Sequence record: OL615013
Strand: one strand, 5' to 3'
From: Shigella phage ChubbyThor
DNA length: 64,000 nt
Part shown: piece after piece, positions 1 through 64,000 of the stretch
Layout of the letters: every line of letters begins with the position of its first letter
How positions within the stretch are numbered: the first letter of the stretch is position 1
Notes under the pieces: model-generated
Databases searched by the model: none
The model's input: only the letters and a program-made list of their open reading frames with translations
Told to the model about the DNA's origin: nothing
Program-made: the position numbers and the translations under genes

Positions 1-356
1 TCTTGGTCGGTCAACAACTTGATGGCGACATTGGCATAGCACTTGCGATTCTTACAACCTTCGCGATCACCAACTGTCTTCACCTTGTTCTGAAAGGCTC
101 CCATGTTGGCCGCCTTGAGACCGTAGCGCATTGACACTACATCTTCACCAGCACGGCTCTCTCGCCAAGATATGGCAGCCAGGGTGTAACCAAGATCTTG
201 TGTCTTGCCTATGTGATAGGCAGTTGCCAGCGTATTAAGTTGTTGCTCGGAGAAATCATAAACACATTGACTTGTATTTTGGGAAGCGTGCACATTCCCG
301 CTGGCAATGGTAAAGGTCACGGACAAGGCCATGGCCTTCAACGTTGTCATCGTCAT
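1..356 (-). CDS. partial CDS (N-terminal 118 codons; 3' end lies beyond the left window edge): secreted protein with signal peptide, weak lytic-transglycosylase-like motif
   Basis: ATG at 354-356 on minus strand preceded by AAGGAA SD; frame open to position 1; N-terminus MTMTTLKAMALSVTFTIASGNVHA is signal-peptide-like; AISWRES motif resembles SLT catalytic E-S; not in ORF track because truncated. Confidence 0.45.
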   Translation of the reverse strand, partial: MTMTTLKAMALSVTFTIASGNVHASQNTSQCVYDFSEQQLNTLATAYHIGKTQDLGYTLAAISWRESRAGEDVVSMRYGLKAANMGAFQNKVKTVGDREGCKNRKCYANVAIKLLTDQ

Positions 357-436
357 GATGGCGTTCCTTATGTGGATTGTCGACTTGCAGCTCGCTTGAG
401 CCTCCTGACAGGGGTTAAAAGATAAAGGGCACGTGG

Positions 437-443
437 TATTTAG
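437..443 (-). promoter_or_regulatory. CTAAATA late-promoter-like motif, inside a 9-bp hairpin, upstream of left-edge gene
   Basis: plus-strand tatttag at 437-443 within AAAGGGCAC...GTGCCCTTT (424-451). Confidence 0.35.
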
Positions 444-455
444 TGCCCTTTGGCC

Positions 456-734
456 TCATTCATAGATGAGGTGGTAGGATTCTTCGATGCACTCCAGCCA
501 GCCGTAGACGAACTGTAGAGGGTCATCCCAGTCACACGCCTTGCCGATCGTGAACTGACCGTCTAGACAATCCCCGCGCTCGTAGAAGTTCACGGTGCCA
601 TCAATCGTGATAACGTTTCCAGTCTGCATCACTGTTTTGACACCAACCGCAACCTTGTGGTGTTTATGTTTCGCATTCCAGGTATCAGCAGCAATCTGGC
701 CTGCCGAAAACAGTTCAACGTTGTCTTCTTTCAT
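456..734 (-). CDS. hypothetical protein (92 aa)
   Basis: ORF track; compact spacing with neighbours. Confidence 0.4.
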   Translation of the reverse strand: MKEDNVELFSAGQIAADTWNAKHKHHKVAVGVKTVMQTGNVITIDGTVNFYERGDCLDGQFTIGKACDWDDPLQFVYGWLECIEESYHLIYE

Positions 735-1044
735 ACGTTTGTCTCAGGTGTTCAGTAAAGGATTTACCCAGCTTGCGGAATAGTTTAATACGACCAATGA
801 CTTTGACGTAAACATCTCCGTGGCAGGGGCGTGGCTTACACCAGCACCCCAATACCTTCCCGTCAAGCTCAAGGAGTTCATCCTCGGTGATATCCCCTTC
901 AATCAGGCGCACATACAGGTCTTCTTCAAACAGTTCGATGCAGACGCCTCGTCCATGGTCTTTGACCTCGAACGGGTTCCCCCATTTACCAGGCCGACCA
1001 ATGTAGACGTCATATGGCTCCTTCTTGAAGTGGACGACTTTCAT
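715..1044 (-). CDS. DUF4326-like phage protein
   Basis: Start moved to internal ATG (MKVVHFKKEPYDVYIGRPGKWGNPF...GCWCKPRPCHGD), pattern recalled as DUF4326; ATGA overlap with upstream small ORF. Confidence 0.5.
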   Translation of the reverse strand: MKVVHFKKEPYDVYIGRPGKWGNPFEVKDHGRGVCIELFEEDLYVRLIEGDITEDELLELDGKVLGCWCKPRPCHGDVYVKVIGRIKLFRKLGKSFTEHLRQTYERRQR

Positions 1045-1214
1045 TTGAAGATCTCTACAGCGAACCCAATCGCGAAGTAGAGGGCGGCCACGCCGATAAG
1101 AGAGCAGCACACCATCTCCCTGACTTTGGACTCCCTGCTCATCTCGTATACCCCCAGTAACGCGTCAAAGAACATGAAGACACTAATGGCCAACAACAGA
1201 TGATCCCAGTTCAT
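1041..1214 (-). CDS. small hydrophobic membrane protein (57 aa, two predicted TM segments)
   Basis: Not in ORF track (short); ATG at 1212-1214 overlaps stop of 1211..1525 ORF (ATGA) and its own TGA overlaps ATG of DUF4326 gene; translation MNWDHLLLAISVFMFFDALLGVYEMSRESKVREMVCCSLIGVAALYFAIGFAVEIFK. Confidence 0.45.
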   Translation of the reverse strand: MNWDHLLLAISVFMFFDALLGVYEMSRESKVREMVCCSLIGVAALYFAIGFAVEIFK

Positions 1215-1525
1215 GACATATCCTCATGGTTAGACAGACTGATCAAGAAGGACAGATTCCGGTCATGTATGAGGTCAATGGCCTTGCGGCTGCCCACGGC
1301 ATCACATGTCCAACAACTGTAATTCCCCGCGATCTTCAATGCTAATCTGACGACATGGCGTCTCATATTGTACTGAGCCAACTGATATCGGGCACGTGTC
1401 TTCTTGCGCCAGCACTGATTCTCAGCAATGTATTTGTAGAGAATCATCAACCGGACGGCTTTGTACAGGCGCTTTTCAGCGCCCTTGGATTTCTTTGAAA
1501 CACGGATCAGACTACCCATGATCAA
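1211..1525 (-). CDS. hypothetical basic protein (104 aa)
   Basis: ORF track; start overlaps end of gp46 ORF. Confidence 0.4.
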   Translation of the reverse strand: MIMGSLIRVSKKSKGAEKRLYKAVRLMILYKYIAENQCWRKKTRARYQLAQYNMRRHVVRLALKIAGNYSCWTCDAVGSRKAIDLIHDRNLSFLISLSNHEDMS

Positions 1526-3858
1526 TCCTTCTTGATAACTTCGGTCAGGCCGTTGCGCAGGCCATAGCGGATGTTGTGAGGGAAGTACTCTTGGAACTCC
1601 TGCTCACGCTGACTGATGACAAACAGGTTGTTCCCGCCGAACTTATGCTTCAGCATCTCAACCGATTCCTGCACCCCGCGCTCGCTCATGTTCTCAAGGA
1701 TTTCGTCCAGGACAAACAGGTTACATTGCACCGATGCCTTGAGGTTAGCCACGTCACGCAGAGCTAATGTCACAGCCAGGTTCAGGCGGCTGCGCTGGCC
1801 AGTAGACAGGGAGAAGATGCTCTGTCCCTTGCGGCCTGCTGCGCTCATGGTGATCTCAAAGGTATCGTCAACAACGATGTCCAGGAACATGTTGAGGGCT
1901 TCAAGATACTCGTTGATCTTGCTATTGAGGAATGGCAAGTACAGGGCGATGATACGCGCCTTGGTCTGGTCATCCTTCAGGAAGAATAACAGGTGCTGTA
2001 GATCCTGGAGTTCCTCATCTGCATCTTCACGTAGTTCATACAGAGCCTCCAGTTCACCTTCCAACGCAGCGATAGAGTTCTCCAGGTCGGCGGTAGGCGT
2101 CGGCTGTACAGCCAATTTACGCTCCAGATCGGCAATGGACGCCACGAGAGGAGCACGACGGGCTTTCAGCTCGGCGATCTTATCATCGACGGCTTTAATC
2201 CCGCTGACGGCATTCTCTCGCGTCTGTTGCAGCGACGCAGTGATATCTTCAAAACGAACGTTCAGCGCCTTGCGGATGTCAAGAATCTTCTGTTGGCATT
2301 CACGGTTCAGCGAATTACACTCAATCGTGGCCGCTTCATGGAAGCCCTGAATGTCACGGTGCAGCTGCTTGATGTTGTCAACGATTTCGTCGGCCTGCTT
2401 GCGCATTGCATCCAGTTCGGCATCCAACACAGCAATGTCAGCAACCAGCTTGTCGTCCTGAGCCTTGTGACCATCAATCAGGGTTGTGACATCGGCAGTG
2501 ACCTTATCCAGCTGATCCAACTTCGCCTGCAGTTCCTGTATCTGAGGGCTGTACTCGCTCTCAATGCGCGCTTTGGTATCGTCGGACACCAGCTGGGTGC
2601 ATGTTGGGCAAGTCCCCATATCGTGGAAGCGCTTGATGGCCGCTTGATGACCATCCATTTCTGTTTGGAAACGGATACGGAAGTTCTCACCCTGTTGGCG
2701 GCGCTGGATAGCAGCGTTCAGGGTGTCCAGGTTGGCGTTGCGTTCGGTGAGCAGGGTGTTCTTGCTTTCGGCCACTGTAAAGGCACGGTCACGCAAGACC
2801 TGAAGATCATGCTCCGCAGTAGACACTTCGATGCGCTCATAATCATCGGCCTTTTCCTGAGCGGCATCCTTCACCGCCTGGATCTTGGCTTCAAAGTCTT
2901 TCTTGACAGCCTCGATCTCCACCATGGATTCGTCATGAAGGCGGCTTTCCACCGTCTTCATTTCCTGAGTGGCTTCGAATTCCACGGCAGTGAGACGGGT
3001 TCGTTCTTCATTCTGGGCAGCGATGTCTGCATCCAGGGAATTCAGGGCTTCCTGTTGCTGTACAAGGATATCGGCCGACTGCTGTTGGATAAGGGCATTG
3101 GATTGCTCTATCTGCTGCAGCTGCGTCTTCTTGTTGGTGTGGTCAACAACCTTCAACGCACATTCATTCGCGATCGTGTCCAGCTTTTCGTTCGCTTTCT
3201 TGATGGATGCCTTGACATCTTCGTTCATCAGGCTGAAGAAGCCCAAGTCCCAGATAGTCTCCACCATGGCGCGGCGGTCGGCTGTGTACATCTCCGTGAA
3301 CGGAATGAACTTCTCTTTGCCCAGCACCAGAGAGTTCTCAAACATCTTCTGGTCCACGCCGATGAGGTTCACGATGTACTTGTTCATGTCGGCTTTGGCT
3401 GCTTCGTTATCGATCTGCAACCACTTGCCGTCCACCATCTGGTAGACTTCAACAAAGTCAGGTTTAATGCCACGGCGAACCTTCCATTCGCTACCACGGC
3501 AGGCAAACTCCACCTCACCCACACATTCCTTGCGGCTCTGTGAGTTTACCAGGCCTGCCTTCTTCTCCTTCTTGCTGTACGTGTCGTTGTACAGTACGAA
3601 GAATAGCAACCACACCAGCATCGTGGATTTACCCGCGCCGTTATCGTCAGACGTGACGAGGGTAGCCGGGTTGCGCTGGTAATCAATCTCCATGAACTGA
3701 TTACCGATGGAGCGGAAGTTCTTTGCGCGGCCTTTGCGGAAGGTCAGTTTGTGCGTAATGTTGTCACGCACTTCAAATGGGACTTCGACCTCAACCGGAG
3801 TGTCGGCTTCCTTCAAAAGATTGCCAAATTTGGCCAGGATATCTGTGCTCTGAGTCAT
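1522..3858 (-). CDS. 46: recombination endonuclease subunit, SbcC/Rad50-like ATPase (T4 gp46-like)
   Basis: Walker A GAGKSTML near N-terminus, long coiled-coil middle with CPTC zinc-hook-like motif, C-terminal ABC signature region; adjacent to Mre11-like gene as in T4 46-47. Confidence 0.85.
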   Translation of the reverse strand: MTQSTDILAKFGNLLKEADTPVEVEVPFEVRDNITHKLTFRKGRAKNFRSIGNQFMEIDYQRNPATLVTSDDNGAGKSTMLVWLLFFVLYNDTYSKKEKKAGLVNSQSRKECVGEVEFACRGSEWKVRRGIKPDFVEVYQMVDGKWLQIDNEAAKADMNKYIVNLIGVDQKMFENSLVLGKEKFIPFTEMYTADRRAMVETIWDLGFFSLMNEDVKASIKKANEKLDTIANECALKVVDHTNKKTQLQQIEQSNALIQQQSADILVQQQEALNSLDADIAAQNEERTRLTAVEFEATQEMKTVESRLHDESMVEIEAVKKDFEAKIQAVKDAAQEKADDYERIEVSTAEHDLQVLRDRAFTVAESKNTLLTERNANLDTLNAAIQRRQQGENFRIRFQTEMDGHQAAIKRFHDMGTCPTCTQLVSDDTKARIESEYSPQIQELQAKLDQLDKVTADVTTLIDGHKAQDDKLVADIAVLDAELDAMRKQADEIVDNIKQLHRDIQGFHEAATIECNSLNRECQQKILDIRKALNVRFEDITASLQQTRENAVSGIKAVDDKIAELKARRAPLVASIADLERKLAVQPTPTADLENSIAALEGELEALYELREDADEELQDLQHLLFFLKDDQTKARIIALYLPFLNSKINEYLEALNMFLDIVVDDTFEITMSAAGRKGQSIFSLSTGQRSRLNLAVTLALRDVANLKASVQCNLFVLDEILENMSERGVQESVEMLKHKFGGNNLFVISQREQEFQEYFPHNIRYGLRNGLTEVIKKD

Positions 3859-3859
3859 G

Positions 3860-4975
3860 TTATGCGTCCAGTTTGTTCAGGCGTTGTTGGGCAGCATTGT
3901 AGAAGTGCTCTGCCAGTTTACAGACGTTGTCAGGGCGCTGGATGTTGTTCCCGGCGCGGATATCCTTCTTCAGGACTTCCACTGCATCGGTTGCCACCAT
4001 CTCTTCGGTGACCTCAACCTTCTCAGCCGCCACGGTGATAGTCCGGTCGATGAAGTTGTAGTCAATGCACTTGCAGCGCTTCATGGCATCACAGAACTTT
4101 TCATAATGCTTAGCATTGTCGCGGTTCTGTACGATAACCTTAACGATCTGTCCTTCAATACCCAAGCCTGTGTTCAGCCATTCCGGGTCGATCCAGTTAC
4201 CCTCATCGTCTGAGGACAACTTGGTGTAGTCATACTCCACATAGCGGAACAACGTCTGGTGCTCGCTGTTGGGGATGAATACCTCGCCGCCGCGCATATC
4301 GTCTACATAGAAACCACGGTTGGTGCCGTCTTTGTAGTCTTCCCAGTTCAGGTGATACGGAGTCCCAATATATTGAATGTTACCTTCCATCGAACGGGTA
4401 TGGAAATGTCCCGTGTCGACCCTGGTAAACTTGGAAAGCAGAGCAACGTCGATCTGACCGTGATCACAAGTAGAAGACTGGTACATTTTGAACCCTGCCA
4501 GCTCCAGATGCGCAAAACAGTACTCGGCGTCTGTATCTTGTATCGCTTTAATAGACGCATCATAGTTCTCCTTGTTGATCCAAGGCAGCAGCAGAGTCTT
4601 GACACCCTCGATCATCACTTCGGTCGGTTCGCTGTAGTAGCAGTACACATCTGGGTCGAGTTCGTTCAGGTAGGATGGCCAGTTGATGCGGTTGGACTCT
4701 TCCAGGGTGATGTCGTGGTTGCCAACAATGCCATTCCACTTGATGTCAGCCGCTTTCAGCGCTGGAGTTAATTCATCCTTCAGCCAGTCTTTGTCGCGCC
4801 CGTACATGAATTTTCGGACGTCAAACGTGTCACCCAATTGCCAGACCTCATGGATGTCCGAGTCGACAAGCTCGGGGATGAAATAGTTGATGAGGTAGTT
4901 CTTGATGAAGTCGCGAACGTAACGGGAACCATTACGGCTCCCGATATGCAGATCGCCTATTTTAGCAATCGCCAT
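3860..4975 (-). CDS. 47: recombination endonuclease subunit, SbcD/Mre11-like nuclease (T4 gp47-like)
   Basis: Calcineurin-like phosphoesterase motifs GDLHIG, GDTFD, GNHD; directly downstream of gp46-like gene. Confidence 0.85.
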   Translation of the reverse strand: MAIAKIGDLHIGSRNGSRYVRDFIKNYLINYFIPELVDSDIHEVWQLGDTFDVRKFMYGRDKDWLKDELTPALKAADIKWNGIVGNHDITLEESNRINWPSYLNELDPDVYCYYSEPTEVMIEGVKTLLLPWINKENYDASIKAIQDTDAEYCFAHLELAGFKMYQSSTCDHGQIDVALLSKFTRVDTGHFHTRSMEGNIQYIGTPYHLNWEDYKDGTNRGFYVDDMRGGEVFIPNSEHQTLFRYVEYDYTKLSSDDEGNWIDPEWLNTGLGIEGQIVKVIVQNRDNAKHYEKFCDAMKRCKCIDYNFIDRTITVAAEKVEVTEEMVATDAVEVLKKDIRAGNNIQRPDNVCKLAEHFYNAAQQRLNKLDA

Positions 4976-5703
4976 TATTCTGTTTCTCCTTCGGTTTCGT
5001 CCAAATCGAATTGGGTTTTGCCAAAGTCCTGATCTGAATTGTCTTCGGCCTGCGCTGTTACCGTATTCTTAGCCTGCGCCATGTATTGAAGTATGCCTTT
5101 CGCAATCTTTTTATTCGATTCTGCGAGACGAGCCGCCTCCACCTTCTCTCGCTCCTTCTGCCTTTGAGCGTCCTTTTTGTTCTCAAAGTTACCGATACGT
5201 TCACGGAAGTCCATGCCAATCCCTGTCGCGTCAACAAAGATCTCTTGTTGGAAGTCGGGATCGTCTGCCAGGCCTGCGAACCCACCCGCCTCTTCAAATG
5301 AGCGCAATTTGATGTACGTGTGTTCTTCTTCGATGTTCAGTTTACGAGCAAATGAGCGATCCGCACACATGGTCACCCAAGAGAAGAAGTTGATCTTCCC
5401 TTTCTTTCCAATGTGGTCGACGTCAAAGGTGTGGAGGTAACGCAGGATGTTGACGATTGCTTCAGAGACCATGTCTTCACGGAAGGGATAGTCGCGATAG
5501 TTGTAGCGGGTGCTCATCTTGGTGATGATGCGCTGGACCTGTAGAGCAACATAGTTGGGGATCTTTGGAAGCCTGGTGCCTTCAGCCAGAGCCTTCTTAC
5601 GAGCAGGGATCCAATCACGAAGGATACTGATGACACGCTCGTTATCTTCGTCCGTGAAATATTTGACGACATTCTCGCCACGATCAACATAATTCATACC
5701 CAT
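4975..5703 (-). CDS. 55: late-transcription sigma factor (T4 gp55-like) with C-terminal extension
   Basis: Recalled similarity to T4 gp55 (ILRDWI, YNYRDYPFREDMVSEAIVNILRYLHTFD, FFSWVTMCADRSFARKLNIEEE); T4-like 47-55 synteny. Confidence 0.75.
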   Translation of the reverse strand: MGMNYVDRGENVVKYFTDEDNERVISILRDWIPARKKALAEGTRLPKIPNYVALQVQRIITKMSTRYNYRDYPFREDMVSEAIVNILRYLHTFDVDHIGKKGKINFFSWVTMCADRSFARKLNIEEEHTYIKLRSFEEAGGFAGLADDPDFQQEIFVDATGIGMDFRERIGNFENKKDAQRQKEREKVEAARLAESNKKIAKGILQYMAQAKNTVTAQAEDNSDQDFGKTQFDLDETEGETE

Positions 5704-5714
5704 TGTGGGAACCC

Positions 5715-6242
5715 TCAGATACCGATAAATTCATCAAAAGATCCAACAACCTTCTTCACTGAGATCTTGTCATTCTCAATCAGGAAGTTGCTGTCGTTTT
5801 TGGCTGCTGTGGCCCAGTCATCGGCAAGTTCGTTACCTTCGTGCCCCGCATGACCCTTAACCCATTTTAGTTCAACTTCACAAATTGAACAAACGAGATC
5901 ATAGATTCTGAACAGATCTTTGATGAGTTCAACGTTCTTGTCTGGGAAGCCCTGATACTCCCACTTCGCTCGCCATTCGGTGACGCTCTTGATGGTGTAT
6001 TGACTGTCAGACCAAATTGTTGCCTTTGGTATTCTGCGCTCACCCTTTCCTGAGAATGCCCACAGCAGCTTCAATGCGTTGGTCACACCCAACAACTCGG
6101 CGATGTTGTTGGTGGACGGGGGAGGTAGGTGACCGAAGAACACCTTCCATTGCATACCCGATATTGGCCTGATGACAAATGCCCATCCTGCGGCCTGGTT
6201 GGTCTTCGGGTTAGAACCCCCGTCAGAATAAATTTCTATCAT
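5715..6242 (-). CDS. ribonuclease HI (RnhA-type)
   Basis: SDGGS near N-terminus and GHAGHEGNELAD motif; start moved from track position to ATG at 6240-6242 (MIEIYSDGG...). Confidence 0.75.
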   Translation of the reverse strand: MIEIYSDGGSNPKTNQAAGWAFVIRPISGMQWKVFFGHLPPPSTNNIAELLGVTNALKLLWAFSGKGERRIPKATIWSDSQYTIKSVTEWRAKWEYQGFPDKNVELIKDLFRIYDLVCSICEVELKWVKGHAGHEGNELADDWATAAKNDSNFLIENDKISVKKVVGSFDEFIGI

Positions 6243-6244
6243 GA

Positions 6245-6252
6245 TATAAATA
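6245..6252 (+). promoter_or_regulatory. exact T4-type late-promoter octamer TATAAATA, about 36 nt upstream of the plus-strand gene at 6288
   Basis: tataaata read directly at 6245-6252 in the divergent intergenic region. Confidence 0.3.
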
Positions 6253-6287
6253 TCCCAAACTGGTTTTATAGAAAGAGGAATGAAACT

Positions 6288-7055
6288 ATGGCACCCCGCG
6301 CATATCGTTTCAGTCTCACCGCCCCGCAGATTGAGCAATTGCTCCTTTCTATCAATGATGCTATCAAGTCAGAAGATATCATCTATGATTATGCTGCAGG
6401 TGGGACTGTTGGGCAAGTCGCAGCAGCGTCTGCCGTCAAGAACATGTGGTTGAAGCTCAACGAGATGGTAACAGGCCAAGGCCTCAAAGATGCCATCAAC
6501 GCTGCAGAAGACAGCAACGTGTTCACCGACTATTATAAGTCTTTACTGGATCGCGAAGGCTGGAAATTTATTGGGTCTCCGGCAGATGAACTTGAGCGAG
6601 GCGACATCGACACCGCGAACTTCACGGGTGGTGAGGTCATTCTACTTCAGAAGAACGCTTCAGGCAACCCCGAATTCCAATACTGGAAGCGTACCCCGGT
6701 TGCTGGGGGTGATCCGACCTTCGCCTGGGCTTCGGTCTATGAAGGGAACTCCAACGACTCCAGCATCGAAATCCCGGTGATTGGCACCAGCGTCCTCAAA
6801 GACATTCCCAAGGCTCTCTTCCATATGGTGGAGTTCCGGGTTCATGTCTATGATGAAACGCTGGGGCACTGGCAAGATACAGATGGCAAGGTGGGGTATC
6901 GTGGCGAGGATCTGTTCTACAGCACGTATAACCATGTGCAGACCAAACCGCTCGCCACCATTGACTTCAGTCAAGACACAGATAGCATGACAGTCTCTGT
7001 GACTTCCCTGGAGCCGAATGTCAAATGCCATCTGTCGTTTATCGCTGGTTACTAA
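6288..7055 (+). CDS. hypothetical protein (255 aa), plus-strand gene
   Basis: ATG at 6288 with AGAGGA SD 8 nt upstream; divergent from RNase H gene; track ORF 6129..7055 trimmed to this ATG. Confidence 0.55.
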   Translation: MAPRAYRFSLTAPQIEQLLLSINDAIKSEDIIYDYAAGGTVGQVAAASAVKNMWLKLNEMVTGQGLKDAINAAEDSNVFTDYYKSLLDREGWKFIGSPADELERGDIDTANFTGGEVILLQKNASGNPEFQYWKRTPVAGGDPTFAWASVYEGNSNDSSIEIPVIGTSVLKDIPKALFHMVEFRVHVYDETLGHWQDTDGKVGYRGEDLFYSTYNHVQTKPLATIDFSQDTDSMTVSVTSLEPNVKCHLSFIAGY

Positions 7056-8770
7056 ACCTCAAACACGGCATCAGTAAACCAAGCGGGGAAGAACTCTGGG
7101 TTGCGCATCATCAGTGATTCAAAAGAAGAATCAAGGATGTATGTCGCAGCCCAGTCATTCACGCCCCTGACCGAACGCCCGCACATCTGAACGATACGCA
7201 GTACCGCCATCCTGAAGTACGCCGATGGGTCTACACTGTTGACGTGAGCCACCAGAGGATCACCAAGGTAATCGTATGGAACCTTGATCAAGATCTGAAA
7301 TCGGCTGTAATCGCCTTTGAAGTCATACCCCTCTTCCATAGCCGGACTGGCGATGACACAAGGCGTCTTCGTCCGGAACGCGTGTTCCATGATGTCCATC
7401 AGAGCCTTACGAGTACGAGGAACGTGAATCATATTCCGGTACTTGCTAAACTTCTGTAGAGCCAGGGCGCGGTCATAGCTGACGGTGTGGATGATACCAG
7501 ACTGACCGGGGTGGAATGCGATGATCTCGTCCACGTATTCAGCCAGCTTCTTCATCTCATAGTCACCCATGTTGGACGACATCTTCATGACGGGCATGTA
7601 GTTGACTTTGCGGTTCTCAATCGGGATAGGGTTGCCGATCTGAATCTTGTGGTACTCACCATCACGGATACCCAGTGACCGAGCGTACGAGTCAATCCCA
7701 CAAATGGTCGCCGACATGTGAACATGATAGTCACCCTTGCGGAACAGGCCGAACTGAGACACATCAGAGGCAATGACAGGCTTGAACTGGATCATGCCCT
7801 TGTCCTTCTCCTGCACGATGAAGGTGCTGGCGTTGGTCTGCCCCATGATACCACAGTAGTCACTGAGGTTGTGAAGGGTGTCAATGATGTCAGACAACTT
7901 CATCACCTGGGCTTCAGTCAGGCGCTCGTCCTCTACCAGTTCCTCAAGGGTTTCTAAGAGGGCTTCAACCTTGTCATGCAGGTCGTCAAAGATCGCATGC
8001 ATCTCACCTGTCAGTGAGTACAGCTTACCCAACTCGTAATTCTCTGTGCGTCTGACGATATCCGTGATGATCTCCACGATAGGCACCCCCTCGGGGATTG
8101 TCAGCAACCCCCTTACAGCATTTATGCTGTATTCCATGATCGTGTGCTCTAGGAGCGTAGAGGGCATTTTATGGCACTCGTCAAGGATCAGCATATCGGC
8201 GCGGTTTTCCGGCTTCATACAGATCGTCGTGCACATCTCCACCATCATGGCGGCGTTGGTGCAGCGCAGAGAAGAGATGTCCGTCCAAAGACGACGAGCC
8301 TGAACATATGGGCAACGATTTTTATTACAGTGGCCATCTCGGCATGCCATACGGCACTGGATAGCGTTGTAATACAGGTCAGGACTGATATGACAACGAT
8401 AGTTCTTCTTGCCCTTCAGGATGTCTATCGCCACGGCTTTCTCCGCCGCATACTGATCTTGTAACCCTTTGGTCGGCGTCGTGATAGACGTGCGGAACTG
8501 ACCATACGGATTGCGCTCAAGAACCAGATGGCGAAGCACGTTATGGATGGTAGTGCCAATGAGGGATTTGCCCACACCAGTCGGAGCCTCGATGATCACG
8601 TGTTTGAATTTCTTATTCACAAGGGCATCAACGGCTTCAACGATGCACTCCATCTGGCCGGGGTTGGCGGTGTCGTATGGGAAGGACTCAGTGGCAAGAG
8701 ACTTGATGCGGTCTATGCTAACTGGTCCGACGCCATCAAGCGCCTTGGTATATTGGTTGAATGCTGTCAC
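7052..8770 (-). CDS. DinG/XPD-like superfamily-2 DNA helicase with Fe-S cluster
   Basis: Walker A APTGVGKS, DECH box, four-cysteine cluster CRMACRDGHCNKNRCPY between them. Confidence 0.7.
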   Translation of the reverse strand: MTAFNQYTKALDGVGPVSIDRIKSLATESFPYDTANPGQMECIVEAVDALVNKKFKHVIIEAPTGVGKSLIGTTIHNVLRHLVLERNPYGQFRTSITTPTKGLQDQYAAEKAVAIDILKGKKNYRCHISPDLYYNAIQCRMACRDGHCNKNRCPYVQARRLWTDISSLRCTNAAMMVEMCTTICMKPENRADMLILDECHKMPSTLLEHTIMEYSINAVRGLLTIPEGVPIVEIITDIVRRTENYELGKLYSLTGEMHAIFDDLHDKVEALLETLEELVEDERLTEAQVMKLSDIIDTLHNLSDYCGIMGQTNASTFIVQEKDKGMIQFKPVIASDVSQFGLFRKGDYHVHMSATICGIDSYARSLGIRDGEYHKIQIGNPIPIENRKVNYMPVMKMSSNMGDYEMKKLAEYVDEIIAFHPGQSGIIHTVSYDRALALQKFSKYRNMIHVPRTRKALMDIMEHAFRTKTPCVIASPAMEEGYDFKGDYSRFQILIKVPYDYLGDPLVAHVNSVDPSAYFRMAVLRIVQMCGRSVRGVNDWAATYILDSSFESLMMRNPEFFPAWFTDAVFEV

Positions 8771-8824
8771 TTTCTTCCTCCTATGGGATTCGCCTTTAGT
8801 TTAACCGATTCCCAGGAACGAAAA

Positions 8825-8847
8825 AGCCGGAGTACAATGCTCCGGCT
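8825..8847 (-). terminator. intrinsic terminator hairpin downstream of HU-like gene (works on either strand)
   Basis: AGCCGGAG / CTCCGGCT 8-bp stem with 7-nt loop, flanked by A5 upstream and TTCTCTTTT downstream. Confidence 0.6.
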
Positions 8848-8899
8848 TTCTCTTTTGTCACGCCCCCGCGTTGCAGAGGCCGGACCGAACCAGGTTGAA

Positions 8900-9178
8900 T
8901 TACTTGCCGTTGGCAGCGTTCTTCAGACCTTCGCCCACTTTAAATTTCACAACGTTTTTCGCTTCGATCTGAATGGTCTGACCGTTCAGAGGGTTACGAC
9001 CTTCACGAGCTTCCTGGTGCTTCACTTCGAACGCGCCGAAGCCGACCAGCTGTACAGATGCGCCTGCAGCAACTGCAGTTTTAACGCCGTCGATAAAGGA
9101 TGCCACTACTTTCTCCGCTTCGCCTTTGGTGATGTTCTGGGTCGAAGCAATGTGGGCAACAAATTCAGTACGATTCAT
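8900..9178 (-). CDS. HU/IHF-family DNA-binding protein
   Basis: Full-length HU-like sequence MNRTEFVAHIA...GFGAFEV...GRNPLNGQTIQIEAKNVVKFKVG. Confidence 0.85.
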   Translation of the reverse strand: MNRTEFVAHIASTQNITKGEAEKVVASFIDGVKTAVAAGASVQLVGFGAFEVKHQEAREGRNPLNGQTIQIEAKNVVKFKVGEGLKNAANGK

Positions 9179-9268
9179 CTGGATTTCTCCGTTGGGTTAA
9201 TGTTTACTTTCATGTTCACTACAAGAGGACTACAGTTTAACTAACAAATTTTATTGAATAAAGCGGAA

Positions 9269-9553
9269 TTATTGGGTGTTTCCTTTGGAGATGAATGATT
9301 CCATGTCTTCCCGAGAAATAATCGTTTCCACACGATCTTCATCGATCAACATTTCGTTCAGAAGGTCATAGCCCAGGACTTTCACACCACGCACGCCCCA
9401 AGACTTTTCCCTCAGCTCTGACTCAATACTGAGAACTCTCTGAACCGTCAGGCCACCAGAAGAGAATGGGACCGGAAAGAAAGCAGAACACACTTGGGCG
9501 CACCCATTTACACTGTAACGAACCAGCAAGACATCACACCATACGCCAGCCAT
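9269..9553 (-). CDS. hypothetical protein (94 aa)
   Basis: ORF track; tightly packed with downstream gene. Confidence 0.4.
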   Translation of the reverse strand: MAGVWCDVLLVRYSVNGCAQVCSAFFPVPFSSGGLTVQRVLSIESELREKSWGVRGVKVLGYDLLNEMLIDEDRVETIISREDMESFISKGNTQ

Positions 9554-9554
9554 G

Positions 9555-10238
9555 TTACACCTCCACCGCGTGAGACTTCAGGAGTTCATCAATCGCTTTC
9601 TGACCCATGTAGGAGAATGGGGTGCGCTGGTAGAATGCCCACAGAACCAACTGAACTACAGCGCGGGAACGGGTTTCGGCTCGCATCACCAGGTCGCTGA
9701 AATGAGGAGACTCAGCCGTCCATTGGATCTCTTCGCCCAGGTCTTGATTACAGGTCACAGAGATGCGGAACTTGTTGCACAGATTGTCGACTTCTTTGTA
9801 CGCATCGGTAGACACCCGAAGTTGGTCTGCATGCGCCCATGGTGTCGTGACGATTCTTTCTCCCATCACTTTATCAGAGATAAACCAATCAATGGATTCA
9901 ACAAACTTGCCGAAATGGTCGATGCGATAAATGCAGTCTCCCCCTTCCATAGAACGCATGGCATGATAGCGAGCGTCGATTTCGTTGTTGTGCATCGCGT
10001 TGAAGTCGATGAACACGCGACGCGCCAACACAACATCTTCCGGCTCCAGAGGGATGTATTCCCCTTCGTTGCTAGACCTCCGGATGTTCGGATAATGTAG
10101 AATGCCGCTTAAATGCCCAGTGCAATATACATAACGAGGTCCAACACCCCCGACACGAGCATGAGCGACATAGGATGGTTCTGTGAATCGCAAGTGGCCT
10201 TGATCGGCACCGACGATAATAGAATAAAGGTTTTCCAT
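9555..10238 (-). CDS. hypothetical protein (227 aa)
   Basis: ORF track; ATG at 10236-10238 preceded by conserved leader ...GAGAACTATATC. Confidence 0.5.
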   Translation of the reverse strand: MENLYSIIVGADQGHLRFTEPSYVAHARVGGVGPRYVYCTGHLSGILHYPNIRRSSNEGEYIPLEPEDVVLARRVFIDFNAMHNNEIDARYHAMRSMEGGDCIYRIDHFGKFVESIDWFISDKVMGERIVTTPWAHADQLRVSTDAYKEVDNLCNKFRISVTCNQDLGEEIQWTAESPHFSDLVMRAETRSRAVVQLVLWAFYQRTPFSYMGQKAIDELLKSHAVEV

Positions 10239-10295
10239 GATATAGTTCTCTCAAATGAAAGGGCGACCTTATGATAAGCCGCCCTGGATTATTGA

Positions 10296-11204
10296 TTATT
10301 GGAAATCGCCGACATACATGTTCAGCTTGTCATCCCAGTTCAGAACGATGCGGATCGTTCCGGAATCTTCAGGGAATGACAGCTTAGAGCACATGGCGCG
10401 ATTGACATAAGTCCCGCTCTGGTTGACGTTGTAGTCCTTGCCTTGCATAATACCGAAGCGCTTGAAGTCGCGAGTGACCATCATGTTCAACGTGGTCCAC
10501 GGAATGATGTCACGCAAGGCTTTACACAGGATGATCTTGCCATCCGACCTGAACGACACAAACAGCTCGTTGGCGATACGACGGCGAGCAGGCGGCTCGA
10601 GTTCGCGCAGGGAGATAAATTCAGAGGGATCGTCCAATGCACCCAGGGTGATCATGTCTTCGCGAACTTTATTGACAATTTCAGTTACTGCTGACACGAC
10701 TTCAACTGCCGGATTCGTCTTAAATGGCTCAACAGTCGTGGACATCTTGGATACAGACATCCCGTTGCCGTTGCGCTTCTCTGCATATTGCTCGACGGAC
10801 TTGTCGCTCACCGGAGGCAGTTTGGTGGCAGGAGTTATGACCGGGCTTGCATCTGGTTTCGCCTTTGGGGTACTCCGAGCCGCACGCAGCTTTTCCTGGG
10901 CTTCCAGAATGCGCTCTTGACGAGAAAGTGGAGCCTTTGGGGTGATCTTCGTACTGAAATCTGAAACGCCGACCCAATCACCCTGGTCATTACGCTTGGC
11001 GACCAGAGTCAGTTTGTGGATGATGCCCTGAAGTTTGCTCTCACGCAAGTTGTCGGCATACCAGAACTTCGCGCCCATCTCGAACTTCTCGGCGAAGATC
11101 ACGCGAGCGTCTTCGTGTACCAACATAACTTTGGCTGTGTTGGGGGCAAAAGCCTTATTCTTTTCGATAATCGCCGCAGCGATTGATTTGGTCAGGAGCA
11201 TCAC
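10296..11204 (-). CDS. hypothetical protein (302 aa) with Pro/Lys-rich linker
   Basis: ORF track; long ORF, no recognised motif. Confidence 0.5.
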   Translation of the reverse strand: MMLLTKSIAAAIIEKNKAFAPNTAKVMLVHEDARVIFAEKFEMGAKFWYADNLRESKLQGIIHKLTLVAKRNDQGDWVGVSDFSTKITPKAPLSRQERILEAQEKLRAARSTPKAKPDASPVITPATKLPPVSDKSVEQYAEKRNGNGMSVSKMSTTVEPFKTNPAVEVVSAVTEIVNKVREDMITLGALDDPSEFISLRELEPPARRRIANELFVSFRSDGKIILCKALRDIIPWTTLNMMVTRDFKRFGIMQGKDYNVNQSGTYVNRAMCSKLSFPEDSGTIRIVLNWDDKLNMYVGDFQ

Positions 11205-11252
11205 AGTGTATTCCTTCAGTTCACAATGTAGGGCTAAATTTTAACCCGAAAC

Positions 11253-11570
11253 TTATTTTTGAAATCCGACAAAGTCCTGGGCAATCCCCCGACAATACAT
11301 CAAGTCTTTCTTCGTTTGTGGGCTGTTTTCGGCCGCAGACATCATCATTGGTAGGTCCAGCGCATTCTCTATCTGATCAACACTGAACAGATCAAGGCGC
11401 TTCAGCTCTCCCTCGAAGTCAGACAGGAGGATAGATGTATCTTTGTCGTCCGGATGGAATTGCTGGTACGTCTCCATCCAGGCGGCGCAGGTATTCAGTT
11501 TAGACGGTGGTGTGGCGTTTACACACCCGGCCATCAGTAACAGCAGGAGTAGGATTTTACCTTTCATCAC
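11253..11570 (-). CDS. predicted lipoprotein (105 aa)
   Basis: N-terminus MMKGKILLLLLLMAGCVNA: hydrophobic signal with lipobox-like MAGC. Confidence 0.5.
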   Translation of the reverse strand: MMKGKILLLLLLMAGCVNATPPSKLNTCAAWMETYQQFHPDDKDTSILLSDFEGELKRLDLFSVDQIENALDLPMMMSAAENSPQTKKDLMYCRGIAQDFVGFQK

Positions 11571-12253
11571 TCGTTCTCCTTCATCATATTGTCGCAGTCA
11601 ACACGAGTCTGCTGGAGTTCGCGCGACATGCGAGGATCATCAAGGTTCACGCTCAGATTCGTGGCCAAGTCTTTCAGACCGTTCTGAACACGATCCTCAA
11701 AATAATGGTCGTTCTCAACCAGCCAGGCTCTGAGGCCAAGAGCGCGAGTACGCCATTCCTTCTTCAGGACGCGATCAGAGGTCTGCGTAGCGCTGTATTC
11801 GAATACTTTGATGCACTGATTGCCATCGTTGATGAGGTTCAGGTGACGGCGGCCTATCTGCACACCCTTCTGTAATGCCGGAGAAGGGAGAGAACGGCAC
11901 TGTCTGACTGTCATGCGGCCTTGGGTGCCCATTCGACCAGTCATGATAAGATCGCCAGCCTCCATGCCGCCTCGGTTAAATTCGTCGTCATTGAGGTAGC
12001 CCTTGAGGTTATAGGCTCCCTGTTTGTATCGGTTGAACTCAATCCCGGCGTTAACAACAGCAGTGGAGACGTTGCCTGTGTTCCAGAGTTCAGCAAAGTT
12101 CTCTATGGAACCAGACTTGTCGATGGCGACTGCCTGGGAGAACCCAGCACAGTAGGAAAGATCAGACCACAGTTTGTCACCTGTGGAGTTCAGCTTGGCG
12201 GCGGCGGGTAATGCCAGACCAGCCAGCACGACCCCGAGGATTAAACGTTTCAT
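11567..12253 (-). CDS. secreted/periplasmic protein (228 aa)
   Basis: Start moved to ATG at 12251-12253 with AAGGAGA SD; N-terminus MKRLILGVVLAGLALPAAA signal peptide. Confidence 0.55.
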   Translation of the reverse strand: MKRLILGVVLAGLALPAAAKLNSTGDKLWSDLSYCAGFSQAVAIDKSGSIENFAELWNTGNVSTAVVNAGIEFNRYKQGAYNLKGYLNDDEFNRGGMEAGDLIMTGRMGTQGRMTVRQCRSLPSPALQKGVQIGRRHLNLINDGNQCIKVFEYSATQTSDRVLKKEWRTRALGLRAWLVENDHYFEDRVQNGLKDLATNLSVNLDDPRMSRELQQTRVDCDNMMKENE

Positions 12254-12338
12254 GGTGATTCTCCTTATTTCATTGGATGAAATGATAGGCGGCTCACCAT
12301 GTTGAGTAAAGGGTTTCAATAAACTATCGTATTCAGAA

Positions 12339-13169
12339 TCATTGGAATTCAACTCCATACCTTTCAAGCCATTTATCACAAGTTAAAGGATCCCAACCAT
12401 TATCTAACCTTCGAATAATCGGATTCACTTTAGCCCAGATCCCAGAAGAATTGGAACCGAATACTTCTTTAATGGCTTCTCCCTTGGTCTTACCTTTCAA
12501 TATATGGTAATGTATGTGGGCTGCCCAACACCACCAATTATCCCTATCCGGAGTCCATCTTGGCTTCTCCCAAGGCATTTGCTCTCTGGAGGTTCTGGTA
12601 AAAGCCTCAACACGTTTCCTTTCTTGGTCCGATGTCAATTTATTGGTTAGGCTCTTTCCATAACAGTGATGGTGCTCTCCTCTCTTGACACCTGCATTTC
12701 TCTTCGCAAAGAATTGTTTCAGTTCAGGGTCTTCCTTGCGCTTGTCTTCATAGAATTTCAGCAGTGAATCTGAAGTTGCATCTTTGGCTGCCTGAGACTT
12801 CTTTTTACCATACATCGGGTTGTTAGCCCCTCTGTTCTCTTCGGACAATCTCGCGGCGTATTTCTTACGCATTTTGGCGAAGAGATGTGAATTAACTCTG
12901 TGGCCATTCCTTCTCAGGATCATCAGCGCCTTTACCATACACGTATCCGGCAGCGCCAGAGCGAGACACACGTGAGCAATATAGTGGACGCGGTGTGGTA
13001 ATTTGATTAAATTGTTCTTATCTTTCTTGAATTGAGGAAATAGGGCGGCTGGAAGGATGTGGTGAAATTCTCCTTCCCCGTTGTAATCTGAATAGGCTGA
13101 AAGCAATTTCACATATTTGCCTACAAAGTGCGGTTTGCCACCTATTGTTAAAAGATATTCTCTTTTCAT
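12339..13169 (-). CDS. HNH-type homing endonuclease-like protein
   Basis: N-terminal EFHHILP...NNLIKLPHRVHYIAH (HNH pattern); NPMYGKK DNA-binding repeat like those in the GIY-YIG endonuclease at 32793. Confidence 0.6.
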   Translation of the reverse strand: MKREYLLTIGGKPHFVGKYVKLLSAYSDYNGEGEFHHILPAALFPQFKKDKNNLIKLPHRVHYIAHVCLALALPDTCMVKALMILRRNGHRVNSHLFAKMRKKYAARLSEENRGANNPMYGKKKSQAAKDATSDSLLKFYEDKRKEDPELKQFFAKRNAGVKRGEHHHCYGKSLTNKLTSDQERKRVEAFTRTSREQMPWEKPRWTPDRDNWWCWAAHIHYHILKGKTKGEAIKEVFGSNSSGIWAKVNPIIRRLDNGWDPLTCDKWLERYGVEFQ

Positions 13170-13618
13170 TTGTAGTGACTATCACTGACCGTCCGGTACT
13201 TCACACCCTTGAACTGCTTGGCGACCTTGACGAACTCCATCGCTGGCATGCCCACTTTGTAGACCTTGATGCGCTGGCGGTCATCCATGTTCAGGGCGGC
13301 GACATAGCGGTGTGAGCCGTCGACCACATAGTTATCAGAAGACACCCAAACCCGACCCATGGGCTTCTTGTTTCTGATGTTCTTCATGATCTTCCAGACC
13401 TTCATCTTGTTGATTTCGTTCTGGGTGAGACGGAGCGATTTGATAGGAACCTGACCAGCGTCGATGGTGATGCCAAGTTCCTCCAAGTAGTCATGGAACG
13501 CCTGCTGCTTGTCATCGTCGATCTGTGGCATAGAAGAACGAGAAAGCCCGAGGTTTCCAACAGGAATCCTCAGGCCGTTGATAATGTTCAACCAGTCTAT
13601 GAAGGAAGACATGAACAT
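13166..13618 (-). CDS. ParB-like nuclease domain protein
   Basis: VWVSSDNYVVDGSHRYVAA resembles ParB N-terminal motif; track start is GTG, moved to ATG at 13618 with GAGGTG SD. Confidence 0.55.
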   Translation of the reverse strand: MFMSSFIDWLNIINGLRIPVGNLGLSRSSMPQIDDDKQQAFHDYLEELGITIDAGQVPIKSLRLTQNEINKMKVWKIMKNIRNKKPMGRVWVSSDNYVVDGSHRYVAALNMDDRQRIKVYKVGMPAMEFVKVAKQFKGVKYRTVSDSHYK

Positions 13619-13761
13619 GAGATTCACCTCGGGATATGGATTATCCCTTAGTTAGGCGTGAAAAGTCTTACACAGGACGGCTCCGAGATATTCACACAAC
13701 AAAACGATCACGACGCCCAATGAACACCCAATAAGCCAACCCCAAAATTCAATACTCACCA

Positions 13762-14049
13762 TCACACCTCGTCTTCTTCAGGTCCACCATCAATCAGGAT
13801 ACGAGCGGTGTCGAAACCTTCCCCGCCTGTGTTCAACAGCTTGGTCAGATCATCAAGGGTATCGACAGGACCAAGATCAGCCTTGCGCAGAATGAACTCG
13901 AGAAGGCCGTAGAGCGCTGTTTTGTACCGTTCACCGTCGATATCGTTTTTGACTTTCATTAAGTCAATAATCGCGTCTGTCTCCCTGAAACCTGTTTCAA
14001 CTTCACTGCGCACCATAGAGAATAGAGCGAGTTCTTCGTCCCTTTTCAT
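13762..14049 (-). CDS. hypothetical acidic protein (95 aa)
   Basis: ORF track. Confidence 0.4.
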   Translation of the reverse strand: MKRDEELALFSMVRSEVETGFRETDAIIDLMKVKNDIDGERYKTALYGLLEFILRKADLGPVDTLDDLTKLLNTGGEGFDTARILIDGGPEEDEV

Positions 14050-14420
14050 AACGTACCCCCAACAGAGATCATGAACTCTTCTTCAATGGTCGTGACAGGG
14101 CGGCGGTTGCGGGTTTCGATCATGAAGCCCCAGCCGCCGTCGGCGACGTTGCCAAAGGTCTTGACGCCAAAGGTCTTCTTCCCGTTGGAGCAGGCATAGA
14201 AGTCCAAGATGAACGGACTGCCCTGATTGTCGATCCCACGGTTTACACCATCCGCTACACAGCGCTCAATCATCTTCCCGTTCTTATACAGAACGAGGTC
14301 TTGACCATATGCCTTGAAAGCATAAACGCCGTTGGTAGACACTCCGGTGATGACAGGAGGAGCGGAAACAGCAGAGAAGGAAGCGCCCAGCAGGGCAACG
14401 GCGAGGATTAACTTTTTCAT
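14046..14420 (-). CDS. secreted protein (124 aa)
   Basis: Start moved to ATG at 14418-14420; N-terminus MKKLILAVALLGASFSAVSA signal peptide. Confidence 0.55.
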   Translation of the reverse strand: MKKLILAVALLGASFSAVSAPPVITGVSTNGVYAFKAYGQDLVLYKNGKMIERCVADGVNRGIDNQGSPFILDFYACSNGKKTFGVKTFGNVADGGWGFMIETRNRRPVTTIEEEFMISVGGTL

Positions 14421-14444
14421 GATATAGTCTCTTGGTTTCAAATG

Positions 14445-14466
14445 GGCGGGGTAATCATACCCCGCC
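14445..14466 (-). terminator. GC-rich hairpin (repeat copy 1), terminator-like
   Basis: GGCGGGGTA / TACCCCGCC 9-bp stem, loop ATCA; same 20-mer recurs at about 15006. Confidence 0.5.
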
Positions 14467-14472
14467 GTGGGT

Positions 14473-14979
14473 TTATAGGGTAACAAGTGATACGGTAAAA
14501 ACCATCGTCCCGTCTGTTGCCATTTTTCTTGAAACTGGTATGACGCGAGGCTGGCAGAATATCCATTCTTTCTCCATGGACGCCAAGTCCAGCATATCCA
14601 TTTCTGATTCATCGCCTTTGTTCACAAATTTTTCTAGAGAACCATAGACATTAAGCCCCTCCGGGAGTCCGTTTCGATGTTTGTAACAAATGCGGGCAAC
14701 AGCTTTGGTTCCGTACGATTTAGAAAATTGTTTGGCCACATGCTTCAGTTCACTGAAGCTAAGACAAGAATCCCATGTCTGGAACATGTCGCCTCGTTCA
14801 AACAACATCTCTAAACGCGCAACGTCCTCCTTAGGCAGCCCGCGATAAAGTGTGGTCGTCTGTGGCTCGCGTAATTCTTGCACCAGATCACGGACGGCAG
14901 GGGAAACAGTACCGGGGCGCATGATGTGGGACTTATCATGGGCGAGGTAAAATAAATCTTGAATTTGTTGATCGGTCAT
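14473..14979 (-). CDS. hypothetical protein (168 aa)
   Basis: Track start is TTG; moved to ATG at 14977-14979 preceded by ...GCAGGAACTATATC. Confidence 0.5.
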   Translation of the reverse strand: MTDQQIQDLFYLAHDKSHIMRPGTVSPAVRDLVQELREPQTTTLYRGLPKEDVARLEMLFERGDMFQTWDSCLSFSELKHVAKQFSKSYGTKAVARICYKHRNGLPEGLNVYGSLEKFVNKGDESEMDMLDLASMEKEWIFCQPRVIPVSRKMATDGTMVFTVSLVTL

Positions 14980-15005
14980 GATATAGTTCCTGCATTTCAA
15001 ATAGA

Positions 15006-15023
15006 CGGGGTAATCATACCCCG
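15006..15023 (-). terminator. GC-rich hairpin (repeat copy 2), terminator-like
   Basis: CGGGGTA / TACCCCG stem, loop ATCA; near-identical to 14447..14466. Confidence 0.45.
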
Positions 15024-15038
15024 CCCAAAGTTATAGAA

Positions 15039-15278
15039 TTAACTGATGTGCTTCAGAAGAGCGAAGAGGATCGCGGCCTTGGCTTTCACCTTGCCGACGA
15101 CGCCTGTCTCAACATCGACTTCTTCAGCAACCCACTCTTTGCCCTTCTTGCTGATGATAACGTCACGGCGCTGGGCATATACCTCTTTGGTCGCATACAC
15201 ACGACGGAACCCTTTAGCGCGGAGCAAGCCCCAATTGCGATCAATCTCTACTGAAGTTTCGACCATTTTGTTCTTCAT
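15039..15278 (-). CDS. hypothetical basic protein (79 aa)
   Basis: ORF track; ATG at 15276-15278. Confidence 0.4.
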   Translation of the reverse strand: MKNKMVETSVEIDRNWGLLRAKGFRRVYATKEVYAQRRDVIISKKGKEWVAEEVDVETGVVGKVKAKAAILFALLKHIS

Positions 15279-15401
15279 GATATAATCTTACCTTTCAACC
15301 TGGTGAACCCCATCGTTCGCCAGTTATTGAATAATAGGATATTCCTTAGAGGAAGTAAACCCCTAAAAGTAAAAATCCCCAACAAACGTTGGGGACTTCT
15401 G

Positions 15402-15728
15402 TTATTTGCGCAGGGCAACCACGAGTTCAGCGAGTTCGCCCATGGTAGGGTCATCGCCTTTACTACCCAGCCAGCCGTCGTCGATTTCGACCTGAAACTC
15501 TTCTTCGAGGTCCATTACAATTTCGATAGCGTCCAGTTCGTCGCCGCCGAGATCCTTCTTGGTGCGGAGACCAGCCAGCTTGTCCAGGGCATCGTTGATT
15601 ACCACTTCGGCATCGACGATCCCTTTGATGCTACTCTTGTCCTCATCACTGACTTCCAGATTCAGATTGTCAGTGGCGTACTGAGCCAGATGACGCATGA
15701 CTTCAACATATGTTGGTTTACTGCTCAT
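15402..15728 (-). CDS. acyl-carrier-protein-like protein with Ser-to-Glu at the phosphopantetheine site
   Basis: KKDLGGDELDAIEIVMDLEEEFQVEI matches the ACP core LGADSLDTVELVMALEEEFG, with E where the modified Ser normally sits. Confidence 0.55.
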   Translation of the reverse strand: MSSKPTYVEVMRHLAQYATDNLNLEVSDEDKSSIKGIVDAEVVINDALDKLAGLRTKKDLGGDELDAIEIVMDLEEEFQVEIDDGWLGSKGDDPTMGELAELVVALRK

Positions 15729-15747
15729 GCTACTTCTCCCAAAGAAA

Positions 15748-15763
15748 GGCGGGTTGCCCCGCC
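15748..15763 (-). terminator. intrinsic terminator after the vWA gene
   Basis: GGCGGG / CCCGCC stem, loop TTGC; minus-strand RNA continues UUUCUUUGGGAGAAG then ATG of the ACP-like gene. Confidence 0.55.
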
Positions 15764-15770
15764 CGTTGGA

Positions 15771-17972
15771 TTAGATTTTGATCTCTTTCTCTGCCAGTTC
15801 GGCAGTGACCTTGTACTTCACGCCATCCACTTCAACTTCCATGGTTGACTCTTCCAGGTCGAGGTCGGTGAACCAGCCGTGGCCAGCAACGATACCATAC
15901 ACCACTTTAGACAGCGTCTTGTTCAAGGCGCGGACTTCAGTGATGGCCGCCTTGGCAGCAGCGTCGATCCAGTTTTCGATCAGCTGTTTCTGTACGGCTT
16001 CAGGCACGGCAGTGATCGCAGGAGACTTCACGAATGCTTCGTATTCCTTCAGAGCATTGGCGATGAACAAGTCACCCGCATTGAGTTTCTTGTTCTCGGC
16101 AATCTTCTTCTGTACTGCCGCGATGCTAGGCAGAGAAGACGCTCCAGCGATCTTAACGTTCAGCTCACGGCTCATGTAGACATCCGTGGAGTCCTTCAGT
16201 TCGGTCTTCGGTGAGAAGCCGTAATCGCGGATGCCGTAGGAGGACAGGAACTCTGCCGCCTCAGCGCCGTACTGTACTGCCAGGCCTTTGGCGTTACCTT
16301 TGCCAACCAGTTCATCACGGAAGAACTTCAGCACCTTCTGCTTGCCTTTCAGGGCTTCCAGACGGACATTATCCGCAAAGAACTGAGCAGCACTGATGTT
16401 CTTGACCATGGCGCGGTTGACCAGCGGTACGCTTTCCAGGTTCAGGACAAACACTTCCGGACCACCGAACACATGGACGCCCATCTGGCACAGATTGGTT
16501 ACAACTTCAACATCAGCCCTGAACGGCAGAGTCTTCACGTTGATGATGCCGTCTTTGACGATGGTGTAGTTGCGCCACTGGAAAGTATCCAGTTCTTCAG
16601 GCAGACCGAACTTCTTCTGCACGAACTCCGGAATCGCCACAGTGCCGTGCTGGACAGTGCGTACACTGATATTAGGGCGTTCGGAGTTATAGACCAAATC
16701 GCTGATTGGCACAACACCCAGATCGTTGTTAGGTTCGAACGTCGGGTTCCACTCTTCGTGCTCGGCCAGCTTGAGAGCCAGGGCTTTGCGCTCTTCTTTG
16801 GACTCGGCGTTCGCGATCTGTTCTGCCAGCTTGTCTTCGGTATCGTCCAGTTTCTGAGCCGTACCGCGACCGATGCTCTTGTAGGAGAACATAGGATGTT
16901 TGGTAGCAACACACACGCCAGCTTCAGCCAGATACGTCAGCACGTCAACGACGGTCGTCGCATCTTCAGCTGGAACCAGGTCATAATCAATACCGTCAAC
17001 GCCGCGCAGCTGGTCATCAACGATGGCCTGGGTCAGATCAACTTTGATGTTGGAGTAGTCCTGCTTGGTGAAGCAGTTGCTGTACTGTTTGATGAAGCGA
17101 ACGTCACCCGTTTTCTTCAGGGCAGCCCACACCAGGTCTGCGTCCATGATGTGTACGCCGTAGAACGCCAGCACGTATGCCGCCTGGATGTCCGCCAGCG
17201 CATCAAGCTGGTCGATCATGTTAGGATTGACGACCCACAGCTTCGTGACGCTCTCAGGGATGCTCACGTGGCCGATAGGATGGTCTTCATCCGGCTGTAC
17301 CGCCAGCACAGTTGCTACGCCGTTTTCAACGTAGATGGCATGATCATACAGCAACGGAACATCAACAACCACTTTCGGCACCGAGGACTTCAGTACGTTT
17401 TCCAGCTCGGTCTGATATTCGGTCTGGCCTTCGGCGAACACGTGAGTCGCGCCGGAACGTTCAGACATCAGAGCCAGCAGTTCGCGGTTACAGTACCAGC
17501 CGTATTCGATGAATGTGACGTTGTCGAAAGCGGAAGGAAGTTTTTCGGCGGTCTCCAGGATCTCATTGGAGCGCCAGCAGTTGTCATAACCATCGGTCAT
17601 GAACGCCAGGTTGTTGACGTAGCCGGGTTTCTTCAGGTCACGCGCAGTATCCATCGCCAGTTTCAATGGTTCAACAAAACCAGTACAGCCGGATGGTTGT
17701 AGGAAGCGGTCGATCAGTTTGTTCAGCTCGCTCAGGTCAGATGCTGCACTAACCTGACGGCCAGCGAACACAGTACCAAAGTCGCCACGGGATGAGAAAT
17801 ACAGAACACTCACAGTATCTTCCGGTTTCACCAGAGAAGGCAGGTTCTCCTTCAGATGCTTACGGACTTCAGGGAGCGCACGGTACATCGAATAAGAGAT
17901 GTCCACAACGATTACATGGTTGGACGGGGCAGCAGTCGCAACCGCATTCTTAAATTCTAATGATTCAATCAT
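15771..17972 (-). CDS. von Willebrand factor A (vWA) domain protein with about 500-aa uncharacterised C-terminal region
   Basis: Track start is TTG; moved to ATG at 17970-17972 (MIESLEF...); MIDAS-like HVIVVDISYSM in N-terminal domain. Confidence 0.6.
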   Translation of the reverse strand: MIESLEFKNAVATAAPSNHVIVVDISYSMYRALPEVRKHLKENLPSLVKPEDTVSVLYFSSRGDFGTVFAGRQVSAASDLSELNKLIDRFLQPSGCTGFVEPLKLAMDTARDLKKPGYVNNLAFMTDGYDNCWRSNEILETAEKLPSAFDNVTFIEYGWYCNRELLALMSERSGATHVFAEGQTEYQTELENVLKSSVPKVVVDVPLLYDHAIYVENGVATVLAVQPDEDHPIGHVSIPESVTKLWVVNPNMIDQLDALADIQAAYVLAFYGVHIMDADLVWAALKKTGDVRFIKQYSNCFTKQDYSNIKVDLTQAIVDDQLRGVDGIDYDLVPAEDATTVVDVLTYLAEAGVCVATKHPMFSYKSIGRGTAQKLDDTEDKLAEQIANAESKEERKALALKLAEHEEWNPTFEPNNDLGVVPISDLVYNSERPNISVRTVQHGTVAIPEFVQKKFGLPEELDTFQWRNYTIVKDGIINVKTLPFRADVEVVTNLCQMGVHVFGGPEVFVLNLESVPLVNRAMVKNISAAQFFADNVRLEALKGKQKVLKFFRDELVGKGNAKGLAVQYGAEAAEFLSSYGIRDYGFSPKTELKDSTDVYMSRELNVKIAGASSLPSIAAVQKKIAENKKLNAGDLFIANALKEYEAFVKSPAITAVPEAVQKQLIENWIDAAAKAAITEVRALNKTLSKVVYGIVAGHGWFTDLDLEESTMEVEVDGVKYKVTAELAEKEIKI

Positions 17973-18135
17973 CGTTATTGCCTTCTTCAGGGTTGTCTTC
18001 GGCCTCACCTTCCGGCTTGACCAGCATATGTTCAAGGAAATCGCGATTGAGTTCAATCTGACTCATCAGCGTTTCCGATGGGCTAAAGCGGCGGTCGAGG
18101 TTGTCGACGCCCGCACGTTCAAATGGTTTGGCCAT
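17965..18135 (-). CDS. small acidic protein (56 aa)
   Basis: ATG at 18133-18135 next to stop of upstream ORF; 8-nt overlap with vWA start. Confidence 0.35.
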   Translation of the reverse strand: MAKPFERAGVDNLDRRFSPSETLMSQIELNRDFLEHMLVKPEGEAEDNPEEGNNDD

Positions 18136-18136
18136 A

Positions 18137-18496
18137 TCAGCCGCCCTTGACTTCAGTAACGCCAGGGATCGACCGCAGGGCTTGGCGAACATCGGCGACC
18201 TTGTCCTTCTCCACAGTCACCACAATGAACGAGAAGTTCCTTTGTTTACGCCATTTCTTGAAGTGTGAGACAAGCTGTACTTCGTTTTCTTCTGCGCCGC
18301 TTCCCCCTTCTACAGGGACGTAAACGACACCAGATTCAATAACTACATCGGCGTCATCGGGGATATCTGCGTCTACATCTTCGCGATATTCACCATTGAC
18401 TTTGATGCAATGATCGTCGTGCCAAGCGCCGTTCACCCAATATTCATCATCGTGGTAGTACGCATTGAACTCGACACCTTTCATCTTCACAGACAT
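18137..18496 (-). CDS. hypothetical protein (119 aa)
   Basis: ORF track; ATG at 18494-18496. Confidence 0.45.
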   Translation of the reverse strand: MSVKMKGVEFNAYYHDDEYWVNGAWHDDHCIKVNGEYREDVDADIPDDADVVIESGVVYVPVEGGSGAEENEVQLVSHFKKWRKQRNFSFIVVTVEKDKVADVRQALRSIPGVTEVKGG

Positions 18497-18538
18497 CAGG
18501 ATTCCCTCGAAACAGGGGAGTTGCCTCCCCTTCGGTTA

Positions 18539-20203
18539 TCAGATTTGTGATGCCAGTTCTACTACGAGAGGAGCGGCACGGACACGCGCATCTTCCAGAG
18601 TTTGAGTGTTGAAGAACTTGCCGTCACGATACACCAGCTGGTGCTGGTTGTCGGCGTCTTGCACCTGATCAAAGGTGATACCGTCAACCAACACTAGTTT
18701 ACCCTGAGAGTCTTTAATGACTTTAAGGAAACCACGCGCAGACTTTTTAGTCCCGCCTTTGTCGGTCTTCGGCTCTTTGAAGATCTCACGGAATTCGCCG
18801 TTCACCTTACCAGCCGTTGCTTTCACCGCCGTGCCAGTACTGTCACGGGTGTTCATCTGGTAGGTGTAGGAACCGATACCGAACACCACGTTGATGGAAG
18901 CGAAGTTCCGGCCAGCCAGACGACTAAAGATCTGGTCTTCACGTGCCAGGGTGATGGAGTCACCGTAGATCAGACCGATGTGTTCGTCCAACAGGAAGTG
19001 GCCAGTTTCAGTTTGAGTACCGCCAAAGATCTCCCACAGGCGCTGGATAGAGCCGACTGCTTCAGAACGGCTGATGATATTACGGTCGTCTGCCATCAGA
19101 GAGTTGATCGTGCCTTCGCCTGTGATCAGGTGATAGGTGTTCGTCTCTTCGATGTGAATGACTTCAGTGCTGCTAGACACGCCGCTGATGTTCAGCGTGG
19201 CGCGGTCTTTGAACCCCTCAATGCGGTAGCCGCCGACGATATGAACTGGGTCGCCCGAGTCAGGGCGGATCACGACTTTACCGTTACGCGCCATGATAAT
19301 GTCTTTCAGGCGAGGGAGATAGTCGTCGATGACCTGCCAGTAATCCCACGCATCAGACACGATGCTGACGATGCCATCAGGATACACGTCCTGCACCAGG
19401 CGGCGGAAGGTTTCGAATTCGCCATCCTTCGTACCCATACACATCACGGCGTGTTCGGTAGCCGCAACAGAACCAGCAACGACATAGTCTTCGTCGATGT
19501 CTGCGCCATAATACTCTTCTACGAAGTCCAGGGCAGGGTTGGTATCGGTGCCTTTGAAGAACACCAGATGACCGGAACCGGAAGACGCCGCGTCATGCCA
19601 TCCACTCATGCCACGGAAGGAGAAGTCGTGGCCTTGGTAGTCGATGAACCAATGGTCCGGCGACACGCCTGTAGCGAGGGCAGCTTTCACCATCAGTGCC
19701 TTGTAATGCAGGGCGATGGTGGCGTTCGTCATCGGCTTCCAGATCTCAGAGCTGAACACAGTCTCCAGATAGTTGGTCAGCCAGTAGAACTCCGGCAGGG
19801 TGTTGAACATCACATACACCGGAACGCCATATGGGCACATGGTGCCTTCAGGCAGAGCACGGACTTCGATAGGCAGGTAGCCGAGGTCATGCAGGGCTTC
19901 AATATGCTCTGTGCCGACGCGGCCTGGACCCAGGACTTTGTTCATGCGACGGGCATACTTCTTCAACACCTTGGCCTTTGGGCGCTGGAAGAATGCTTCG
20001 TCAAACAGTTCGTGGAACCAGGTCATGAAGCCCTGGATGCCCCAGACCACCACGCCGTTCTTCGGCAGGTGAGAGTTGAACAGTTTGTTGGAGCGCGGAG
20101 TTCCGTTGGAGAACACCAGCTCGCTGCCTTCAGGGAACTGATAGATGTGCCCTGATTTGTAGAAGTCGATTGCATGGATTGGGTCTAAGTGGCGCATGCT
20201 CAT
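18539..20203 (-). CDS. nicotinamide phosphoribosyltransferase family protein (NadV/Namat-like)
   Basis: NAMPT-like motifs DFSFRGMSG, VSDAWD, RPDSGDP, GLIYGDSIT; 4-nt overlap with upstream PRPP-synthetase-like gene. Confidence 0.8.
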   Translation of the reverse strand: MSMRHLDPIHAIDFYKSGHIYQFPEGSELVFSNGTPRSNKLFNSHLPKNGVVVWGIQGFMTWFHELFDEAFFQRPKAKVLKKYARRMNKVLGPGRVGTEHIEALHDLGYLPIEVRALPEGTMCPYGVPVYVMFNTLPEFYWLTNYLETVFSSEIWKPMTNATIALHYKALMVKAALATGVSPDHWFIDYQGHDFSFRGMSGWHDAASSGSGHLVFFKGTDTNPALDFVEEYYGADIDEDYVVAGSVAATEHAVMCMGTKDGEFETFRRLVQDVYPDGIVSIVSDAWDYWQVIDDYLPRLKDIIMARNGKVVIRPDSGDPVHIVGGYRIEGFKDRATLNISGVSSSTEVIHIEETNTYHLITGEGTINSLMADDRNIISRSEAVGSIQRLWEIFGGTQTETGHFLLDEHIGLIYGDSITLAREDQIFSRLAGRNFASINVVFGIGSYTYQMNTRDSTGTAVKATAGKVNGEFREIFKEPKTDKGGTKKSARGFLKVIKDSQGKLVLVDGITFDQVQDADNQHQLVYRDGKFFNTQTLEDARVRAAPLVVELASQI

Positions 20204-21054
20204 TTTACACGTCCTGTATTTTCAGTTTTGAAAGGAAGACCGTCGGCGGTGATATTCTCCCACCAGACAGTGTCGGCATACACAGCATCGTAAATCCCGT
20301 CGAAAACAGAGAGACCTTTGCTGAAGATGCCATGGGTAACGAAGAGCGTCATGTGTTTGGGCTTGTGCTTCTGAAGCTCTTTGCCTAACTCAACGAACGT
20401 GCGCCCACCGTCGCAGATATCATCAACCACAACCAGATAGCGGTCTTTGATCAGTTCAGGGTTTGTAATGCTCACCCCAATGATCTCACCAGTCTTGGTG
20501 TCACGGTTCTTGTGTCCGTAGACAACAGGAACACCATCCAGAGACAGGCTGAGGGCTTCGGTCTTCTTCGCCGCGCCACCGTCAGGGGCTACCAACACAG
20601 CATTGTTCCCACGGATGAACCAGCCCAGATACTGACGCACGATGTAATCTTGCGGGACAACATGGACGTTGTTGATCAGAGAAGTCACAACATGGCTGTG
20701 AGGGTCTTTGATCGCCACGCGGTCAAAGTTCATGCTATTGATGAACTCAGCCGCCCACTTCACAGACAGAGGCTCGCCGAAGTCGCAATGGCGGTCCTGG
20801 CGAGCATACGGGAAGTAAGGGATATACGCATGGAATGTCGTCAGACGATCCACGTTGCCCAGGCCACGCACGGCGTTTACCAGAAGCGCCAGCTCAATGA
20901 AGTCGGCTGATGATTTGATGTGAGCATCAATCACCACGTTCTGGACGTGACCGACAGGGATGCCAGCCTTTTGGATCTTGATATGTTCCTCACCACCTGG
21001 GAAGGTGAAGTGCTTGTAGAACACATCTTGGTCGTTCAATTTCAAACGAAACAT
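20200..21054 (-). CDS. ribose-phosphate pyrophosphokinase family protein (Prs/Adps-like)
   Basis: PRPP-binding motif VVVDDICDGGRTF and VLVAPDGGAAKK; size typical for Prs family. Confidence 0.8.
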   Translation of the reverse strand: MFRLKLNDQDVFYKHFTFPGGEEHIKIQKAGIPVGHVQNVVIDAHIKSSADFIELALLVNAVRGLGNVDRLTTFHAYIPYFPYARQDRHCDFGEPLSVKWAAEFINSMNFDRVAIKDPHSHVVTSLINNVHVVPQDYIVRQYLGWFIRGNNAVLVAPDGGAAKKTEALSLSLDGVPVVYGHKNRDTKTGEIIGVSITNPELIKDRYLVVVDDICDGGRTFVELGKELQKHKPKHMTLFVTHGIFSKGLSVFDGIYDAVYADTVWWENITADGLPFKTENTGRVK

Positions 21055-21164
21055 AATGTAGCCTCATGGTGTATTGTACAGCCGTATTATACTGTGATGC
21101 ACAAATTGAAACACCCAGCAAATATACTGGGCGTCATTGATATTGAAGGAGTTTGATAATTCAG

Positions 21165-21959
21165 TTATTTGTAGGAATCGACGATGGCCTTGAACAGCGC
21201 GTCCTTCTGGTCGGTTGGGATATAATCCGCCGGAGCCAGCAAGAGCCGCCTGATGTCTTCACAGCAGCCTTTCTGCTCTTCGGCGCTCATCTTATCCCAA
21301 GTGGTGGCATTAAAGTAGATCCCACCCTTGTAAGCCGCCGTGCAAGTCTTGGCCAGGCGAACAACGAGTTCTGAATACAGTTCATCAGGCCGCATGTGTG
21401 AACGCAAATATGTTTCCACTCTGGCCTGGACTTTGCTGTTGTGTTGGTCATTGTGAAGTTCGTTGTCGGTATGAATAAATTCAGCACCGAATCCGCGACT
21501 TGGGTCTCGTGGATGATGGAACACGAAAGACTGGCTATGACCTTTCAAGAATTCCATCCCAGCCATATGATTTATCTTCCCCCTTTCGGAGATGTACTGC
21601 AAGATATCTATCTTCGCATCGGCGGTGGCCGCCTCCAACATCTGCTTCTCCACGACGGCGCGGTAGGCTTCCAGTTCCCACAACTGGGAGAAAGTCTTGT
21701 CATAGGCCAGCTTCTTACCCAACTCTTCATCAAAGTTGGCAGGGTCGATGGAAGTAGAGCTATTCTTGCCCCAGACGACAAAGCCGTTGTCCATCTTGAA
21801 ATGGCAGGTGATGACACGATGACCGCCGACTTCACGGTCTTCATAGATGACTTCAGCAATGTGGGACTTCAGGAGGTCTGGAGACAGCTTCAGACCTTCG
21901 CGAACAGATTTACCCTTCAGCTCAACACCTTTGGGTTCATTACGATTGATGGTTGCCAT
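21165..21959 (-). CDS. hypothetical protein (264 aa)
   Basis: Track start is TTG; moved to ATG at 21957-21959 (MATINRNEPKG...). Confidence 0.45.
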   Translation of the reverse strand: MATINRNEPKGVELKGKSVREGLKLSPDLLKSHIAEVIYEDREVGGHRVITCHFKMDNGFVVWGKNSSTSIDPANFDEELGKKLAYDKTFSQLWELEAYRAVVEKQMLEAATADAKIDILQYISERGKINHMAGMEFLKGHSQSFVFHHPRDPSRGFGAEFIHTDNELHNDQHNSKVQARVETYLRSHMRPDELYSELVVRLAKTCTAAYKGGIYFNATTWDKMSAEEQKGCCEDIRRLLLAPADYIPTDQKDALFKAIVDSYK

Positions 21960-22341
21960 TCTGTGTTTCCCGTAATTGGTTGCATACAACAACTACTTTA
22001 CGGCACATGTCGATATCGAACAAGCCGATATGGCAATCACGCTTCTTGATCCCCAGCTTATGCGCCAGCCAACTGTAAGCGTCGCTCCTGCTCCTCTCTC
22101 CGCTTTTCCACAATGGGTCAAACGATCTATGGGCTTTTCGCTTCTCGGCACGGAGAGCGGCATTCGCCATCCTTCCCAGAGGTTGTCTGCCGTCGCCATG
22201 GGCATGGCAACCGACACGAGCGTCACATGGAGTGCATACCCAGAACTTCAGATTGCGGAGGTCAGGGCGATGAGGGTGGAGGACGTCACCACCGACGAAT
22301 TCGGCTGGGTGGCCGCAGTAATCACAGATGACAGGTTTCAT
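21940..22341 (-). CDS. zinc-ribbon phage protein
   Basis: CDYCGHPAEF...FWVCTPCDARVGCH four-Cys/His pattern; start moved to ATG at 22339-22341 just after terminator hairpin. Confidence 0.5.
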   Translation of the reverse strand: MKPVICDYCGHPAEFVGGDVLHPHRPDLRNLKFWVCTPCDARVGCHAHGDGRQPLGRMANAALRAEKRKAHRSFDPLWKSGERSRSDAYSWLAHKLGIKKRDCHIGLFDIDMCRKVVVVCNQLRETQNGNHQS

Positions 22342-22358
22342 ATTCTTTGTCCAAAAGA

Positions 22359-22379
22359 AACCCCGCACATGGCGGGGTT
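22359..22379 (-). terminator. intrinsic terminator
   Basis: AACCCCGC / GCGGGGTT 8-bp stem, loop ACATG; minus-strand RNA continues UCUUUUGG. Confidence 0.65.
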
Positions 22380-22401
22380 GCTCAGGCCGAGGCCAACAGG
22401 G

Positions 22402-22773
22402 TTATTTCAGCAGCGCTTCCAGTTCTTCAACAGATTTGCCTTCCAGCTCCTGCTGTTTCTTACGCTGGATCAGCTCCAGGATAACCTGGTTGTTCGCCTT
22501 ACGCTCTGCCGCGTCTTTGCTGTCGTCACGCTCTTTCAGCTTAACGCCGATGATGTGCTTGACAACGTCGAAGCGCAGCTGCAGTTCGGAGTCAACGTTG
22601 CTTTTGGTGCCGATGAAATCTTCTTCATCGGTTTCCGCTGCCTTCACCTGACGGCTCAGACCTTTGGCCATTTCGTTCAGGGCGGTCAGGCTAAGGTCCC
22701 AGACCTGCTCAACAGACAGCAGACCTTTGTTGGATTCGAAGCGCAGTTTCAGACGGGTTGCTTTATCAAACAT
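22402..22773 (-). CDS. hypothetical protein (123 aa)
   Basis: ORF track; ATG at 22771-22773. Confidence 0.45.
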   Translation of the reverse strand: MFDKATRLKLRFESNKGLLSVEQVWDLSLTALNEMAKGLSRQVKAAETDEEDFIGTKSNVDSELQLRFDVVKHIIGVKLKERDDSKDAAERKANNQVILELIQRKKQQELEGKSVEELEALLK

Positions 22774-22817
22774 TTTACTATCCTCAATGATGAATGGGTT
22801 ACAATTTCAAATCAGGT

Positions 22818-24836
22818 TTAGAACACAACTTTCACAGTGCGGTTGAACGAGCCGCTCACCTTCACGAACACGTGGTTGCGTTGGGTGGTAGAGAAGCCCA
22901 GACCGGACAGCTGCTCAGTGCTTGGCTGTACTTTAATCTTACCACCTAACATTTCAAAAACCTTGCGGTGTTTATCAAGTTCCGGCTTCAGATATTCGTT
23001 GTAGAAGCCACGGGTGCCGACAGGGTTAGCACAACCTTCCAGGATGAAGAACACGTGCTTGTTGCCCGTCTGCTCGCCGTCCCAATGGTTTGGTGAGTTC
23101 AGAACCAGCTGTACCTTCTGGAAGACGGAGGTCTTGATGCCCCAGATTTCCTGAGAGCGAGCGTCGTCTTTCAGGGTAGAACTGATGTCGACCACCTGAC
23201 CAGCGCGTACCTGAACCACAACAGCCAACGTGCGGTCTTTGTTTCCCAGACCAGGATGCGAGAAGCGCTTGGTCTGGCCTTTGTATTCAACTTCGATTTC
23301 GAAGCCCACATCGCAGGTTTCGCGCTTGCTGTAGTTGGTGACATAGAACTCATAGTTCCCGTCACGCAGCTTGCATTCATCGCTGAAGAAGATGTTCTCC
23401 ACCGGACGGCGGTTCGGGTCAATACCGTCCATACCGTTCATGTCGATGTCCAGGGTTGCACCAGTTGCCGAACGACGGTTGTTGAAATACACGTGGTTGT
23501 GAAGAGGATCGTTCAGGCTCAGATCCAGGTCGTCGTTGTTATGCCAAGCCAGCGACACACGGAGGAAGCTGTCGACGTTGCCGCCTGCGGTCTTCACGCG
23601 CTCTTTGATGGAGTCGGCCACTTCACCGTTGTATGACCAGCTGAAGCCGTTGTTCCACTTGAACAGGTTAGGAGCACCTGCCGTAGCCGGAGCGATCAGG
23701 GACATCAGGTTGCCAGTGTGAGAGTTTTCAACCAGCACTTCCAGGGAATGCGCCTTTGGCAACACGTTGGTCAGGAAGTCGTCGATGGTGATCTCTTCAA
23801 CCTTGTCCAGGGACTTGGTCGGAGTCTTCACTTCAGACGCCAGCTGAGCAAACGGGTCCATCTTCTTCTGCGCTGCCAGGTCGGCGAACAGAACGTTGTT
23901 GATGGTCAGATCGTCATACACGGCATAACGGCGACCCAGTGAATCGGTCAGACCCAGCGCTTCGACTTCTTTCTGCGCGTTTTCAATCATGGACTTCGTG
24001 ACCAGCGCGGTTGGGCGCTTGTAGTTCGTCGGAGCGACTTTGGCTTCAAAGGACTTCACGGCGGTTTCCAGATCCCGACCTTCATTGAGGTCTACCAACA
24101 GAGAGCCAATCACGGTATTGCGGATGCCGTGAGGGGTGTGTCCGTTTGCACGGTAGCCAGTACGCCAAGCCCACAGAGCGCGTTTCTCTTCTGCAGTTTG
24201 TTCGTACAGGGTCTTGCTCGTCACGAACGCCTGTACTGCTGCTTTGTGCTCTTCACCACGATACAGAGAATTCTGATCAATCAGTTCCAGAACGATTTCG
24301 GCCGATTCCAGAGACAGTTCACGCAGGCCGCGCTCAAACACTTCAATCGCCTGGCGGATTTCACCCTTCTTAGAAGCGATGACATCAGCCCGCAGAACAT
24401 AGCTGGGCAGCAGGTCGGTGTGGAAGTGGTTGTAGGTGCGGACATTACCGTCTTTCATTTCGTGATTCGACTCAACACCGACTTTCTTGGTATCGTTGAA
24501 GTACACGTCGACGATTGCGTGTTGCTTGACATACGCAGACAGCGCCGCGGCGACAACGTCGTATTCGTTACCCAGCTGAATGTTATCCCAGATAGAGATC
24601 ACGTTCAGGTCGGCGTCGATGGTCACCACACCGCCGATGTTACGGATGAATTGTTTACAGCAGGTGCAGTCGTGCTCGGTGCGCTCACGGTAGAGCGGGT
24701 TGGTGCCAGCAGGGAAAGAAGACAGATACAGATCCCACAGAGCATCTTTATCGATGTTGGTCATGAACAGACCAGTTGCTGACATGGCCAGCACATTATT
24801 GTTTACAGCTACTGCGAAGGGCTTAAATTCTGACAT
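22818..24836 (-). CDS. large hypothetical protein (672 aa)
   Basis: Long ORF with ATG start; no polymerase or other motif recognised. Confidence 0.6.
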   Translation of the reverse strand: MSEFKPFAVAVNNNVLAMSATGLFMTNIDKDALWDLYLSSFPAGTNPLYRERTEHDCTCCKQFIRNIGGVVTIDADLNVISIWDNIQLGNEYDVVAAALSAYVKQHAIVDVYFNDTKKVGVESNHEMKDGNVRTYNHFHTDLLPSYVLRADVIASKKGEIRQAIEVFERGLRELSLESAEIVLELIDQNSLYRGEEHKAAVQAFVTSKTLYEQTAEEKRALWAWRTGYRANGHTPHGIRNTVIGSLLVDLNEGRDLETAVKSFEAKVAPTNYKRPTALVTKSMIENAQKEVEALGLTDSLGRRYAVYDDLTINNVLFADLAAQKKMDPFAQLASEVKTPTKSLDKVEEITIDDFLTNVLPKAHSLEVLVENSHTGNLMSLIAPATAGAPNLFKWNNGFSWSYNGEVADSIKERVKTAGGNVDSFLRVSLAWHNNDDLDLSLNDPLHNHVYFNNRRSATGATLDIDMNGMDGIDPNRRPVENIFFSDECKLRDGNYEFYVTNYSKRETCDVGFEIEVEYKGQTKRFSHPGLGNKDRTLAVVVQVRAGQVVDISSTLKDDARSQEIWGIKTSVFQKVQLVLNSPNHWDGEQTGNKHVFFILEGCANPVGTRGFYNEYLKPELDKHRKVFEMLGGKIKVQPSTEQLSGLGFSTTQRNHVFVKVSGSFNRTVKVVF

Positions 24837-24951
24837 GATGTAGTCTTCCTGTTTCAGTTCAAATGTGCGCCCCGTTTGCCAGGGCGCTTCGTTTAAGTGA
24901 GGTCAATAATACGTTGAAAAAAGTTATTGAAGAATGAAGTAAAGGGAATCT

Positions 24952-26175
24952 TTATTCAGGTTTCTTCAAACGGTCCAGCAAATTGACGGAACCACGTTTG
25001 AGCACGACTTCATCACAGCGCTTTTTGTATTCCCCACCGCCGTCATAGCTGACCTTGCCCCGAGGTTTTTCACCGCGCCCAACCGCCTCAACACAGCGAG
25101 TGTACTTGCTCAGTTCACAGAACATGTTCTCCAGCTGCATGACGTTCATGCATTGGTCTACAGGCTCTTCGGCCGACCAGAATTGCTCGCGAACATACCC
25201 ATATTGGGAGTATACCGCGTCCTGATTATCCCGTAGCCAGAATATGCATTCTTCGTGAGTCATGCCGTCCTTGTTCAGGAACAGCAGATCAATACCTGCG
25301 CGACAGCCCGGTCCGGCGATCGTGAAGTGATTCTCGCTGAACGGATAACCAGGCATGTACGTGAAATCAACCCAGATCTGATAGGCCAGGAATGGACCAA
25401 GCCCTTCAATGTCGTCGTACATGCGCTGGTATACTTCCAGAGGAGTATCAAGACGCAGCAGGTCATGGAAGTAATTTGGGTGCTTGTTGACGAATGCCTT
25501 CAGGGAACGGATAACACGCATCGGCATGTATGGTTCCCATCCCTCGATGGTATATTCACCAGGATTCTCTTCGACCAGCTTCTTGGCGACCTTGTAGTCC
25601 ATCTCGTCCACAATACCCTGGCCAACGCGATACACTTTCACCATCATCCCACCGAAGCGCTGCTCCTTGTGGTTGACAACCAGCTCAGGGAAAGCCAGGC
25701 ATTGCTTCAGGCCGCCTGTGTTGAAGGCATTGGTGAACACCTTGCCGCCGTCGGCCTCGAACTTCTGAAGTCGTTCGCGGGTTGCGTCAAGGTTGATCTT
25801 GGCGAAGTCTTTGATCGTCATCGCGCCGCCGATAGCCTGGATCGGATCCCAGAGGTTGAACATGCGGAACAGAACGCAGTTGAACATCTTGTCTGCCATG
25901 CCCAGAGCATCGTTCTTGACGATGTTATTGATCAGGTTGAGAGACTGCCTGTCGTGCTCTCTCCGGACGTTACAGAACTTGACCTGCCGTAGTATAGGAT
26001 TATTGGTCCAAGGGGCAGGAAGACGCTGGACGTCCTTCTTGACGTGGATCTTATAGCGCTCGCTCATCCATTCGTAAGACAGGCGGGTATGGGTCGGACT
26101 GAGAACCGGTTTGGCCGACTTTATCTTTTCTTCACGGACACCGCAGTACGGGACGTCCAGGGCTTTATCTTTCAT
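24952..26175 (-). CDS. hypothetical protein (407 aa)
   Basis: Long ORF with ATG start; no motif recognised. Confidence 0.6.
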   Translation of the reverse strand: MKDKALDVPYCGVREEKIKSAKPVLSPTHTRLSYEWMSERYKIHVKKDVQRLPAPWTNNPILRQVKFCNVRREHDRQSLNLINNIVKNDALGMADKMFNCVLFRMFNLWDPIQAIGGAMTIKDFAKINLDATRERLQKFEADGGKVFTNAFNTGGLKQCLAFPELVVNHKEQRFGGMMVKVYRVGQGIVDEMDYKVAKKLVEENPGEYTIEGWEPYMPMRVIRSLKAFVNKHPNYFHDLLRLDTPLEVYQRMYDDIEGLGPFLAYQIWVDFTYMPGYPFSENHFTIAGPGCRAGIDLLFLNKDGMTHEECIFWLRDNQDAVYSQYGYVREQFWSAEEPVDQCMNVMQLENMFCELSKYTRCVEAVGRGEKPRGKVSYDGGGEYKKRCDEVVLKRGSVNLLDRLKKPE

Positions 26176-26199
26176 GGTATCCTCTTAGAATACGAAAAA

Positions 26200-26220
26200 C
26201 AGAGGCCATTATAGCCTCTG
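26200..26220 (-). terminator. intrinsic terminator
   Basis: CAGAGGC / GCCTCTG stem, loop CATTATA; minus-strand RNA continues UUUUUCG. Confidence 0.55.
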
Positions 26221-26244
26221 TTGTTTAGTGAATAACTGTATATC

Positions 26245-27126
26245 TTAATCGATACGGGTCAGCTGGGTGATAGATGATTGCACTGGGCTGGCCACATAGA
26301 TACGGACGTTGGCTTTCCATTCACCCCAGATCAACGGCAGAGTTGGGAAGTTGTCTTCATTGAAAACAAACACGGGAATATAACTCTCGACTGTTTCACC
26401 AGAGAACGCCTGGAAGCCCATCTTGGCGTACCCCATAATCTCGTCAACAAAGTCGAACGGAGCGAAGGCAACACCAGCGTGTTCGTTGCATCCGAGTCGA
26501 CCTGGGGTAGCCGTGCCCGTCAGAATGATTTCGGTTATCTGGCGCTTAGGCTCGGTGGTCAACATATCAGAGAAGTCCGGCTCTTTGAATGCTGCCATGT
26601 TCTTCAGGAACTTGCCAGCCGGGTACTCTTTGCCGTCGACGGTGATGGTGTCTACCACTTTGATGCACGCCTGGGGGAATTCCCCTTCGATGCGTAGACT
26701 TTCGCGTGGGAAGCCTTTGTTGTAGTAGTAATCCAGTGCAGGCACAACTTCACCTTCATTACGAATGAACTTGCTCATGTTGGAAGCATAAACGCGCTGT
26801 AGGCACTCATCGCCGTCGAAACCAGCAATGTGAGCCACGCCGTCATTGACGGTGGTGATATCACCCTGGGCGTCCATGATCTTTTTCATGGCATTGATAC
26901 GAGCTTCCGGATCAGCATAAACCGGGTTATCGCTCGGCTTGGGGGTGACAGACAGAGTCAATGCCACGTCATGGTCAAAGAATGCCGCTTCCATCAGTTC
27001 GCGGGTTTCTTCCAGCACCAGTTTCGCCTGATTGCGGATCTTACCAAAGTCGGGCGATGTGACGTCGCCCTTTGCATTACCGAAAGCCAGATTCAGATTC
27101 ACGTTCTTAGAAAATGTAGTTGTCAT
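26245..27126 (-). CDS. hypothetical protein (293 aa)
   Basis: ORF track; N-terminal LVLEETRELMEAAF is faintly MazG-like; unconfirmed. Confidence 0.55.
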   Translation of the reverse strand: MTTTFSKNVNLNLAFGNAKGDVTSPDFGKIRNQAKLVLEETRELMEAAFFDHDVALTLSVTPKPSDNPVYADPEARINAMKKIMDAQGDITTVNDGVAHIAGFDGDECLQRVYASNMSKFIRNEGEVVPALDYYYNKGFPRESLRIEGEFPQACIKVVDTITVDGKEYPAGKFLKNMAAFKEPDFSDMLTTEPKRQITEIILTGTATPGRLGCNEHAGVAFAPFDFVDEIMGYAKMGFQAFSGETVESYIPVFVFNEDNFPTLPLIWGEWKANVRIYVASPVQSSITQLTRID

Positions 27127-27142
27127 GATTTAGCGACTCCAG

Positions 27143-27607
27143 TTATTCGCTTTTGGCCTTTGTAGGCCGGATAATGTATTTTGGAACCAGCTTCCATTCA
27201 GGAACCTGATCGTGTTTAACCACTTTAATGCGTGACATATCGGCGGCTTCGGTGACCTGCTCGGGATGAATGACCTTCACCATGTTCCACTGCTCAAGCA
27301 GCTTGATGATGCGGTTCATCCTCAGGACATCTTCGCGGTTAAACCCGTTGTAATGCCCGTCCAGCATAAACAGATGCTTGAAGTGGACGATATAATACTT
27401 GCCATACTTATGAAGAATATGACAAGTCTGATACAGAGTATTCGGCTCTTGGCGCGTGTTTACCCCAATTCGGCTCAGTGTTTCCTTGATCCCCAGGAAT
27501 ATTCCTGGCCGATCTTGGTTCAATTGAACTTCAACCATACAATCAACGATGCTGGCCTCATCGTTGACGGCTGAAATGTTCAATATGTCTAGCGTATTGC
27601 GCGCCAT
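27143..27607 (-). CDS. regA: translational repressor RegA
   Basis: Recalled similarity to T4 RegA (LYQTCHILHKYGKYYIVHFKHLFMLDG ... EWKLVPKYIIRP); sits after gp62 as in T4. Confidence 0.85.
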   Translation of the reverse strand: MARNTLDILNISAVNDEASIVDCMVEVQLNQDRPGIFLGIKETLSRIGVNTRQEPNTLYQTCHILHKYGKYYIVHFKHLFMLDGHYNGFNREDVLRMNRIIKLLEQWNMVKVIHPEQVTEAADMSRIKVVKHDQVPEWKLVPKYIIRPTKAKSE

Positions 27608-27636
27608 GACTCATTCCCCTTTTACAATAGTTTGAA

Positions 27637-28059
27637 CTACTTAGCCTTGCGCGGTTTCGCTTTGGCGTTCAGCTCAGTACGTCCCATCTTCTCGCGTATC
27701 TCGGCCAGGACTTCCTTCGGCAAGAAACGGACGTACTCGGATGCCTTCTCCATGCTGATGTAGAAGTACTCGGAGAGTAACTTCACGTCAGGATCAATCG
27801 GACCTTTCTTAGACCATTTGTCGTAGCGTTTCCGCGCCGGAATGGTGTGAAAGGCATATGACCATTGCATCCATGGAGTGACAGCATGCAGCTTGTTCAT
27901 CTGCTGTGCAGTCACCAGAGTGTCTTTGCTCTGAGCTAAACCACGCCGCGTCATAAACGGGTCGAATCCTTTCAACACTTCTGGGTCATCAGACTGCAGA
28001 AGGTTTTCTTTGCTGCTGTTCAGAGCAGCCAGGTAATCGAACAATCCAGGGGCGGCCAT
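27637..28059 (-). CDS. 62: clamp loader small subunit (T4 gp62-like)
   Basis: IPARKRYDKWSK resembles T4 gp62 VPRGKRYGKWAK; position between gp44 and regA. Confidence 0.75.
   Translation of the reverse strand: MAAPGLFDYLAALNSSKENLLQSDDPEVLKGFDPFMTRRGLAQSKDTLVTAQQMNKLHAVTPWMQWSYAFHTIPARKRYDKWSKKGPIDPDVKLLSEYFYISMEKASEYVRFLPKEVLAEIREKMGRTELNAKAKPRKAK
27639..27645 (-). promoter_or_regulatory. CTAAGTA variant motif upstream of regA
   Basis: minus-sense GGCTAAGTAGTTCAAAC about 32 nt upstream of ATG 27607, overlapping the gp62 stop. Confidence 0.25.
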
Positions 28060-28063
28060 AGTA

Positions 28064-29053
28064 TCACTTCCACTTGATGTTGAGCATGACGTTTGTCAGG
28101 AAAAACACAGCATGCAGCCAGACATCGCCGACCTGACGGTGTTCAATCTGAGACTGACCACATACGCATACCAGATCAGGGATAGACTCATTCTGAACCA
28201 GCATCGGCTTCTCTTTATCCTGTGGTACACAGAACTGGAAGAAGCGGGAATAGAAGTCTTCGGTGATGTAGTTCTGGTTGTCAGTCACCCACTGCTTCAT
28301 GCCAGCCCAGTCATTGGCTTTCAACATAGCAACCAGCGTACCGAGGTCAGCCGCTTTCAATACAGCCAGAGCGCGTTCGTCGATCTTGCCATAGGTGGTG
28401 ACGTTGTCCTGTAGGGCACCCATGATGCGGCGGTTGTCAGGGAAGTTGCGCTTGACGATGGCGGCCAACACCTGAGGAACGAACTCAACACCTTCGGCGC
28501 GAAGGATTTCAACGCAACGGAGGCAGAACTTGTTCTGAACTTCCAGTGCTTCCTGCTCGTTCCAGATAAAGTCGATCTCACGGCAACGGGAGCGCAGAGG
28601 TTCGTTGACACGCTGCTTGGCGTTGGTGGTCAGAATGAACGAGCAGTTCTTGGAGACCTTCTCTACGATACCCTTCAGAGACTCCTGCGCCGCCATAGAC
28701 AGGCGCTCCACTTCGTCGAGGATAACGACTTTGCGACCACCGAAGACACTCACGCCAGTAGAGTACTGAATCACGCGATCACGGATAACATCAATGCTGT
28801 TGTCCAGGGATGCGTTGATCAACAGAGGTTGCTTACAGCCGATTTCGTTACACACGGCCAGAGCAGAGGTGGTCTTGCCAGTACCAGGTCCAGGGGAGTA
28901 GAACAGCATCGAAGGGATGTTGCCGTTGCCACTTGTGATATAACCGTGGATTTTAGCGCGGACGTCCTGGGGGATGATGATCTCATCCAGGTTGTCTGGA
29001 CGATATTTGTTTTCCCATGCGTACTGGTCGGAAACGATAGTGATATTAGACAT
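28064..29053 (-). CDS. 44: clamp loader large subunit, AAA+ ATPase (T4 gp44-like)
   Basis: Walker A SPGPGTGKTT, Walker B VVILDEVER; start moved to ATG at 29051-29053 (MSNITIV...). Confidence 0.85.
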   Translation of the reverse strand: MSNITIVSDQYAWENKYRPDNLDEIIIPQDVRAKIHGYITSGNGNIPSMLFYSPGPGTGKTTSALAVCNEIGCKQPLLINASLDNSIDVIRDRVIQYSTGVSVFGGRKVVILDEVERLSMAAQESLKGIVEKVSKNCSFILTTNAKQRVNEPLRSRCREIDFIWNEQEALEVQNKFCLRCVEILRAEGVEFVPQVLAAIVKRNFPDNRRIMGALQDNVTTYGKIDERALAVLKAADLGTLVAMLKANDWAGMKQWVTDNQNYITEDFYSRFFQFCVPQDKEKPMLVQNESIPDLVCVCGQSQIEHRQVGDVWLHAVFFLTNVMLNIKWK

Positions 29054-29084
29054 TTCAGCCTCTTGTAGAAGAATCATTTCAAAC

Positions 29085-29103
29085 GGGCGGGAAAGCCCCG
29101 CCC
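29085..29103 (-). terminator. hairpin between gp45 and gp44 (terminator/attenuator-like)
   Basis: GGGCGGG / CCCGCCC stem with 5-nt loop, followed on minus-strand RNA by GUUUGAAAUG and the gp44 SD. Confidence 0.45.
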
Positions 29104-29132
29104 ACACATTATAGCATCAGGCTGGAGATTGA

Positions 29133-29801
29133 TTACTCAATCTGTGCGCCGACGAAGTAATTGATCGTCGCATCGGAGGACTGGAAGTTCACCATCTGCA
29201 GTTCGGCACAGGCGCGCAGAGTGTAGTTGCCTTCGATCATCTTCAGGTTGGCAACGTCCAGCGGCATTACGAAGTCCGGCAACGCGGTTTCACCCAGCTC
29301 AACAGTGTAGTTGTTGGAGTTATCCAGGGTAGTGGTGGTCGCAACCAGACGAGTTTTGCCGCCCTGAGCAACCAGACGCACTGTCTTGTGACCGAGGGTA
29401 GAACAGGCGCGGGTCAGTTCTTTCATCTTCTCTGGAGTGATGATCGCTTCAAAGTCGACAGACGGCAGTTCAATGGTGTCAGCCGGAACGACAGTGAGTT
29501 CTTTAGCAGAACGCCAGAATTGCAGCTGAGAGCTTTCGCCTTTCAACAGGATGTAGTCCTGATGGAATTCGGCTTTACCGCCTTTGAAGGAAGGCAGGCG
29601 CTGGATGGCCAGAAGTTTGGTCAGGTCCAGGATAGGGAACTCAAACGGGAAGTCTTCTTCGATCTGTGCCACGGCGATAACAGTAGACGAATCGTTGATG
29701 CTGCGCAGCATCTTACCCGGTGTCAGAACGATAGATGGGTTGATGGTCTCAAAGTTGGCCAGCAACTGGAGTGTACGTTCGGAGAGAGTGATCTCTTGCA
29801 T
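29133..29801 (-). CDS. 45: sliding clamp, DNA polymerase processivity factor (T4 gp45-like)
   Basis: Size and position upstream of gp44/gp62 as in T4; recalled gp45-like sequence. Confidence 0.75.
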   Translation of the reverse strand: MQEITLSERTLQLLANFETINPSIVLTPGKMLRSINDSSTVIAVAQIEEDFPFEFPILDLTKLLAIQRLPSFKGGKAEFHQDYILLKGESSQLQFWRSAKELTVVPADTIELPSVDFEAIITPEKMKELTRACSTLGHKTVRLVAQGGKTRLVATTTTLDNSNNYTVELGETALPDFVMPLDVANLKMIEGNYTLRACAELQMVNFQSSDATINYFVGAQIE

Positions 29802-29991
29802 TTATGTATCCTCAAAATATAGTGGGGTTCAAGTCATGTTTGACGCAATCTAGTATCGCTGTGTTGTGCTTATAGAACAAGTGGCAAATTGCGCTACGCG
29901 TTATTAATAAATGCCTTCGGCATTTATGGACTTTATTAAAGATAATAACCTTTATTAATCCTATTCGCTTCGCTCATAAAACAAATACTCG

Positions 29992-30021
29992 TTGTTCGTT
30001 AACACTCACAACTCGTATAAT
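29992..30021 (+). promoter_or_regulatory. sigma70-like promoter candidate (TTGTTC-N18-TATAAT)
   Basis: Read directly in AT-rich intergenic region between gp45 and the plus-strand gene. Confidence 0.3.
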
Positions 30022-30078
30022 ACCACGCCATTTGTTCAACAGGAAAGCAATTTTTATTCAACAGCAAAATTAATTTAT

Positions 30079-30107
30079 TTGGTCTAAACATGCACGCGAA
30101 ATAATAT
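30079..30107 (+). promoter_or_regulatory. sigma70-like promoter candidate (TTGGTC-N17-TAATAT), about 35 nt upstream of ATG 30142
   Basis: Read directly in AT-rich intergenic region. Confidence 0.35.
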
Positions 30108-30141
30108 GTATGTCATGTTAACCAACACACGAGAGTAATAT

Positions 30142-30519
30142 ATGAAACAGTTCGTAGGATTATATGCGGTCGGATGCAGTAAGCCAGACGCCATCCTCAC
30201 CGCAGGGCAATTTGTCACAGGCACCCCAGTTTATCTGGCGCAGCTGGCGTCAGACAAGAACTTACCATCGGAGCCGCGATTTGTCCCTCTGGGTTTGATG
30301 ACAGGCCTGAAAGTTGGTCTGTATGTCGGTGTGGTGACGTTTGAAAACGGCGTCGAAGCGAAAGTTCTGCCATTCAAATTGGGCAGCGAACAAATGCTGA
30401 AGGATACGATCAGTGAACACCTGAACACACAATGTCTGGCTTCTCTGGACAAATTGTTCGGCGCAGTATCTGATGAAGGCGAGGCCACCCCCGCCTATGT
30501 GAATCAAGATCAGTCGTGA
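30142..30519 (+). CDS. hypothetical protein (125 aa), plus-strand gene
   Basis: ATG with GAGAG SD; protein-like sequence; converges on uvsW with 10-nt overlap. Confidence 0.5.
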   Translation: MKQFVGLYAVGCSKPDAILTAGQFVTGTPVYLAQLASDKNLPSEPRFVPLGLMTGLKVGLYVGVVTFENGVEAKVLPFKLGSEQMLKDTISEHLNTQCLASLDKLFGAVSDEGEATPAYVNQDQS

Positions 30520-32018
30520 TTACCCAGCGCCACCTTCATGAACTCCACAGGGTGGCGCTCTGTCAGGTAGAACTTGTAACGCTCATGAGAGTGCCTGATA
30601 GCGTGGTTCGTGCTGGCGTTGTACGACACATCATCCACTAAGTCCCATATCCACGCGACGTCCTTGGAGGAGTGCTGACGCATCAGACGACCCAATGTCT
30701 GTATGACGCGGATATATGACTTGCTCGGGTGCGCCAGTACAAGGTGGTGTAGCTTCTTGATTGACACACCCTGTTGCATTGTCCCGTATGAAGCCAACAA
30801 CGTGATATCCTCTCCATCCTCCATCGCTTTCTGTATGCGGCGGCGGTCTTCGATCTTCACTTCCCCGTTGATGACAAACACGTTGGGCTTGACTGCGCTC
30901 AGCATATCGTACACAACCATCATGTGGGCGTCAATACGCTCGAACATGATGGCCACGTTCCCTTTCAGATTCAGTGCCATCTTGGCGATCAGTTCGTTGC
31001 GGGACTGGTGTGTAATAAGGTATTCTATTTCCTTGGTATAATCCCCGTCCAGACCAACAGCATCCGCCGGAGTGTGCTTCAACTGAATCATCTTCACTTT
31101 GATGTCAGTGGCGTACCCGAGATTGATAAGGTCGCGAGCCGTGATGATCTTATGGTACGCCCCGAAGTGAGCCACCACCTGAAGCCCGGCAACTTTGGTG
31201 TTCGACAGCGTACCTGTAACCCCCAGGCGCTGGTCGGCGTAGATGCAGTTGTTGAGGATGTAGGACAGTTTCTCAGACTTGGAGGTATGCACTTCATCCA
31301 CCACGATGTCGCCGAACTGGTGGAACCATTCTTTCGGCTGGTCTTGAATGCCCTGCCATGTACTGATGACGATTGGTTTGCTGATTTCCTTTGTCGCGCC
31401 CTCAAAGATCAACTGAGTGTTGGCAACGGGCTTCCAATCGCTGCCGTGTGCGTACTCTTCAAAGTTGTCGTACAGCTGAGTGACCAGGTGAATCGACGGC
31501 ACCACGATAAGCGTCTTCAGAGGACTTTCGAGAGCTTCTCTGCGCTGCCTGTAGTACCGCGCCATGACATACAGAATAAAGGACTTACCAGCACTCGTAG
31601 CCAGTTCACAGACGCATCTGGTTTGACGCATAGCCTTGGCGATGGTGTCGTACTGATAGTCGCGGGTCTCAGCATCGATGTATTCGTGATTTTCGGTGCG
31701 GATCTTTGGATGGAGACTGTCGATGAAGTCATGGATTTCTTGATCTGGGATGTCCTGAATGTACTTCAGAGCCGGATCCAGTTCAATGGTGTATTTGTTG
31801 TTCTTGCAGAACTTGAACACCTCAAACAGTAGGCCGATATCAATCAGACCGGATGACTTGGTGAACAAGCGAACAACCCCGTCCCATTTAGAGAAGGGGT
31901 TGGGAACGAAGTTCGGGTCTTCGAATTTGAAGTAGTCATTCAGCTCTTCCCTGATAGAAAGATCTGCGATGCAACGCATGCGGACTTCGTTAACCTTAAC
32001 AATCTGAATGTCTGCCAT
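30510..32018 (-). CDS. uvsW: UvsW-like SF2 DNA helicase
   Basis: Walker A LATSAGKS, VVDEVH box, KEWFHQFG, LHHLVLAH, TLGRLMRQHSSK, WDLVDD recalled as T4 UvsW-like; start moved to ATG at 32016-32018 with GGGAGA SD. Confidence 0.85.
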   Translation of the reverse strand: MADIQIVKVNEVRMRCIADLSIREELNDYFKFEDPNFVPNPFSKWDGVVRLFTKSSGLIDIGLLFEVFKFCKNNKYTIELDPALKYIQDIPDQEIHDFIDSLHPKIRTENHEYIDAETRDYQYDTIAKAMRQTRCVCELATSAGKSFILYVMARYYRQRREALESPLKTLIVVPSIHLVTQLYDNFEEYAHGSDWKPVANTQLIFEGATKEISKPIVISTWQGIQDQPKEWFHQFGDIVVDEVHTSKSEKLSYILNNCIYADQRLGVTGTLSNTKVAGLQVVAHFGAYHKIITARDLINLGYATDIKVKMIQLKHTPADAVGLDGDYTKEIEYLITHQSRNELIAKMALNLKGNVAIMFERIDAHMMVVYDMLSAVKPNVFVINGEVKIEDRRRIQKAMEDGEDITLLASYGTMQQGVSIKKLHHLVLAHPSKSYIRVIQTLGRLMRQHSSKDVAWIWDLVDDVSYNASTNHAIRHSHERYKFYLTERHPVEFMKVALGNHD

Positions 32019-32043
32019 ACAAAATCTCCCAAGGAATATGGGG

Positions 32044-32050
32044 TATTTAG
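32044..32050 (-). promoter_or_regulatory. CTAAATA late-promoter-like motif upstream of uvsW
   Basis: minus-sense CGCTAAATACCCCATATT about 26 nt upstream of ATG 32018. Confidence 0.4.
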
Positions 32051-32793
32051 CGATCCGGCCAGACTCCGTTCTGTTCTTTATCCATGCGATGGTACAGACG
32101 AACACGCTCAAACATCTTTGTCAGGATGTCATCGCGGTTGAACTCTATGATGGTTGGCGTCAACGATGACTCGTTGGCAATCACATTGATGAGGCGGGTG
32201 ATCTTGACACCGAACATCTGCTGGAACATAACAGAGTACAAGCACAGCTGGATACTGTAGTCCTCGATCATTCCCCGCGTCTTCATGGTGTTCGATGTCT
32301 TGAAGTCGATGATAGCAGGCTTACCCTCATAAACCCCGATAAGGTCCACTCGACCTGCGAGACCAAGCACCTCGCTATATAACGGGATCTCCTGAGCATA
32401 GATCTTTGTCATCTTGTTCAGATAGGGGAACAGCTGCTTGAACATGAACATGTATTCGCCAGCCGCTTCCAACACTTCTTTCATTGGGCGGTTCTTCAAA
32501 TACAGTTCACATGCAAGGTGCAGCTTCTCCCCTCGGTCAGCGCAACGCATGGTCTCAAGGTCGGCGGCCTCTGCACCCAGCTTCTCCCTCCAAGCCTCAA
32601 GCCATTCATGATCACCAGTACGCCCCAGCATCGTCGTGACAGACGTCAGCTTGACACCAGTTGGTGACACATAATGACGACCGTTCTCCGTCGTCACACA
32701 CTCCAGTTCCTTATGAGGAAGTTCGTACTGCTGGAATGTGTAATGACGATTTTCGAAGTCGTTCAGCTTGCGCAGGGCTTGGAGAGATGCCAT
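32047..32793 (-). CDS. PD-(D/E)xK nuclease (RecB/Cas4-like exonuclease family)
   Basis: GRVDLIGV...IIDFKTS (D...D/E.K) and QLCLYS (QxxxY) motifs. Confidence 0.6.
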   Translation of the reverse strand: MASLQALRKLNDFENRHYTFQQYELPHKELECVTTENGRHYVSPTGVKLTSVTTMLGRTGDHEWLEAWREKLGAEAADLETMRCADRGEKLHLACELYLKNRPMKEVLEAAGEYMFMFKQLFPYLNKMTKIYAQEIPLYSEVLGLAGRVDLIGVYEGKPAIIDFKTSNTMKTRGMIEDYSIQLCLYSVMFQQMFGVKITRLINVIANESSLTPTIIEFNRDDILTKMFERVRLYHRMDKEQNGVWPDR

Positions 32794-33515
32794 TATGTAT
32801 AATCCTTGACAAAGTTATTCCATGCTTCGTCCTCATAAGGATTCCAGCCGGATTTGAATTTGTTAACCATGGCTTGAGACACTCCGATTTTTATACCCAA
32901 TCCTTTATGAATTCTGTAATATCCATGCCCCGCTTTCCAACATTCGAAAGCACTGTCTGCGAATTTCCATTGTTCTCTAGAACCGTATTTTATAGTGGAT
33001 GGGTTATCCCAAGGATGACATCCTTTCATGGGAGATGATTTGCCAAACCAATAGTTCCTTTCACCACCGTTCATTCCTGGGAAACGTTTCCCAAACATTG
33101 GGTGTTCTTTACCCTTTCTTCCTTTCAGGGGACCAGGTTTCCCATAACCGTGATGAAGTTCGCCTCTCTTCCCAAACATGGGGTTCTTTTCGGCGGGGAG
33201 GCTGGTCGTCAACCATATGTCTTTGTCGTTATCTTGAAAATGCCGATTCAAAAGACCTGGTGTTCCCCACAAAGCCTTTATCCTTTCTTGTTCGACTCTG
33301 TATGCTTCTCCCACAGTAGAAAATACTTCTAAATGGTCAACAGAGAAATATTCATCCCCAAACTCTTTTATCATTCTTTGAACGATTTTAGAAGACGTGA
33401 AATATGTGACCCAAAATTCCTTTGGATCACATTTCTTGGCAGTACGAGAACCGATGTATACTTTACCATCTTTGGTGACGACACGGTATACATATGGGAT
33501 TCTATCATGCACCAT
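32793..33515 (-). CDS. GIY-YIG homing endonuclease (Seg-like) with NUMOD-like repeats
   Basis: N-terminal YVYRVVTKDGKVYIGSR; three NPMFGK-type repeats; start moved to ATG at 33515 with GGAGAAAG SD. Confidence 0.75.
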   Translation of the reverse strand: MVHDRIPYVYRVVTKDGKVYIGSRTAKKCDPKEFWVTYFTSSKIVQRMIKEFGDEYFSVDHLEVFSTVGEAYRVEQERIKALWGTPGLLNRHFQDNDKDIWLTTSLPAEKNPMFGKRGELHHGYGKPGPLKGRKGKEHPMFGKRFPGMNGGERNYWFGKSSPMKGCHPWDNPSTIKYGSREQWKFADSAFECWKAGHGYYRIHKGLGIKIGVSQAMVNKFKSGWNPYEDEAWNNFVKDYT

Positions 33516-33957
33516 CGAGGTACTTTCTCCAATCAATCGCATTCTTCACTTCGTATCCCAGCTTGTTCAGGCGATCCAAACAAGTCTCGATGAACTTGAC
33601 TTTTGCTTTTTGTTCTTGTAACAGAACAGACAGTTCTACATAGTCATCGTCGGCTTTGACCCATGTGTCCAGGTCAGACTTCAGGGGGCGAACCTTCAGG
33701 GGGCGCTCTGCGTAGATGTTCGGGGGTAACTCCCCTGCATAGTAGCGGCGCAGATAGAGATCGATCTGGCGGAAGCGCCCGTTGAGGAATTCAAGATAAC
33801 GCCCCTCACGCAGATAATGCCGTTGTACGGCCATCCAAGAGCGCCCGATTTTCAGTGAGATCTGGTCAAGGTTCATGTCTTCTGGGTCCACTGTAATCAG
33901 CGGCTCCAGTTCGTTCATGATGTCCTCGGTTGCCATTGTCTGTAGTTGTTCTTTCAT
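33505..33957 (-). CDS. uvsY: UvsY-like recombination mediator
   Basis: Recalled resemblance to T4 UvsY (LYLRRYYAGE vs ARLDYYSGRG; C-terminal CLDRLNKLGYEVKNAIDWRKY); same 150-aa size class; downstream of uvsW region. Confidence 0.55.
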   Translation of the reverse strand: MKEQLQTMATEDIMNELEPLITVDPEDMNLDQISLKIGRSWMAVQRHYLREGRYLEFLNGRFRQIDLYLRRYYAGELPPNIYAERPLKVRPLKSDLDTWVKADDDYVELSVLLQEQKAKVKFIETCLDRLNKLGYEVKNAIDWRKYLDGA

Positions 33958-33999
33958 AAAATATCCCAGCTTGTCAATGTCATAGAATTATACCGTATT

Positions 34000-34500
34000 T
34001 CATGGATTAGAATCAATCACCTTCCCACCAGATAGTGGGACCAGCTGCTGGAACTTGAACGTCACTGTCGTCACCAGCTGAGGTACAGCCGCATCCACAT
34101 CCACCAGTACGTTGTCCAGAGCAGTCGGACGGGCTTCCTCCAGCACGAGAGTGAGGCCAATCGGTCGGTTGAGGTTATCCAGTAATTCAATGGTAATGTC
34201 CTTGGAGACAGCCAAATCCTTGCCGACGTTGCTGGTGATCCATTGGTGGATCTGTAACCATGATTTCCAGTCCTCGTCTATAACGAAAGTAAATACGACG
34301 GGATCATAGGTTAAACGTTCTGAAGGGATAGAAACCAGTACGTCGCCAGGAGACGGACCATCGATACCTTCAGAGTACACTCCTGGTATACTGAAGTCGT
34401 GGATGTTACGGGTTAGGAGTACAAGGTCTCCGATAGTCAGACGCCACTTATCGGACGCCGCGAAATTAGGGTTTTCGTTCTTGAATTGTACGTCGGACAT
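34000..34500 (-). CDS. hypothetical protein (166 aa)
   Basis: ORF track; ATG start; no motif recognised. Confidence 0.5.
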   Translation of the reverse strand: MSDVQFKNENPNFAASDKWRLTIGDLVLLTRNIHDFSIPGVYSEGIDGPSPGDVLVSIPSERLTYDPVVFTFVIDEDWKSWLQIHQWITSNVGKDLAVSKDITIELLDNLNRPIGLTLVLEEARPTALDNVLVDVDAAVPQLVTTVTFKFQQLVPLSGGKVIDSNP

Positions 34501-34538
34501 AATAGCACCTTTTGCTGTGGAGATATTTTGTGACCCTG

Positions 34539-35180
34539 ATGCGCGGGATCAGTAGATTGTTGTTGGCATGCGCGATGCTCTTACTTACGAGCTGTCGCAT
34601 CTTTGTCACGCCAATAATTTCTGTTTCCGAACTCTGGAACCCAGAAGTACGCACCGTACCTGTGACGTTGTCGGCCAGTGTTCCTACTTGTAACAAGGGT
34701 ATGCTGGACATCATCGTGCAAGAGTTCCAGACCTTCCAGAAGCTCGTACCTTTAGGTTGCTTCGAGGAGAACACGAGCACCCTCAAGCCTTACTGGAAGA
34801 CCACGATTCCCCTCCTGCGGCGTGGCGATGAAGGGAAGATTCCATACCTATCAGCAAGTATTTATTACTCTCAGAACAACAGCATCATCATCACTTTTAA
34901 TCCATCATTCTACGCCAAGCTGAAGCAACACATGGTTGGGCGACTGAGTGAAACATCGGATATAATCGTGACGTTCAAAATCATGAATGACTCAGATAAA
35001 CCAGTACGAATCGCAACTCAGGGTGTGTTTGTCAACAACGATGCTGTTGGGAATGAGATGAACATCTTCGAAGTGAAGCCAGAGGGGACGATCTGGATCA
35101 GGCTGAGCAACGTCGGGGTGAACTCCCTACTGTTGGATGGCATCGAACCAGTGGGAGTTCTTCCGGCTCGGGAGCGCTGA
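34539..35180 (+). CDS. predicted lipoprotein (213 aa), plus-strand gene
   Basis: Track start is TTG; first ATG at 34539 gives MRGISRLLLACAMLLLTSC with lipobox LTSC; converges on 35182..35910. Confidence 0.45.
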   Translation: MRGISRLLLACAMLLLTSCRIFVTPIISVSELWNPEVRTVPVTLSASVPTCNKGMLDIIVQEFQTFQKLVPLGCFEENTSTLKPYWKTTIPLLRRGDEGKIPYLSASIYYSQNNSIIITFNPSFYAKLKQHMVGRLSETSDIIVTFKIMNDSDKPVRIATQGVFVNNDAVGNEMNIFEVKPEGTIWIRLSNVGVNSLLLDGIEPVGVLPARER

Positions 35181-35181
35181 A

Positions 35182-35910
35182 TTACTTCAGCGCGCTCTTC
35201 AGATTATCAGAACCGATGTTGTTGATAACGCCACCAGCGCACAGGTCTTTAGCCCACTCAGACAGTACATTGGCGAACGAGAAGTTCAGACACTTGCTGA
35301 CCATGTCTTGGATGTGGGCTAACTCTGAGGCAATACCATTGGCGATATCCTGACCGATTTGCGCCACCTGAGCAATAGCATCGTTGATATATCCGGTAAC
35401 TTCGGCGGCCAGCGCCTGGATCTTTGCCAGGCCAGCGCTCACACCCTGCGCAACTAACTCAGCCAGTTCGGCCATCTTGGCGGTAACAGTGCTGAGAGCG
35501 CCCTCCATGGCCCCGATCCACTGGTGCCCAAGAGTCTGTATGACGCCGAAGGCATTATTGATCAGATCACAGTTGGTCGGCTCGCGCTCGATTGACTTCA
35601 GGCCAGATTTGTACGACACGGAAGTCCCGATGCGGGAATACGCTTCGTTCACAGTCTGATCACCATAGTTGTTCAGCGTGGTGAGGCTGGTGTCGGCAGA
35701 GGTGAACATCGTGTTCGTTTCATTGAGTTTGGCTGTGGTTAGACCGCCTGCCGTCAGAGCGCCCTGGATTTGCGTATTTCCGGTGTTTGCCAGTGCAGCT
35801 GTAGTCGCCTTGCCGCTGGTGATTAAACCCTGAGACGTGCTGCTGAGGGACGGGAGAGGATTGTTAAATGCGTTGCCCTGCTCAAGGGCGTCATAGATCT
35901 GTGCGTTCAT
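35182..35910 (-). CDS. hypothetical protein (242 aa), Ala/Gly/Thr-rich N-terminal half
   Basis: ATG at 35908-35910 (MNAQIYDAL...), immediately after a perfect hairpin carrying the CTAAATA motif. Confidence 0.55.
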   Translation of the reverse strand: MNAQIYDALEQGNAFNNPLPSLSSTSQGLITSGKATTAALANTGNTQIQGALTAGGLTTAKLNETNTMFTSADTSLTTLNNYGDQTVNEAYSRIGTSVSYKSGLKSIEREPTNCDLINNAFGVIQTLGHQWIGAMEGALSTVTAKMAELAELVAQGVSAGLAKIQALAAEVTGYINDAIAQVAQIGQDIANGIASELAHIQDMVSKCLNFSFANVLSEWAKDLCAGGVINNIGSDNLKSALK

Positions 35911-35913
35911 AGA

Positions 35914-35942
35914 AAATACCCCCATGGATGATGGGGGTATTT
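35914..35942 (-). terminator. perfect 12-bp hairpin directly upstream of a start codon
   Basis: AAATACCCCCAT / ATGGGGGTATTT arms with 5-nt loop; minus-strand RNA continues UCU then AUG. Confidence 0.5.
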
Positions 35943-35944
35943 AG
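35938..35944 (-). promoter_or_regulatory. CTAAATA late-promoter-like motif upstream of 35182..35910
   Basis: minus-sense CCTAAATACCCCC, part of hairpin, about 28 nt upstream of ATG. Confidence 0.4.
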
Positions 35945-35948
35945 GTGA

Positions 35949-36116
35949 TCATGGCAGTTTGTAAACGAAGTTGGACCAGAACTTCCGAGCGAACTTCTTG
36001 GCATAGACCTTCCAGTCGGCGTATTCGCCTTCCTTCAGGTCATTGTAGGTCTCGAACCCTACTGCTCCCAGGAAGTACGCCGTGAAGATATAGCAGAACA
36101 GATTGACGACAAACAT
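35949..36116 (-). CDS. small hydrophobic protein (55 aa)
   Basis: Not in ORF track; ATG at 36114-36116 with GGAG SD about 9 nt upstream; translation MFVVNLFCYIFTAYFLGAVGFETYNDLKEGEYADWKVYAKKFARKFWSNFVYKLP. Confidence 0.4.
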   Translation of the reverse strand: MFVVNLFCYIFTAYFLGAVGFETYNDLKEGEYADWKVYAKKFARKFWSNFVYKLP

Positions 36117-36157
36117 GATGTATCTCCGCTGTGTGAACTCAAATTATTTATGGTATG

Positions 36158-36580
36158 TTACAAAAGGCGCTTGGTCTTCGGCTTGCCCATCAGTGTGATG
36201 TCCACAGGGAGGCCAGCTTTCTTGCAACGGTTGATCATGTCCAGGGTGCCAGTGGACGAGCCGTCCCACATCGCAATCGGATACACTTCCAGCTTGGTCT
36301 GCCTGACGAGATCCAATGCCTTGTCTAACATGTCCTGATTGCGTTTGTTGCCCATCCCTTTCCCATACTTTTCATAATAGCTCGGAGGGATTGGCATAGG
36401 AGTGATATGAACATAATTGATTTCAGCCCAATCACGGCAAATCGTGTCGACACCCGTGGCCTCACCCTCGATCAACGTATAGACTTCATGAGGATCGAGG
36501 AGTTCGTCCAGCTTGGCGAATACCTTATCCCGCTCGGTGATTGAGCGGGAACCTGTAACGAGTACGATATATTTCTTCAT
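36158..36580 (-). CDS. SLOG/DUF2493-like Rossmann-fold protein
   Basis: MKKYIVLVTGSR...GEATGVD...YGKGMGNKRNQDML...AMWDGSSTGTLDMI pattern; track start is GTG, moved to ATG at 36578-36580. Confidence 0.5.
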   Translation of the reverse strand: MKKYIVLVTGSRSITERDKVFAKLDELLDPHEVYTLIEGEATGVDTICRDWAEINYVHITPMPIPPSYYEKYGKGMGNKRNQDMLDKALDLVRQTKLEVYPIAMWDGSSTGTLDMINRCKKAGLPVDITLMGKPKTKRLL

Positions 36581-36585
36581 GGAAC

Positions 36586-36906
36586 TCACAGCGCCCCAAG
36601 ATTGCCGATGACATACAGGGAGCACAGAGGAGTGCCTGACGAACGGGGTTCGATTGTCATCCCGCTCAGGCGGATCAGTTCCAGTAAGCCGTCAGTGGTT
36701 TGATACGCGCGTGTCGAACCGTTCGGGCGATAAAGCTCCAGCTCGGTTCTTCCTTCCTTTAATGCATTACGGATACGAGCGAACACACTGTGGTCGCCGA
36801 ACTTCTGTTTCAGAAGGTCCAGCTTGGTGACCAGTCGACGACGCGATTTGCGCGCACGAGGGTTCTCTTTTACGACCGCTTCTAAAATTGGGATGCTGTT
36901 AGCCAT
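36586..36906 (-). CDS. hypothetical protein (106 aa)
   Basis: ORF track; ATG start. Confidence 0.4.
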   Translation of the reverse strand: MANSIPILEAVVKENPRARKSRRRLVTKLDLLKQKFGDHSVFARIRNALKEGRTELELYRPNGSTRAYQTTDGLLELIRLSGMTIEPRSSGTPLCSLYVIGNLGAL

Positions 36907-36965
36907 GATAAAGTCCTCTATTTGTAGGGGATAGGGTATGCGGTTAACATACCCCGTTCAAAGGT

Positions 36966-37247
36966 TTAGAACAAATGCTCGCCTTCCACATGGTATGCTA
37001 ACACGCCGTCAGAACATTCAAAATACATGTTATCATATTCCCACAGAGCGGTGATTTCTTCACCCTGGCAAACTACCGAAAACTTCGGCTGGCTGGCCTT
37101 AACTGGAAATTTTTCAGGGGAAGAGATTGGGGTGAATTTGGCATTTCTGACGGCCATACCAACAAATTGCTGCAATGTTACTTTGTAACGAGAGTGGGTG
37201 ATAGTACCAGCATTCAGGGCTTCGATCAATTGCGCTTTAGTTGTCAT
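36966..37247 (-). CDS. hypothetical protein (93 aa)
   Basis: ATG preceded by conserved leader AAGGAACTATATC. Confidence 0.45.
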   Translation of the reverse strand: MTTKAQLIEALNAGTITHSRYKVTLQQFVGMAVRNAKFTPISSPEKFPVKASQPKFSVVCQGEEITALWEYDNMYFECSDGVLAYHVEGEHLF

Positions 37248-37350
37248 GATATAGTTCCTTCATTTCAGAGTCAGTGTTGTGCTGCTTATGGAATGAAGTA
37301 TACGGGGTTTATTGAAGAAGTAAACCCCGTTTATTGAATAAATTTAAAAT

Positions 37351-37587
37351 TTATTTGAAGCGATCAGGAAGGGCGTCGTGAACCTCGGCGCTCAGCACCA
37401 GAAACTTACCATCCGTTGTTGGGAAGCAATAGTCTTTATTGATGTGACGCAAGTGTTCAGCTACAGCTGCCACGCAGTCATCTGTCACGTCGGTCTTCTC
37501 ACCAACCCACATGCTGGTTTTGGTGTTCAACCTGCCCTGGAATATAGTACCAGTCAGAGGGCTTGCGCCGATCTTTTTGATAATCAT
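37351..37587 (-). CDS. hypothetical protein (78 aa)
   Basis: ORF track. Confidence 0.4.
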   Translation of the reverse strand: MIIKKIGASPLTGTIFQGRLNTKTSMWVGEKTDVTDDCVAAVAEHLRHINKDYCFPTTDGKFLVLSAEVHDALPDRFK

Positions 37588-37595
37588 GTTTGACC

Positions 37596-38036
37596 TCAGT
37601 TAATACGGAACAGATGTGGATAACCACCAGGATGACCCTGACCCGTAACGAACACGTCGAACTTCGAACCCTTGATCAGGCCAGGCAGATTGCCAGAGTC
37701 CAGCAGTTCGCGGATCTGATCCATCGCCAGCATCCAGTTCTTAGCAGGTTCAGCTTCAGCCTCTCCACGATTGAGGACGAGTTCACCTTCAGAATAATAC
37801 TTCCCGCTGTCTTTCATGTAGTACAGCTTGATATGGATATACTGAGGGGATGGGACCAAACGCCAGCCGTCATCAATCAGATCCTGGCGATCATTATCCA
37901 GGGACTGGTAATCGATCTCACCAGACGCCAGACCATAGCTGCGCATGTAGCGGAACTTCTCAACACGGTCTTTCACGTCAGAGATGAAGAACTCCTTCGT
38001 GGCAGGACTGATGAAAATGTATTTCTCTTTTGACAT
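37596..38036 (-). CDS. hypothetical protein (146 aa)
   Basis: ATG preceded by conserved leader AAGGATCTATATC. Confidence 0.45.
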   Translation of the reverse strand: MSKEKYIFISPATKEFFISDVKDRVEKFRYMRSYGLASGEIDYQSLDNDRQDLIDDGWRLVPSPQYIHIKLYYMKDSGKYYSEGELVLNRGEAEAEPAKNWMLAMDQIRELLDSGNLPGLIKGSKFDVFVTGQGHPGGYPHLFRIN

Positions 38037-38048
38037 GATATAGATCCT

Positions 38049-38276
38049 TCAGTTCAAAATGGGATGTTCGTCGATATCGGACTGCGTTGCAATCTCCCAG
38101 CGGACGATGTTCTCGGTTGTGATGAAATCACGGTTCAGGTGAGAGGCTGGCACATACACCATCGTGTCGACCATGAAGTAACGCTGCTCGTTGTTCCAGG
38201 AGTCAACGTAAGCCTCAATGAGGCATACTTCGATCACTTCGCCTTTCGGCTTCTTCACAGTCTTTTTCAGGTACAT
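38049..38276 (-). CDS. hypothetical protein (75 aa)
   Basis: Track start is TTG; moved to ATG at 38274-38276 with GAGGG SD. Confidence 0.4.
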   Translation of the reverse strand: MYLKKTVKKPKGEVIEVCLIEAYVDSWNNEQRYFMVDTMVYVPASHLNRDFITTENIVRWEIATQSDIDEHPILN

Positions 38277-38339
38277 GACACAGCCCTCGGATAGTAGACG
38301 GGGCAATAATACCTCTCGCCCCGTTATTGAAATGATCTT

Positions 38340-39812
38340 TTAGTTCAAGGTATATTTGATCAGACCACAATTCCAAATCCTGACCAGCCCGGCTTCGGTT
38401 GCTAACTGGCTTTCTGTTTTGCCTTCTATGTCATAACCCATCCTAGCAAATGAATCTTTTCTGAAACCGAACTTGTGCTCACGCATAAATGTACCAGGCT
38501 TGTGATATTTGTAATCCGGCTTCTGTACTTCCTCTTCTATGAACCCGTGGGATAGGTAAATGTTCGACAGCCTGCTTACGACACACCTGTCGCCAAAAGA
38601 ATAGATTGGGACACCAACAAATTTCCTTCTGAAGTGCGATAGAAGTTTACTGAACGCCCCGTGGCAATCATTAGAGGCAAATCTGACTAATTCCAGGCCA
38701 TCTTTCCTTTTGGTAAACAACATCACAGCCTGTATCACACCAGCCTTATCAATTAGCGATAAGTGGTGGGTGGACGACACGGAACCTTGTATATGATGGG
38801 CGTCTAGAAACTCCCTCACACCGTTTATATTACCCCAAACAACTTTATGTTGGCGAGCGTATGAGACAGGCGTTTTAATGCCGAGTTTTGCCTTCAGAAG
38901 AGATTTGACCACATCCTGTTTCTCAGCCCATTCGTCTTCCCAAATATGGATCAACTGGATACCCTGAGATTCACACATTTCAGTCTTTTCTAGATGATAC
39001 CGTTTTTCTTTAAAAACTTCTGAATGCCAGTACAACCCATTGAATTCTATTGCAAGTTTGTGTTCCGGGCAGTAGATATCCAATTGTTTGCCTGACAATA
39101 TACTGTAATCAGAAACCTTGTTCACAACTCCTATTGAGGTGAGGAACTCGGATATTTCTTTTTCATAAGAAGATTTCTTATTCCTGACAGAACCATTGTT
39201 AAACAATGCACGTTTCAATATGATCGAGTTTTTCATGGGATTGTCAACACCATAACGTTCTTGTAATGTTATCAACGCCTTCTTCCTCACACCAGGTAGT
39301 TGTAGTGTAGAGCAGCTCCCATATTTGGATATATTTGAAGCCTCTATAGCTTTCCGACCAACCCCGCCTTTACACATAGAAATCTGATAACATTCTTCGG
39401 AACAATATGTTCTGTAATCTTTGTCATTGATGTAAAAGTTGGTTTCTTTGGAACACACAGGGCACATTTTCACGGTTCTATTGTGTAACCATGCTGTGAC
39501 TTTACAGGCCAGATCTTGTAGGGTGTTATGGGCGTTGGCAAATATCAACAGGTCCAATCTGATGTGCTTCATTAACAAATTAGATTTGCATTTCTGAATA
39601 TCCAATTTGTTGTTCTTAGTGAACATGTGTTTATGGAAAAATTGACGATAAGATTCTTCATCCGAAAGGCACGTCGCATCAGCAACAAATTCCGGTGATA
39701 GATTTTTCAATGTGTTGCTAGAAAACGTTTTACAACCATCTGAACAAAATTTCTTATCTTTCCTGGATGCTTTGAACTGTTCATGACAGACACTACAGAT
39801 TACCTGATACAT
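38340..39812 (-). CDS. putative freestanding endonuclease: N-terminal zinc ribbons plus Vsr/DUF559-like PD-(D/E)xK domain
   Basis: CxxC pairs (CSVCHE...CSDGC, CPVCSKE...CSEEC); LDIYCPEHKLAIEFNGLYWHSE matches Vsr/DUF559 core; AT-rich by eye; inserted beside gp23. Confidence 0.45.
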   Translation of the reverse strand: MYQVICSVCHEQFKASRKDKKFCSDGCKTFSSNTLKNLSPEFVADATCLSDEESYRQFFHKHMFTKNNKLDIQKCKSNLLMKHIRLDLLIFANAHNTLQDLACKVTAWLHNRTVKMCPVCSKETNFYINDKDYRTYCSEECYQISMCKGGVGRKAIEASNISKYGSCSTLQLPGVRKKALITLQERYGVDNPMKNSIILKRALFNNGSVRNKKSSYEKEISEFLTSIGVVNKVSDYSILSGKQLDIYCPEHKLAIEFNGLYWHSEVFKEKRYHLEKTEMCESQGIQLIHIWEDEWAEKQDVVKSLLKAKLGIKTPVSYARQHKVVWGNINGVREFLDAHHIQGSVSSTHHLSLIDKAGVIQAVMLFTKRKDGLELVRFASNDCHGAFSKLLSHFRRKFVGVPIYSFGDRCVVSRLSNIYLSHGFIEEEVQKPDYKYHKPGTFMREHKFGFRKDSFARMGYDIEGKTESQLATEAGLVRIWNCGLIKYTLN

Positions 39813-39867
39813 AATTGTTCTCCTTCGTATGGTATCTAGTATAACCTGTTTGGTATTATGAACAAAT

Positions 39868-39890
39868 AAAACCCCGCCGAAGCGGGGTTT
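39868..39890 (-). terminator. intrinsic terminator downstream of major capsid gene
   Basis: CCCCGC / GCGGGG stem with CGAA tetraloop, A/T extension; minus-strand RNA continues UUUUAUUUGUU. Confidence 0.65.
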
Positions 39891-39918
39891 GTTAGGACGT
39901 AAGCCATTGTTTTAATTA

Positions 39919-41250
39919 TTAAAACAGGCCTTTTATTAACCCTTTACGGAAGTAAGGGTTGCTGTCCTGGGCGATACCATCCGCAGTCACATAGACCTGT
40001 GGATCCTGGTTCTCTGGGATCTGAACGAATGGGTTAGCACAAATCCCGTAGCGGGTCTTGAACGCCATACGTGGGCTGAAGGTGGTTTCACCCTGGGTGC
40101 GGTACATTTCCAGCGGCACATACGGCGCGAAGAAGATACCAGCATCCAGCGCGGTCGCGCCTTTGTATGCCAGGGTGATGTACTCTGCTACTGCATACGG
40201 GTCGATGTAGACACGCATACCGTTAGACAGAACACCAGCGAAGGTCTGGCCAGTTGGGTCGATCGCCAGCTTGGTGTTTTCCTGCAGCGCCGGAGCGTAA
40301 TCCAGCATGCCGGACATTGCCAGAGCGGATGCTACGTTCGGAGAACACAGAACACGGTTGCCTTTACCACGACGGGTGTCAACACCGATGCCGTTCGCTT
40401 CAACTTCCAGCATGAAAGTCATGTACTTCCATTTTTCCAGCGCCCAACGACCGGAGATGTCAGTGGAGATGTCTACAACGCCGTTTGCGCCGAATTTTTT
40501 GAAGCGTACTGCGCTGAAGTTCATGGTACGGATGAACTCACGGTTCATTTCCGCCTGAATTTCAGTTACCATCACGTCGGACAGGATGCTGTCAACGTCT
40601 TCGCCGTGGATCGCCATCATGTCCTGGCGCAGTTCATGGCTGTAGTCAGCGTACAGGCCACGAGACTTCGCAGTCACGGTTGCTTTCTGAACGGTGATAC
40701 CAACACGCGCCCATGGGTTGGTGGTGGTGCCCAGCAGTTCAGCGTCGGTGGTCGGCATGCCTTTACCGATGGTGGTCACGCCAGCGCCGGAACCTTCGAT
40801 CTCGGCCTGAGTAAAGCCAGATGGATCGCCAGCCTGTACAGTACCGTCACCAGAGTAGCCGGAATCAGCTTCCTGCATGAACAGTTCTTTACGGGACTGT
40901 TGGGTGTTGGATGAGTCGCCGACGCCCTGGCGAGCACGCAGAGCAAAGATCTGACCGTCAGGACCAGACAGCGGCTGTACGCCGAAGAAGTCCATCGCGA
41001 TGTTGATCGGAGCCAGACGTTTTGCCATGTCGATCAGGACTGGCTGCCATTTGCCCACAGAGTTGTTCACAGAACCAGGAGCGTCAGATTCGCCCAGGTT
41101 TTTGGCGTTCCACTCAGCCTGGTTTTGCAGCAGGCGGACAGCAACGTTTTCGGCAGACAGCGGCTGAATCTGTTTGGACTCTTCGGAGAGTACTGGCAGC
41201 CACTCTTTGCGCATTTCTTCGGTAACAAGTTTCTTAGCCATGGTGGTCAT
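39919..41250 (-). CDS. 23: major capsid protein (T4 gp23-like)
   Basis: Recalled similarity to T4 gp23 (GVQPLSGPDGQIFALRA, AFKTRYGICANPF, C-terminal YFRKGLIKG); T4 late-gene order. Confidence 0.85.
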   Translation of the reverse strand: MTTMAKKLVTEEMRKEWLPVLSEESKQIQPLSAENVAVRLLQNQAEWNAKNLGESDAPGSVNNSVGKWQPVLIDMAKRLAPINIAMDFFGVQPLSGPDGQIFALRARQGVGDSSNTQQSRKELFMQEADSGYSGDGTVQAGDPSGFTQAEIEGSGAGVTTIGKGMPTTDAELLGTTTNPWARVGITVQKATVTAKSRGLYADYSHELRQDMMAIHGEDVDSILSDVMVTEIQAEMNREFIRTMNFSAVRFKKFGANGVVDISTDISGRWALEKWKYMTFMLEVEANGIGVDTRRGKGNRVLCSPNVASALAMSGMLDYAPALQENTKLAIDPTGQTFAGVLSNGMRVYIDPYAVAEYITLAYKGATALDAGIFFAPYVPLEMYRTQGETTFSPRMAFKTRYGICANPFVQIPENQDPQVYVTADGIAQDSNPYFRKGLIKGLF

Positions 41251-41281
41251 TCCTTACATTGATATTCAGTTAAGTTGAAAT

Positions 41282-41288
41282 TACTTAG
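41282..41288 (-). promoter_or_regulatory. CTAAGTA variant motif upstream of gp23
   Basis: minus-sense ACTACTAAGTAATTTCAAC about 32 nt upstream of ATG 41250. Confidence 0.3.
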
Positions 41289-41300
41289 TAGTTCAAAATC

Positions 41301-41320
41301 AAGCCCCCTTTCGAGGGCTG
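41301..41320 (-). terminator. hairpin between gp22 and gp23
   Basis: AGCCC / GGGCU-type stem; minus-strand RNA continues UGAUUUUGAAC. Confidence 0.4.
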
Positions 41321-41332
41321 TGGCTGCTAAAA

Positions 41333-42190
41333 TTAGCCGTTGATGCCGTACTTCGCACGATATGCTTCACGCTGACGACGAATAGATTCTTTCAGCTCTT
41401 TGTCTGTTTCATCTTCATCGTCTTTGTCGTCATCGCCTTCTTTCTTAGACTTTTTGCCTTCGTCGACTTTGTCTTTGTCGCCTTTGTTGTCGTCGTCACC
41501 GTCTTTGCCGCCGACTTTGTCCTGGAAGTCATCGTCATCGCCTTCTTTCTTCGCGGACTTACCTTCTACCAGGTTGCGGAAGGTGTGTACGCGGGAAGCG
41601 AATTCGCTTTCGGTGGTGAACTGCACCGCTTCCAGCAGATTGACAACCGTTGCTTTCTTGGTGTCGACCATGCCTTCACAGATACGGGCGATCACAGAGT
41701 CGCGCAGAGTCGCATTCGCGGCTTCTTTGATTTGACGGTTTTCGCTTTCAGCAGCCGCAGCGCGTTGTTCTGCTTCTGTCAGGCGGGCAGTCAGCGCAGC
41801 GATCTGGCCGTTTTCGTCAGTCGCAAAGTTGATACCAGCTTCTTTCAGAACGCCAGTCAGGCCAGTCAGCAGGTTTTCAGCTGCTTCACGCTTGATCTGA
41901 GCATCGATTGCAGGAGCGTTGGTGTTAGCCCACTCTTCTACAACAGCGTTCAGGAAGCTGTCAACTTTGGTTGCGATCTCCATCAAGTGAGACTCTTTCA
42001 GCTGAGCAATTTCAGACTGATGAGCTTCAACCAGACGCAGGCGCTCGACGTTGGCAGCGTTTTCGGTTTCTTGAATAGCGGTCAGGCGAGCGGCTTCTAC
42101 TTTAGATTCCAGCAGACCAGACACTTTATCCAGGAAGTCGGTGCTGAGGCCGTTAACGCCCTCAAACAGTTTTTGCAATTCAGGTTTCAT
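41333..42190 (-). CDS. 22: prohead core scaffold protein (T4 gp22-like)
   Basis: Coiled-coil, highly acidic KD/E-rich C-terminus; position between gp21 and gp23. Confidence 0.7.
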   Translation of the reverse strand: MKPELQKLFEGVNGLSTDFLDKVSGLLESKVEAARLTAIQETENAANVERLRLVEAHQSEIAQLKESHLMEIATKVDSFLNAVVEEWANTNAPAIDAQIKREAAENLLTGLTGVLKEAGINFATDENGQIAALTARLTEAEQRAAAAESENRQIKEAANATLRDSVIARICEGMVDTKKATVVNLLEAVQFTTESEFASRVHTFRNLVEGKSAKKEGDDDDFQDKVGGKDGDDDNKGDKDKVDEGKKSKKEGDDDKDDEDETDKELKESIRRQREAYRAKYGING

Positions 42191-42217
42191 GATTATTTCC
42201 TTCTGAACGATTTTCAG

Positions 42218-42224
42218 TATTTAG
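42218..42224 (-). promoter_or_regulatory. CTAAATA late-promoter-like motif upstream of gp22
   Basis: minus-sense CACTAAATACTG about 28 nt upstream of ATG 42190. Confidence 0.4.
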
Positions 42225-42235
42225 TGAGGCTGAAT

Positions 42236-42904
42236 TCAGCCCAGATGTCTCAATGCGATATCGAGGCGGCGCAGGAAGTCGTCTTCGAACTGAATATTGG
42301 TTTTCACCAATGAATCGACCACTTGCCCTTTGATGTCTTTAGGAACCCAAATCCCCGAAGATTCATCAAGCTGCCATTCAACAGATTCGCTCACAGCCTT
42401 TACATAACAAACTTGTCCAGAAGGACGGTCGACTGCATCAACAGCAGTGAGCATAAAGCCAGGTTGAACGTCGTCATAACCGTTCACCGACTTGGTCTCA
42501 CCAAGGCCACGTGTAGACACGGCCAAGTTGAAGTCTGCTTCAGCCAGAGCACGAATGATCTGGCCTTTTGGTGTATTTAGCACACGCGCTCGACCGATTG
42601 CGTTTGTACCCTCCCAACGGAGGCTCTCGGTCTTCAGCGCAGCTTCAGCAATATCTGGGAAAGGGTAGTCGGGATGTTTGAGTTCACCGATTGCGCGACG
42701 ATCCTGAACATACTCTTTGTCATATGCTTCGACAGCTGGTATGCCCACTTTCTGGAGATCGTAGTTGCGTCCATTACGGTTCACCTGATTACACATCACG
42801 AATGGACCTTCGATGTACATGGCTTTGCCGCCAGTAGCCGTGGCCGCCTCACCAATTTGGAGGTCTTTCCCTATCGCCGTGATCTCACGCAACAGTTTCA
42901 TCAT
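42236..42904 (-). CDS. 21: prohead core protease (T4 gp21-like)
   Basis: Size and position between gp68 and gp22; recalled gp21-like sequence. Confidence 0.7.
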   Translation of the reverse strand: MMKLLREITAIGKDLQIGEAATATGGKAMYIEGPFVMCNQVNRNGRNYDLQKVGIPAVEAYDKEYVQDRRAIGELKHPDYPFPDIAEAALKTESLRWEGTNAIGRARVLNTPKGQIIRALAEADFNLAVSTRGLGETKSVNGYDDVQPGFMLTAVDAVDRPSGQVCYVKAVSESVEWQLDESSGIWVPKDIKGQVVDSLVKTNIQFEDDFLRRLDIALRHLG

Positions 42905-42911
42905 TCGCTCC

Positions 42912-43217
42912 TTAACTCAGTCCCATCATTTTGCGGAACTTCATCGCTTTCTTCTTACGACGCTCAATCTTGCGACTGTAGCCCATACCCATGCGTTTCT
43001 TGGCTCGGATTGCCTTGCGGTTGCCCAGTTTGCGGGTACGGCGCTCACTGGCGACCATAACCTCACAACGAGAACCATCCGCAGACAGTTTGAAACCAGG
43101 AGCGCACTGCAGGCGACGGCGGCGTTTACCTTTTGCATTCACCTTGTCAATGACTTTCTGCTCGTCCATGCGGGAAGCCAGGAAATCAGCGAATGTTGCA
43201 ACTTCTTCGATTTCCAT
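42912..43217 (-). CDS. 68: prohead core protein (T4 gp68-like), highly basic
   Basis: Position between gp67 and gp21; Arg/Lys-rich. Confidence 0.55.
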   Translation of the reverse strand: MEIEEVATFADFLASRMDEQKVIDKVNAKGKRRRRLQCAPGFKLSADGSRCEVMVASERRTRKLGNRKAIRAKKRMGMGYSRKIERRKKKAMKFRKMMGLS

Positions 43218-43227
43218 GATGCTCTCC

Positions 43228-43395
43228 TTATTCGTCTTGCGCAGGAGACATGTCTTGACTCAGAGAGTTCATGACATATGCGGTGCCCTGTTGAACGAGT
43301 TCCTGGGCGCGAGCAGACAGTTCAGTTTGACATTCAGCAACAGCAGCATCGGTGTCACCAGCGATGATTGCTTTTACCAGATCGATAGCGGCCAT
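43228..43395 (-). CDS. 67: prohead core protein (T4 gp67-like)
   Basis: Small protein between portal and gp68; track start is GTG, moved to ATG at 43393-43395 with AGAGGA SD. Confidence 0.5.
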   Translation of the reverse strand: MAAIDLVKAIIAGDTDAAVAECQTELSARAQELVQQGTAYVMNSLSQDMSPAQDE

Positions 43396-43432
43396 GTTCA
43401 TATCCTCTAAATGTTTTCTATACTTAGTCGAA

Positions 43433-45124
43433 TTATTCTTCACCACCAGGAGGGTTAGTCGCTGGGATGACGTTAGGTCTGAATTTCAGTGGGCTGACTT
43501 CACCGCCGCCGAAGCCGCCTGATTCATCTGCCTGCACTTCAGGATATTTGCCTTCTTTCTTCTCTTGCGCGATCTTCTCTTGCTGATCTTTGATGTCTTC
43601 GTCAGACATACGCAGCAGATTGCGCTGAGCAAAATCGATAGAGAACAGGGTGCCAATGTACGGTTCGATCTGACCAAGAGCAGACATGCGTTGCGCCAGG
43701 ATTTCGTTTTCCTGCTGCTCACGAATGAAGCTGTCAGATGTAAATTCGAACTTGACAAACGGCTTGATCTTTTCGTTCCAATCAGTCTGGTCAGTGATGT
43801 TCTTCAGGATCAGCTGACGACGAAGAAGTTCAAGGAAGAATCCTGAATAACGACGACGCAGGCCTGAACAGAATTTGTTGAAGCGCAGTTCTTCCTGGGT
43901 GATTTCAGCAAGATTGGAACCACCGATGTTGATGGAACCTTCCTCTTGGAGGCGGCTCTTAGGGATCATCAGAGCCTCGTAGAGCTTCTCGCGGAAGTAT
44001 ACCACATGATCCATTTGACCCAGTTGATCGCCGCCACCTACGTTGGATATCTCCGTTGCGTTCTGCCCTTCGCGGCGCGGCAACCAGTAGTCTTCAGCGA
44101 TACCCATCAGATGGGTATTGCCTGCCACTTTACCAGTGGTGCGATCATACGCCAGACGGTTCTTGAATTTACCCATCATCGCCTGCATATACTCTTCCGC
44201 AGACTTCTTACCCAGAGTACCCACGTCGAGATAGAACGCTCGCTTCTCTGGAGCACGCGTGATGGCGTAGATGACCGTCGCATCCTCAGTTGTAACGAGG
44301 TTGTTCAGGGGACGGATAGCAGGGTTCAGAAAGCCTGGGATGACCCCATTGGCCAACGGATCTTCACCACTGTCGATGTAGACAACGCTTTCTTCGTCAA
44401 ACACCAGTTCCTGCTGCGACGGCTGGAAGTTCTGAGACGTGCCCGATTGCCCAGTAAACTGATTGCGGTTGTAGTTCGGGTTGTAGTAATATTGAAGTTT
44501 GACTTCTCCAATTACCTCGATACCGTCGCGAACTTCTTTCTTCACGATGTATACAGGGCGGATGCAGCGAGAATCCAGCATCACCAGTTTGGCAATACCA
44601 CCTTTCTTGTTCTTTGGATCAACGACAACATGGTAAGCCTGACGACCTTCTACATACCAACGACGGATCTTTTGATATGCGGTGTTGTTGAAGTCCATGA
44701 GTTCAAGAACTTCCTTGAAGGCATCATTGATCTTTTCTTTGATGGAGTCGTCGATGCCTTCAACCTTTTCCAGATTGATTGTGACGGGAGTCTCATCCTC
44801 TTCACAGGTGACGACGTCGTTCACGATAATATCGACAGCCTTACGGATCTCAGGTTGCTGAGCCATAGACTGATATTCTTCGACGACTTGTTTGACGCTG
44901 AGTAGTTCACTCTCAACGCCTACGAAATTGAATGTGTTGGCACCGCCCTGCAAGATGATAGAACCATCCTGAGCATCGTCCAGCGCAACAACAGCCGCTT
45001 TTGAAAGCAACTTCTCTTCTTGGTTCGTTACCAGTTTGTCGGTGTCTACCGGGGCTTCAATCTTCCCGCCAGTACCGAACAGACCGAAGAACCCGTTACC
45101 GAATGCACCATTACCGAATGCCAT
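43433..45124 (-). CDS. 20: portal vertex protein (T4 gp20-like)
   Basis: 563 aa, position between gp19 and gp67 as in T4. Confidence 0.75.
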   Translation of the reverse strand: MAFGNGAFGNGFFGLFGTGGKIEAPVDTDKLVTNQEEKLLSKAAVVALDDAQDGSIILQGGANTFNFVGVESELLSVKQVVEEYQSMAQQPEIRKAVDIIVNDVVTCEEDETPVTINLEKVEGIDDSIKEKINDAFKEVLELMDFNNTAYQKIRRWYVEGRQAYHVVVDPKNKKGGIAKLVMLDSRCIRPVYIVKKEVRDGIEVIGEVKLQYYYNPNYNRNQFTGQSGTSQNFQPSQQELVFDEESVVYIDSGEDPLANGVIPGFLNPAIRPLNNLVTTEDATVIYAITRAPEKRAFYLDVGTLGKKSAEEYMQAMMGKFKNRLAYDRTTGKVAGNTHLMGIAEDYWLPRREGQNATEISNVGGGDQLGQMDHVVYFREKLYEALMIPKSRLQEEGSINIGGSNLAEITQEELRFNKFCSGLRRRYSGFFLELLRRQLILKNITDQTDWNEKIKPFVKFEFTSDSFIREQQENEILAQRMSALGQIEPYIGTLFSIDFAQRNLLRMSDEDIKDQQEKIAQEKKEGKYPEVQADESGGFGGGEVSPLKFRPNVIPATNPPGGEE

Positions 45125-45148
45125 GATTAAGTCCTCAACATTTTCTTG

Positions 45149-45155
45149 TAATTAG
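45149..45155 (-). promoter_or_regulatory. CTAATTA variant motif upstream of gp20
   Basis: minus-sense CACTAATTACAAG about 25 nt upstream of ATG 45124. Confidence 0.3.
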
Positions 45156-45158
45156 TGA

Positions 45159-45177
45159 GGGGGAATAAGATTCCCCC
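45159..45177 (-). terminator. stem-loop between gp19 and gp20
   Basis: GGGGGAAT / ATTCCCCC 8-bp stem, 3-nt loop; no clear U-tract. Confidence 0.4.
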
Positions 45178-45190
45178 AGCACTGAGGACA

Positions 45191-45724
45191 TTACAGAGAC
45201 TTATCAGAAATGGCCTGGAAGTAACGCAGATCGACAGTGAACTGAGTATATGAGTCCATTGCAGACATATCCAGTTCCAGCTGGCCGAGGTTCTGAGGCC
45301 AACCCCCCTGCAGAGTCCAGGTCTTAGTGACGTTGTCGTTCGCATCCAGTAACTCCATGATCACGTCACGGAAATAGTCATCTGGATTCGCCGCCGCACG
45401 GTTGCTGTTGCTTCCGTTAATGTACTGCTGCCAAACTTCAAAGGCGTTGTAAGCAGAGTTGTTCACGACGTTGATGAACGTAATAGGAAGCGCTTCGAAG
45501 CGGCGATCACCAGGGAATGGAAGTTCACGACCACCCCAAGGCACAAGGATCTCACCCAGCTGGCCAGTAGGAGTGTTGGTTGTTACTGCCAACAGAGACA
45601 CGTCGCGAATGGTATCCGCGCCAGCTACGAATGCTGGGAAGTTGACGGTCACACGCCAGCGGTGCTGACGTTGTACGCCGCCCCCACGTGACATGGCCGC
45701 GCGAAATTCATTAACTGTAGCCAT
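45191..45724 (-). CDS. 19: tail tube protein (T4 gp19-like)
   Basis: 177 aa, position between sheath and portal as in T4. Confidence 0.7.
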   Translation of the reverse strand: MATVNEFRAAMSRGGGVQRQHRWRVTVNFPAFVAGADTIRDVSLLAVTTNTPTGQLGEILVPWGGRELPFPGDRRFEALPITFINVVNNSAYNAFEVWQQYINGSNSNRAAANPDDYFRDVIMELLDANDNVTKTWTLQGGWPQNLGQLELDMSAMDSYTQFTVDLRYFQAISDKSL

Positions 45725-45744
45725 TATAGATTCTCCAAAAAGAG

Positions 45745-46452
45745 TTACACAATTCTAATTAGCTGCCAACCCGTCGTGTTCAAACGCTCTGCGGTCGCAG
45801 TTTTCCTATGATACACAGACGGCGGTGGAACTGGAATACCCTTGTCGATGTAATCATACAATGCTGAATATTTAAGTCCCAACCTCTCCACGTATTCACG
45901 ACAATTCCCGTGGATTTCGTGTTCTTCGCCGGATGGAGATACCAATTTGAATCGCTTGGCGTTTCCGTTTTGTTCTCCAACGCGTTTCCCCTTCCAGTAG
46001 CCCGACATACACTTCTTGTATTCGTCTGGCCTGGGCTTTCCTTTCAGACAATGTATGATATCTCCAGATTCCCATCTGGGGTCATCTAACTCTACCGCGC
46101 CCAACCTTTGACCAGAAATCGAATCAATCGCTCCGGCCTTTCCTCTTGTTGTCTGCCCGTCACCGCCCCAAGTCTTGTTGTACCCCCGCTGGGTGGACAT
46201 GTGGGTTCCGTGTTGCTTTATAAGAATGATTTCCAATTCTTTTAGATCTTCCACGGAATAGGTCTGGGCTAACACTTGAACAGAAAAGGACTCTTCTCCG
46301 TACTTTCTTATTGCTTGGTGAATAAAGTAATCAGATCCCTTCTGAGCACTATTGCAGTGCTCCCACCACCTTTGCATAGGGTCTCTCGTCGTTATCCCGA
46401 TATAGGCTTTCTGATTGACGAGATTTGTAATTTTGTAAACACTTCCGATCAT
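45745..46452 (-). CDS. GIY-YIG homing endonuclease inserted between tail sheath and tail tube genes
   Basis: N-terminal SVYKITNLVNQKAYIGITT with downstream RWWEH; C-terminal basic region. Confidence 0.8.
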   Translation of the reverse strand: MIGSVYKITNLVNQKAYIGITTRDPMQRWWEHCNSAQKGSDYFIHQAIRKYGEESFSVQVLAQTYSVEDLKELEIILIKQHGTHMSTQRGYNKTWGGDGQTTRGKAGAIDSISGQRLGAVELDDPRWESGDIIHCLKGKPRPDEYKKCMSGYWKGKRVGEQNGNAKRFKLVSPSGEEHEIHGNCREYVERLGLKYSALYDYIDKGIPVPPPSVYHRKTATAERLNTTGWQLIRIV

Positions 46453-46506
46453 TTCGATGTTCTCTCAGTAAAATCGTTCTATTGTGACCCGCAAGAGACC
46501 ATTGAA

Positions 46507-46526
46507 ATGCCCTCCGAAGAGGGCAT
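46507..46526 (-). terminator. hairpin downstream of tail sheath gene
   Basis: ATGCCCTC / GAGGGCAT 8-bp stem with CGAA tetraloop. Confidence 0.5.
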
Positions 46527-46537
46527 GAGGGGTAAAA

Positions 46538-48433
46538 TCAAGAAGCGGCTACGATGCCACCACCGCTTTCGACTTCGCTGAATTCCATGTCTGGTCGAAC
46601 GGCGGCGAAATCAAGATAAATCCAATTTATACTGTATTCTGGTTTCAGCCAGATACCCGCAACCATCTGGTTCGCAGCGATGATGTCGGCGGTGTTGTTG
46701 TCGGCGTCGCACTTCACCTGACCATCGTAGATCGCACCCATGTTGGCCAGCTGGCGGATATACGGGCGTACAGCGTTGCTGAACAGGCTACGAGTGAATT
46801 CATCGTTGTTCTCACCAAGGTAGTATTTGGCGATTGCTGCGATGTTCTGCTCGGCCATGATGAACAGGCCACGAACGTTGATGCGGTCAAACGCAGACGG
46901 GCGAGTCAGACCAGTCTTGTCGCCGTACAGCACGATGCCTTCGTTGGAGAAGGTGACGATGCTGTTGATCTGGTTGCGATACAGCACAGCACGCTCATCA
47001 GAAGACGCAGACCACGCCATGCGGTTATAGTTGTTGTATTTGCCACGGTTGTGGAACGCAGGGGATTTGTAGATGCCCGCGATCTCAATGCTACGTGCCC
47101 AAACACCCGCCGTACCACCACAAGCAGGGATCCAGCGCATCTTGTCGTTGTACTTGTCGTACACATACGCCCAGTTGTCGTCCATGAAGAAGTAGGAAGA
47201 GTCACGTACCAGACTTTCACGCCAGGCCACAACATCTTCCATCTCACGACCACGGTTGCCGACCACAACGTCACGCAGAGGAGACACGAAGGACACAGTG
47301 TCTTTGCGCTCGGTGGAGAGATCAATCAGCGTCTGTTGCTCAATGAGTTCTTCACAGAATGCAAACACAGGCTTGGCGTCATACGCTTCGGCATTGTTCA
47401 GGGCTTCAATGGCCGCCACACGGTTGCCAGTGTAATCGTCTACACCACCTTCGAGTTCAGTGACGCCAGCAGCCAGGGTAGTGGCGAAGGTGTACACCCA
47501 ATTTGAGGTGTCGTTGATCACGTCTTTGAAGTACGCATTGGAGCCATCGGATTTCTTAGAACCCTGAGTGGCCTGCATCAGTTCATATTTTTCGATAATA
47601 GAACCGGAAGCACCAACAGTGGTGGTCACTGCAGTCGCAGTCAGACCGTTCGCATCAGGCACGATAGCAGTCACAGCCTGAGGACCGATTGCTTTGTGAG
47701 TGACGGTGACGGTGTTGGACTTCACGACAACAGAAGAATACACGTCAGTCAGAGCCGTCAACGCAGTGCCGATTTTGGTCGCCAGGGTGGCCGGGGTGTC
47801 AGTGTCAGTGTACGCCACGTCTTCGCCAGCAACAGAGATTGAGCCTGCACCAGTAGTCGTACCGGATACAGAGATACGATCAACCTGACCAACAGCGCCA
47901 GAAGAATCTGTGATGCGACCGACTTTGTCAACGATGACGATGTGGTATTCGCCAGCCTGTGGAGCATAGGCGAAGTTGTTACGGAATTCCCAAGTCGGGA
48001 ATCCAGCAGCATCACACACGTTGATCGCAACGTCGTTACCCAGGGAGCCAGCATAGCGGCCTGTCCAGGTAATAGACGCAGATGGGGACGCGGTTTCGAA
48101 GTCCAGTTTGTTACGGATAAGGATTGCAGTCTGACCTTTGGTTACAGCGTTACGTGCCGCCGGACCGACCACACGGGTCACCCATGCAACAGAGCTGTAA
48201 GACAGGAAGTCAGCAATCACCAGGAAGTCGGTGGCAGTTGCATCGTTTGGCTTGAAGAATTTCTTCACCAGACCAGTTTCACCACCAGTGACCAACACAG
48301 GGAGTTCTGCTTCACCCCATTGGAATTTACCGACGGTCGCACCCTGAACAACAACGGATGGAGACGTCTGAAGCGTGGCATCACGCTCAGTCCACTGTAC
48401 GGACGGCGCAACGCTGAAGCTTTGAGTTGCCAT
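46538..48433 (-). CDS. 18: tail sheath protein (T4 gp18-like)
   Basis: N-terminal GKFQWGEAE matches T4 gp18 GKFQWGPA; start moved to ATG at 48431-48433 (MATQSFS...). Confidence 0.85.
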   Translation of the reverse strand: MATQSFSVAPSVQWTERDATLQTSPSVVVQGATVGKFQWGEAELPVLVTGGETGLVKKFFKPNDATATDFLVIADFLSYSSVAWVTRVVGPAARNAVTKGQTAILIRNKLDFETASPSASITWTGRYAGSLGNDVAINVCDAAGFPTWEFRNNFAYAPQAGEYHIVIVDKVGRITDSSGAVGQVDRISVSGTTTGAGSISVAGEDVAYTDTDTPATLATKIGTALTALTDVYSSVVVKSNTVTVTHKAIGPQAVTAIVPDANGLTATAVTTTVGASGSIIEKYELMQATQGSKKSDGSNAYFKDVINDTSNWVYTFATTLAAGVTELEGGVDDYTGNRVAAIEALNNAEAYDAKPVFAFCEELIEQQTLIDLSTERKDTVSFVSPLRDVVVGNRGREMEDVVAWRESLVRDSSYFFMDDNWAYVYDKYNDKMRWIPACGGTAGVWARSIEIAGIYKSPAFHNRGKYNNYNRMAWSASSDERAVLYRNQINSIVTFSNEGIVLYGDKTGLTRPSAFDRINVRGLFIMAEQNIAAIAKYYLGENNDEFTRSLFSNAVRPYIRQLANMGAIYDGQVKCDADNNTADIIAANQMVAGIWLKPEYSINWIYLDFAAVRPDMEFSEVESGGGIVAAS

Positions 48434-48475
48434 AATCTTATTCCTTCTCGGTAGAGTTTCGCTCAATTTGAAAGT

Positions 48476-48482
48476 TATTTAG
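48476..48482 (-). promoter_or_regulatory. CTAAATA late-promoter-like motif upstream of gp18
   Basis: minus-sense CACTAAATAACTTTCAAATTGAG about 43 nt upstream of ATG 48433. Confidence 0.4.
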
Positions 48483-48485
48483 TGA

Positions 48486-50705
48486 TCACCGTCTCAGCCA
48501 TTCTTCCATGGACATGCCAGAGCGTTCGTCATACACCTGAACTCCACCAAACCCTGGGATACTCTCTATAGAGTGAGGATCTGGTGTTGAAAGCACACCC
48601 CCGAAAGGTAACATCTGAGATTCTTCCATCGCAGATAATCTTCCTCTCATGTCCACAGAGATACTTGAGTTTGTGAGATCACTAAACCATTCTTGTTTCA
48701 CCGCCCATGCATAGAGCACGAGAGGCATCACACAGTCATCATGACAACCATCATCGGCTTCATACCTTGTCCCAGTCCATACGAATGTACTGAGTTCATC
48801 TATCGTGTCTTGGTCATCAACCACCAGCATCTCACGTTCGATAAGCGCCTTGAGGTTAGCACAACCATTCGAACGCACTTTCTTGTTCGTGTTGATGCCA
48901 GGCTCAGGGCGGCGGCCACCAATTCGTTTGCCAGTACCCTTCGCATCTGTGGTAGTGAAGATGATCTCCGGGTATTCAATTTCCTGATATAGAATTGTGA
49001 TCACCTGGCCACCCACGTCGTTGTTGGTTTCAACCAACATCGGACACGTGCCATACTTCTCGCCCATGTCGGCGATAGTGTATGCATACATCATTGGAGG
49101 TATCGTGTTGTTCCGATACTTGGCTGCAATCTTGTGAGGATAGTCTGTGATATCCAAGATGGTCAGAACAGAGTAATCCCCCTCCACACCTTTGCCTGTA
49201 TCGGCGATACCCATGTAGATGCGCTTCGGATCGTAATCGTGGTAGATCTTGGTGAACTCGTTCGGCTCCTGATAGAGTTTCGAGGTCATCTTGTCTAGAC
49301 ACTTGGCAGGTATCAGTGATCCTACAGAACCACGGAACTTGATACCGAATTCCTGATCGAAACGTGCATCGCCCAGCTTCGCCCTCTGTTTGGATTCCCA
49401 GTTCGGATCCTTGGTGTATGTTGGAACACGATACCATGGAACCTCTGTGAGTTTGAAGTCGTTGTATTGAGGATGCTCTGGGTTCGCCTTGGTGACGATG
49501 TCGTAGAACAACCCGCGCTGACCTTTCGGCGTACTGGTCAGGATACAACGTGATGTCTCTGCAGATGCAATCGCTGGGAATGTGGACTCCCAGAATTCAA
49601 AGTCATTTTCGATGAACGCCACTTCGTCTACATACAGAAGCGATACAGATCGACCACGGATGGAGTCAGAGGATGTCGCATAAGCATAGATCTTCGACCC
49701 GTTTTCGAATTCAATCAACGTGGAGCCGAACTTCTCACAACCCTGTTGGAGGAAGAATGGCAAATCCTGGTATGCCTTGCGGATACGGTCTAGGATTTCA
49801 ATCGCCTGCTTCTCTTTGTTCGCCAGTACCGCGATCTCTTTGTCAGAGTGGAACATCGCATACCAGAGCAGGAACGCTGCTACGACTGTCGTGTTGTGGC
49901 TGAGGAAGCCGTTGGTGTAGTAGCGCTGATCACTAGATTTCACCTGCAGGTCAAACATGTGATGCATCTCACCAGTCTGCCATACCTCAACGACTTCTTC
50001 TAGACCTTCTTCGGTCATTAGCCGTGAACCAGCAACCAGATCTTTAGCAAACACTTCCTTCATGTTCTGATTGAAGAACATGTGATCATCGGCCACGTTG
50101 ATACGACGACCACTGGAAGTGATGACAACGTACTCTTGGTACAGCTTAGTCTTGTGCGCGGCGATGACAGGCACCCAGCCTTTGTCACAGCGAACAAAAT
50201 AACGCTTGCCGAAGCGGCTGTCTACGAACTTATCGTGTTTGCCAAAGGCATTCAGTGGCTCGGCGTGATTTGGTCCCTCGAAGCGGCTGTGAAGCTCCTC
50301 GATGGTGACTTTAAACTCTTCTTGGCTGAACGTATCGTAAACCTCGACGATGCTGTCACCCTTCACACACTTACCAGACTGACGCGCCTGAACCACGGCG
50401 TTGAAGCGGTGATCCTGGAAGTCATGGAACAGCTGCTTCTGATAATCATGCATATCGAAGAGGATGAAGCCCTTATCGATGGTCGTGATCTTGTAGTAGT
50501 TGGCGGCGAAGTAATGAGCGTCCATCGCGCACTCAACGAACTCCGATTCTTGATCGTCGGTCAACATCAACTCTACACGAGGAGCACGCACAGACGGCTT
50601 GCGCATGAACGTCTGGTCCATACGCAATCTGACATCATCAATCTTGAATCCCGTCTTTATCGGGGCATATTCAATATCACGCTTCTGATACGCCATCGTC
50701 TTCAC
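48486..50705 (-). CDS. 17: terminase large subunit (T4 gp17-like) interrupted by a mini-intein
   Basis: ARQSGK then 159-aa insert then TTVVAAFLLWY, versus T4 Walker A SRQLGKTTVVAIFLAHF; C-terminal nuclease region present. Confidence 0.85.
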   Translation of the reverse strand: MKTMAYQKRDIEYAPIKTGFKIDDVRLRMDQTFMRKPSVRAPRVELMLTDDQESEFVECAMDAHYFAANYYKITTIDKGFILFDMHDYQKQLFHDFQDHRFNAVVQARQSGKCVKGDSIVEVYDTFSQEEFKVTIEELHSRFEGPNHAEPLNAFGKHDKFVDSRFGKRYFVRCDKGWVPVIAAHKTKLYQEYVVITSSGRRINVADDHMFFNQNMKEVFAKDLVAGSRLMTEEGLEEVVEVWQTGEMHHMFDLQVKSSDQRYYTNGFLSHNTTVVAAFLLWYAMFHSDKEIAVLANKEKQAIEILDRIRKAYQDLPFFLQQGCEKFGSTLIEFENGSKIYAYATSSDSIRGRSVSLLYVDEVAFIENDFEFWESTFPAIASAETSRCILTSTPKGQRGLFYDIVTKANPEHPQYNDFKLTEVPWYRVPTYTKDPNWESKQRAKLGDARFDQEFGIKFRGSVGSLIPAKCLDKMTSKLYQEPNEFTKIYHDYDPKRIYMGIADTGKGVEGDYSVLTILDITDYPHKIAAKYRNNTIPPMMYAYTIADMGEKYGTCPMLVETNNDVGGQVITILYQEIEYPEIIFTTTDAKGTGKRIGGRRPEPGINTNKKVRSNGCANLKALIEREMLVVDDQDTIDELSTFVWTGTRYEADDGCHDDCVMPLVLYAWAVKQEWFSDLTNSSISVDMRGRLSAMEESQMLPFGGVLSTPDPHSIESIPGFGGVQVYDERSGMSMEEWLRR
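49893..50369 (-). mobile_element. mini-intein (about 159 aa, no homing-endonuclease domain) in the terminase Walker A P-loop
   Basis: Insert starts with Cys (codon 50367-50369) right after ARQSGK, ends MFDLQVKSSDQRYYTNGFLSHN (block F/G-like, terminal His-Asn, codons ending 49893), followed by Thr +1. Confidence 0.75.
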
Positions 50706-51378
50706 CTTCTTCCTTCGGCTCTGCCTGAACTTCGATTACATCTTCTTCGGGATCAGGTCCTTTGGACGCAGCTTTCGCTGCAGTACGTTCTTCAGCACGT
50801 TTACGGGCGTCTTCGATGGTCTTCAGTAGATCACGGGAAGACCTGGCCTGTTTGCCGACGTTGACCGTGGTTGTACCATCAGGGGACGTGGTGACCTCGA
50901 CAGTTGTTTCGTCCCCAGGAGGTGGCTCTTTGTCGCCTGTAACAGCCTTGATGGTCTTCTGGTTCTCCATCAGGTCTTTGTTCAGACCGCGCATGAGTTC
51001 GCCCAACTCTTTGAAGACTGTGAACGCGCGGGGTGCTTCAGTCGTCGTCGCGAGTTTGGCCGCCTGCCCCATCATGAACATCGTGGCTTCCTGCATGGCA
51101 TAAGTCGTGTCACGGATGCGTTTGTAGTCGGTGGTGGCGTCCGTGTCTTCGAAGTCTGGAACCTTAGATTCCTTGGACTTCAGCTCTTCTGGGTCCAGAG
51201 AAGGAGGGAACACCACAGGCTCATACCCTGCAGGCTTTTCACCCAACCATTCGCCTGTATCCGGATCATAATCTTTTCCAGCCACAGGCGAGGTCTTCTC
51301 CATGACTTCTTGAGCGACCTCATCCCGCGCTTGGATAGCACCGAGGGTGGACAATAGGCGTTCTGACATAGCACTCAT
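50677..51378 (-). CDS. 16: terminase small subunit (T4 gp16-like)
   Basis: AMQEATMFMMGQAAKLATTTEAP resembles T4 gp16 core; overlaps gp17 start; track start is TTG, moved to ATG at 51376-51378. Confidence 0.65.
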   Translation of the reverse strand: MSAMSERLLSTLGAIQARDEVAQEVMEKTSPVAGKDYDPDTGEWLGEKPAGYEPVVFPPSLDPEELKSKESKVPDFEDTDATTDYKRIRDTTYAMQEATMFMMGQAAKLATTTEAPRAFTVFKELGELMRGLNKDLMENQKTIKAVTGDKEPPPGDETTVEVTTSPDGTTTVNVGKQARSSRDLLKTIEDARKRAEERTAAKAASKGPDPEEDVIEVQAEPKEEGEDDGVSEA

Positions 51379-51380
51379 AA

Positions 51381-52076
51381 TCAATCTCCAGGATGATGTA
51401 CACCGTCTTTGTCAACACGGAACCACTCTGGTAGTTCCGTCCACGGCGTTTTCAAATCATTAGACATTTCGATAATTATCTCTTTGATCCCGTTAGGATC
51501 CCCGCCACCACCATTGTCCACCCAATAGTCGTACCCATAGATGAAGCCGCTCAGCTGGAACATGAAGGAGCAGTCGACGTGTGGTGAATCAGAAGCATCC
51601 CCTTCCCAGTTATCGGACATCTGGTGGTTAATCAGTTGGATCTTGATCTTCTGGTCTTGCTGTAGTGTATCGTTGTCCTTGATGCCACAGTCTAGAGAGG
51701 GGGTGAATACCGAATAAACCTGCTCTAGCACCTGTAACATCTCAACCAATTTCTTGGTTCGGATATTGTACTCAAAATCGATAATCAGGGGAATTCGCTG
51801 CTTCGCCCCGGCTGTTGGCGTCGATTGTCGATTGTGGTACGTCTTCGTCACCTGTTTGTTGATTTCAAACTGACCAAAAGAGAAGGTCGCAAATGGGAGC
51901 ATGTTGGATGGCACGTTCCTGTTGAGGTCATTGCGTCTCCCGATGGCCATGTGTAATGGGACTTCCATAAGGCCACGCTCTGTGTTCACCTTCAGATCAG
52001 ACATAATGGTGGCAAACAGATTGATGTATTTCATCAATGAATCATGGTAGAAGTAATTTTCAAATGGTCTGGCCAT
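51381..52076 (-). CDS. 15: tail sheath stabiliser/completion protein (T4 gp15-like)
   Basis: N-terminal NYFYHDSLMKYINLFA resembles T4 gp15 start; position as in T4. Confidence 0.65.
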   Translation of the reverse strand: MARPFENYFYHDSLMKYINLFATIMSDLKVNTERGLMEVPLHMAIGRRNDLNRNVPSNMLPFATFSFGQFEINKQVTKTYHNRQSTPTAGAKQRIPLIIDFEYNIRTKKLVEMLQVLEQVYSVFTPSLDCGIKDNDTLQQDQKIKIQLINHQMSDNWEGDASDSPHVDCSFMFQLSGFIYGYDYWVDNGGGGDPNGIKEIIIEMSNDLKTPWTELPEWFRVDKDGVHHPGD

Positions 52077-52078
52077 GA

Positions 52079-52729
52079 TTATTCTCCAAAGTCGATCTTC
52101 ATCTTGTCCACTGCAAGCCCCTTCTCAAGCACATCCGCCAAAGCATTGTCGGTCTGCAGAGAAGAATCCTTGTACACGTCCGGTTCGTTCTCTTCGTCCA
52201 AGATGGACAGACGTTTGTCGATATCGTCGATCTCCGGAACGCCTGTATCGAAGTTTTCGTTGCCGTACTGGAACAACGTGCACGGCAGAGAGAACGTATA
52301 CCATTTGCCAAATTGCATGAAGTCTTCATCGTTGTTCGGGTTGTTGACCTTGAAGATCTTGTTCGCCAGGGGCAGGTAGATCAGGTCACCTTCCTGAGGT
52401 TGTTGTTCAATCCCAACACCGTTGCCTATCACCTCAGCAAAGCGGCGGCGCGAGATAGAGAACGTCACCTCATCCTGTAGATTAATACCCCCGAACTTCT
52501 CCCACATCTGGGTGTTGAAGCCCTGGTAATCCTGCATGTAAACTTCGATGTCGAACGCTTGGTCGAATCGATGGTTTGCATCGTTGGTGACTGGGAATTT
52601 TTCAACGATGGAACGTGGTATATACTTGACGTCTATCCCACGCAACTGAATCATTTCTTGCACCAAATCTTCAATCAGCTTCTGTGTGCCTTGGTGATTG
52701 GTGGCGTTGAAATATTTTGAAGTGGCCAT
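52079..52729 (-). CDS. 14: neck protein (T4 gp14-like)
   Basis: Position between gp13 and gp15; assignment by synteny only. Confidence 0.55.
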   Translation of the reverse strand: MATSKYFNATNHQGTQKLIEDLVQEMIQLRGIDVKYIPRSIVEKFPVTNDANHRFDQAFDIEVYMQDYQGFNTQMWEKFGGINLQDEVTFSISRRRFAEVIGNGVGIEQQPQEGDLIYLPLANKIFKVNNPNNDEDFMQFGKWYTFSLPCTLFQYGNENFDTGVPEIDDIDKRLSILDEENEPDVYKDSSLQTDNALADVLEKGLAVDKMKIDFGE

Positions 52730-52752
52730 ATCGATACCCTCAATTTTGAAGG

Positions 52753-52759
52753 TATTTAG
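52753..52759 (-). promoter_or_regulatory. CTAAATA late-promoter-like motif upstream of gp14
   Basis: minus-sense CGACTAAATACC about 24 nt upstream of ATG 52729. Confidence 0.4.
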
Positions 52760-52788
52760 TCGAAGTTTATTCTTTTGAGGAATAACTC

Positions 52789-53001
52789 ATGCAAGTGGAA
52801 GACATCAAAGAAGTTCGCAGCGGTCGTCGCGTCCGAATCATCTGTGTGGATGCCAAGATTGGAGGCGGTGATTACGACATCGTCGGTCTGGTGAAGGAAG
52901 TGGATGGCACAGACTTCATTGAGTGGTGGAACTCCAAAGACAAGACCGAAGACGGCCTGCTGCGTGGTAGTGGCAACGGAAACCTGGATTTGAAAATCTA
53001 A
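52789..53001 (+). CDS. small hypothetical protein (70 aa), plus-strand gene inside the late block
   Basis: ATG with GAGGAA SD 6 nt upstream, followed by terminator hairpin at about 53005. Confidence 0.5.
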   Translation: MQVEDIKEVRSGRRVRIICVDAKIGGGDYDIVGLVKEVDGTDFIEWWNSKDKTEDGLLRGSGNGNLDLKI

Positions 53002-53004
53002 AAG

Positions 53005-53026
53005 AAGGGCGGGGGAACCCGCCTTT
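53005..53026. terminator. bidirectional terminator between convergent genes
   Basis: GGGCGGG / CCCGCC stem, loop GGAA, U-rich flanks on both strands. Confidence 0.55.
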
Positions 53027-53028
53027 CC

Positions 53029-53781
53029 TTATCCCATATAGAAGTCAATCGGGTATTGCTGGCCAGTACGAAGTTCTTCCTCTAAACGCTCGATCTCCGC
53101 TTCAGCCTCGCTGAACATAGTATCACCATCCAGCTCAATACCGCCAGGGAGACGGATGCCTCTTGCCTTCTTCAGCACCTCTGCCCAACGGCGTTTTACC
53201 AGAGCTGTTGCATACGCCTTCAGCCACATGTCATTCCATGCTTCTTCGTTCCCTTCTACCTCGGGGTCAATGTTCTGATAACACTTGAACGCCAAAGCCT
53301 CGTCCTTTGTCAGGGCGAATTGAGGGTAGAGTTTGCGCTGGAATTTCTTGTACACGAAGGTGCGCTTCACGTTCAGCACACTGGTGATGTCGGACAGGCG
53401 CTGCTGCATTGAGACATAATCGATCAGGCGGATAGACACCAGCGCTGACTTCGGCACCAACATAGCCTGCGCCATTTGCCACTGAGGGGTTGCCCAGTTA
53501 CCGATAGATTCAATTGGTGGTCCTGGAATGACTTCGGTGACGTCGTCGATATCTTTCGGGAATTCGATGTAGCCCTTCGTGATAGTGTCGTCATCAACGA
53601 CATGGACGAAGAACGCATCCTGGCTACCGTCGCGGTGATACTCCCAGAATTTCTGTAGAGCGTCATCGACAGCGTCGGACACCTGTGATGGGTCGAGGTT
53701 GATCTGAATTACGGGTGCCCCCAATTTCTTGAGGATGTAATTCATAAACCCCTTGCGGTCTCTGATAGAATTAACGGCCAT
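53029..53781 (-). CDS. 13: neck protein (T4 gp13-like)
   Basis: N-terminal ILKKLGAPVIQINLDPSQV resembles T4 gp13 ILRRLGAPIINVELTPDQI; track start is GTG, moved to ATG at 53779-53781. Confidence 0.7.
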   Translation of the reverse strand: MAVNSIRDRKGFMNYILKKLGAPVIQINLDPSQVSDAVDDALQKFWEYHRDGSQDAFFVHVVDDDTITKGYIEFPKDIDDVTEVIPGPPIESIGNWATPQWQMAQAMLVPKSALVSIRLIDYVSMQQRLSDITSVLNVKRTFVYKKFQRKLYPQFALTKDEALAFKCYQNIDPEVEGNEEAWNDMWLKAYATALVKRRWAEVLKKARGIRLPGGIELDGDTMFSEAEAEIERLEEELRTGQQYPIDFYMG

Positions 53782-54109
53782 TGACGTTCCCCTTACCACT
53801 CTGGAGATCAGATACCGTAATCCGCAGAGTTCGCACGTCGTCGGACAGACTGCTGCTATTGAGTTTTAATTCAGCAACGTTCTGCTTGACGTAGTTGACG
53901 TCTGTGTTCAATACAGCGATCTTCTCACTCATATCGTTGACTTTGACAAGGATCTGGTCAACCTTGTTAGAATCCCGCTCAACCACATCAAGACGGTTTT
54001 CGAACTTACCCATCATCCAAACAACCGAGCCAACAGAGACTATCGCCGCCGTCAGCACCCCGGTGAGGATCGCTTTCACATCGATCACAGTGTTAGTTTG
54101 AGTTGTCAT
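53771..54109 (-). CDS. small membrane-anchored coiled-coil protein (112 aa)
   Basis: Start moved to ATG at 54107-54109 with CAGGAGG SD; N-terminal TM VLTAAIVSVGSVVWMMG then heptad-like region. Confidence 0.45.
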   Translation of the reverse strand: MTTQTNTVIDVKAILTGVLTAAIVSVGSVVWMMGKFENRLDVVERDSNKVDQILVKVNDMSEKIAVLNTDVNYVKQNVAELKLNSSSLSDDVRTLRITVSDLQSGKGNVNGR

Positions 54110-54341
54110 CTTGGCCTCCTGACGGGAGTTCAATCCCGAGGTGTTCCGCCATGAGTTGTACCGTCGCTGTCAGTTGATCGATTTGCGCTGCCTGCGCTGC
54201 AATAGTTCTGTCCTTTTCTTCCTGATTACGACGGGCGTTCAGAGCCGCTAAACCAGCAGCGCTGTCTGTGCAGATGATAGCCCCAGGGCAAGAGCTACTT
54301 CTCATCATCGATGCATGCCCCTGTACTTTTACACCACGCAT
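54093..54341 (-). CDS. small coiled-coil protein (82 aa)
   Basis: ATG at 54339-54341 with AGAGGA SD; 17-nt overlap with downstream gene. Confidence 0.4.
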   Translation of the reverse strand: MRGVKVQGHASMMRSSSCPGAIICTDSAAGLAALNARRNQEEKDRTIAAQAAQIDQLTATVQLMAEHLGIELPSGGQDDNSN

Positions 54342-54360
54342 GATAATATCCTCTGTTAAT

Positions 54361-54378
54361 GGCGGGGTTGCCCCCGCC
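54361..54378 (-). terminator. GC-rich hairpin after the large structural gene
   Basis: GGCGGGG / CCCCGCC stem, loop TTGC; no strong U-tract. Confidence 0.4.
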
Positions 54379-54391
54379 TTGGTAATACTAC

Positions 54392-57300
54392 TTATGCCAG
54401 AGCAATCAAACGGAAATCTTTGAATGATGGCGGCGCTGTACGGTTGCCTCTCACCAGCAGGCGGATCTTCAGGCCAACGAAAGGATTGGTGCTGTCCACA
54501 GTCTTGTCATATTCGTATTCAAAGAATGTAGAACCATCGTTGACCAGAGGGGATGTTGGAGTCACGGTTTCCCATGCGACATCATCCATCTCCTGACCAG
54601 CGCGGAGCAGTTTCACCTGTACAGTCATTGAAGACTGAGAAGGCAGCATCGCACCGAAGTATTGCTTCAGGGTGGTGCAAGGGTTATCGAAGCCGATATC
54701 CTTGGTCACATAACTGAACACGTCTTCAAACGGATCCACCCCGTAGGTGTTGAAGATGACAGTGAAATCATCTCCATCGATCATCGGAGCCGTGTACACG
54801 TTGCTTTCGTTACGCGTCATTGTCGCCCGCACCTGGAAGTCACCCACTTGGCGATAGATGCCTTCCGTCGGCAGAGACACGTCCGTATCGGATTCGAACT
54901 CAGCCCAATCAGAGAATGAGTTGGAGGTCGCATCGCGGTAACGGTATTCCAGTTTCAATACAGATCCTTCCAGGGCTGAATTGGTGACGCTTGCGTAGAA
55001 CATGTCTACCAAGTAGTTGCCCAGGAAAGAAGCCTCTTCACCACCAATCTGCCCGTCGGAGTCGGCGTTGGAACTCAGAACAAATTTGAACGTCGTGAAC
55101 GTCGCGTCTGTCACAGTGTGTTGGGCGTTCAGTTGCTCAGGAGTGAAACCACAACCACCCGTCAGACCAGACAGGGTAACACTTTCACCCGCAGTCAGGC
55201 CATGCCCCGGCGCGTACACTGTAACAGTTGAAGAACCGTTGACACATTTCACGGTGTTCAGACCCAGAGGGCGGATCTTCGGACCGACTTTAGCATCGAA
55301 GGTCACGATGTTTGAACCAGCGGAGAAGTTACAGCGATACACACGGAACTTCATATCGGCAGTCTGGTTTGGAGTCCAAGTCGTGCCGTTGGAAGACGTG
55401 AAGAACACGCCAGTGTACGGCTGCTTGGCGATGTACTCGTTGGTCAGCAAGTTCTTTTTGCCCATCTCTGCGATGTATGCGTTGTAGTCCTGAGTGTTGG
55501 CCAGGAGCACGATCGCGAACTCAGTCTGCGCCTGCAGATACACAGGATAATCAAACTTGAACATCGTTGGTACAGAAGAGTCTGTGGAGACGGAAACTTC
55601 TGATGGGTTCAAAGTCTTACGAGTGACCACAGTCGTCGCAGGCAGGCCATTACTCATCTCACGGATTTCCAGAGTAATCGGGATATCACGGGACTTGGTG
55701 GAGAAGAAGACTTCAATCCCTTCGATGTACTCACCACCAATATTGGTAGCAACCATGAAGGATTGAGCAATCGGGTCTTTCCACTTCGCAACTTCAACCG
55801 TCTCCGTTTTGTTTTCGGTGGACTTGGTCGCAGTGTAACCCAGGACGCGAGTGTTGACATAGGTCTTTTGAATGCCCTGTTTCTTACCGAAGGATTTGTG
55901 AACCGCTTCAGCATTGGTCAGGGTATCATCAGCAGACTTGCTGTCCACAGGGCTGTCAGTCAGACGGAAGACGTTGTCGCCCGTGTTGAACTTAACAGTC
56001 TCGTTCTGAGGCACTGCGAACACGCCTTTGATATTACCGTTGGCATCAGTGTTCAGCGCGCCACCCAGTACGCCACCACTTGGAGTACAGTACGCGCTCA
56101 CATCACGCCCTGAGAAGAACGGATATACACGAGTGAACGGACGCAGGCCTGTGGCTTCGAAGTTGATGTTCGTTTTGCGCATGTATGGAATAACCTGCGT
56201 TTCAACGATCTGCTCGCCAGTCAGGGTAGTCGTCGTCTTGTCGGTGTACGTGTACGTGGTGACGTCACGGGTAGACACAGTCGTGCGGTAGCGGTAGCCC
56301 CACCATACGCCGCCTGCGCCATGTGGTTCCCACACACGCTCAGACACAGACACAGTACGCCATGTGCCATACACAGAACCTTCTTTGATCGCGCCGCGTG
56401 TGTTGATCGTTTCGTTGATCACACGTGGAGCAACATAGTAGTTCTCGAACCAGTAGTCGGTGGTCGGGTTCAGCTTCAGGAAACCTTCCCAGTTGAATAC
56501 CGCATATGGGTTCACGTTGATGGTCGTGGTCGCATAATCCTGGCGCACAGAGATCTCACGGGTGTAGTTGCATACAACCATGCCATCCTGAACGTTGTTC
56601 CAGCCTACTGGCGTCAGGTCAACCGCATTCTGCTGAACGAACGGGCGTAGGCGACCATTGTCAGTATCGATTGAACCTACCCAGTCAGCAGACAAATCGT
56701 CGATCAGACGGAAGTCTTTGAACGGGTCGGCAGCGATACCGTTTTTGAAGCGCGGGTTGCCAGTGATCGGGTCGAACACCTGCTGAGTCATAGCTGAAGA
56801 TTCCAGCTGTGACAGTGAGGTGTAGTATTCAACATTGGAGATACGGGTCTCCAGTTTACCGATATCACGCATCGTGTAACGACGGTTGTCGATGGTACGA
56901 ATCTGAATATCGTCGATGTTGGCCGTGTAAGGCGGGATCATCAGTTCGTACAGACGCATGCCGTTGTCTGGGATCGCAGGCGAAGCCAGGTTGTTGGAAC
57001 TCACACCACGCGCCACATTGAACACGCCGTTGTCGGCCAGATACACAGCATCAATACGAGGCAGGTAGTACTCCGCATCGAGGACGATAGCAGTGTTCGG
57101 GCGAACCATATCAGTGTCGGAAGCGCCGCTGGTGATCTTAGGACGGAAGTCCAGGCAGTCTGCCAGGCCATACACAGTACCAGAACTGGACGAAACATAG
57201 TTCGGAATGTCTGGGTAATCGATGGAAGAATAGGAATCCGCTGTGAAGAAATCACCAGAGCTGTGAGCGAAATACTGATACACCACCGTGAACGTCCCTG

Positions 57301-59230
57301 AAATGGCTCCAGTGCCCGATAACAGGTTAGAACGATAGTATGCAGCATCACGCTGGCCGCCGTCCAGAGTGAAGTTAGAGGTGACGTCAGCGCCACTTGC
57401 ATTCTTCACGCTGACCAGCTTGTAGCCGTCGTGGTTGTTCAGCTGTACGCTGGCCGCCGAAGTGAACGTCACAGTCTCGGTGACTTCGGTAACAGTCTTG
57501 GTCTTGATCGTCGCTGTGGTGCGGACCATCAGTGCCAACAGGTTGATAGACTGGTTGGCGTACCCCGCACCCAGGGAAATCTGCAGTGCTGAACCGACCG
57601 GAGTACCAGTCAGGGACAGTCCCGAAGAGATATCAAACTGAGCTGCAGTGCCGTCTGCCTTCGCCGCTGAGTACAAAGAGAATTCAGGGCTGAAGCTGTA
57701 ACCCAGAGGAGCAGAGATAGAGCCTGCGCCTGCCGCGTTCAACGTGATCTTGTTTGACCGCAGGACGGTGTAGTTGATGTCGATGGTCCCCGTAGGAGCC
57801 AGCGTCTTCACACCAAATACAGGCAGAGGGAAGATCAGGTCAATTGCTGAACTCTGGCTGAACTGATTAGACTCCAGTTCGCAAGAGAACATTGTTGTAC
57901 CGCTTTCTTCGTATGCAACTTTGGTGACAGTACCCATGTCCCCAGTGACAACGAGGTCGCGCATATACAGACGGAATTCCGCTCCAGAACGTTCTGCTGA
58001 AATCAGGAGGGCAGTGGCCTGGACAGCGCTGGATGCGTTCAGGAACTTGTAACGGATTGTGCGAGAGACAACCGGAACCCCTTTGGAGTTCTTGGACACC
58101 AGATAGTTGCCAGTCGCAACAGCCACAGGGTTGTTGTTCAGGGTATCGGTGTCACGGGCTTTATCAATAGTGACCAGCTCTTCGCCGAGGTTTTCGATAC
58201 GACGGCCACGAACGTAGGAGATCCCTGGCTTCATGACCGCCACGAATTTGCTTGCGTCACCACCTTCGGCAGGAGTATAAACGCCACCGTTGTTGTTCTG
58301 TTTCAGATGTTCACGCAGGTCGATCTGATGAGTGGAGACGTTGTAATCCCCGTTGGTCTCATAAGTGCGCTGCGCCATACTGTCTTCGAGGATGTTGTAG
58401 GTGGACTGGGTCACCATGGACTGAATGCGCCCATCTTTGACTTTCGCCAGCTCTACGAAGTCCGCCACTTCTTCATCATAACCGAAGCGTGACAACACCA
58501 GGTCCACGCGGAAACGGTGCGCGCCAGGGGCTTTGGAGTTTGGCGTTCCCTGAGCATTGGAGAATAGGCTTTCATCTTCTACTTCAGTGACGATGGTCTC
58601 TGTTACTTTGAAGCCCACCCGGTGTGAAGTAGAGTTGGAAGCGTTGTCGACGATCAGAGTTGCTGGCTCAACGTCCAGGAACATACCGCGGACGAAGTAA
58701 ACGCCTTTGGTCATACGAGCAACGATAGAGCCACCCACAGTCGCAGCAATACCATAACCGATACGAATGAAGTTATCGTTCACATCGTAGGTGTTGAAGT
58801 ACAGGTTGTCGCCGACGCCAAAGCCGTCAGATGAACCACTTTCAGTCATCTCGAGGATAGCGTACATCGTATCCGGTTCTGAAACATAGCGCTCCAGGGA
58901 CAGCACACGCGCCTTGGCGTTGTTGTCTTTGCCCAGGACGTACAGTTCTGCAATGTTCTCCAGGTCGGTGAACTCGGTGCCGCCAGCCAGAGTGAATTTC
59001 ATAGACACGGCTGTATTGGTGATTGTCAGGCCACCGGGGATAACCATCGAACCGTCTTTGAACAGATGGTTCCCGAGTTTCTCCAGCTGATCCTGGAAGA
59101 TGGTCTGCATCTGGTTCAGTTCACGGGTCTGAACTTTGATAGGAGCCGGACGAAACAGGATGCGTGAAAAACGCTTCTCTGGATTCCAATCATCCCAGTA
59201 TGGGCGGCGGTTGAGGTTCATTTCTTGCAT
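54392..59230 (-). CDS. very large virion structural protein (about 1612 aa), likely tail/baseplate or fibre component
   Basis: Single long ORF in late block; start moved to ATG at 59228-59230 (MQEMNLNRRPYWDD...); Thr/Ser/Asn/Gly-rich beta-type composition. Confidence 0.6.
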   Translation of the reverse strand: MQEMNLNRRPYWDDWNPEKRFSRILFRPAPIKVQTRELNQMQTIFQDQLEKLGNHLFKDGSMVIPGGLTITNTAVSMKFTLAGGTEFTDLENIAELYVLGKDNNAKARVLSLERYVSEPDTMYAILEMTESGSSDGFGVGDNLYFNTYDVNDNFIRIGYGIAATVGGSIVARMTKGVYFVRGMFLDVEPATLIVDNASNSTSHRVGFKVTETIVTEVEDESLFSNAQGTPNSKAPGAHRFRVDLVLSRFGYDEEVADFVELAKVKDGRIQSMVTQSTYNILEDSMAQRTYETNGDYNVSTHQIDLREHLKQNNNGGVYTPAEGGDASKFVAVMKPGISYVRGRRIENLGEELVTIDKARDTDTLNNNPVAVATGNYLVSKNSKGVPVVSRTIRYKFLNASSAVQATALLISAERSGAEFRLYMRDLVVTGDMGTVTKVAYEESGTTMFSCELESNQFSQSSAIDLIFPLPVFGVKTLAPTGTIDINYTVLRSNKITLNAAGAGSISAPLGYSFSPEFSLYSAAKADGTAAQFDISSGLSLTGTPVGSALQISLGAGYANQSINLLALMVRTTATIKTKTVTEVTETVTFTSAASVQLNNHDGYKLVSVKNASGADVTSNFTLDGGQRDAAYYRSNLLSGTGAISGTFTVVYQYFAHSSGDFFTADSYSSIDYPDIPNYVSSSSGTVYGLADCLDFRPKITSGASDTDMVRPNTAIVLDAEYYLPRIDAVYLADNGVFNVARGVSSNNLASPAIPDNGMRLYELMIPPYTANIDDIQIRTIDNRRYTMRDIGKLETRISNVEYYTSLSQLESSAMTQQVFDPITGNPRFKNGIAADPFKDFRLIDDLSADWVGSIDTDNGRLRPFVQQNAVDLTPVGWNNVQDGMVVCNYTREISVRQDYATTTINVNPYAVFNWEGFLKLNPTTDYWFENYYVAPRVINETINTRGAIKEGSVYGTWRTVSVSERVWEPHGAGGVWWGYRYRTTVSTRDVTTYTYTDKTTTTLTGEQIVETQVIPYMRKTNINFEATGLRPFTRVYPFFSGRDVSAYCTPSGGVLGGALNTDANGNIKGVFAVPQNETVKFNTGDNVFRLTDSPVDSKSADDTLTNAEAVHKSFGKKQGIQKTYVNTRVLGYTATKSTENKTETVEVAKWKDPIAQSFMVATNIGGEYIEGIEVFFSTKSRDIPITLEIREMSNGLPATTVVTRKTLNPSEVSVSTDSSVPTMFKFDYPVYLQAQTEFAIVLLANTQDYNAYIAEMGKKNLLTNEYIAKQPYTGVFFTSSNGTTWTPNQTADMKFRVYRCNFSAGSNIVTFDAKVGPKIRPLGLNTVKCVNGSSTVTVYAPGHGLTAGESVTLSGLTGGCGFTPEQLNAQHTVTDATFTTFKFVLSSNADSDGQIGGEEASFLGNYLVDMFYASVTNSALEGSVLKLEYRYRDATSNSFSDWAEFESDTDVSLPTEGIYRQVGDFQVRATMTRNESNVYTAPMIDGDDFTVIFNTYGVDPFEDVFSYVTKDIGFDNPCTTLKQYFGAMLPSQSSMTVQVKLLRAGQEMDDVAWETVTPTSPLVNDGSTFFEYEYDKTVDSTNPFVGLKIRLLVRGNRTAPPSFKDFRLIALA

Positions 59231-59264
59231 TTTGATGCTCCATCGATAGGTGCCATTATAGAGA

Positions 59265-59271
59265 TATTTAG
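59265..59271 (-). promoter_or_regulatory. CTAAATA late-promoter-like motif upstream of the large structural gene
   Basis: minus-sense TACTAAATATC about 35 nt upstream of ATG 59230. Confidence 0.4.
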
Positions 59272-59300
59272 TATACAGCCAACCGAGGAATAGAAAGAAA

Positions 59301-59322
59301 AAGCCCCTCATCTGAGGGGCTT
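59301..59322 (-). terminator. intrinsic terminator after tailspike-like gene
   Basis: AAGCCCCTCA / TGAGGGGCTT inverted repeat; minus-strand RNA continues UUUCUUUCUAUU. Confidence 0.65.
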
Positions 59323-59328
59323 TGTCTA

Positions 59329-61113
59329 TCAAGCGGAAGCATTCCATTGGCCAGCATTGATCACCCATGTGCTCGTTACTTTTGAATACACCATTTTCAC
59401 GAGATTCATTTTCGTGGTGGCGGTGTTAGCGCCAGTCACATCAACAGGGACACCCGCTATGCTCAATGAAGCAATGTTTGAACCTCTCAGTAAAAACGTC
59501 AGCTCCATACCATCATATGGCGTACCAGTAAATGCGATGTTGGAACCAGAAGAAACGTTTCTTCGATAGCACCCATAACCGCTGTTTATGTCGACAGAGT
59601 CAGTTGTGAGCTGTAATGGCAATTTTCCACGACTTAGTTTACATGCCGTTACAACGCCGAGATCATCAATGCCTCGACTTGCACCCCAACGTGCGATGTT
59701 GACTATGTGGCCAGTCACACCAGCGTCTTGCGCACCACCAATGTCGAAGAAACCTCCAGCCCTTGTACCCCATATCGGCTCATCAATCAAGCTGTTGGTG
59801 GAGCCAGTTACACTATAACCATGTGCGAGGGTTCCTTGGCTTGGAGAAGAGTGTGTACAATCTCGGAATGTAGCATCTTGAGAACCACTGATGCGGACAT
59901 CAGAGATACTATTGTTCTCGTAATACATTCCATATACCTTTGTTCCCTTGGCCTGATCCAAGAAACCATACTTCGTGGTATTCTGGCTGAACCCGTTAAC
60001 AAAACAGACTGCTTCTGTGGGGAATGTTGTGGTGTAATCCCAAGAGGTCCCGCCGTCGGTGGAGTGTCTTACGATAATACCATAATCTGGCATATCCACT
60101 TCTGGTGCACCGGAATAACCGTCAAATCCTGTTATCACAATAGCATTGGCACCGTTCTGTACTATTAACCGACTAGAACCAGCCCCGCCGCCGATAACCT
60201 CGCAACCGTCTATTTTCAAACCGTAGCACAAAGTCCCTATCTCTATCCCGACATTATTAATGGCCGTCCCCATGTCTACCCACATCATATCCAGATGTCC
60301 ATGGTTCCTCCAATATTTGGCTCTGAAAGCGACGCAACCCGTTTTACCATTCAATGATATTCTGATATTGTGTAATTTGCAGTTTCTCACTGCATTGCCA
60401 CCAGAACGGGAAGGGTCAATCGTGAGAACACCGACATTATTTCCACCAGCCAAGAATAATGCACCGGAATGTGCATAAATTTCAGAGTTAGGATAAAACG
60501 CCAACGCCTGGCCAGTTACCGTATAGTTGCCAGGAAGAAACTGGAATGTCCCACCCTGGGATAATTTAGTTTGTATAAGAGACTGAGACATCGAAGGGTC
60601 GATGACAGTTAGACGATAAAACCCAGAGTATAACTCATCTCTCAATGCATCTGGATCCAATTTCACCCAGTTAGAACTTGACAACCCACCAGTATTGGCA
60701 ATGGTGCTCCCAGCATTTACAGATTTGGGTAAAGTACCACCCCAACGGTAAAGGCTTGTACCATCAGAAACGACTTCATTTCTAACACGTATCGTGAACC
60801 CCGAATCGAAGTTTTCGACCAAAGTTACAAATTCCTTCCGAAGCACTGCAAGAACCCCCAGGTCTACAGTGCCCGTATTGTGTACGAGAATGCCGTCTGT
60901 CAGGCTGGTGATGGTAGCGCCAGCGGGCAGGTTGGAAGGCAGTGCATAGGAGCGCTGAGTGACCTTATCGTAGATCACCTTGTAACCAGTCAGGGTGGAT
61001 CCTGGTTTAGCATAGAGAACCTCAGACTTCTTGCACCCAAACTTACGAGCAATGGAGTCTTTGTTTGTCTCCTTAGAGACAGAGCCTTTCGGCTGTGAAA
61101 ATTGCGGATTCAT
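59329..61113 (-). CDS. tailspike-like protein with right-handed beta-helix region (putative depolymerase)
   Basis: Repetitive G/N/V/I-rich segments (NAVRNCKLHNIRISLNGKTGCVAF ... GIEIGTLCYGLKIDGCEVIGGGAG) typical of pectate-lyase-fold tailspikes. Confidence 0.6.
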   Translation of the reverse strand: MNPQFSQPKGSVSKETNKDSIARKFGCKKSEVLYAKPGSTLTGYKVIYDKVTQRSYALPSNLPAGATITSLTDGILVHNTGTVDLGVLAVLRKEFVTLVENFDSGFTIRVRNEVVSDGTSLYRWGGTLPKSVNAGSTIANTGGLSSSNWVKLDPDALRDELYSGFYRLTVIDPSMSQSLIQTKLSQGGTFQFLPGNYTVTGQALAFYPNSEIYAHSGALFLAGGNNVGVLTIDPSRSGGNAVRNCKLHNIRISLNGKTGCVAFRAKYWRNHGHLDMMWVDMGTAINNVGIEIGTLCYGLKIDGCEVIGGGAGSSRLIVQNGANAIVITGFDGYSGAPEVDMPDYGIIVRHSTDGGTSWDYTTTFPTEAVCFVNGFSQNTTKYGFLDQAKGTKVYGMYYENNSISDVRISGSQDATFRDCTHSSPSQGTLAHGYSVTGSTNSLIDEPIWGTRAGGFFDIGGAQDAGVTGHIVNIARWGASRGIDDLGVVTACKLSRGKLPLQLTTDSVDINSGYGCYRRNVSSGSNIAFTGTPYDGMELTFLLRGSNIASLSIAGVPVDVTGANTATTKMNLVKMVYSKVTSTWVINAGQWNASA

Positions 61114-61143
61114 GTGAATCTCCTGTTGTTATTCTCAATGGAA

Positions 61144-61161
61144 AAGCCCCCGAAGGGGCTT
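61144..61161 (-). terminator. terminator hairpin between the two tailspike-like genes
   Basis: AAGCCCC / GGGGCTT stem with CGAA tetraloop. Confidence 0.5.
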
Positions 61162-61164
61162 AGC

Positions 61165-63870
61165 TTAGTTAACGGAATCGAGAGAAGAAATCAATTTCAA
61201 ATTGATCTGTACCTGAGACTCCGCAGTTACAGCAGGAATAGCCAGACCACCAGCATTAAGCCCAAAATTCGCAATAAAGCCAGTAGTTGAAGATCTCACT
61301 ACGTCAAATCCTGTACCGCCTGAGCCGGTGCTTGCAAATTGAGTCTGCTTAGCACCGAAAGCATCACCCGTACCAGCTATTGCTACTTGCCAAATACCAC
61401 GGAATAACGTAGCCGCAATATTAGCTGCCGCAGCGCCAGCAGCACGAGTGATCTTCATGTTGTCGTAGAACCAGACTTCCTGAATTGTAGCAATGTTACG
61501 AGCACCGAAACTAACAACTTGGTTCCCTTCAAAGCTGTAGTTAGTTCGGTTATCAACAACAAAATCACATAACATACAGGTCTGGGTAGACACATTAAGA
61601 TCTAAGGTATTTCCATGTGCAATGAGTGACTTAGGAATACCTTGTACGCGGAAACCCGCAGAACGGTATGTAAGATTCAACGTATTTAATTGCTTGATAC
61701 TGTTAGCCATCAGTTTCACACGTTGACCTCGGTATACCATAGTGTTAGCTGCACCTGCGTTAACAATAATACCTTCGGCATTGTTATTAAGCGTATCGCA
61801 CTTCAGCACTACAGTATTATGGCTAATATCAATATCCTGGAACACAGCATAAGTTGCATCCCCTGCTCCGGTACTGATTGCAACACCATCAAAAGCTCGG
61901 AGTTCGCAATAGTTATTATTGATTTTAACAAAAGGATCTGGGTAAGTAGCCTGGGTTGCTTCACCCCCACCACCAACATCAATGCTCCTTGTATACTTGC
62001 CTCCAATTAACAAACCAGTAGTAAAACTGGCAGGTATGTTACGAGAACGCACATAGTTATTGGAAATGATTAAGTTATAAGGTTCATAGTTCGGTGCCCA
62101 ACCCGACCCACATTTAGCATAAATACCTACAACACCATGTTCTAAACACTGGTTATTGGTAATGATCGCCTGACCGCCACCGTGGAAGTCAATACACTTA
62201 CGGCGACAGTTACGAATCATGTTTTCACTGATGGTTACATTACGAATGCGGCGGTTACGTCCATGCGTGATTCCGTAACCAGGATCGTAACTGGCATTCA
62301 GGGTATCATCACCATTCGGGTGACCAATATCTTCAATGTTATTTCCCAGATAAACTAAGCGATAACCAGACAACACATAAATTCCTGCACTGTAACAGTT
62401 ACGAATGTAACACTTGCTTACCATCACACCATCTGGAACATCAGATTCTGTGGTGTAGTCGGCGCTACCGTAAGCTACGGCTGCATTACGGATACCAATA
62501 CCTACAGCACCATAGTTAAAGCCTGTGATGCGGCAACGATTGATTAAAATGCCACGACAAGCACGCTGAACTTTAATACCACAAGCCCAGCTACCGATGT
62601 AACCATTTAAGAACTCACCCCATTTGTTCTGCCAACCTGCTGCTTGGGATCCATCAGCATTATAATTAGGGAATTGTCCTTGAGTACCGTCATAAGCACC
62701 ACTGGTATAGTTGCTGGTATCAAGCCCATTATTAGGTGCAAGTACCATAGCGCTGTCATACCCGAAACGCTCTTCGCCTTTTTCAGCATAACCAGTAGTA
62801 ACATCGATAGCAGGAAATACACCTGGCCCCTGAATTGCTAACTCTACAGTCACGTTTTCACAAGCAATAAGCGCAAGTGCATCCATACCGTGAGTTTTTA
62901 CAATTAAAGTACCGTTGTAAATTTTGATGTTCTTCTTGCCTACTAAAGCCAAGCAAGGACTAAAGTTGTGAGTACCGTCAGAAAAATCAGGTTCAGATGG
63001 ATATTTAGTAGCCAAGTCTGGATTTTTACTGATCAGGTACGTACCACCATAGAGATTAATATCTCCAGTGGATGCATCAAAATAATTTTGAAGCGCTTTA
63101 GTATCATCAGCCTGACCATCAGCTTTTGCTTTAAAATCTTTAGGGCTTAAGTTCTCATTGCCTTTATCCTGGATAGTACGTGCTACCGTATCCGCACCAG
63201 GGGCTTTGTAGCCAACTAAAGATGAACCTGTAGATTTGGCTAAATCTGCACGAAGGGTGTCATCTACGCTTTCTAAAGCCTCATTAATAGTGTTAAGTTC
63301 TTCCTGTACCGTGTTACCGGAAGTTGTACCAATCAGACTTGCGCCTCCATCGGAAGAGAGCGCCAGGTAATTCTGTTTGATGGACATCTCAGCCACAACC
63401 CAAACACCAGCAGCCGGAGATCCATTCAGGAACGACACCACACCAGTCGTTCTGTTGTAGGTGTAATCAACCCCAGGAACCTGGAACTTCCCGTCAATGT
63501 GCAGAGATTGTACACCATATGTCGTGAAGTCTGGGGTGAATGAGGTCTCGCTGCCAACTGCCTGGAACTTGTAGATGCGAATCCCGTTTTCATAATCTTC
63601 TGGTGACAGGATCTTGTCAAATAGGCAGTAAACGACGTCATCTGCTTCAAGAGATCGACCGAGGTTGACTGTGTTCCCATCGATTTCATAGTTGTCAACA
63701 GGAACCTGGACGCCGCCGTTGATGGTGATGAATCCCGTAACAGGATAGAACGGGAGGGAGATAAACGTCTCTCCACCCGTTGCTGTGTAAGTGTATGGAA
63801 TCTGGTGCGGGGCTGTTACAACCGCTCCAAAGATGCTCTCGACGTTTCTGGTCATTTGAAGATACCCCAT
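61165..63870 (-). CDS. tailspike-like protein with right-handed beta-helix region (putative depolymerase)
   Basis: PbH1-like repeats (IRNCYSAGIYV, ISENMIRNCRRKCIDFHGGGQAIITNNQCLEHGVVGIY, IISNNYVRSRN); 901 aa. Confidence 0.6.
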   Translation of the reverse strand: MGYLQMTRNVESIFGAVVTAPHQIPYTYTATGGETFISLPFYPVTGFITINGGVQVPVDNYEIDGNTVNLGRSLEADDVVYCLFDKILSPEDYENGIRIYKFQAVGSETSFTPDFTTYGVQSLHIDGKFQVPGVDYTYNRTTGVVSFLNGSPAAGVWVVAEMSIKQNYLALSSDGGASLIGTTSGNTVQEELNTINEALESVDDTLRADLAKSTGSSLVGYKAPGADTVARTIQDKGNENLSPKDFKAKADGQADDTKALQNYFDASTGDINLYGGTYLISKNPDLATKYPSEPDFSDGTHNFSPCLALVGKKNIKIYNGTLIVKTHGMDALALIACENVTVELAIQGPGVFPAIDVTTGYAEKGEERFGYDSAMVLAPNNGLDTSNYTSGAYDGTQGQFPNYNADGSQAAGWQNKWGEFLNGYIGSWACGIKVQRACRGILINRCRITGFNYGAVGIGIRNAAVAYGSADYTTESDVPDGVMVSKCYIRNCYSAGIYVLSGYRLVYLGNNIEDIGHPNGDDTLNASYDPGYGITHGRNRRIRNVTISENMIRNCRRKCIDFHGGGQAIITNNQCLEHGVVGIYAKCGSGWAPNYEPYNLIISNNYVRSRNIPASFTTGLLIGGKYTRSIDVGGGGEATQATYPDPFVKINNNYCELRAFDGVAISTGAGDATYAVFQDIDISHNTVVLKCDTLNNNAEGIIVNAGAANTMVYRGQRVKLMANSIKQLNTLNLTYRSAGFRVQGIPKSLIAHGNTLDLNVSTQTCMLCDFVVDNRTNYSFEGNQVVSFGARNIATIQEVWFYDNMKITRAAGAAAANIAATLFRGIWQVAIAGTGDAFGAKQTQFASTGSGGTGFDVVRSSTTGFIANFGLNAGGLAIPAVTAESQVQINLKLISSLDSVN

Positions 63871-63891
63871 AGAGGATTTGCCAATATGGGG

Positions 63892-63898
63892 TATTTAG
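63892..63898 (-). promoter_or_regulatory. CTAAATA late-promoter-like motif upstream of tailspike-like gene
   Basis: minus-sense CACTAAATACCCCATATT about 22 nt upstream of ATG 63870. Confidence 0.4.
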
Positions 63899-63976
63899 TG
63901 ATAATGGATATCAGCCGGAACCGCCACCTTGAGAGAATAGATCTTTCATACCACACCTCAATTTTATTCTAAGAAT

Positions 63977-63996
63977 AAGCCCCCATTTGGGGGCTT
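63977..63996 (-). terminator. terminator hairpin at right window edge
   Basis: AAGCCCCC / GGGGGCTT 8-bp stem, loop ATTT, A/U-rich flank. Confidence 0.5.
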
Positions 63997-64000
63997 AGTT

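Follow-up and report, generated by a model that had tools for sequence, protein, structure and literature searches.

A conserved plus-strand gene between the minus-strand neck genes gp14 and gp13 of Shigella phage ChubbyThor

The genes for the neck proteins gp14 and gp13 of Shigella phage ChubbyThor are neighbours on the minus strand, and the gap between them holds a short open reading frame (ORF) that reads in the opposite direction. Is this ORF a gene? If so, how would it be expressed from the plus strand, amid late genes that are read from the minus strand, and does its place between two structural genes say anything about the role of its product? These questions are considered here for a stretch of 64,000 nt from sequence record OL615013, referred to below as the window, and for the corresponding loci of related phages. 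A preliminary description of the same stretch had seen in the ORF an independently transcribed insert belonging to the morphogenesis module, preceded by a well-placed Shine-Dalgarno (SD) site and followed by its own terminator.

The reading frame and its neighbours

The segment 52000-54200 of the window shares 99.0% identity with Shigella phage Ag3 (phiSboM-AG3; Ackermannviridae, Agtrevirus) and matches 276 phage records, nearly all of them from Salmonella, Klebsiella, Escherichia, Dickeya, and related ViI-like phages. Locally, the minus strand carries, in this order, the gene for a large structural protein, orf204, orf203, gp13, gp14, gp15, TerS, and TerL, with the gp14, gp13, gp15, and TerS assignments being confirmed by Pfam and PHROG. 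The gap between gp14 and gp13 was earlier put at 60 nt, which is inaccurate: it measures 299 nt, of which 213 nt are taken up by the ORF, with 59 nt separating the divergent start codons of gp14 and the ORF. The convergent stop codons of the ORF and gp13 are 27 nt apart. The coordinates of the features discussed below are collected in Table 1.

Table 1. Features at the gp14-gp13 gap and related motifs. Positions refer to the window, except those with an L number, which refer to loci of related phages.
Feature	Position	Strand	Remarks
70-aa ORF	52789..53001	+	Ag3 orf00201, ViI CBW38033, LIMEstone1 ORF153; PHROG 4466
SD site GAGGAA	52777..52782	+	6 nt before the ATG; no variation across genera
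gp14, neck protein, head closure Hc2	52079..52729	-	Pfam T4_neck-protein, E=2e-26; divergent from the ORF
gp13, neck protein, head-tail adaptor Ad2	53029..53781	-	PHROG 211; convergent with the ORF; start codon as in the Ag3 annotation
GC-rich hairpin, candidate bidirectional intrinsic terminator	53004..53027	both	10-bp stem, GGAA loop; in the gap between the convergent stop codons
Late-promoter-like motif CTAAATAC	52752..52759	-	22 nt upstream of the gp14 start codon; invariant across genera
CTAAATA[CT]	3' ends at 443, 32050, 35944, 42224, 42580, 52759, 59271, 63008, 63898	-	
TATAAATA	6245	+	Sole plus-strand copy in the window; 43 nt before the plus-strand gene 6288-7055
P1, candidate sigma-70-type promoter	52599..52626	+	TTTTCA-16-TATACT, 9/12; antisense within the gp14 coding sequence
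P2, candidate sigma-70-type promoter	52626..52654	+	TTGACG-17-AATCAT, 9/12; antisense within the gp14 coding sequence
CapR/T5orf172 gene	L002 2289-2996 (LIMEstone1 ORF152); L020 1253-1969; also in L024 and L025		

The statement that the whole late block is encoded on the minus strand holds in the vicinity of the ORF, i.e., from Ag3 orf174 to at least orf206 with the exception of orf201. Further to the left, the window contains other conserved plus-strand genes set among minus-strand genes: 6288-7055 (PHROG 3833, with TATAAATA upstream), 30142-30519 (PHROG 4255, with a TATAAT-containing region upstream), and 34539-35180 (PHROG 3832 and DUF7424). The plus-strand ORF 42991-43410 (139 aa, between the prohead protease and portal genes) was rejected as spurious, having no PHROG or Pfam match; the corresponding stretch of Ag3 is annotated with two small minus-strand genes, orf189 (a gp68-like prohead core protein) and orf190. 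A separate observation concerns the large terminase gene (48486-50705, minus strand), which appears to carry an intein: the ortholog of phage Marshall is annotated with an 'intein from Cys110 to Asn268', and the terminase of the window reads ...GKC VKGD... and ...FLSHN T... at the places matching the Marshall intein.

The ORF comprises an ATG start and 70 codons and encodes an acidic protein of 7.8 kDa (pI 4.8) whose sequence includes the peptides VRIICVDAK and EVDGTDFIEWWNSK. This protein matches PHROG 4466 over its entire length (E=5e-35; all 70 residues aligned to all 70 profile positions), and a tblastn search with it returned 288 phage records, with at least 80% of the query covered in 275 of them. 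The ORF is likewise intact in all of the 19 IMG/VR loci retrieved, in which gp13 and gp14 were located by protein motif. It lies between gp14 and gp13, on the opposite strand, in Ag3, KpS110, Marshall, LIMEstone1, and the IMG/VR loci, and this placement is fixed in essentially all enterobacterial Ackermannviridae.

Amino-acid identity of the ORF product between genera is at least 55%, with a conserved core formed by the N-terminal 47 residues (VEDIKE.R.G.RVRIIC.DAKI..G.Y..VGL.K..D..DFIEWW), while the C-terminal 20 residues are variable. The dN/dS ratio is 0.09-0.20 where it is measurable, synonymous sites being saturated between genera, versus 0.02-0.07 for gp13 and gp14; the protein thus evolves about three times faster than its two neighbours, yet is clearly constrained. 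In addition, the stretch 'TTGAGGAAT', which contains the SD site, shows no variation among Agtrevirus, Taipeivirus, Kuttervirus, and Limestonevirus. On the strength of these comparisons, the ORF qualifies as a genuine conserved phage gene under purifying selection. The claims of the preliminary description that a 70-aa plus-strand gene lies between the neck genes and that its GAGGAA is correctly spaced are therefore borne out, as is the expectation that relatives would keep the gene in the same gp14-gp13 slot.

The base composition of the ORF (GC 0.51, GC3 0.61) is like that of gp14 and gp13 (GC 0.48-0.51, GC3 0.63-0.64), so the ORF is best seen as an old, long-standing resident of the locus. 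A recent horizontal acquisition was rejected for the same reason and because the divergence of the gene follows the genera.

The antisense gene is not new to the literature, in which it has been annotated and commented upon for genomes of this phage family. Its orthologs Ag3 orf00201 (ACO94404.1), ViI CBW38033, LIMEstone1 ORF153, and Marshall_46 all have 70 aa, occupy the same place between gp14 and gp13 on the same strands, share the SD site and the bidirectional hairpin, and show no material difference from the ORF studied here; each is annotated as a 'hypothetical protein'. In the GenBank record of Ag3 (FJ373894), where orf00201 appears as a 'hypothetical phage protein', a rho-independent terminator is placed on each strand at the hairpin, and the Marshall record has both a ribosome site and a terminator annotated. 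The Ag3 paper lists orf201 in its Table S1 (70 aa, 7,795 Da, pI 4.8, with a homolog in ViI) and the two terminators in its Table S2, i.e., Torf201 on the plus strand (-15.7 kcal/mol) and Torf202 on the minus strand (-11.9) (PMC3121705).

Transcription signals on the two strands

The hairpin begins 2 nt past the stop codon of the ORF and finishes 1 nt short of that of gp13. Its 10-bp stem and 4-nt loop have a folding energy of -19.6 kcal/mol on the plus strand and -17.2 kcal/mol on the minus strand. The structure is conserved: pairing is kept in 96% of cells across 11 diverse sequences while the loop varies freely, one stem pair has gone from G-C to C-G in five of the 11 (a compensatory change), and the observed score was reached by none of 500 shuffles and by no slid register. 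The hairpin had been described as U-flanked on both strands. This applies well to the minus strand, where the tail CUUCUUUUAG (given as CTTCTTTTAG in the terminator scan) is a good U-tract, and less so to the plus strand, whose tail UUUCCUUAU (also written TTTCCTTAT) is weaker; the scan lists the hairpin of the window on the minus strand only, and that of a Taipeivirus locus (L012) on both strands. The proposal that the hairpin also closes gp13 transcripts is supported, with Ag3 being annotated with terminators on both strands.

Whose terminator this is can be judged from Vibrio phage K364, a distantly related phage whose genes come in the same order. The gp13-gp14 gap of K364 measures 81 nt and holds a terminator (L036 4918-4945), then CTAAATAT, then the gp14 ribosome site, and no ORF. 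Since a terminator is present in this ORF-less outgroup, the hairpin at 53004-53027 is most simply read as the gp13 terminator, which the ORF would use from the opposite side; a hairpin does lie at the end of the ORF, as first described, but is better taken as borrowed than as the ORF's own. As the K364 gap combines a terminator with a late-promoter-like motif, the seam between gp13 and gp14 exists without the ORF, and the ORF fills exactly the space between terminator and late promoter. This arrangement argues for an insertion of the ORF at the seam, the alternative being a loss in the Vibrio lineage, and the earlier use of the word insert is to that extent upheld.

Some relatives carry a further gene at this place, a CapR/T5orf172 gene of 235-238 aa that lies between gp14 and the ORF and is co-oriented with the latter. 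Its product has two CapR-homology domains and a T5orf172/MUG113 (GIY-YIG-like) domain. Limestonevirus and some Kutterviruses have this gene, which most relatives lack. In the LIMEstone1 paper, ORF152 is one of the two 'hypothetical proteins' of the insertion, and it does not appear among the homing-endonuclease entries examined in Table 1 of that paper. LIMEstone1 also retains a relic of the old 5' end of gp14 (TTTTGAAGTGGCCATATC) at about L002 2990-3010. A recent spread of this cassette between Limestonevirus and Kuttervirus was considered and rejected, the cassette being 72% identical between them, like its flanks.

On the gp14 side of the seam lies the motif CTAAATAC, of which the window contains seven copies, all of them on the minus strand, versus 0.81 expected by chance. 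The wider form CTAAATA[CT] has nine occurrences in the window, again on the minus strand only, and several of these are located 19-34 nt upstream of late-gene start codons. The Ag3 paper reports three late promoters, none of which corresponds to the CTAAATA[CT] sites found here (PMC3121705). From its distribution, CTAAATA[CT] looks like the real late-promoter core of this phage group. The gp14 leader is invariant across genera together with CTAAATAC, and the position of the motif upstream of gp14 therefore suggests that gp14 is served by a late promoter of its own. On the plus strand, the interval 52300-53100 contains no TATAAATA or CTAAATA-type motif within one mismatch; with no late motif facing it, the ORF does not look like a gp55-type late gene.

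Where plus-strand transcription would start is less clear-cut. A promoter within the 59-nt spacer was rejected: the best sigma-70 match there scores 8/12 and would place the start site inside the SD site, and the spacer contains no late motif. Two sigma-70-type candidates, P1 and P2, are found further upstream, inside gp14. The preliminary description had asked for an upstream plus-strand promoter, and the outcome of the search is thus divided, with nothing convincing in the spacer and sigma-70-like candidates within the neighbouring gene. The insertion of the endonuclease-like gene between gp14 and the ORF, in the orientation of the latter, fits a plus-strand unit with its start farther upstream. 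For orf201, the Ag3 paper gives no promoter (PMC3121705), and no Ackermannviridae transcriptome or transcript data for the ORF family were found in the literature searched.

P1 and P2 occur at homologous positions in Agtrevirus, Kuttervirus, Taipeivirus, and Limestonevirus. P1 is present in all five ORF-bearing loci scanned, and the P2 homologue of Kuttervirus and Taipeivirus scores 10/12 (TTGACG-17-TATCAT). In ORF-less K364, the one outgroup genome compared, TTGACG is kept (it is formed by the same GIDVK codons) and both -10 partners are missing. Both candidates overlap conserved gp14 codons (EMI and GIDVKYIP), and their conservation may be a mere by-product of coding constraint on gp14. Synonymous sites in gp14 codons 1-80 (52490-52729) are invariant in 15 of 58 cases, as against four of 92 in the rest of the gene (Fisher p=2e-4). 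As proof of an embedded promoter, this is suggestive and not decisive, since gp13 and gp15 have similar patches; across genera, for instance, 15 of 37 synonymous sites are invariant in gp13 codons 201-240 (about 53060-53180). The synonymous invariance that flanks the ORF might stem from signals embedded in the sequence, from recombination around the island, or from codon preference.

The protein, its family, and its possible role

The ORF product is predicted to be a small single-domain SH3/Tudor-like beta-barrel, the AlphaFold2 model (built with 20 orthologs; mean pLDDT 85) displaying four main strands arranged in a small barrel. A Foldseek search with this model returned nothing significant from the PDB, and its structural matches in BFVD are uncharacterised phage proteins only. 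Several Tudor/SH3-like domains were compared with it (the CarD N-terminal domain, the UvrD/PcrA C-terminal domain, the Mfd RID, and the NusG KOW), and similarity to RNA-polymerase-binding domains of this type (CarD RID and similar) was not clearly above the small-barrel background. Against PDB sequences, the family profile picked up only noise, for example antibody light chains with E values above 0.1, and neither the ORF nor the region had a match in Pfam (in a copy without PF26890), NCBIfam, or Rfam, an STnc250 hit of 19.7 bits (gathering score 42) being sub-threshold and treated as chance.

The family itself is large. A profile search of 1.84 billion representative proteins identified 61 relatives, which define a module of about 55-60 residues (roughly TRDGRxVRIxCxD...YPIVGL...W..DG...DL) that is present in two or three tandem copies in some of them. 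The tandem-module proteins (P0026, P0027, P0029, P0035, P0051, and others) have 140-300 aa and come from metagenomes. With a wider profile, 1,528 clusters were obtained at E<=0.001, many of them made of proteins of 110-125 aa with precomputed matches, some weak, to PF26890 (Phage_HP1_YO09). These matches on some members are the only functional annotation in the family. The founding member of PF26890, orf9 of Haemophilus phage HP1, an early-operon gene directly upstream of rep, shows the same loose pattern; its score with the family profile, E=0.11 in a 13-sequence search, is not significant, and any link between the ORF product and PF26890 would run through intermediates only.

More can be learned from the places in which homologs are found. 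In Yersinia phage GN1, the homolog is flanked by the genes for DNA ligase and topoisomerase III; a metagenomic phage contig has it between DNA polymerase A and a 5'-3' exonuclease, and that phage also has a T3 1.05-like gene. Another homolog lies in a temperate-phage region, where an integrase gene, a NUDIX gene, and genes resembling P22 Y8K6 and Tad2 are nearby, and that of Vibrio phage 1.031.O is part of a run of small same-strand genes. The homolog of Vibrio phage 150E35-1 (L031 4001-4363; 120 aa, 59% identity) is likewise among small same-strand genes, downstream of a sigma-70-family gene; its label, 'putative neck protein', is unsupported by this context and is probably a carry-over error. 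These homologs of unrelated phages are thus in early, replication, or accessory regions, and none of them is in a neck module. K364 and Vibrio phage 1.255.O both have distant homologs (31-35% identity), which lie elsewhere than between gp13 and gp14.

Virion composition bears on the same point. Published mass spectrometry of LIMEstone1 virions identified 39 proteins, including ORF151 (gp14) and ORF154 (gp13); ORF152 and ORF153 are absent from them. Proteins as small as 7.8 kDa readily escape detection in virion mass spectrometry, and the sensitivity of this result for ORF153 is accordingly limited. The role in morphogenesis that was at first suggested for the gene is nonetheless unsupported, given that the ortholog is absent from the virion list and that homologs occupy early, replication, and accessory regions.

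The explanation that we prefer as a whole, and to which we would give somewhat more than even weight, is that the ORF is a non-structural accessory gene lodged at a terminator/late-promoter seam and expressed independently of the late programme. It would have settled in reversed orientation at the boundary of two late units, one consisting of gp13 and its terminator and the other of the late promoter and gp14. Late transcripts through gp13 would end at the hairpin (53004-53027), and transcription of gp14-gp17 would restart at the CTAAATAC late promoter (52752-52759). The ORF would be transcribed from the other strand and translated by means of GAGGAA, with its transcript ending at the same hairpin, which, being shared, would also keep antisense read-through out of gp13. 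Production of the protein would be independent of the gp55 programme and most likely driven by host-type sigma-70 promoters in the 5' part of gp14, and we infer that the protein binds a host or phage partner and does not build the neck.

A more specific and decidedly more tentative reading would make the protein an early host-takeover or anti-defence binder, hidden in the neck module because the seam is a safe landing site, with the other members of the family of more than 1,500 clusters being binders as well. In a weaker variant of this reading, the early antisense transcript would also time the expression of gp14.

It is unlikely, in our estimation, that the ORF encodes a neck-associated or assembly factor, i.e., a protein made late that would decorate the gp13/gp14 collar or act as its chaperone and whose position would reflect functional linkage. 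The gp13-gp14 position is invariant across genera (about 275-288 genomes), small proteins often escape virion mass spectrometry, and one Vibrio phage homolog does bear the label 'putative neck protein'. However, the gene so labelled comes after a sigma-factor gene and is one of several small genes in a row, and K364 and 1.255.O have gp13 and gp14 without an ORF between them, their distant homolog being elsewhere. Homologs also occur in other types of phages (temperate with an integrase, or with DNA polymerase A and a T3 1.05-like gene), the ortholog was undetected in the LIMEstone1 virion, and the ORF is on the opposite strand, without a late motif.

Slightly less probable again is a device acting at the RNA level, in which early antisense transcription from inside gp14 would damp or time the expression of gp14-gp17 and the ORF would be secondary. 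A transcript from P1 or P2 would indeed run antisense to gp14 over its first 100-130 nt and also cover its SD site and late promoter, and the unusual invariance of synonymous sites in gp14 codons 1-80 (15/58 versus 4/92) would fit such a function. The gp13 and gp15 controls have similar patches of synonymous conservation, however, and the ORF has been kept even where the endonuclease-like gene shifts the geometry by about 780 nt. Purifying selection on the protein, with synonymous sites being saturated, further indicates that a coding function is maintained. Last, the idea that the gap is terminator and promoter only, with a fortuitous reading frame, has the small size of the ORF and the lack of a Pfam or NCBIfam match in its favour, but is refuted by the conservation data: a full-length PHROG match, an intact frame in 19 of 19 IMG/VR loci and at least 80% of the query in 275 of 288 records, a dN/dS of about 0.1-0.2, a conserved SD site, more than 1,500 related clusters, and a confidently predicted fold.

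Comparison with known inserts

Morons, described for HK97 and lambda-like phages, are independent promoter-gene-terminator units found within late operons. The ORF resembles them in being a small single gene, bounded by a terminator and wedged between conserved late structural genes, which is missing from the corresponding site of the K364 outgroup and has homologs scattered in other phages. Unlike morons, it is on the opposite strand, has the base composition of its neighbours, and has no promoter identified in the flanking spacer. Its host phage is virulent, which leaves no room for lysogenic expression, and its terminator probably belongs to the resident operon instead of having been brought in. 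Of the features by which morons are recognized, a downstream terminator and absence from the outgroup site are thus found here and a deviant composition is not; for this last reason, and because the promoter candidates are inside gp14, the ORF is not classed as a moron, although it would seem to work like a moron-type insert.

Homing endonucleases of T4-like phages (seg/mob, or F-LimVIII and F-LimIX of LIMEstone1) offer a second comparison, as they are also extra genes amid structural genes, sometimes on the opposite strand, and as the CapR/T5orf172 gene occupies the very slot of the ORF in some relatives. In contrast to them, the ORF product has no nuclease domain, and the gene is universal in the enterobacterial lineage and not sporadic.

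As the ORF is an already annotated 'hypothetical protein' of ViI-like phages, these results change little. Their value is modest, in that they show a virulent phage tolerating an extra gene inside an essential late operon, where it appears to sit at an existing terminator/promoter seam and to borrow the terminator from the opposite direction; later on, this seam also took up a homing-endonuclease-like gene. Should the protein turn out to be an early host-directed or anti-defence factor, a large family of small phage proteins that is at present unannotated would acquire a function.

The distant homologs of K364 and 1.255.O provide a parallel. In each phage, the homolog (88-94 aa) forms a pair with an overlapping second ORF of about 155 aa (L007 2453-3174 in K364, L008 2456-3186 in 1.255.O). 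The pair is on the opposite strand, adjoins a gp25-like baseplate gene, and ends at a strong hairpin of 14-15 bp located between convergent genes; in the terminator scan, the K364 hairpin is reported on both strands and that of 1.255.O on the plus strand alone. Judged by this layout, the arrangement is the same kind of antisense lodging, at a different seam.

Follow-up and report, generated by a model that had tools for sequence, protein, structure and literature searches.

Two small late genes between the tripod gene and gp13 of a ViI-like Shigella phage: a putative tripod partner and a candidate membrane-anchored stalk

Two short genes of Shigella phage ChubbyThor, here called ORF82 and ORF112 after the lengths of their products, are real and conserved, as their gene structure, their conservation and their layout within an operon make plain. 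The linkage of ORF82 to DUF4815 baseplate genes and the transmembrane and heptad pattern of ORF112 are likewise read from the sequences, whereas chaperone activity, oligomeric state, membrane topology and the identity of the partners we infer. By profile comparison, ORF82 is the local member of an old family of small proteins (PHROG 473/4322, corresponding to the cyanophage cluster T4-GC112) and has a likely partner in VriC, the large baseplate protein encoded directly upstream. ORF112 appears to be a bitopic membrane protein peculiar to the Ackermannviridae, with an N-terminal transmembrane helix and a coiled-coil stalk of about 95 Å. A combined model, which we put forward tentatively and which falls somewhat short of an even chance by our own estimate, would make ORF82 a cytoplasmic partner of VriC and ORF112 the inner-membrane anchor of a conserved late partner.

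The Ackermannviridae, or ViI-like phages, find wide use in therapy and biocontrol, yet roughly half of their genes still lack an assigned function. Should the ORF82 family consist of dedicated partners of DUF4815 tripods, it would provide a handle on the folding of a large and widespread class of baseplate receptor-binding complexes, one present in Ackermannviridae, marine cyanomyoviruses, pf16-like and rhizobial phages, and be relevant to the engineering and recombinant production of tripod proteins; the database label of the family, 'virion structural protein, head and packaging', would then be corrected. ORF112 makes a clean candidate for a late membrane-linked step, be it in assembly or in lysis, and no holin has yet been recognized in these phages. 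On their own, neither of these points would overturn current views.

Gene order and transcription signals

The window, that is, the whole stretch of ChubbyThor DNA analyzed (64,000 nt; record OL615013), is 98.8% identical to Shigella phage Ag3 at the ORF82/ORF112 locus. Transcription of the minus strand would run from VriC, also annotated VrlC (54392-59230; 1612 aa), a DUF4815 baseplate protein and the first gene of the operon, through a hairpin to ORF82 (54093-54341; ATG start, 82 aa, 8.6 kDa, pI 5.5), then ORF112 (53771-54109; ATG start, 112 aa, 12.2 kDa) and, abutting it, the last gene, that for the neck protein gp13 (53029-53781; 250 aa), a head-tail adaptor of the Ad2 type recognized by PHROG 211 (E=3.4e-42) and by the Ag3 annotation. 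The coordinates of the two small genes agree with those of their Ag3 counterparts (orf00204 for ORF82, orf00203 for ORF112); the program-made ORF list extends ORF112 to a TTG at 54133, for a product of 120 aa. ORF82 is preceded by the Shine-Dalgarno sequence AGAGGA, 7 nt ahead of its ATG, and ORF112 by AGGAGG, 6 nt ahead of its own; ORF82 overlaps ORF112 by 17 nt, ORF112 overlaps the start of gp13 (53781) by 11 nt, and both overlaps are retained across genera. The hairpin (GGCGGGG-GCAA-CCCCGCC, 54357-54374, minus strand) is GC-rich, has no U-tract and lies past the VriC stop, ahead of the Shine-Dalgarno site of ORF82; RNA folds of this intergenic region from eight phages place a hairpin at the same point in other genera, with a different sequence.

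A consensus scan found a promoter-like site, TTGGCT-16-TATAAT (59255-59282, minus strand), upstream of VriC, with a terminator-like hairpin ahead of it (59300-59323), and a further terminator-like hairpin past gp13 (53008-53023, minus strand), the latter annotated as a rho-independent terminator in both Ag3 and Menlow. The promoter-like site is probably the start of the VriC-ORF82-ORF112-gp13 transcription unit, and the LIMEstone1 annotation has a putative late promoter at the equivalent place. Judged by these bounding signals, both small ORFs are late genes of a single unit that reaches from VriC to gp13. The hairpin at 53008-53023 is shared by the end of the gp13 operon and a convergent 70-aa ORF on the plus strand.

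The first-pass annotation had reported two short genes of 82 and 112 aa with good Shine-Dalgarno sites and a 17-nt overlap, lying between gp13 and a large structural gene, and the ORF list, the ribosome-binding sites, the substitution rates and the gene order all bear this out; it had taken the 112-aa gene as the first of the two and had started the large gene at 59368, whereas transcription puts ORF82 first and the start of the large gene is corrected to 59230. Both ORFs are under purifying selection in comparisons with LIMEstone1, Vi01 and Menlow (dN/dS 0.05-0.25 overall; 0.16-0.25 for ORF82 and 0.05-0.14 for ORF112). Searches by tblastn with the two ORFs returned 282 and 284 phage records, all of them Ackermannviridae or obvious relatives, and the gene order is identical in a Vibrio member at an identity of 24-30%. 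The literature searched yielded no gene-essentiality screen for Ackermannviridae.

The locus had also been framed by analogy to T4, where the gene order is 12-wac-13. ORF112 does occupy the wac position, and this part of the analogy stands; the large gene is no equivalent of gene 12 or wac, and by sequence its product is a DUF4815 protein homologous to the baseplate tripod of phage 812. VriC scores 204 bits against Pfam DUF4815 (E=4e-60; cut-off 30), its residues 712-1307 match a chain of the PDB 9EUF series (E=9.4e-52), and a match to Phage_spike_2 (E=0.0013, 19.5 bits) falls under the 25-bit cut-off of that family; the reference for the homology is the solved tripod protein of phage 812 (PMC13433997). 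VriC has been found in the virions of Ag3 (band A), LIMEstone1 and Sajous1 (311 spectra).

ORF82 and its linkage to DUF4815 genes

The ORF82 protein begins with a β-hairpin motif, KVxGHxxxxR...PGxIxxTD, followed by an amphipathic helix (residues 27-68) and the invariant motif LGIExPxGG, and ends in a disordered tail of acidic character; the AlphaFold2 monomer has a β-hairpin at 12-24 and a helix at 27-68. It had earlier been described as a soluble coiled coil. The first half of that description holds, since no transmembrane segment is found (Kyte-Doolittle maximum 1.14), and the second is only partly right, given a weak heptad pattern (6 of 10 positions; shuffle p 0.05-0.23). Foldseek comparison of the model with the PDB gave no match below E=3, the same search of BFVD returned the protein's own family alone, and PDB sequence and profile searches with ORF82 and ORF112 turned up no phage structure containing either. 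The protein was also considered as an o-spanin or lipoprotein and rejected: no hydrophobic leader precedes its SSSC motif, and the Erwinia and Vibrio homologues do not keep the cysteines.

Family membership rests on matches to PHROG 4322 (E=8.5e-44 over residues 1-81) and PHROG 473 (E=1.6e-5), the latter matched by 16 of the 17 aligned family members. An exhaustive profile search gave 13 representatives, whose distant members bear the same motif, and tblastn with two of these distant members retrieved 144 and 147 phage records, mostly cyanomyoviruses, the first query also matching Klebsiella and other Ackermannviridae as well as Pelagibacter, Rhizobium and Pseudomonas phages. The family ranges over Ackermannviridae, cyanomyoviruses, Pseudomonas phage pf16 and a Rhizobium phage. 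ORF112 is Ackermannviridae-only, and the two genes do not form an evolutionary pair.

What unites the family is its position: at each of the 13 loci read, which represent five phage lineages, the ORF82 homologue lies directly 3' of a giant DUF4815 gene, an adjacency that is itself a membership criterion derived within the present analysis. The loci are those of the window, LIMEstone1, Vi01, Sajous1, Menlow, Serratia phage 2050H1, Kevin, Vibrio phage 1.255.O, S-SM1, P-SSM4, S-SSM7, pf16 and RL38J1. The giant genes of the window, S-SM1, S-SSM7, pf16 and RL38J1 score above the Pfam cut-off for DUF4815, and the call at the remaining loci comes from their annotation as VrlC, from the note on Vi01_169 or from identity in sequence with the VriC of the window; the P-SSM4 gene is one of those annotated VrlC and belongs to the same gene cluster as its S-SM1 counterpart. 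The spacing is tight: in S-SM1, P-SSM4, S-SSM7, pf16 and RL38J1 the small gene starts at the stop codon of the giant gene or within a few nucleotides of it, and in several phages the stop and start codons overlap. The gene that follows the ORF82 homologue in the other lineages does not code for a membrane protein, so that the tripod pathway would need no ORF112-like protein in general.

In the reading that we prefer, ORF82 would work as a cytoplasmic protein dedicated to VriC, either as a chaperone of trimerization or assembly or as an adaptor that binds transiently; contact with the partner would be made by the N-terminal hairpin together with the invariant LGIExPxGG motif, the helix would oligomerize, and the protein would then be mostly excluded from the finished virion. 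An assembly chaperone had been among the roles first suggested for the small genes, and for ORF82 it is the role retained, although no homology to a characterized chaperone was found. A parallel might be struck with T4 gp57A, likewise of about 80 aa, acidic, mostly helical and a minor virion component or none, and needed, as ORF82 would be if a chaperone, for folding or trimerization of a large baseplate or fibre protein. Unlike ORF82, gp57A has no N-terminal β-hairpin motif and is not encoded beside its clients, and the two are not homologous by hhalign (probability 1.15%, with a 17-residue motif alone aligned). The Tfa and gp38 class of tail-fibre chaperones is typically encoded right after the client gene, the position that ORF82 holds with respect to VriC.

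A similar arrangement is seen in Staphylococcus phage K/812, where the tripod gene is followed by a hairpin and then by a small, largely helical ORF. This 52-aa ORF is shorter than ORF82 and has no KVxGH...GAIINTD motif, and as a homologue of the family it was rejected (hhalign 0.2% for the phage K sequence), the likeness being positional only; the baseplate paper (PMC13433997) makes no mention of gp120, its phage 812 equivalent.

The same linkage to DUF4815 genes could also mean that ORF82 is no chaperone but a small structural subunit that remains attached to the tripod of the virion, say as a trimeric plug or an adaptor to the baseplate. The PHROG label of the family, 'virion structural protein', which is also its RefSeq label, agrees with this, and in Serratia phage 2050H1 the ORF82/ORF112 pair is annotated as 'structural protein' and 'capsid protein'. 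In phage 812, short docking loops that reach into a crevice hold the tripod trimers (PMC13433997), a precedent that makes a small separate docking peptide conceivable. Against it, ORF82 or its homologue is absent from five virion proteomes that found VriC/VrlC or other structural proteins (LIMEstone1, Table 2; Sajous1, Table 6 and the searched peptides; S-SM1, S-PM2 and Syn9, Table S8), with VriC/VrlC abundant in four of the five and S-PM2 having no VrlC gene. An 8.6-kDa protein is easily overlooked by gel-based proteomics. Small size by itself fails to explain the absence, given that a 56-aa protein was detected in Sajous1, and a retained subunit seems to us unlikely. The cluster T4-GC112 is missing from the proteome table of S-SM1, S-PM2 and Syn9, and the origin of the label 'virion structural protein' was not traced.

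ORF112, a predicted membrane-anchored coiled coil

The 112-aa protein had been described as an N-terminal transmembrane segment followed by a coiled coil, and closer analysis upholds both parts. The hydrophobic segment spans residues 13-33, with the best 19-residue Kyte-Doolittle mean (2.02) at 14-32; the predicted helix ends in a conserved W-x-M-G, and Gly, Ala, Ser and Thr make up 45-57% of it in enterobacterial homologues and 39% in the Vibrio phage. Nine unbroken heptads follow at 43-102, with V or I at a and L, M, I or V at d; over 63 residues in a single register, 16 of the 18 a/d positions are L, I, V or M, a count that none of 5000 shuffles reached (maximum 14). The AlphaFold2 monomer is one helix from 11 to 106 (mean pLDDT 68), cysteines are absent, as is any hinge that would divide the helix in two, and the protein ends in ...SDLQSGKGNVNGR right after the coiled coil, with no foldon. 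In the family alignment residues 73-103 are almost invariant, the invariant surface positions being N84, S85, S87, S89, D90, D91, R93, T94, R96 and T98. The conservation of the C-terminal 30 residues on all faces of the helix suggests that they form a docking surface.

Family searches confine the homologues to the Ackermannviridae, and the corresponding PHROG 3961 is labelled as of unknown function. Against the PDB, the ORF112 profile best matches the T4 fibritin coiled coil (E=0.0054 over 38 residues, 59-96; E=0.26 with the single sequence) and then the stalk of the trimeric autotransporter SadA (2wpr, E=0.023), both of them trimeric fibres, and Pfam offers LPP (E=0.012), a name also given automatically in IMG ('Lpp') to some homologues. 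The ORF112 stalk shares with Lpp and the trimeric autotransporter stalks polar b, c, e, f and g positions and V/I/L cores, all the matches lying under family thresholds; it differs from Lpp in having no lipobox or signal peptide, in bearing a transmembrane helix in place of a lipid anchor and in being phage-encoded. A relationship to the second small cyanophage gene (T4-GC401) was rejected (hhalign 0.06%).

From these features, ORF112 is most likely a membrane-anchored docking stalk that acts late in infection. It would tether a conserved late partner to the inner membrane while particles are being assembled, with ORF82 together with VriC, or gp13, as the candidates. As ORF112 alone of the two appears to be membrane-targeted, the genes do not code for the membrane-targeted pair that was once envisaged. 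The topology signals diverge over the same residues: counts of K and R favour an inside C-terminus (1 vs 3) and net flank charge an outside one, and a periplasmic stalk would have no contact with cytoplasmic assembly intermediates. We know of no membrane-tethered tail or neck assembly factor in T4-like phages.

Lysis and the neck collar as other roles for ORF112

A single transmembrane helix in a late protein would also suit a lysis function, with ORF112 as the missing holin, or as an i-spanin-like stalk meeting an outer-membrane partner, and ORF82 functionally unrelated. The i-spanins, such as lambda Rz and T4 PseT.3, share with ORF112 an N-terminal transmembrane segment, a helical coiled coil, late expression and a size of about 110-150 aa, and Ag3, Vi01 and their relatives are listed as spanin-less. 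Nor has a holin been identified in Ag3, whose endolysin has no transmembrane-like segment and no membrane protein in the three adjoining genes. The richness of the ORF112 helix in small residues recalls SAR or holin helices, one homologue is named 'Holin' in UniRef, and Pfam gives a weak match to XhlA (E=0.064); no match to a holin family was found for ORF112, the PHROG and Pfam matches being weak coiled-coil ones. The T7 holin gene 17.5 is likewise located after a tail-fibre gene, a comparable position. The parallel with i-spanins breaks down in the details: the coiled coil of ORF112 is one unbroken helix with neither cysteines nor a hinge and second helix, no o-spanin gene is adjacent or embedded, and sequence similarity to i-spanins is nil, the tblastn matches at E<=1 being from Ackermannviridae only. 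Of the genes flanking ORF112, gp13 and ORF82, neither codes for a lipoprotein, ORF82 showing neither a signal peptide nor a leader of lipobox type. The sole lipoprotein found (PHROG 3843, window 11256-11567) is encoded some 42 kb away and already has a gene for an N-terminally hydrophobic protein directly upstream in the i-spanin position; searches of the Erwinia and Vibrio members, both of which retain ORF112, failed to detect it. The Menlow genome from the Center for Phage Technology leaves the gene as 'hypothetical protein', and a near-invariant C-terminus with fixed gp13 synteny is, in our judgement, unusual for lysis genes. We regard a lysis role for ORF112 as doubtful.

The position at the wac site, directly upstream of gp13 and overlapping it, and the fibritin match invite a further reading, in which ORF112 would belong to the virion as a minimal trimeric fibre of fibritin type and make up the neck collar of Ackermannviridae, its hydrophobic N-terminus buried in gp13/gp14 and ORF82 perhaps a second small neck or tripod subunit. 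No gene has been assigned to the collar that the virions bear, the word 'structural' appears in the annotation of some records, and two peptides of the Sajous1 homologue were recovered from CsCl-purified virions. Its two spectra stand against 33 from gp13 and 311 from VriC in the same sample and amount to a trace, at the level of proteins known to be non-structural (1-2 for RIIB-annotated proteins, 1-4 for terminase subunits, 1 for a membrane protein). The homologue is absent from the 39-protein proteome of LIMEstone1, which caught traces of rIIB and ligase, and the LIMEstone1 annotation gives the Wac-like label to a different gene, ORF161.

T4 fibritin, with its 487 aa, resembles ORF112 in lying directly upstream of gene 13 and in its fibre-type coiled coil, and differs in length, in having a neck-binding domain where ORF112 has a transmembrane-like N-terminus, in its foldon, and in that ORF112 is at most a trace component of virions. 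The match covers 38 coiled-coil residues and stops at fibritin residue 42 of 74 in 1avy, ahead of the foldon of that construct; with neither foldon nor the fibritin N-terminal domain in ORF112, homology was rejected, the similarity being one of fibre type and not of family. With its Kyte-Doolittle mean of 2.0 and an interfacial Trp that is conserved, the N-terminus has the look of a true membrane anchor, and no PDB chain contains ORF112 or ORF82. Of the minimal whisker or collar component that the first-pass annotation envisaged, the resemblance to the fibritin coiled coil survives; the missing neck-binding domain and foldon, the transmembrane-like helix and the thin virion support go against it, and a collar fibre appears rather unlikely.

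An unconventional lysis system, with ORF112 as its inner-membrane element in the form of a new kind of single-transmembrane coiled-coil holin or of one half of a split spanin with the distant PHROG 3843 lipoprotein as its outer-membrane partner, is quite improbable, though such a split spanin would be the first of the two-component kind to have its genes unlinked.

Locus and operon between the baseplate and neck genes

ORF82 and ORF112, short genes encoding 82 and 112 aa (54341-54093 and 54109-53771, minus strand), exist where the first-pass annotation drew them and match orf00204 and orf00203 of Shigella phage Ag3 (Ackermannviridae, Agtrevirus). They are second and third in transcription order, preceded by the giant gene VriC (59230-54392, minus strand) and followed by the neck gene gp13 (53781-53029, minus strand), downstream of which come gp14, gp15 and the small and large terminase subunits. 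Across 52700-55500 the window is 98.8% identical to Ag3, from which indels separate it outside this segment, and 60-99% identical to 286 Ackermannviridae records. Several comparative signals mark both as genuine genes: dN/dS of 0.05-0.25 against three other genera, tblastn homologues in 282 and 284 phage records, and a Vibrio member that keeps the surrounding gene order at 24-30% identity. They are ordinary conserved hypothetical genes, for which the comparative context is new and useful.

VriC carries DUF4815, the Pfam domain of tripod-type baseplate proteins (E=4e-60), and, in the baseplate structures of phage 812, matches a DUF4815 chain of 1152 aa (E=9.4e-52). This chain is taken to be the tripod protein gp119 from the 9EUJ/9EUK entry descriptions and from phage K, whose gene for a 1152-aa DUF4815 protein falls in the order arm scaffold, arm segment, tripod (the paper itself gives no chain lengths); gp119 docks as a trimer on the arms of the baseplate (PMC13433997). 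An earlier review proposed VriC as the protein of the Ackermannviridae prongs, and published proteomes list it among the major virion proteins of Ag3, LIMEstone1 and Sajous1. The anatomy first described is right; the initial framing of the locus after T4 is right only in part, the upstream gene being a baseplate DUF4815 protein. With VriC a baseplate protein, the two small genes lie between baseplate and neck genes and not in a whisker module.

VriC, ORF82, ORF112 and gp13 look like a single late operon, because a consensus scan finds boundaries on both sides: just 5' of VriC, a terminator-like hairpin followed by a promoter-like site, and 3' of gp13, a terminator. The 17-nt ORF82/ORF112 overlap and the good Shine-Dalgarno sites of both genes, as first described, are found in the sequence, and ORF112 overlaps gp13 by 11 nt. 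Mechanically, the VriC frame extends 46 codons further 5' (59231-59368, minus strand; 1658 aa); this extension holds the hairpin (59300-59323) and the promoter-like site (59255-59282), so that 59230 (1612 aa), where the start is annotated, is the plausible choice. Directly 3' of the VriC stop, before ORF82, is a GC-rich hairpin without a U-tract (54357-54374, minus strand), kept in position with differing sequence in 8 phages (five genera and one unclassified Vibrio member)—e.g., as 7-9 bp hairpins in LIMEstone1, Vi01/Sajous1, Menlow, Serratia 2050H1/Kevin and Vibrio 1.255.O. Such an element could act through attenuation or mRNA stability to set how much VriC is made relative to the genes 3' of it. 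The phage K DUF4815 gene likewise has an annotated terminator hairpin 3' of it. On the opposite strand between gp13 and gp14, a 70-aa ORF (52789-53001, plus strand; PHROG 4466, function unknown), kept in Ag3, Vi01, Menlow and Sajous1, uses a common bidirectional terminator with gp13 (53008-53023).

ORF82 and the DUF4815 gene

ORF82 had been described as a soluble coiled coil: it is soluble in lacking a TM segment, but its weak heptad pattern bears out the coiled coil only in part. In the AlphaFold2 model a beta-hairpin precedes a helix (27-68), and the acidic tail is disordered. Searching 1.84 billion representatives exhaustively with an HMM returned 13 matches at E <= 0.001, and the distant relatives have a common motif, IKVxG...LVRDxxxGAIINTD, followed by a helix. 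Two distant members used as tblastn queries matched 144 and 147 phage records, mostly cyanomyoviruses, the first alone also reaching Klebsiella and other Ackermannviridae as well as Pelagibacter, Rhizobium and Pseudomonas phages; PHROG 473 was matched by 16 of 17 aligned family members.

In all 13 loci read (eight Ackermannviridae, S-SM1, P-SSM4, S-SSM7, pf16 and RL38J1), the family gene lies directly 3' of a giant gene, its start codon in many cases overlapping the stop codon of the latter, and every giant gene scanned for DUF4815 (those of S-SM1, S-SSM7, pf16, RL38J1 and the window) exceeded the Pfam cut-off. What follows 3' differs between lineages: in Ackermannviridae it is the TM coiled coil and in cyanophages an acidic, soluble coiled coil, whereas pf16 has a non-membrane protein of 189 aa, judged beta-rich on inspection, and RL38J1 a 597-aa fibre. 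This constancy upstream and variability downstream indicate that ORF82 is tied to the giant gene, and neither to gp13 nor to ORF112.

Most likely, at about even odds, ORF82 serves the DUF4815 tripod protein as a dedicated partner for assembly in the cytoplasm, working like downstream-encoded fibre chaperones, though without homology to them. The main alternative, a small subunit retained in the virion, is rather unlikely: the family is absent from the LIMEstone1 virion list of 39 proteins and from the S-SM1, S-PM2 and Syn9 virion table, and the homologue was found neither in Sajous1 Table 6 nor by peptide search. The name "virion structural protein", given to the family in PHROG and RefSeq, could not be traced to a source. 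The same layout occurs in Staphylococcus phage K, where a 52-aa helical ORF (26564-26722) directly follows the DUF4815 tripod gene and hairpin, but hhalign does not relate it to the ORF82 family; gp120, the number between tripod gp119 and RBP1 gp121, goes unmentioned in the baseplate paper on phage 812 (PMC13433997).

ORF112, a predicted membrane-anchored stalk

The N-terminal TM segment and coiled coil first noticed in ORF112 are borne out. Residues 13-33 are hydrophobic (top 19-residue Kyte-Doolittle mean 2.02), with a Gly/Ala/Ser/Thr share of 45-57% in enterobacterial homologues and 39% in the Vibrio homologue, and close with a conserved W-x-M-G. Residues 43-102 form one continuous heptad register (a = V/I, d = L/M/I/V) with L/I/V/M at 16/18 core positions, matched by 0/5000 shuffles, and the AlphaFold2 model is a single helix (11-106). 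Residues 73-103 are near-invariant across genera, solvent-facing positions included, which points to a specific binding surface rather than a mere spacer. Among PDB entries, the top match of the family profile was the coiled coil of T4 fibritin (E=0.0054), followed by a trimeric autotransporter stalk (E=0.023); together with a weak Pfam LPP match in the same direction, this suggests a fibre-type, probably trimeric, coiled coil. A profile built on Erwinia, Serratia and Vibrio seeds recovered only Ackermannviridae from 5.8 billion proteins. ORF112 is a predicted bitopic membrane protein specific to Ackermannviridae, whose stalk resembles trimeric fibres and whose conserved end would serve for docking. 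K+R counts favour an inside C-terminus and our own net flank charge tally an outside one.

A membrane-anchored tether for a late partner is the favoured, though tentative, reading of its function. In Sajous1 virions its homologue, gp142, yielded two peptides (LNSSSLSDDVR and MAIMNTDLAYVK), counts as low as that sample gave for RIIB-annotated proteins, terminase subunits and one membrane protein, and it was not seen in the LIMEstone1 virion proteome.

A lysis role is unlikely. Ag3 and relatives are listed as spanin-less (Kongari et al. 2018), and the published analysis identified no holin in Ag3; the endolysin marked in RefSeq lacks a TM-like segment, and none of its three adjoining genes encodes a membrane protein. 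On computational grounds, ORF112 may yet act as a holin. The case for an i-spanin is weakened by a protein of 228 aa whose N-terminus carries a hydrophobic signal or anchor (11570-12253, minus strand), already in that position, directly before a lipoprotein that RefSeq names "Rz-like spanin" (11256-11567, minus strand; PHROG 3843; MKGKILLLLLLMAGC...), and further by the absence from ORF112 of a hinge, cysteines and an adjacent lipoprotein gene. This pair is arranged as i-/o-spanin genes canonically are, in a family listed as spanin-less, the lipoprotein being undetected by tblastn in Erwinia or Vibrio members. Slightly less probable still is a fibritin-like collar fibre; fibritin homology itself was rejected, there being neither foldon nor N-terminal neck-binding domain. 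The remaining probability falls to some other function.

Other genes

The 736-aa large terminase subunit (48486-50696, minus strand) seems to contain a mini-intein (about residues 123-227), a block with Cys first, His-Asn last and Thr next; its Pfam Intein_splicing match (E=6.9e-6, 26.4 bits) lies under the 35.8-bit cut-off. In Ag3, the 109-aa gene orf00060 (33847-34176) lies between gp41 and uvsX, where T4 has gene 40, which encodes a head-assembly factor associated with the membrane; orf00060 might be its Ackermannviridae equivalent.

What the first reader, a model, noticed from the sequence alone, without database searches (positions are those of the whole stretch)
54392..59230. Giant (about 1612 aa) structural protein at the position of the T4 baseplate and fibre genes
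A single ORF of roughly 4.8 kb lies immediately upstream of the tailspike genes and downstream of gp13 and two small ORFs. It has beta-rich, Thr/Ser/Asn-rich composition and none of the T4 gp12 sequence I recall. Its own CTAAATA site and terminator flank it. It could be a fused baseplate or fibre protein, or an adhesin.
Basis: inference. Interest (0 to 1): 0.45.

Follow-up and report, generated by a model that had tools for sequence, protein, structure and literature searches.

The report
Known phage baseplate "tripod" protein VriC
The giant gene is real, but it is the well-known, misleadingly named "virulence-associated protein VriC" of Ackermannviridae phages, which matches end to end the "tripod" baseplate protein whose structure was solved in Staphylococcus phage 812, so it is an ordinary tail part and not a new kind of protein.

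Summary
One intact 1612-codon ORF lies at 54392-59230, on the minus strand. It has a GGAG ribosome-binding site, a CTAAATA late promoter 35 nt upstream, Thr/Ser/Asn-rich composition and a predicted mostly-beta fold.

The window comes from an Agtrevirus (Ackermannviridae). The gene is 96.6% identical in DNA to Shigella phage Ag3 orf00206. The literature knows it as vriC/VrlC, the conserved marker next to the tailspike cluster, and it is abundant in virions.

The most likely function is inferred, not shown. It probably forms trimeric complexes on the baseplate periphery, perhaps the "prongs" seen by EM. Their lectin/CBM-like domains would bind a conserved cell-surface glycan after the tailspikes clear the O-antigen, anchoring the baseplate and helping to trigger contraction.

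It is not a fusion of T4 baseplate or fibre proteins, not a host-range fibre, not an enzyme and not a virulence factor. Its position in the virion and its docking partner remain undetermined.

Novelty: already known. Interest: low.

The parts
54392..59230 (-). vriC / VrlC coding sequence: 1612 aa plus stop. DUF4815-family baseplate 'tripod' protein homologue.
   Evidence: ORF and translation. Pfam DUF4815 E=4e-60, 204 bits against a cut-off of 30. PHROG_358 at 1657 bits. 96.6% nt identity to Ag3 orf00206. Profile against the PDB chain of 812/K ORF65, E=4e-123. hhalign probability 100, E=1.9e-72, aa 2-1606 against 1-1145 of 1152.
59265..59271 (-). CTAAATA late-promoter motif, 35 nt upstream of the start codon.
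   Evidence: 10 copies, all on the minus strand, 3.35 expected. LIMEstone1 annotates a 'putative late promoter' at the equivalent place.
59238..59241 (-). GGAG ribosome-binding site, 7 nt before ATG 59230.
   Evidence: Read directly from the sequence.
59300..59323 (-). Intrinsic terminator (10-bp stem, then a T-run) that ends the preceding tailspike gene. It marks the 5' boundary of the vriC transcription unit.
   Evidence: sequence.
59042..59230 (-). aa 1-63: conserved N-terminus with the first long helix (aa 32-56), corresponding to tripod 'spine' helix 1.
   Evidence: Aligned to K ORF65 aa 1-61 with 24 identities. Helix in the AF2 model. Invariant P10, D14, Q34, R36, E37, Q42, Q48, G60.
58694..59041 (-). 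aa 64-179: insertion 1, a beta domain about 95 aa longer than in the 812/K tripod.
   Evidence: hhalign block map. All-beta in the model. Present in all relatives of about 1600 aa, gap fraction 0.04.
58124..58693 (-). aa 180-369: region shared with K ORF65 aa 83-251. Contains the second helix (aa 280-290).
57224..58123 (-). aa 370-669: expanded beta region, 300 aa against about 111 aa in K ORF65 (insertion 2, about 190 extra residues).
   Evidence: pLDDT about 85-95.
55841..57223 (-). aa 670-1130: the best-conserved core shared with K ORF65 aa 363-787. It includes the third long helix (aa 787-815, motif DNRRYTMRDIGKLE), the NVNPY motif, and very long beta hairpins that probably correspond to the 'fiber' domain.
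55310..55789 (-). aa 1148-1307: beta-sandwich domain that starts with the DPIAQSF motif (K ORF65 aa 788-948). CBM/PHR-like; corresponds to the tripod base/fin region.
54983..55309 (-). aa 1308-1416: insertion 3, a small beta-barrel domain resembling a domain of phage endosialidases. It is absent from the 812/K tripod.
54395..54982 (-). aa 1417-1612: C-terminal all-beta domains aligned to K ORF65 aa 968-1145 (tripod leg/anchor/hook region). The C-terminal motif KDFRLIALA is strongly conserved.
54361..54378 (-). Conserved GC hairpin (GGCGGGG-GCAA-CCCCGCC) between the vriC stop and the orf82 start. It has no U-run, so it is not a canonical terminator.
   Evidence: -18.7 kcal/mol, z=-4.5. Not reported by the terminator scan. 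The intergenic region is 98% identical in Ag3 and LIMEstone1.
53008..54341 (-). Probable co-transcribed downstream genes: orf82 (54093-54341, PHROG 'virion structural protein'), orf120 (53771-54133, coiled coil) and gp13-like neck protein (53029-53799), followed by the terminator-like site at 53023-53008.

Best explanation
The ORF is vriC (also written VrlC), the conserved late gene of Ackermannviridae next to the tailspike cluster. It encodes an abundant virion protein of the DUF4815 family. This protein is the Gram-negative-phage counterpart of the 'tripod' baseplate protein of Herelleviridae (phage 812 gp119 = phage K ORF65).

Shown here:
- homology and fold similarity over the whole length;
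- the same order of elements: three long 'spine' helices, then long beta hairpins, then CBM/lectin-like beta-sandwich domains;
- three lineage-specific inserted beta domains;
- late-promoter control.

Shown by others: the protein is present and abundant in virions.

Inferred by analogy with phage 812:
- the protein forms homotrimers that dock on the periphery of the baseplate, probably the 'prongs' seen below Ackermannviridae baseplates;
- the tailspikes first bind and cut the variable O-antigen or capsule, after which the glycan-binding domains of VriC contact a conserved surface structure;
- the trimers then rearrange, anchor the baseplate, and contribute to the change in the baseplate that releases sheath contraction.

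In this reading VriC fills the role that the gp12 short tail fibres play in T4. Ackermannviridae lack gp9-gp12.
For: Identity. 96.6% nt identity to Ag3 orf00206. 53 of 60 Ackermannviridae records carry it at full length, annotated 'virulence-associated protein VriC', 'VrlC' or 'unknown structural protein'. LIMEstone1 ORF157 is noted as 'confirmed structural protein'. Sajous1 gp140 gave 311 spectra, one of that virion's five most represented proteins (PMC10892097). vriC is used as the marker that flanks the tsp cluster (PMC8432352).

Family. Pfam DUF4815. K ORF65 is itself DUF4815 at E=1.5e-205.

The PDB chain is the tripod. Its name is 'ORF65' and its length is 1152 aa, as for PhageK_118. The gene order scaffold (1019 aa), segment (173 aa), tripod, RBP1 (640 aa), coupler (124 aa), RBP2 (458 aa) matches gp117-gp123 of 812 (PMC13433997). 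The chain is shorter in the post-contraction entries, as expected when the anchor and hook domains are unresolved.

Domain-level agreement with the 812 description. Matches to the Cwp84 lectin-like domain and to CBM61.

Conserved rather than host-specific. Conservation is even along the protein, with no hypervariable tip. By contrast, 0 of 48 records cover at least 80% of the neighbouring tailspike region.

Prior literature. The review PMC11721090 already proposes VriC as the prong component and notes its resemblance to A511/phi812 baseplate proteins.
Against: No structure or labelling experiment places VriC in an Ackermannviridae virion. Nothing of the kind turned up in the paper searches I ran (among them).

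The 812 docking partners are not detectable next to vriC. Phage K ORF63 (arm scaffold) and ORF64 (arm segment, PF25691) have no significant match among the Ag3 proteins from gp6 to orf00203, in Pfam or in the PDB sequence searches of the two proteins tested. How VriC attaches is therefore unknown.

Receptor binding by the tripod is itself only 'putative' in the 812 paper.

The LysM-like 'hook' proposed to bind peptidoglycan in 812 is not recognisable here. There is no Pfam LysM hit and the predicted C-terminus is all-beta.

The structure models are monomers, so trimerisation was not tested.

Co-transcription with neck gene 13 and the 'neck protein' label on some cyanophage homologues leave a small possibility of another location.
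Confidence: 0.72

Rival explanations
1. A purely architectural baseplate component. VriC trimers would form the prongs or a platform that supports the branched tailspike complex and the baseplate geometry, with no receptor binding of their own.
For: Sequence conservation is very high and even across phages with different hosts. LPS alone is reported to be enough for DNA release from the kuttervirus Det7 (review PMC11721090). Receptor binding by the 812 tripod is only putative.
Against: The C-terminal half consists of CBM-like and lectin-like beta-sandwich domains. In 812 these domains turn to face the cell wall, and density connects them to it. Keeping about 600 aa of glycan-binding folds is hard to explain for a spacer.
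Confidence: 0.17
2. A primary host-range tail fibre or adhesin. This is the first reader's fibre/adhesin idea, and some database records label it 'tail fiber protein'.
For: It is large, beta-rich and Thr/Ser/Asn-rich. It sits next to the tailspikes. A few records call it 'tail fiber protein' or 'adsorption-associated tail protein'.
Against: There is no fibre-like repeat and no beta-helix: no Pfam Beta_helix hit, and no fibre or spike was the best fold match. The protein is 83-99% identical across phages of Shigella, Salmonella, Dickeya, Klebsiella and E. coli, whereas the tailspikes vary. No hypervariable distal domain exists. Host range in this family is attributed to the TSPs (PMC8432352, PMC10791037).
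Confidence: 0.05
3. A neck, collar or whisker component, because it is transcribed together with gp13 and some cyanophage homologues are labelled 'neck protein'.
For: vriC, orf82, orf120 and gp13 probably form one operon. The order vriC, gp13, gp14, gp15 is kept in distant marine contigs L004 and L033. S-MbCM25 carries a 'neck protein' label.
Against: The only solved homologue is a baseplate protein. In T4-type gene order the neck genes simply follow the baseplate and fibre genes. The 'neck' labels are unverified annotations (the PHROG paper, lists the conflicting labels).
Confidence: 0.03
4. An enzyme (a depolymerase or sialidase-like hydrolase), or a bacterial virulence factor carried by the phage, as the name 'virulence-associated protein' suggests.
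For: Weak similarity to phage endosialidases. The database name. One biocontrol study listed vriC among 'putative virulence genes' (PMC6783827).
Against: The endosialidase similarity covers only a small beta-barrel domain of about 70-140 aa (aa 1329-1403 against 4hiz 190-259). It does not cover the catalytic beta-propeller. No catalytic family was hit in Pfam. The protein is a virion component of strictly lytic phages, driven by a late promoter. The label 'VriC/VrlC' is only an inherited database annotation and no virulence function has been tested: the one study that lists it as a virulence gene states that the protein's origin and function are unclear, and the PHROG paper lists mutually conflicting labels for this family.
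Confidence: 0.02
5. An artefact: several genes joined by a frameshift or an assembly error.
For: None, apart from the unusual length.
Against: There are no internal stops. The full-length gene is present in 53 independent phage genomes. 395 phage records cover at least 80% of the protein. More than 100 metagenomic proteins of 1560-1730 aa align over 100% of it. The homology to the 1152-aa tripod is collinear from end to end.
Confidence: 0.01

Closest known systems
VriC / VrlC of Ackermannviridae (Shigella phage Ag3 orf00206, Salmonella phage P46FS4 'virulence-associated protein', Dickeya phage LIMEstone1 ORF157)
   Same: It is the same gene. 96.6% nt identity to Ag3, with only 19 aa differences. 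98.8% aa identity to P46FS4. 89.6% nt identity to LIMEstone1. Same length (1612 aa), same position between the tailspike cluster and gp13, and the same late promoter.
   Different: Only patchy substitutions relative to Ag3, clustered in aa 1-300 and aa 1001-1100. The adjacent 901-aa tailspike carries a different receptor-binding module.
Tripod protein of Herelleviridae: Staphylococcus phage 812 gp119 = phage K ORF65 (PDB 9EUF, 9EUK, 9TIC and others; PMC13433997). Homologues occur in Listeria, Bacillus SPO1-like and Enterococcus phages.
   Different: About 460 aa longer, through three inserted beta domains (aa 64-179, within aa 370-669, and aa 1308-1416). The host is Gram-negative. No detectable homologue of the arm scaffold or arm segment proteins that carry the tripods in 812. 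No recognisable LysM-like hook. Copy number (12 trimers in 812) and position are unknown here.
VrlC / 'virion structural protein' of T4-like cyanomyoviruses (S-PM2, Syn9, Syn33, S-RIM and others) and of other Gram-negative-host phages: full-length ~1600-aa relatives in Vibrio phages, Delftia PhiW-14 and Ralstonia RSP15, and partial (71-79%) matches in Methylophilales (Melnitz-3) and Rhizobium (RHph_I1_9) phages
   Same: Same family, and the same place in a T4-type structural gene order. The ~1600-aa relatives (Vibrio, PhiW-14, RSP15, marine MAG contigs) align over 100% of the protein at 31-40% identity and contain all three insertions.
   Different: Cyanophage proteins are about 2000 aa or more and align over only 55-72% of the query, so their C-terminal parts differ. 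None has been characterised structurally.
T4 gp12 short tail fibre (functional analogue only)
   Same: Same region of the gene map. The proposed role is the same: a conserved, baseplate-bound trimer that makes the second, irreversible contact with the cell surface. This is an inference.
   Different: No sequence or fold similarity was detected. gp12 is a thin fibre, whereas VriC is a multidomain globular or tripod-shaped protein.

Membership tests
Pfam PF16075 (DUF4815) / PHROG_358 | Score above the curated Pfam gathering threshold, and a PHROG profile match | tested here: met
   DUF4815 at 204.1 bits against a cut-off of 30, E=4e-60. PHROG_358 at 1657 bits; PHROG_877 E=6e-146.
Ackermannviridae VriC/VrlC | Near-identical full-length orthologue in the conserved position between the tailspike cluster and gp13 | tested here: met
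   100% coverage and 96.6% nt identity to Ag3 orf00206. 53 of 60 records are full length. The gene order matches Ag3 and LIMEstone1.
Ackermannviridae VriC/VrlC | Component of the virion | not testable with these tools
   From the literature and database records only. LIMEstone1 ORF157 is noted 'confirmed structural protein'. Ag3 orf00206 is noted 'phage structural protein'. Sajous1 gp140 gave 311 spectra (PMC10892097).
Herelleviridae tripod protein (812 gp119 / K ORF65) | Collinear sequence homology over the whole protein | tested here: met
   hhalign probability 100, E=1.9e-72, aa 2-1606 against 1-1145 of 1152. hmmsearch E=4e-123 with 4 stretches.
Herelleviridae tripod protein (812 gp119 / K ORF65) | Fold similarity to the solved structure | tested here: met
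Herelleviridae tripod protein (812 gp119 / K ORF65) | Domain set: three spine helices, flap, fiber, base and fin (CBM-like), leg (Cwp84-lectin-like), anchor, hook (LysM-like) | tested here: inconclusive
   Three long helices are predicted (aa 32-56, 280-290, 787-815), together with long hairpins. CBM61 and Cwp84-like matches were recovered. No LysM signal was found and the C-terminus is all-beta. Domain boundaries of 812 were not available for a one-to-one mapping.
Herelleviridae tripod protein (812 gp119 / K ORF65) | Homotrimer docked on loops of an arm scaffold protein (gp117) along arms built of arm segment protein (gp118, PF25691) | tested here: inconclusive
   No significant match of K ORF63 or ORF64 to any Ag3 protein from gp6 to orf00203. 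No PF25691 hit among the 8 neighbouring proteins scanned. PDB sequence searches of Ag3 orf00214 and orf00215 were uninformative. Short docking loops could not be found by sequence in any case. Trimerisation was not modelled.
Herelleviridae tripod protein (812 gp119 / K ORF65) | Large conformational change on tail contraction | not testable with these tools
   Needs structures of virions with extended and contracted tails.
T4 gp12 short tail fibre, or T4 peripheral baseplate proteins gp7/gp9/gp10/gp11 (the 'fused baseplate or fibre protein' idea) | Detectable sequence or fold similarity to the T4 proteins | tested here: not met
Tailspike / depolymerase (right-handed beta-helix) | Beta-helix catalytic domain | tested here: not met
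   No Beta_helix or pectate-lyase Pfam hit, unlike the neighbouring 901-aa tailspike, which has one. The endosialidase similarity is confined to a small beta-barrel domain.

The most novel reading that the evidence does not exclude
The tripod module described in 2026 as part of the Gram-positive-specific baseplate of Herelleviridae may in fact be a very widespread baseplate device. The core region retrieves about 4800 clusters at 50% identity, and 1696 phage genomes carry a match. In Ackermannviridae, T4-like cyanophages and many marine myoviruses it would replace the T4 gp9-gp12 periphery. In Ackermannviridae, the VriC trimers (the 'prongs') would be the conserved secondary receptor binder and contraction trigger acting after the tailspikes. 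They would undergo the same leg-unfolding rearrangement. The three inserted domains, one of them an endosialidase-type beta-barrel, would adapt the protein to the outer membrane or LPS core, and it would dock on a so far unidentified non-homologous partner.
Probability: 0.35. Interest if true: 0.5.

Novelty: already known. Interest (0 to 1): 0.2.

Why it matters
There are three modest consequences.

1. Annotation. The label 'virulence-associated protein VriC' is misleading. At least one biocontrol study listed vriC among putative virulence genes of otherwise suitable lytic phages (PMC6783827). The end-to-end match to a solved baseplate protein shows that it is a tail component.

2. Ackermannviridae biology. 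The family lacks T4 gp9-gp12, and what forms the 'prongs' and what triggers contraction after the tailspikes act are still open questions. The solved 812 tripod now gives a concrete template and a testable model.

3. Breadth. The family is very large: 4817 clusters at 50% identity, and 1696 phage records from cyanophages to staphylococcal phages. Any function established for it would therefore annotate a conspicuous 'unknown' of phage genomics. PHROG_358 was used by the PHROG authors as their example of a family that could not be annotated.

Tried and rejected
- Longer ORF from ATG 59368 (1658 aa). Rejected, because the extension overlaps the terminator and promoter and no homologue has it.

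- 'DUF4815' in an arabinofuranosidase paper (PMC10509167). This turned out to be a misprint for DUF4185 and is irrelevant.

- Search for the PDB code 9EUF in papers. Nothing was found. The chain was identified instead through the 812 paper's data-availability list and the phage K gene order.

- Search for a cryo-EM structure of an Ackermannviridae baseplate. None was found in the library. The A511 paper (PMC6356063) is not held.

- Search for the docking partner. Ag3 orf00214 and orf00215 were compared with PDB sequences. orf00214 gave only chance ubiquitin and HA2 coiled-coil hits and orf00215 gave none. Pfam gave only 'Baseplate_wedge' for the 284-aa protein and sub-threshold hits for the 403-aa protein. 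phmmer of phage K ORF59-68 against Ag3 gp6 to orf00203 found only tripod-VriC as significant.

- Bacterial genomes. All 39 loci found were metagenome-assembled bins, most likely binned phage contigs. There was no clear prophage or cellular context, and I did not pursue it.

- Enzyme idea from the endosialidase hits. Rejected, because only a small non-catalytic domain matches.

- Weak Foldseek hits of the N-terminal model to botulinum-toxin binding domains and SdrC (probability <=0.23). Treated as noise.

Full report

Yes. The ORF listing shows one long open frame on the minus strand, 54392..59368. Its translation has no internal stop.

- A GGAG lies 7 nt upstream, at 59241-59238.
- The 46 codons further upstream overlap an intrinsic terminator (59323-59300) and the motif CTAAATA (59271-59265).
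- Every homologue begins with the same MQEMNLN-type N-terminus and is about 1600 aa long.

The protein is 1612 aa. Thr (10.2%), Ser (7.9%) and Asn (6.3%) sum to 24.4%, against 17.7% for the other long minus-strand open frames in the window. The two AlphaFold2 models together give 48.7% strand and 7.7% helix, so 'beta-rich' also holds.

CTAAATA occurs 10 times in the window, always on the minus strand, against 3.35 expected. None of 100 shuffles reached 10. This fits its use as the late-promoter motif of this phage group. LIMEstone1 annotates a 'putative late promoter' at the equivalent site.

Three corrections are needed.
- The gene is on the minus strand. In the direction of transcription the order is tailspike genes, then the giant gene, then two small ORFs, then gp13.
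- The clear terminator lies upstream of the promoter and ends the preceding tailspike gene.
- Downstream there is only a stable hairpin without a U-run at 54378-54361 (-18.7 kcal/mol, z=-4.5). The terminator scan does not report it. The next terminator-like site is after gp13, at 53023-53008. The gene therefore probably heads a late operon: vriC, orf82, orf120, gp13.

**2. Where does the window come from, and is the gene known?**

Megablast of the gene finds 60 phage records, all Ackermannviridae. 53 of them cover at least 80% of the query.
- The best is Shigella phage Ag3 (Agtrevirus) orf00206, at 96.6% identity over 100%.
- At the protein level there are only 19 differences from Ag3.
- Identity to Salmonella phage P46FS4 'virulence-associated protein' is 98.8%.

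The records call it 'virulence-associated protein VriC', 'VrlC protein', 'hypothetical protein', 'tail fiber protein' or 'unknown structural protein'.

In the literature vriC is the conserved marker used to locate the tailspike cluster in Ackermannviridae genomes (PMC8432352; PMC10791037). In phage Sajous1 its product gave 311 spectra and was one of the five most represented virion proteins (PMC10892097).

The gene is therefore already known and named. A frameshift or assembly artefact is excluded.

**3. What is it?**

Pfam places it in DUF4815 (E=4e-60). There is also a sub-threshold Phage_spike_2 match at aa 1351-1421. PHROGs places it in PHROG_358. The PHROG authors used this very family as their example of one with contradictory labels and no assignable function.

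A sequence search of all PDB chains returns a single protein. It is a 1152-aa 'DUF4815 domain-containing protein / ORF65', present in 15 entries (9EUF, 9EUK, 9TIC and others), with E=9e-52. With a profile of 43 family members the E-value is 4e-123.

These entries belong to the cryo-EM study of the Staphylococcus phage 812 baseplate (PMC13433997). I identified the chain as the tripod protein gp119 on three grounds.
- Phage K ORF65 (PhageK_118) is 1152 aa long.
- It lies in the order ORF63 (1019 aa), ORF64 (173 aa), ORF65, a small ORF, ORF66 (640 aa), ORF67 (124 aa), ORF68 (458 aa). This matches arm scaffold gp117, arm segment gp118, tripod gp119, RBP1 gp121, the 124-residue coupler and RBP2 gp123.
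[quoted passage not shown] It is shorter in the post-contraction entries (821-908 against 1082 residues), as expected because the anchor and hook domains are unresolved there.

hhalign of the family profile against K ORF65 gives probability 100 and E=1.9e-72. 1103 columns align, spanning aa 2-1606 of the query and 1-1145 of 1152. The homology therefore runs from end to end.

**4. Structure.**

I built two AlphaFold2 models with a 43-sequence alignment.
- aa 1-1134: mean pLDDT 80.3.
- aa 1001-1612: mean pLDDT 86.6.

- PHR domains and several carbohydrate-binding modules, including CBM61.

The 812 paper independently describes the tripod's base and fin domains as CBM16/CBM61-like and its leg domain as Cwp84-lectin-like. 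The domain-level picture therefore agrees.

The N-terminal model has just three long helices, at aa 32-56, 280-290 and 787-815. This fits the three 'spine' helices of the tripod. It also has very long beta hairpins at aa 924-1013 and 1105-1133, which probably correspond to the intertwined 'fiber' domain.

**5. Differences from the solved tripod.**

The block map of the hhalign alignment shows three insertions that account for most of the extra 460 residues.
- aa 64-179: about 95 extra residues.
- Within aa 370-669: about 190 extra residues.
- aa 1308-1416: about 90 extra residues. This is the domain that resembles the small beta-barrel of phage endosialidases and Pfam Phage_spike_2.

All three insertions are present in every ~1600-aa relative in the alignment, with gap fractions of 0-0.04. 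They therefore define an old subfamily that includes Ackermannviridae, Delftia phage PhiW-14, Ralstonia phage RSP15, Vibrio phages and many uncultured marine phages.

No LysM-like hook can be recognised. The C-terminal 160 aa are predicted to be all-beta.

**6. Distribution.**

tblastn finds the family in 1696 of 50,697 phage records. By first word of the organism name these are Synechococcus 377, Staphylococcus 342, Bacillus 246, Salmonella 164, Vibrio 73, Enterococcus 70, Listeria 54 and others.

The core region, aa 700-1320, retrieves 4817 cluster representatives at 50% identity, 1963 of them at E<=1e-30.

In species-representative genomes, all 39 loci found were metagenome bins. In two of them (L004, L033) the order vriC homologue, gp13, gp14, gp15 is kept.

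**7. How it most likely works.**

Shown:
- late-promoter control;
- full-length homology and fold similarity to the tripod;
- glycan-binding-type domains.

Shown by others: the protein is a virion component and is abundant there.

Inferred from 812:
- homotrimers are attached to the baseplate periphery;
- on contact with the cell their leg, base and fin domains rearrange and the C-terminal domains reach the cell surface;
- this anchors the baseplate and helps to release the central spike and to open the wedge ring that triggers the sheath.

For Ackermannviridae, the review PMC11721090 already suggests that VriC forms the 'prong-like structures' under the baseplate and may aid host recognition or control DNA ejection.

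Two of my results fit a conserved second-step binder better than a host-range determinant.
- Conservation is even along the protein, with no hypervariable tip.
- The gene is full length in 53 of 60 records, while no record covers 80% of the adjacent 4.5-kb tailspike region.

The family lacks T4 gp9-gp12. VriC is therefore the obvious candidate for the gp12-like role. That remains an inference.

**8. What is not explained.**

The 812 tripods sit on docking loops of the arm scaffold protein, along arms built of the arm segment protein. Neither has a detectable counterpart among the Ag3 proteins from gp6 to orf00203 (phmmer; Pfam scan of 8 of them; PDB sequence searches of orf00214/orf00215). Of the phage K baseplate periphery, only the tripod is shared.

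The docking partner, copy number and exact position of VriC in Ackermannviridae are thus unknown. The paper searches I ran turned up no cryo-EM study of such a baseplate (among them).

**9. Rivals.**

- A purely architectural role cannot be excluded (about 0.17).
- A primary host-range fibre is unlikely, given the conservation and the absence of fibre or beta-helix folds.
- A neck location is suggested only by operon neighbourhood and unverified labels.
- An enzymatic role rests only on a small non-catalytic endosialidase-like domain.
- The 'virulence' label is only an inherited database annotation with no tested function behind it. It has nevertheless led one study to flag such phages.

**10. 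Verdict.**

It is not a fusion of T4 proteins and not a fibre.

The gene is already known, and its resemblance to A511/812 baseplate proteins has been noted before. What this analysis adds:
- the explicit end-to-end mapping onto the tripod structure solved in the 812 baseplate study (PDB entries released 2025, paper published 2026);
- the three subfamily-specific insertions;
- the finding that the tripod's carriers are not conserved.

Interest is low.

Noticed in passing
window 54361-54378 (minus strand): A GC-rich hairpin (GGCGGGG-GCAA-CCCCGCC; -18.7 kcal/mol, z=-4.5) lies between the vriC stop and the orf82 start. It has no U-run. The 70-nt intergenic stretch is 98% identical in Ag3 and LIMEstone1, although the vriC coding sequence is only about 90% identical to LIMEstone1. 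It may be an RNA-stabilising, RNA-processing or attenuating element rather than a terminator.
   Followed up: partly
window 54392-59230, compared with L002 (Ag3) 14001-18839: The 166 nt differences from Ag3 are patchy. 103 fall in aa 1-300 and 25 in aa 1001-1100. There are none in aa 401-700. The downstream proteins orf82, orf120, gp14 and gp15 are 100% identical to Ag3. This looks like short mosaic recombination patches inside vriC.
   Followed up: partly
window 61165-63870 (minus strand; 901-aa tailspike): In this tailspike only a ~600-nt stretch at the 5' (N-terminal) end of the gene and the short upstream spacer resemble Ag3 (84% over 63305-63910). The rest, including a Beta_helix domain, has no counterpart in Ag3. 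No phage record covers at least 80% of the 59329-63870 tailspike region. The phage therefore carries a swapped receptor-binding module relative to its closest relative.
   Followed up: partly
window 54093-54341 and 53771-54133 (minus strand): Two small genes are probably co-transcribed with vriC. The first is an 82-aa protein in PHROG_4322 ('virion structural protein'). The second is a protein of about 112-120 aa with weak coiled-coil-type Pfam hits; its LIMEstone1 counterpart is annotated 'coiled coil'. Either could be an assembly factor or a partner of VriC. A space of about 600 nt between the vriC homologue and gp13 is also present in the distant contig L004.
   Followed up: partly
window, whole (CTAAATA at 437, 32044, 35938, 42218, 42574, 48476, 52753, 59265, 63002, 63892): All ten CTAAATA motifs lie on the minus strand, against 3.35 expected on both strands together. 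This suggests that the window is transcribed leftwards from a series of late promoters.
   Followed up: no
window 59231-59368 (minus strand): The mechanical ORF extends 46 codons upstream of the real start and overlaps the end of the 594-aa tailspike gene (59329-61113), its terminator and the vriC promoter. An automatic gene caller that picks the longest ORF would mis-annotate the start.
   Followed up: yes
L004 8374-10502 and L033 9127-12447 (metagenome bins labelled Glaciecola and Hyphomicrobiales): Contigs binned into bacterial MAGs carry a VriC homologue followed by gp13-, gp14- and gp15-like genes. They are almost certainly phage contigs mis-binned into bacterial genomes.
   Followed up: no
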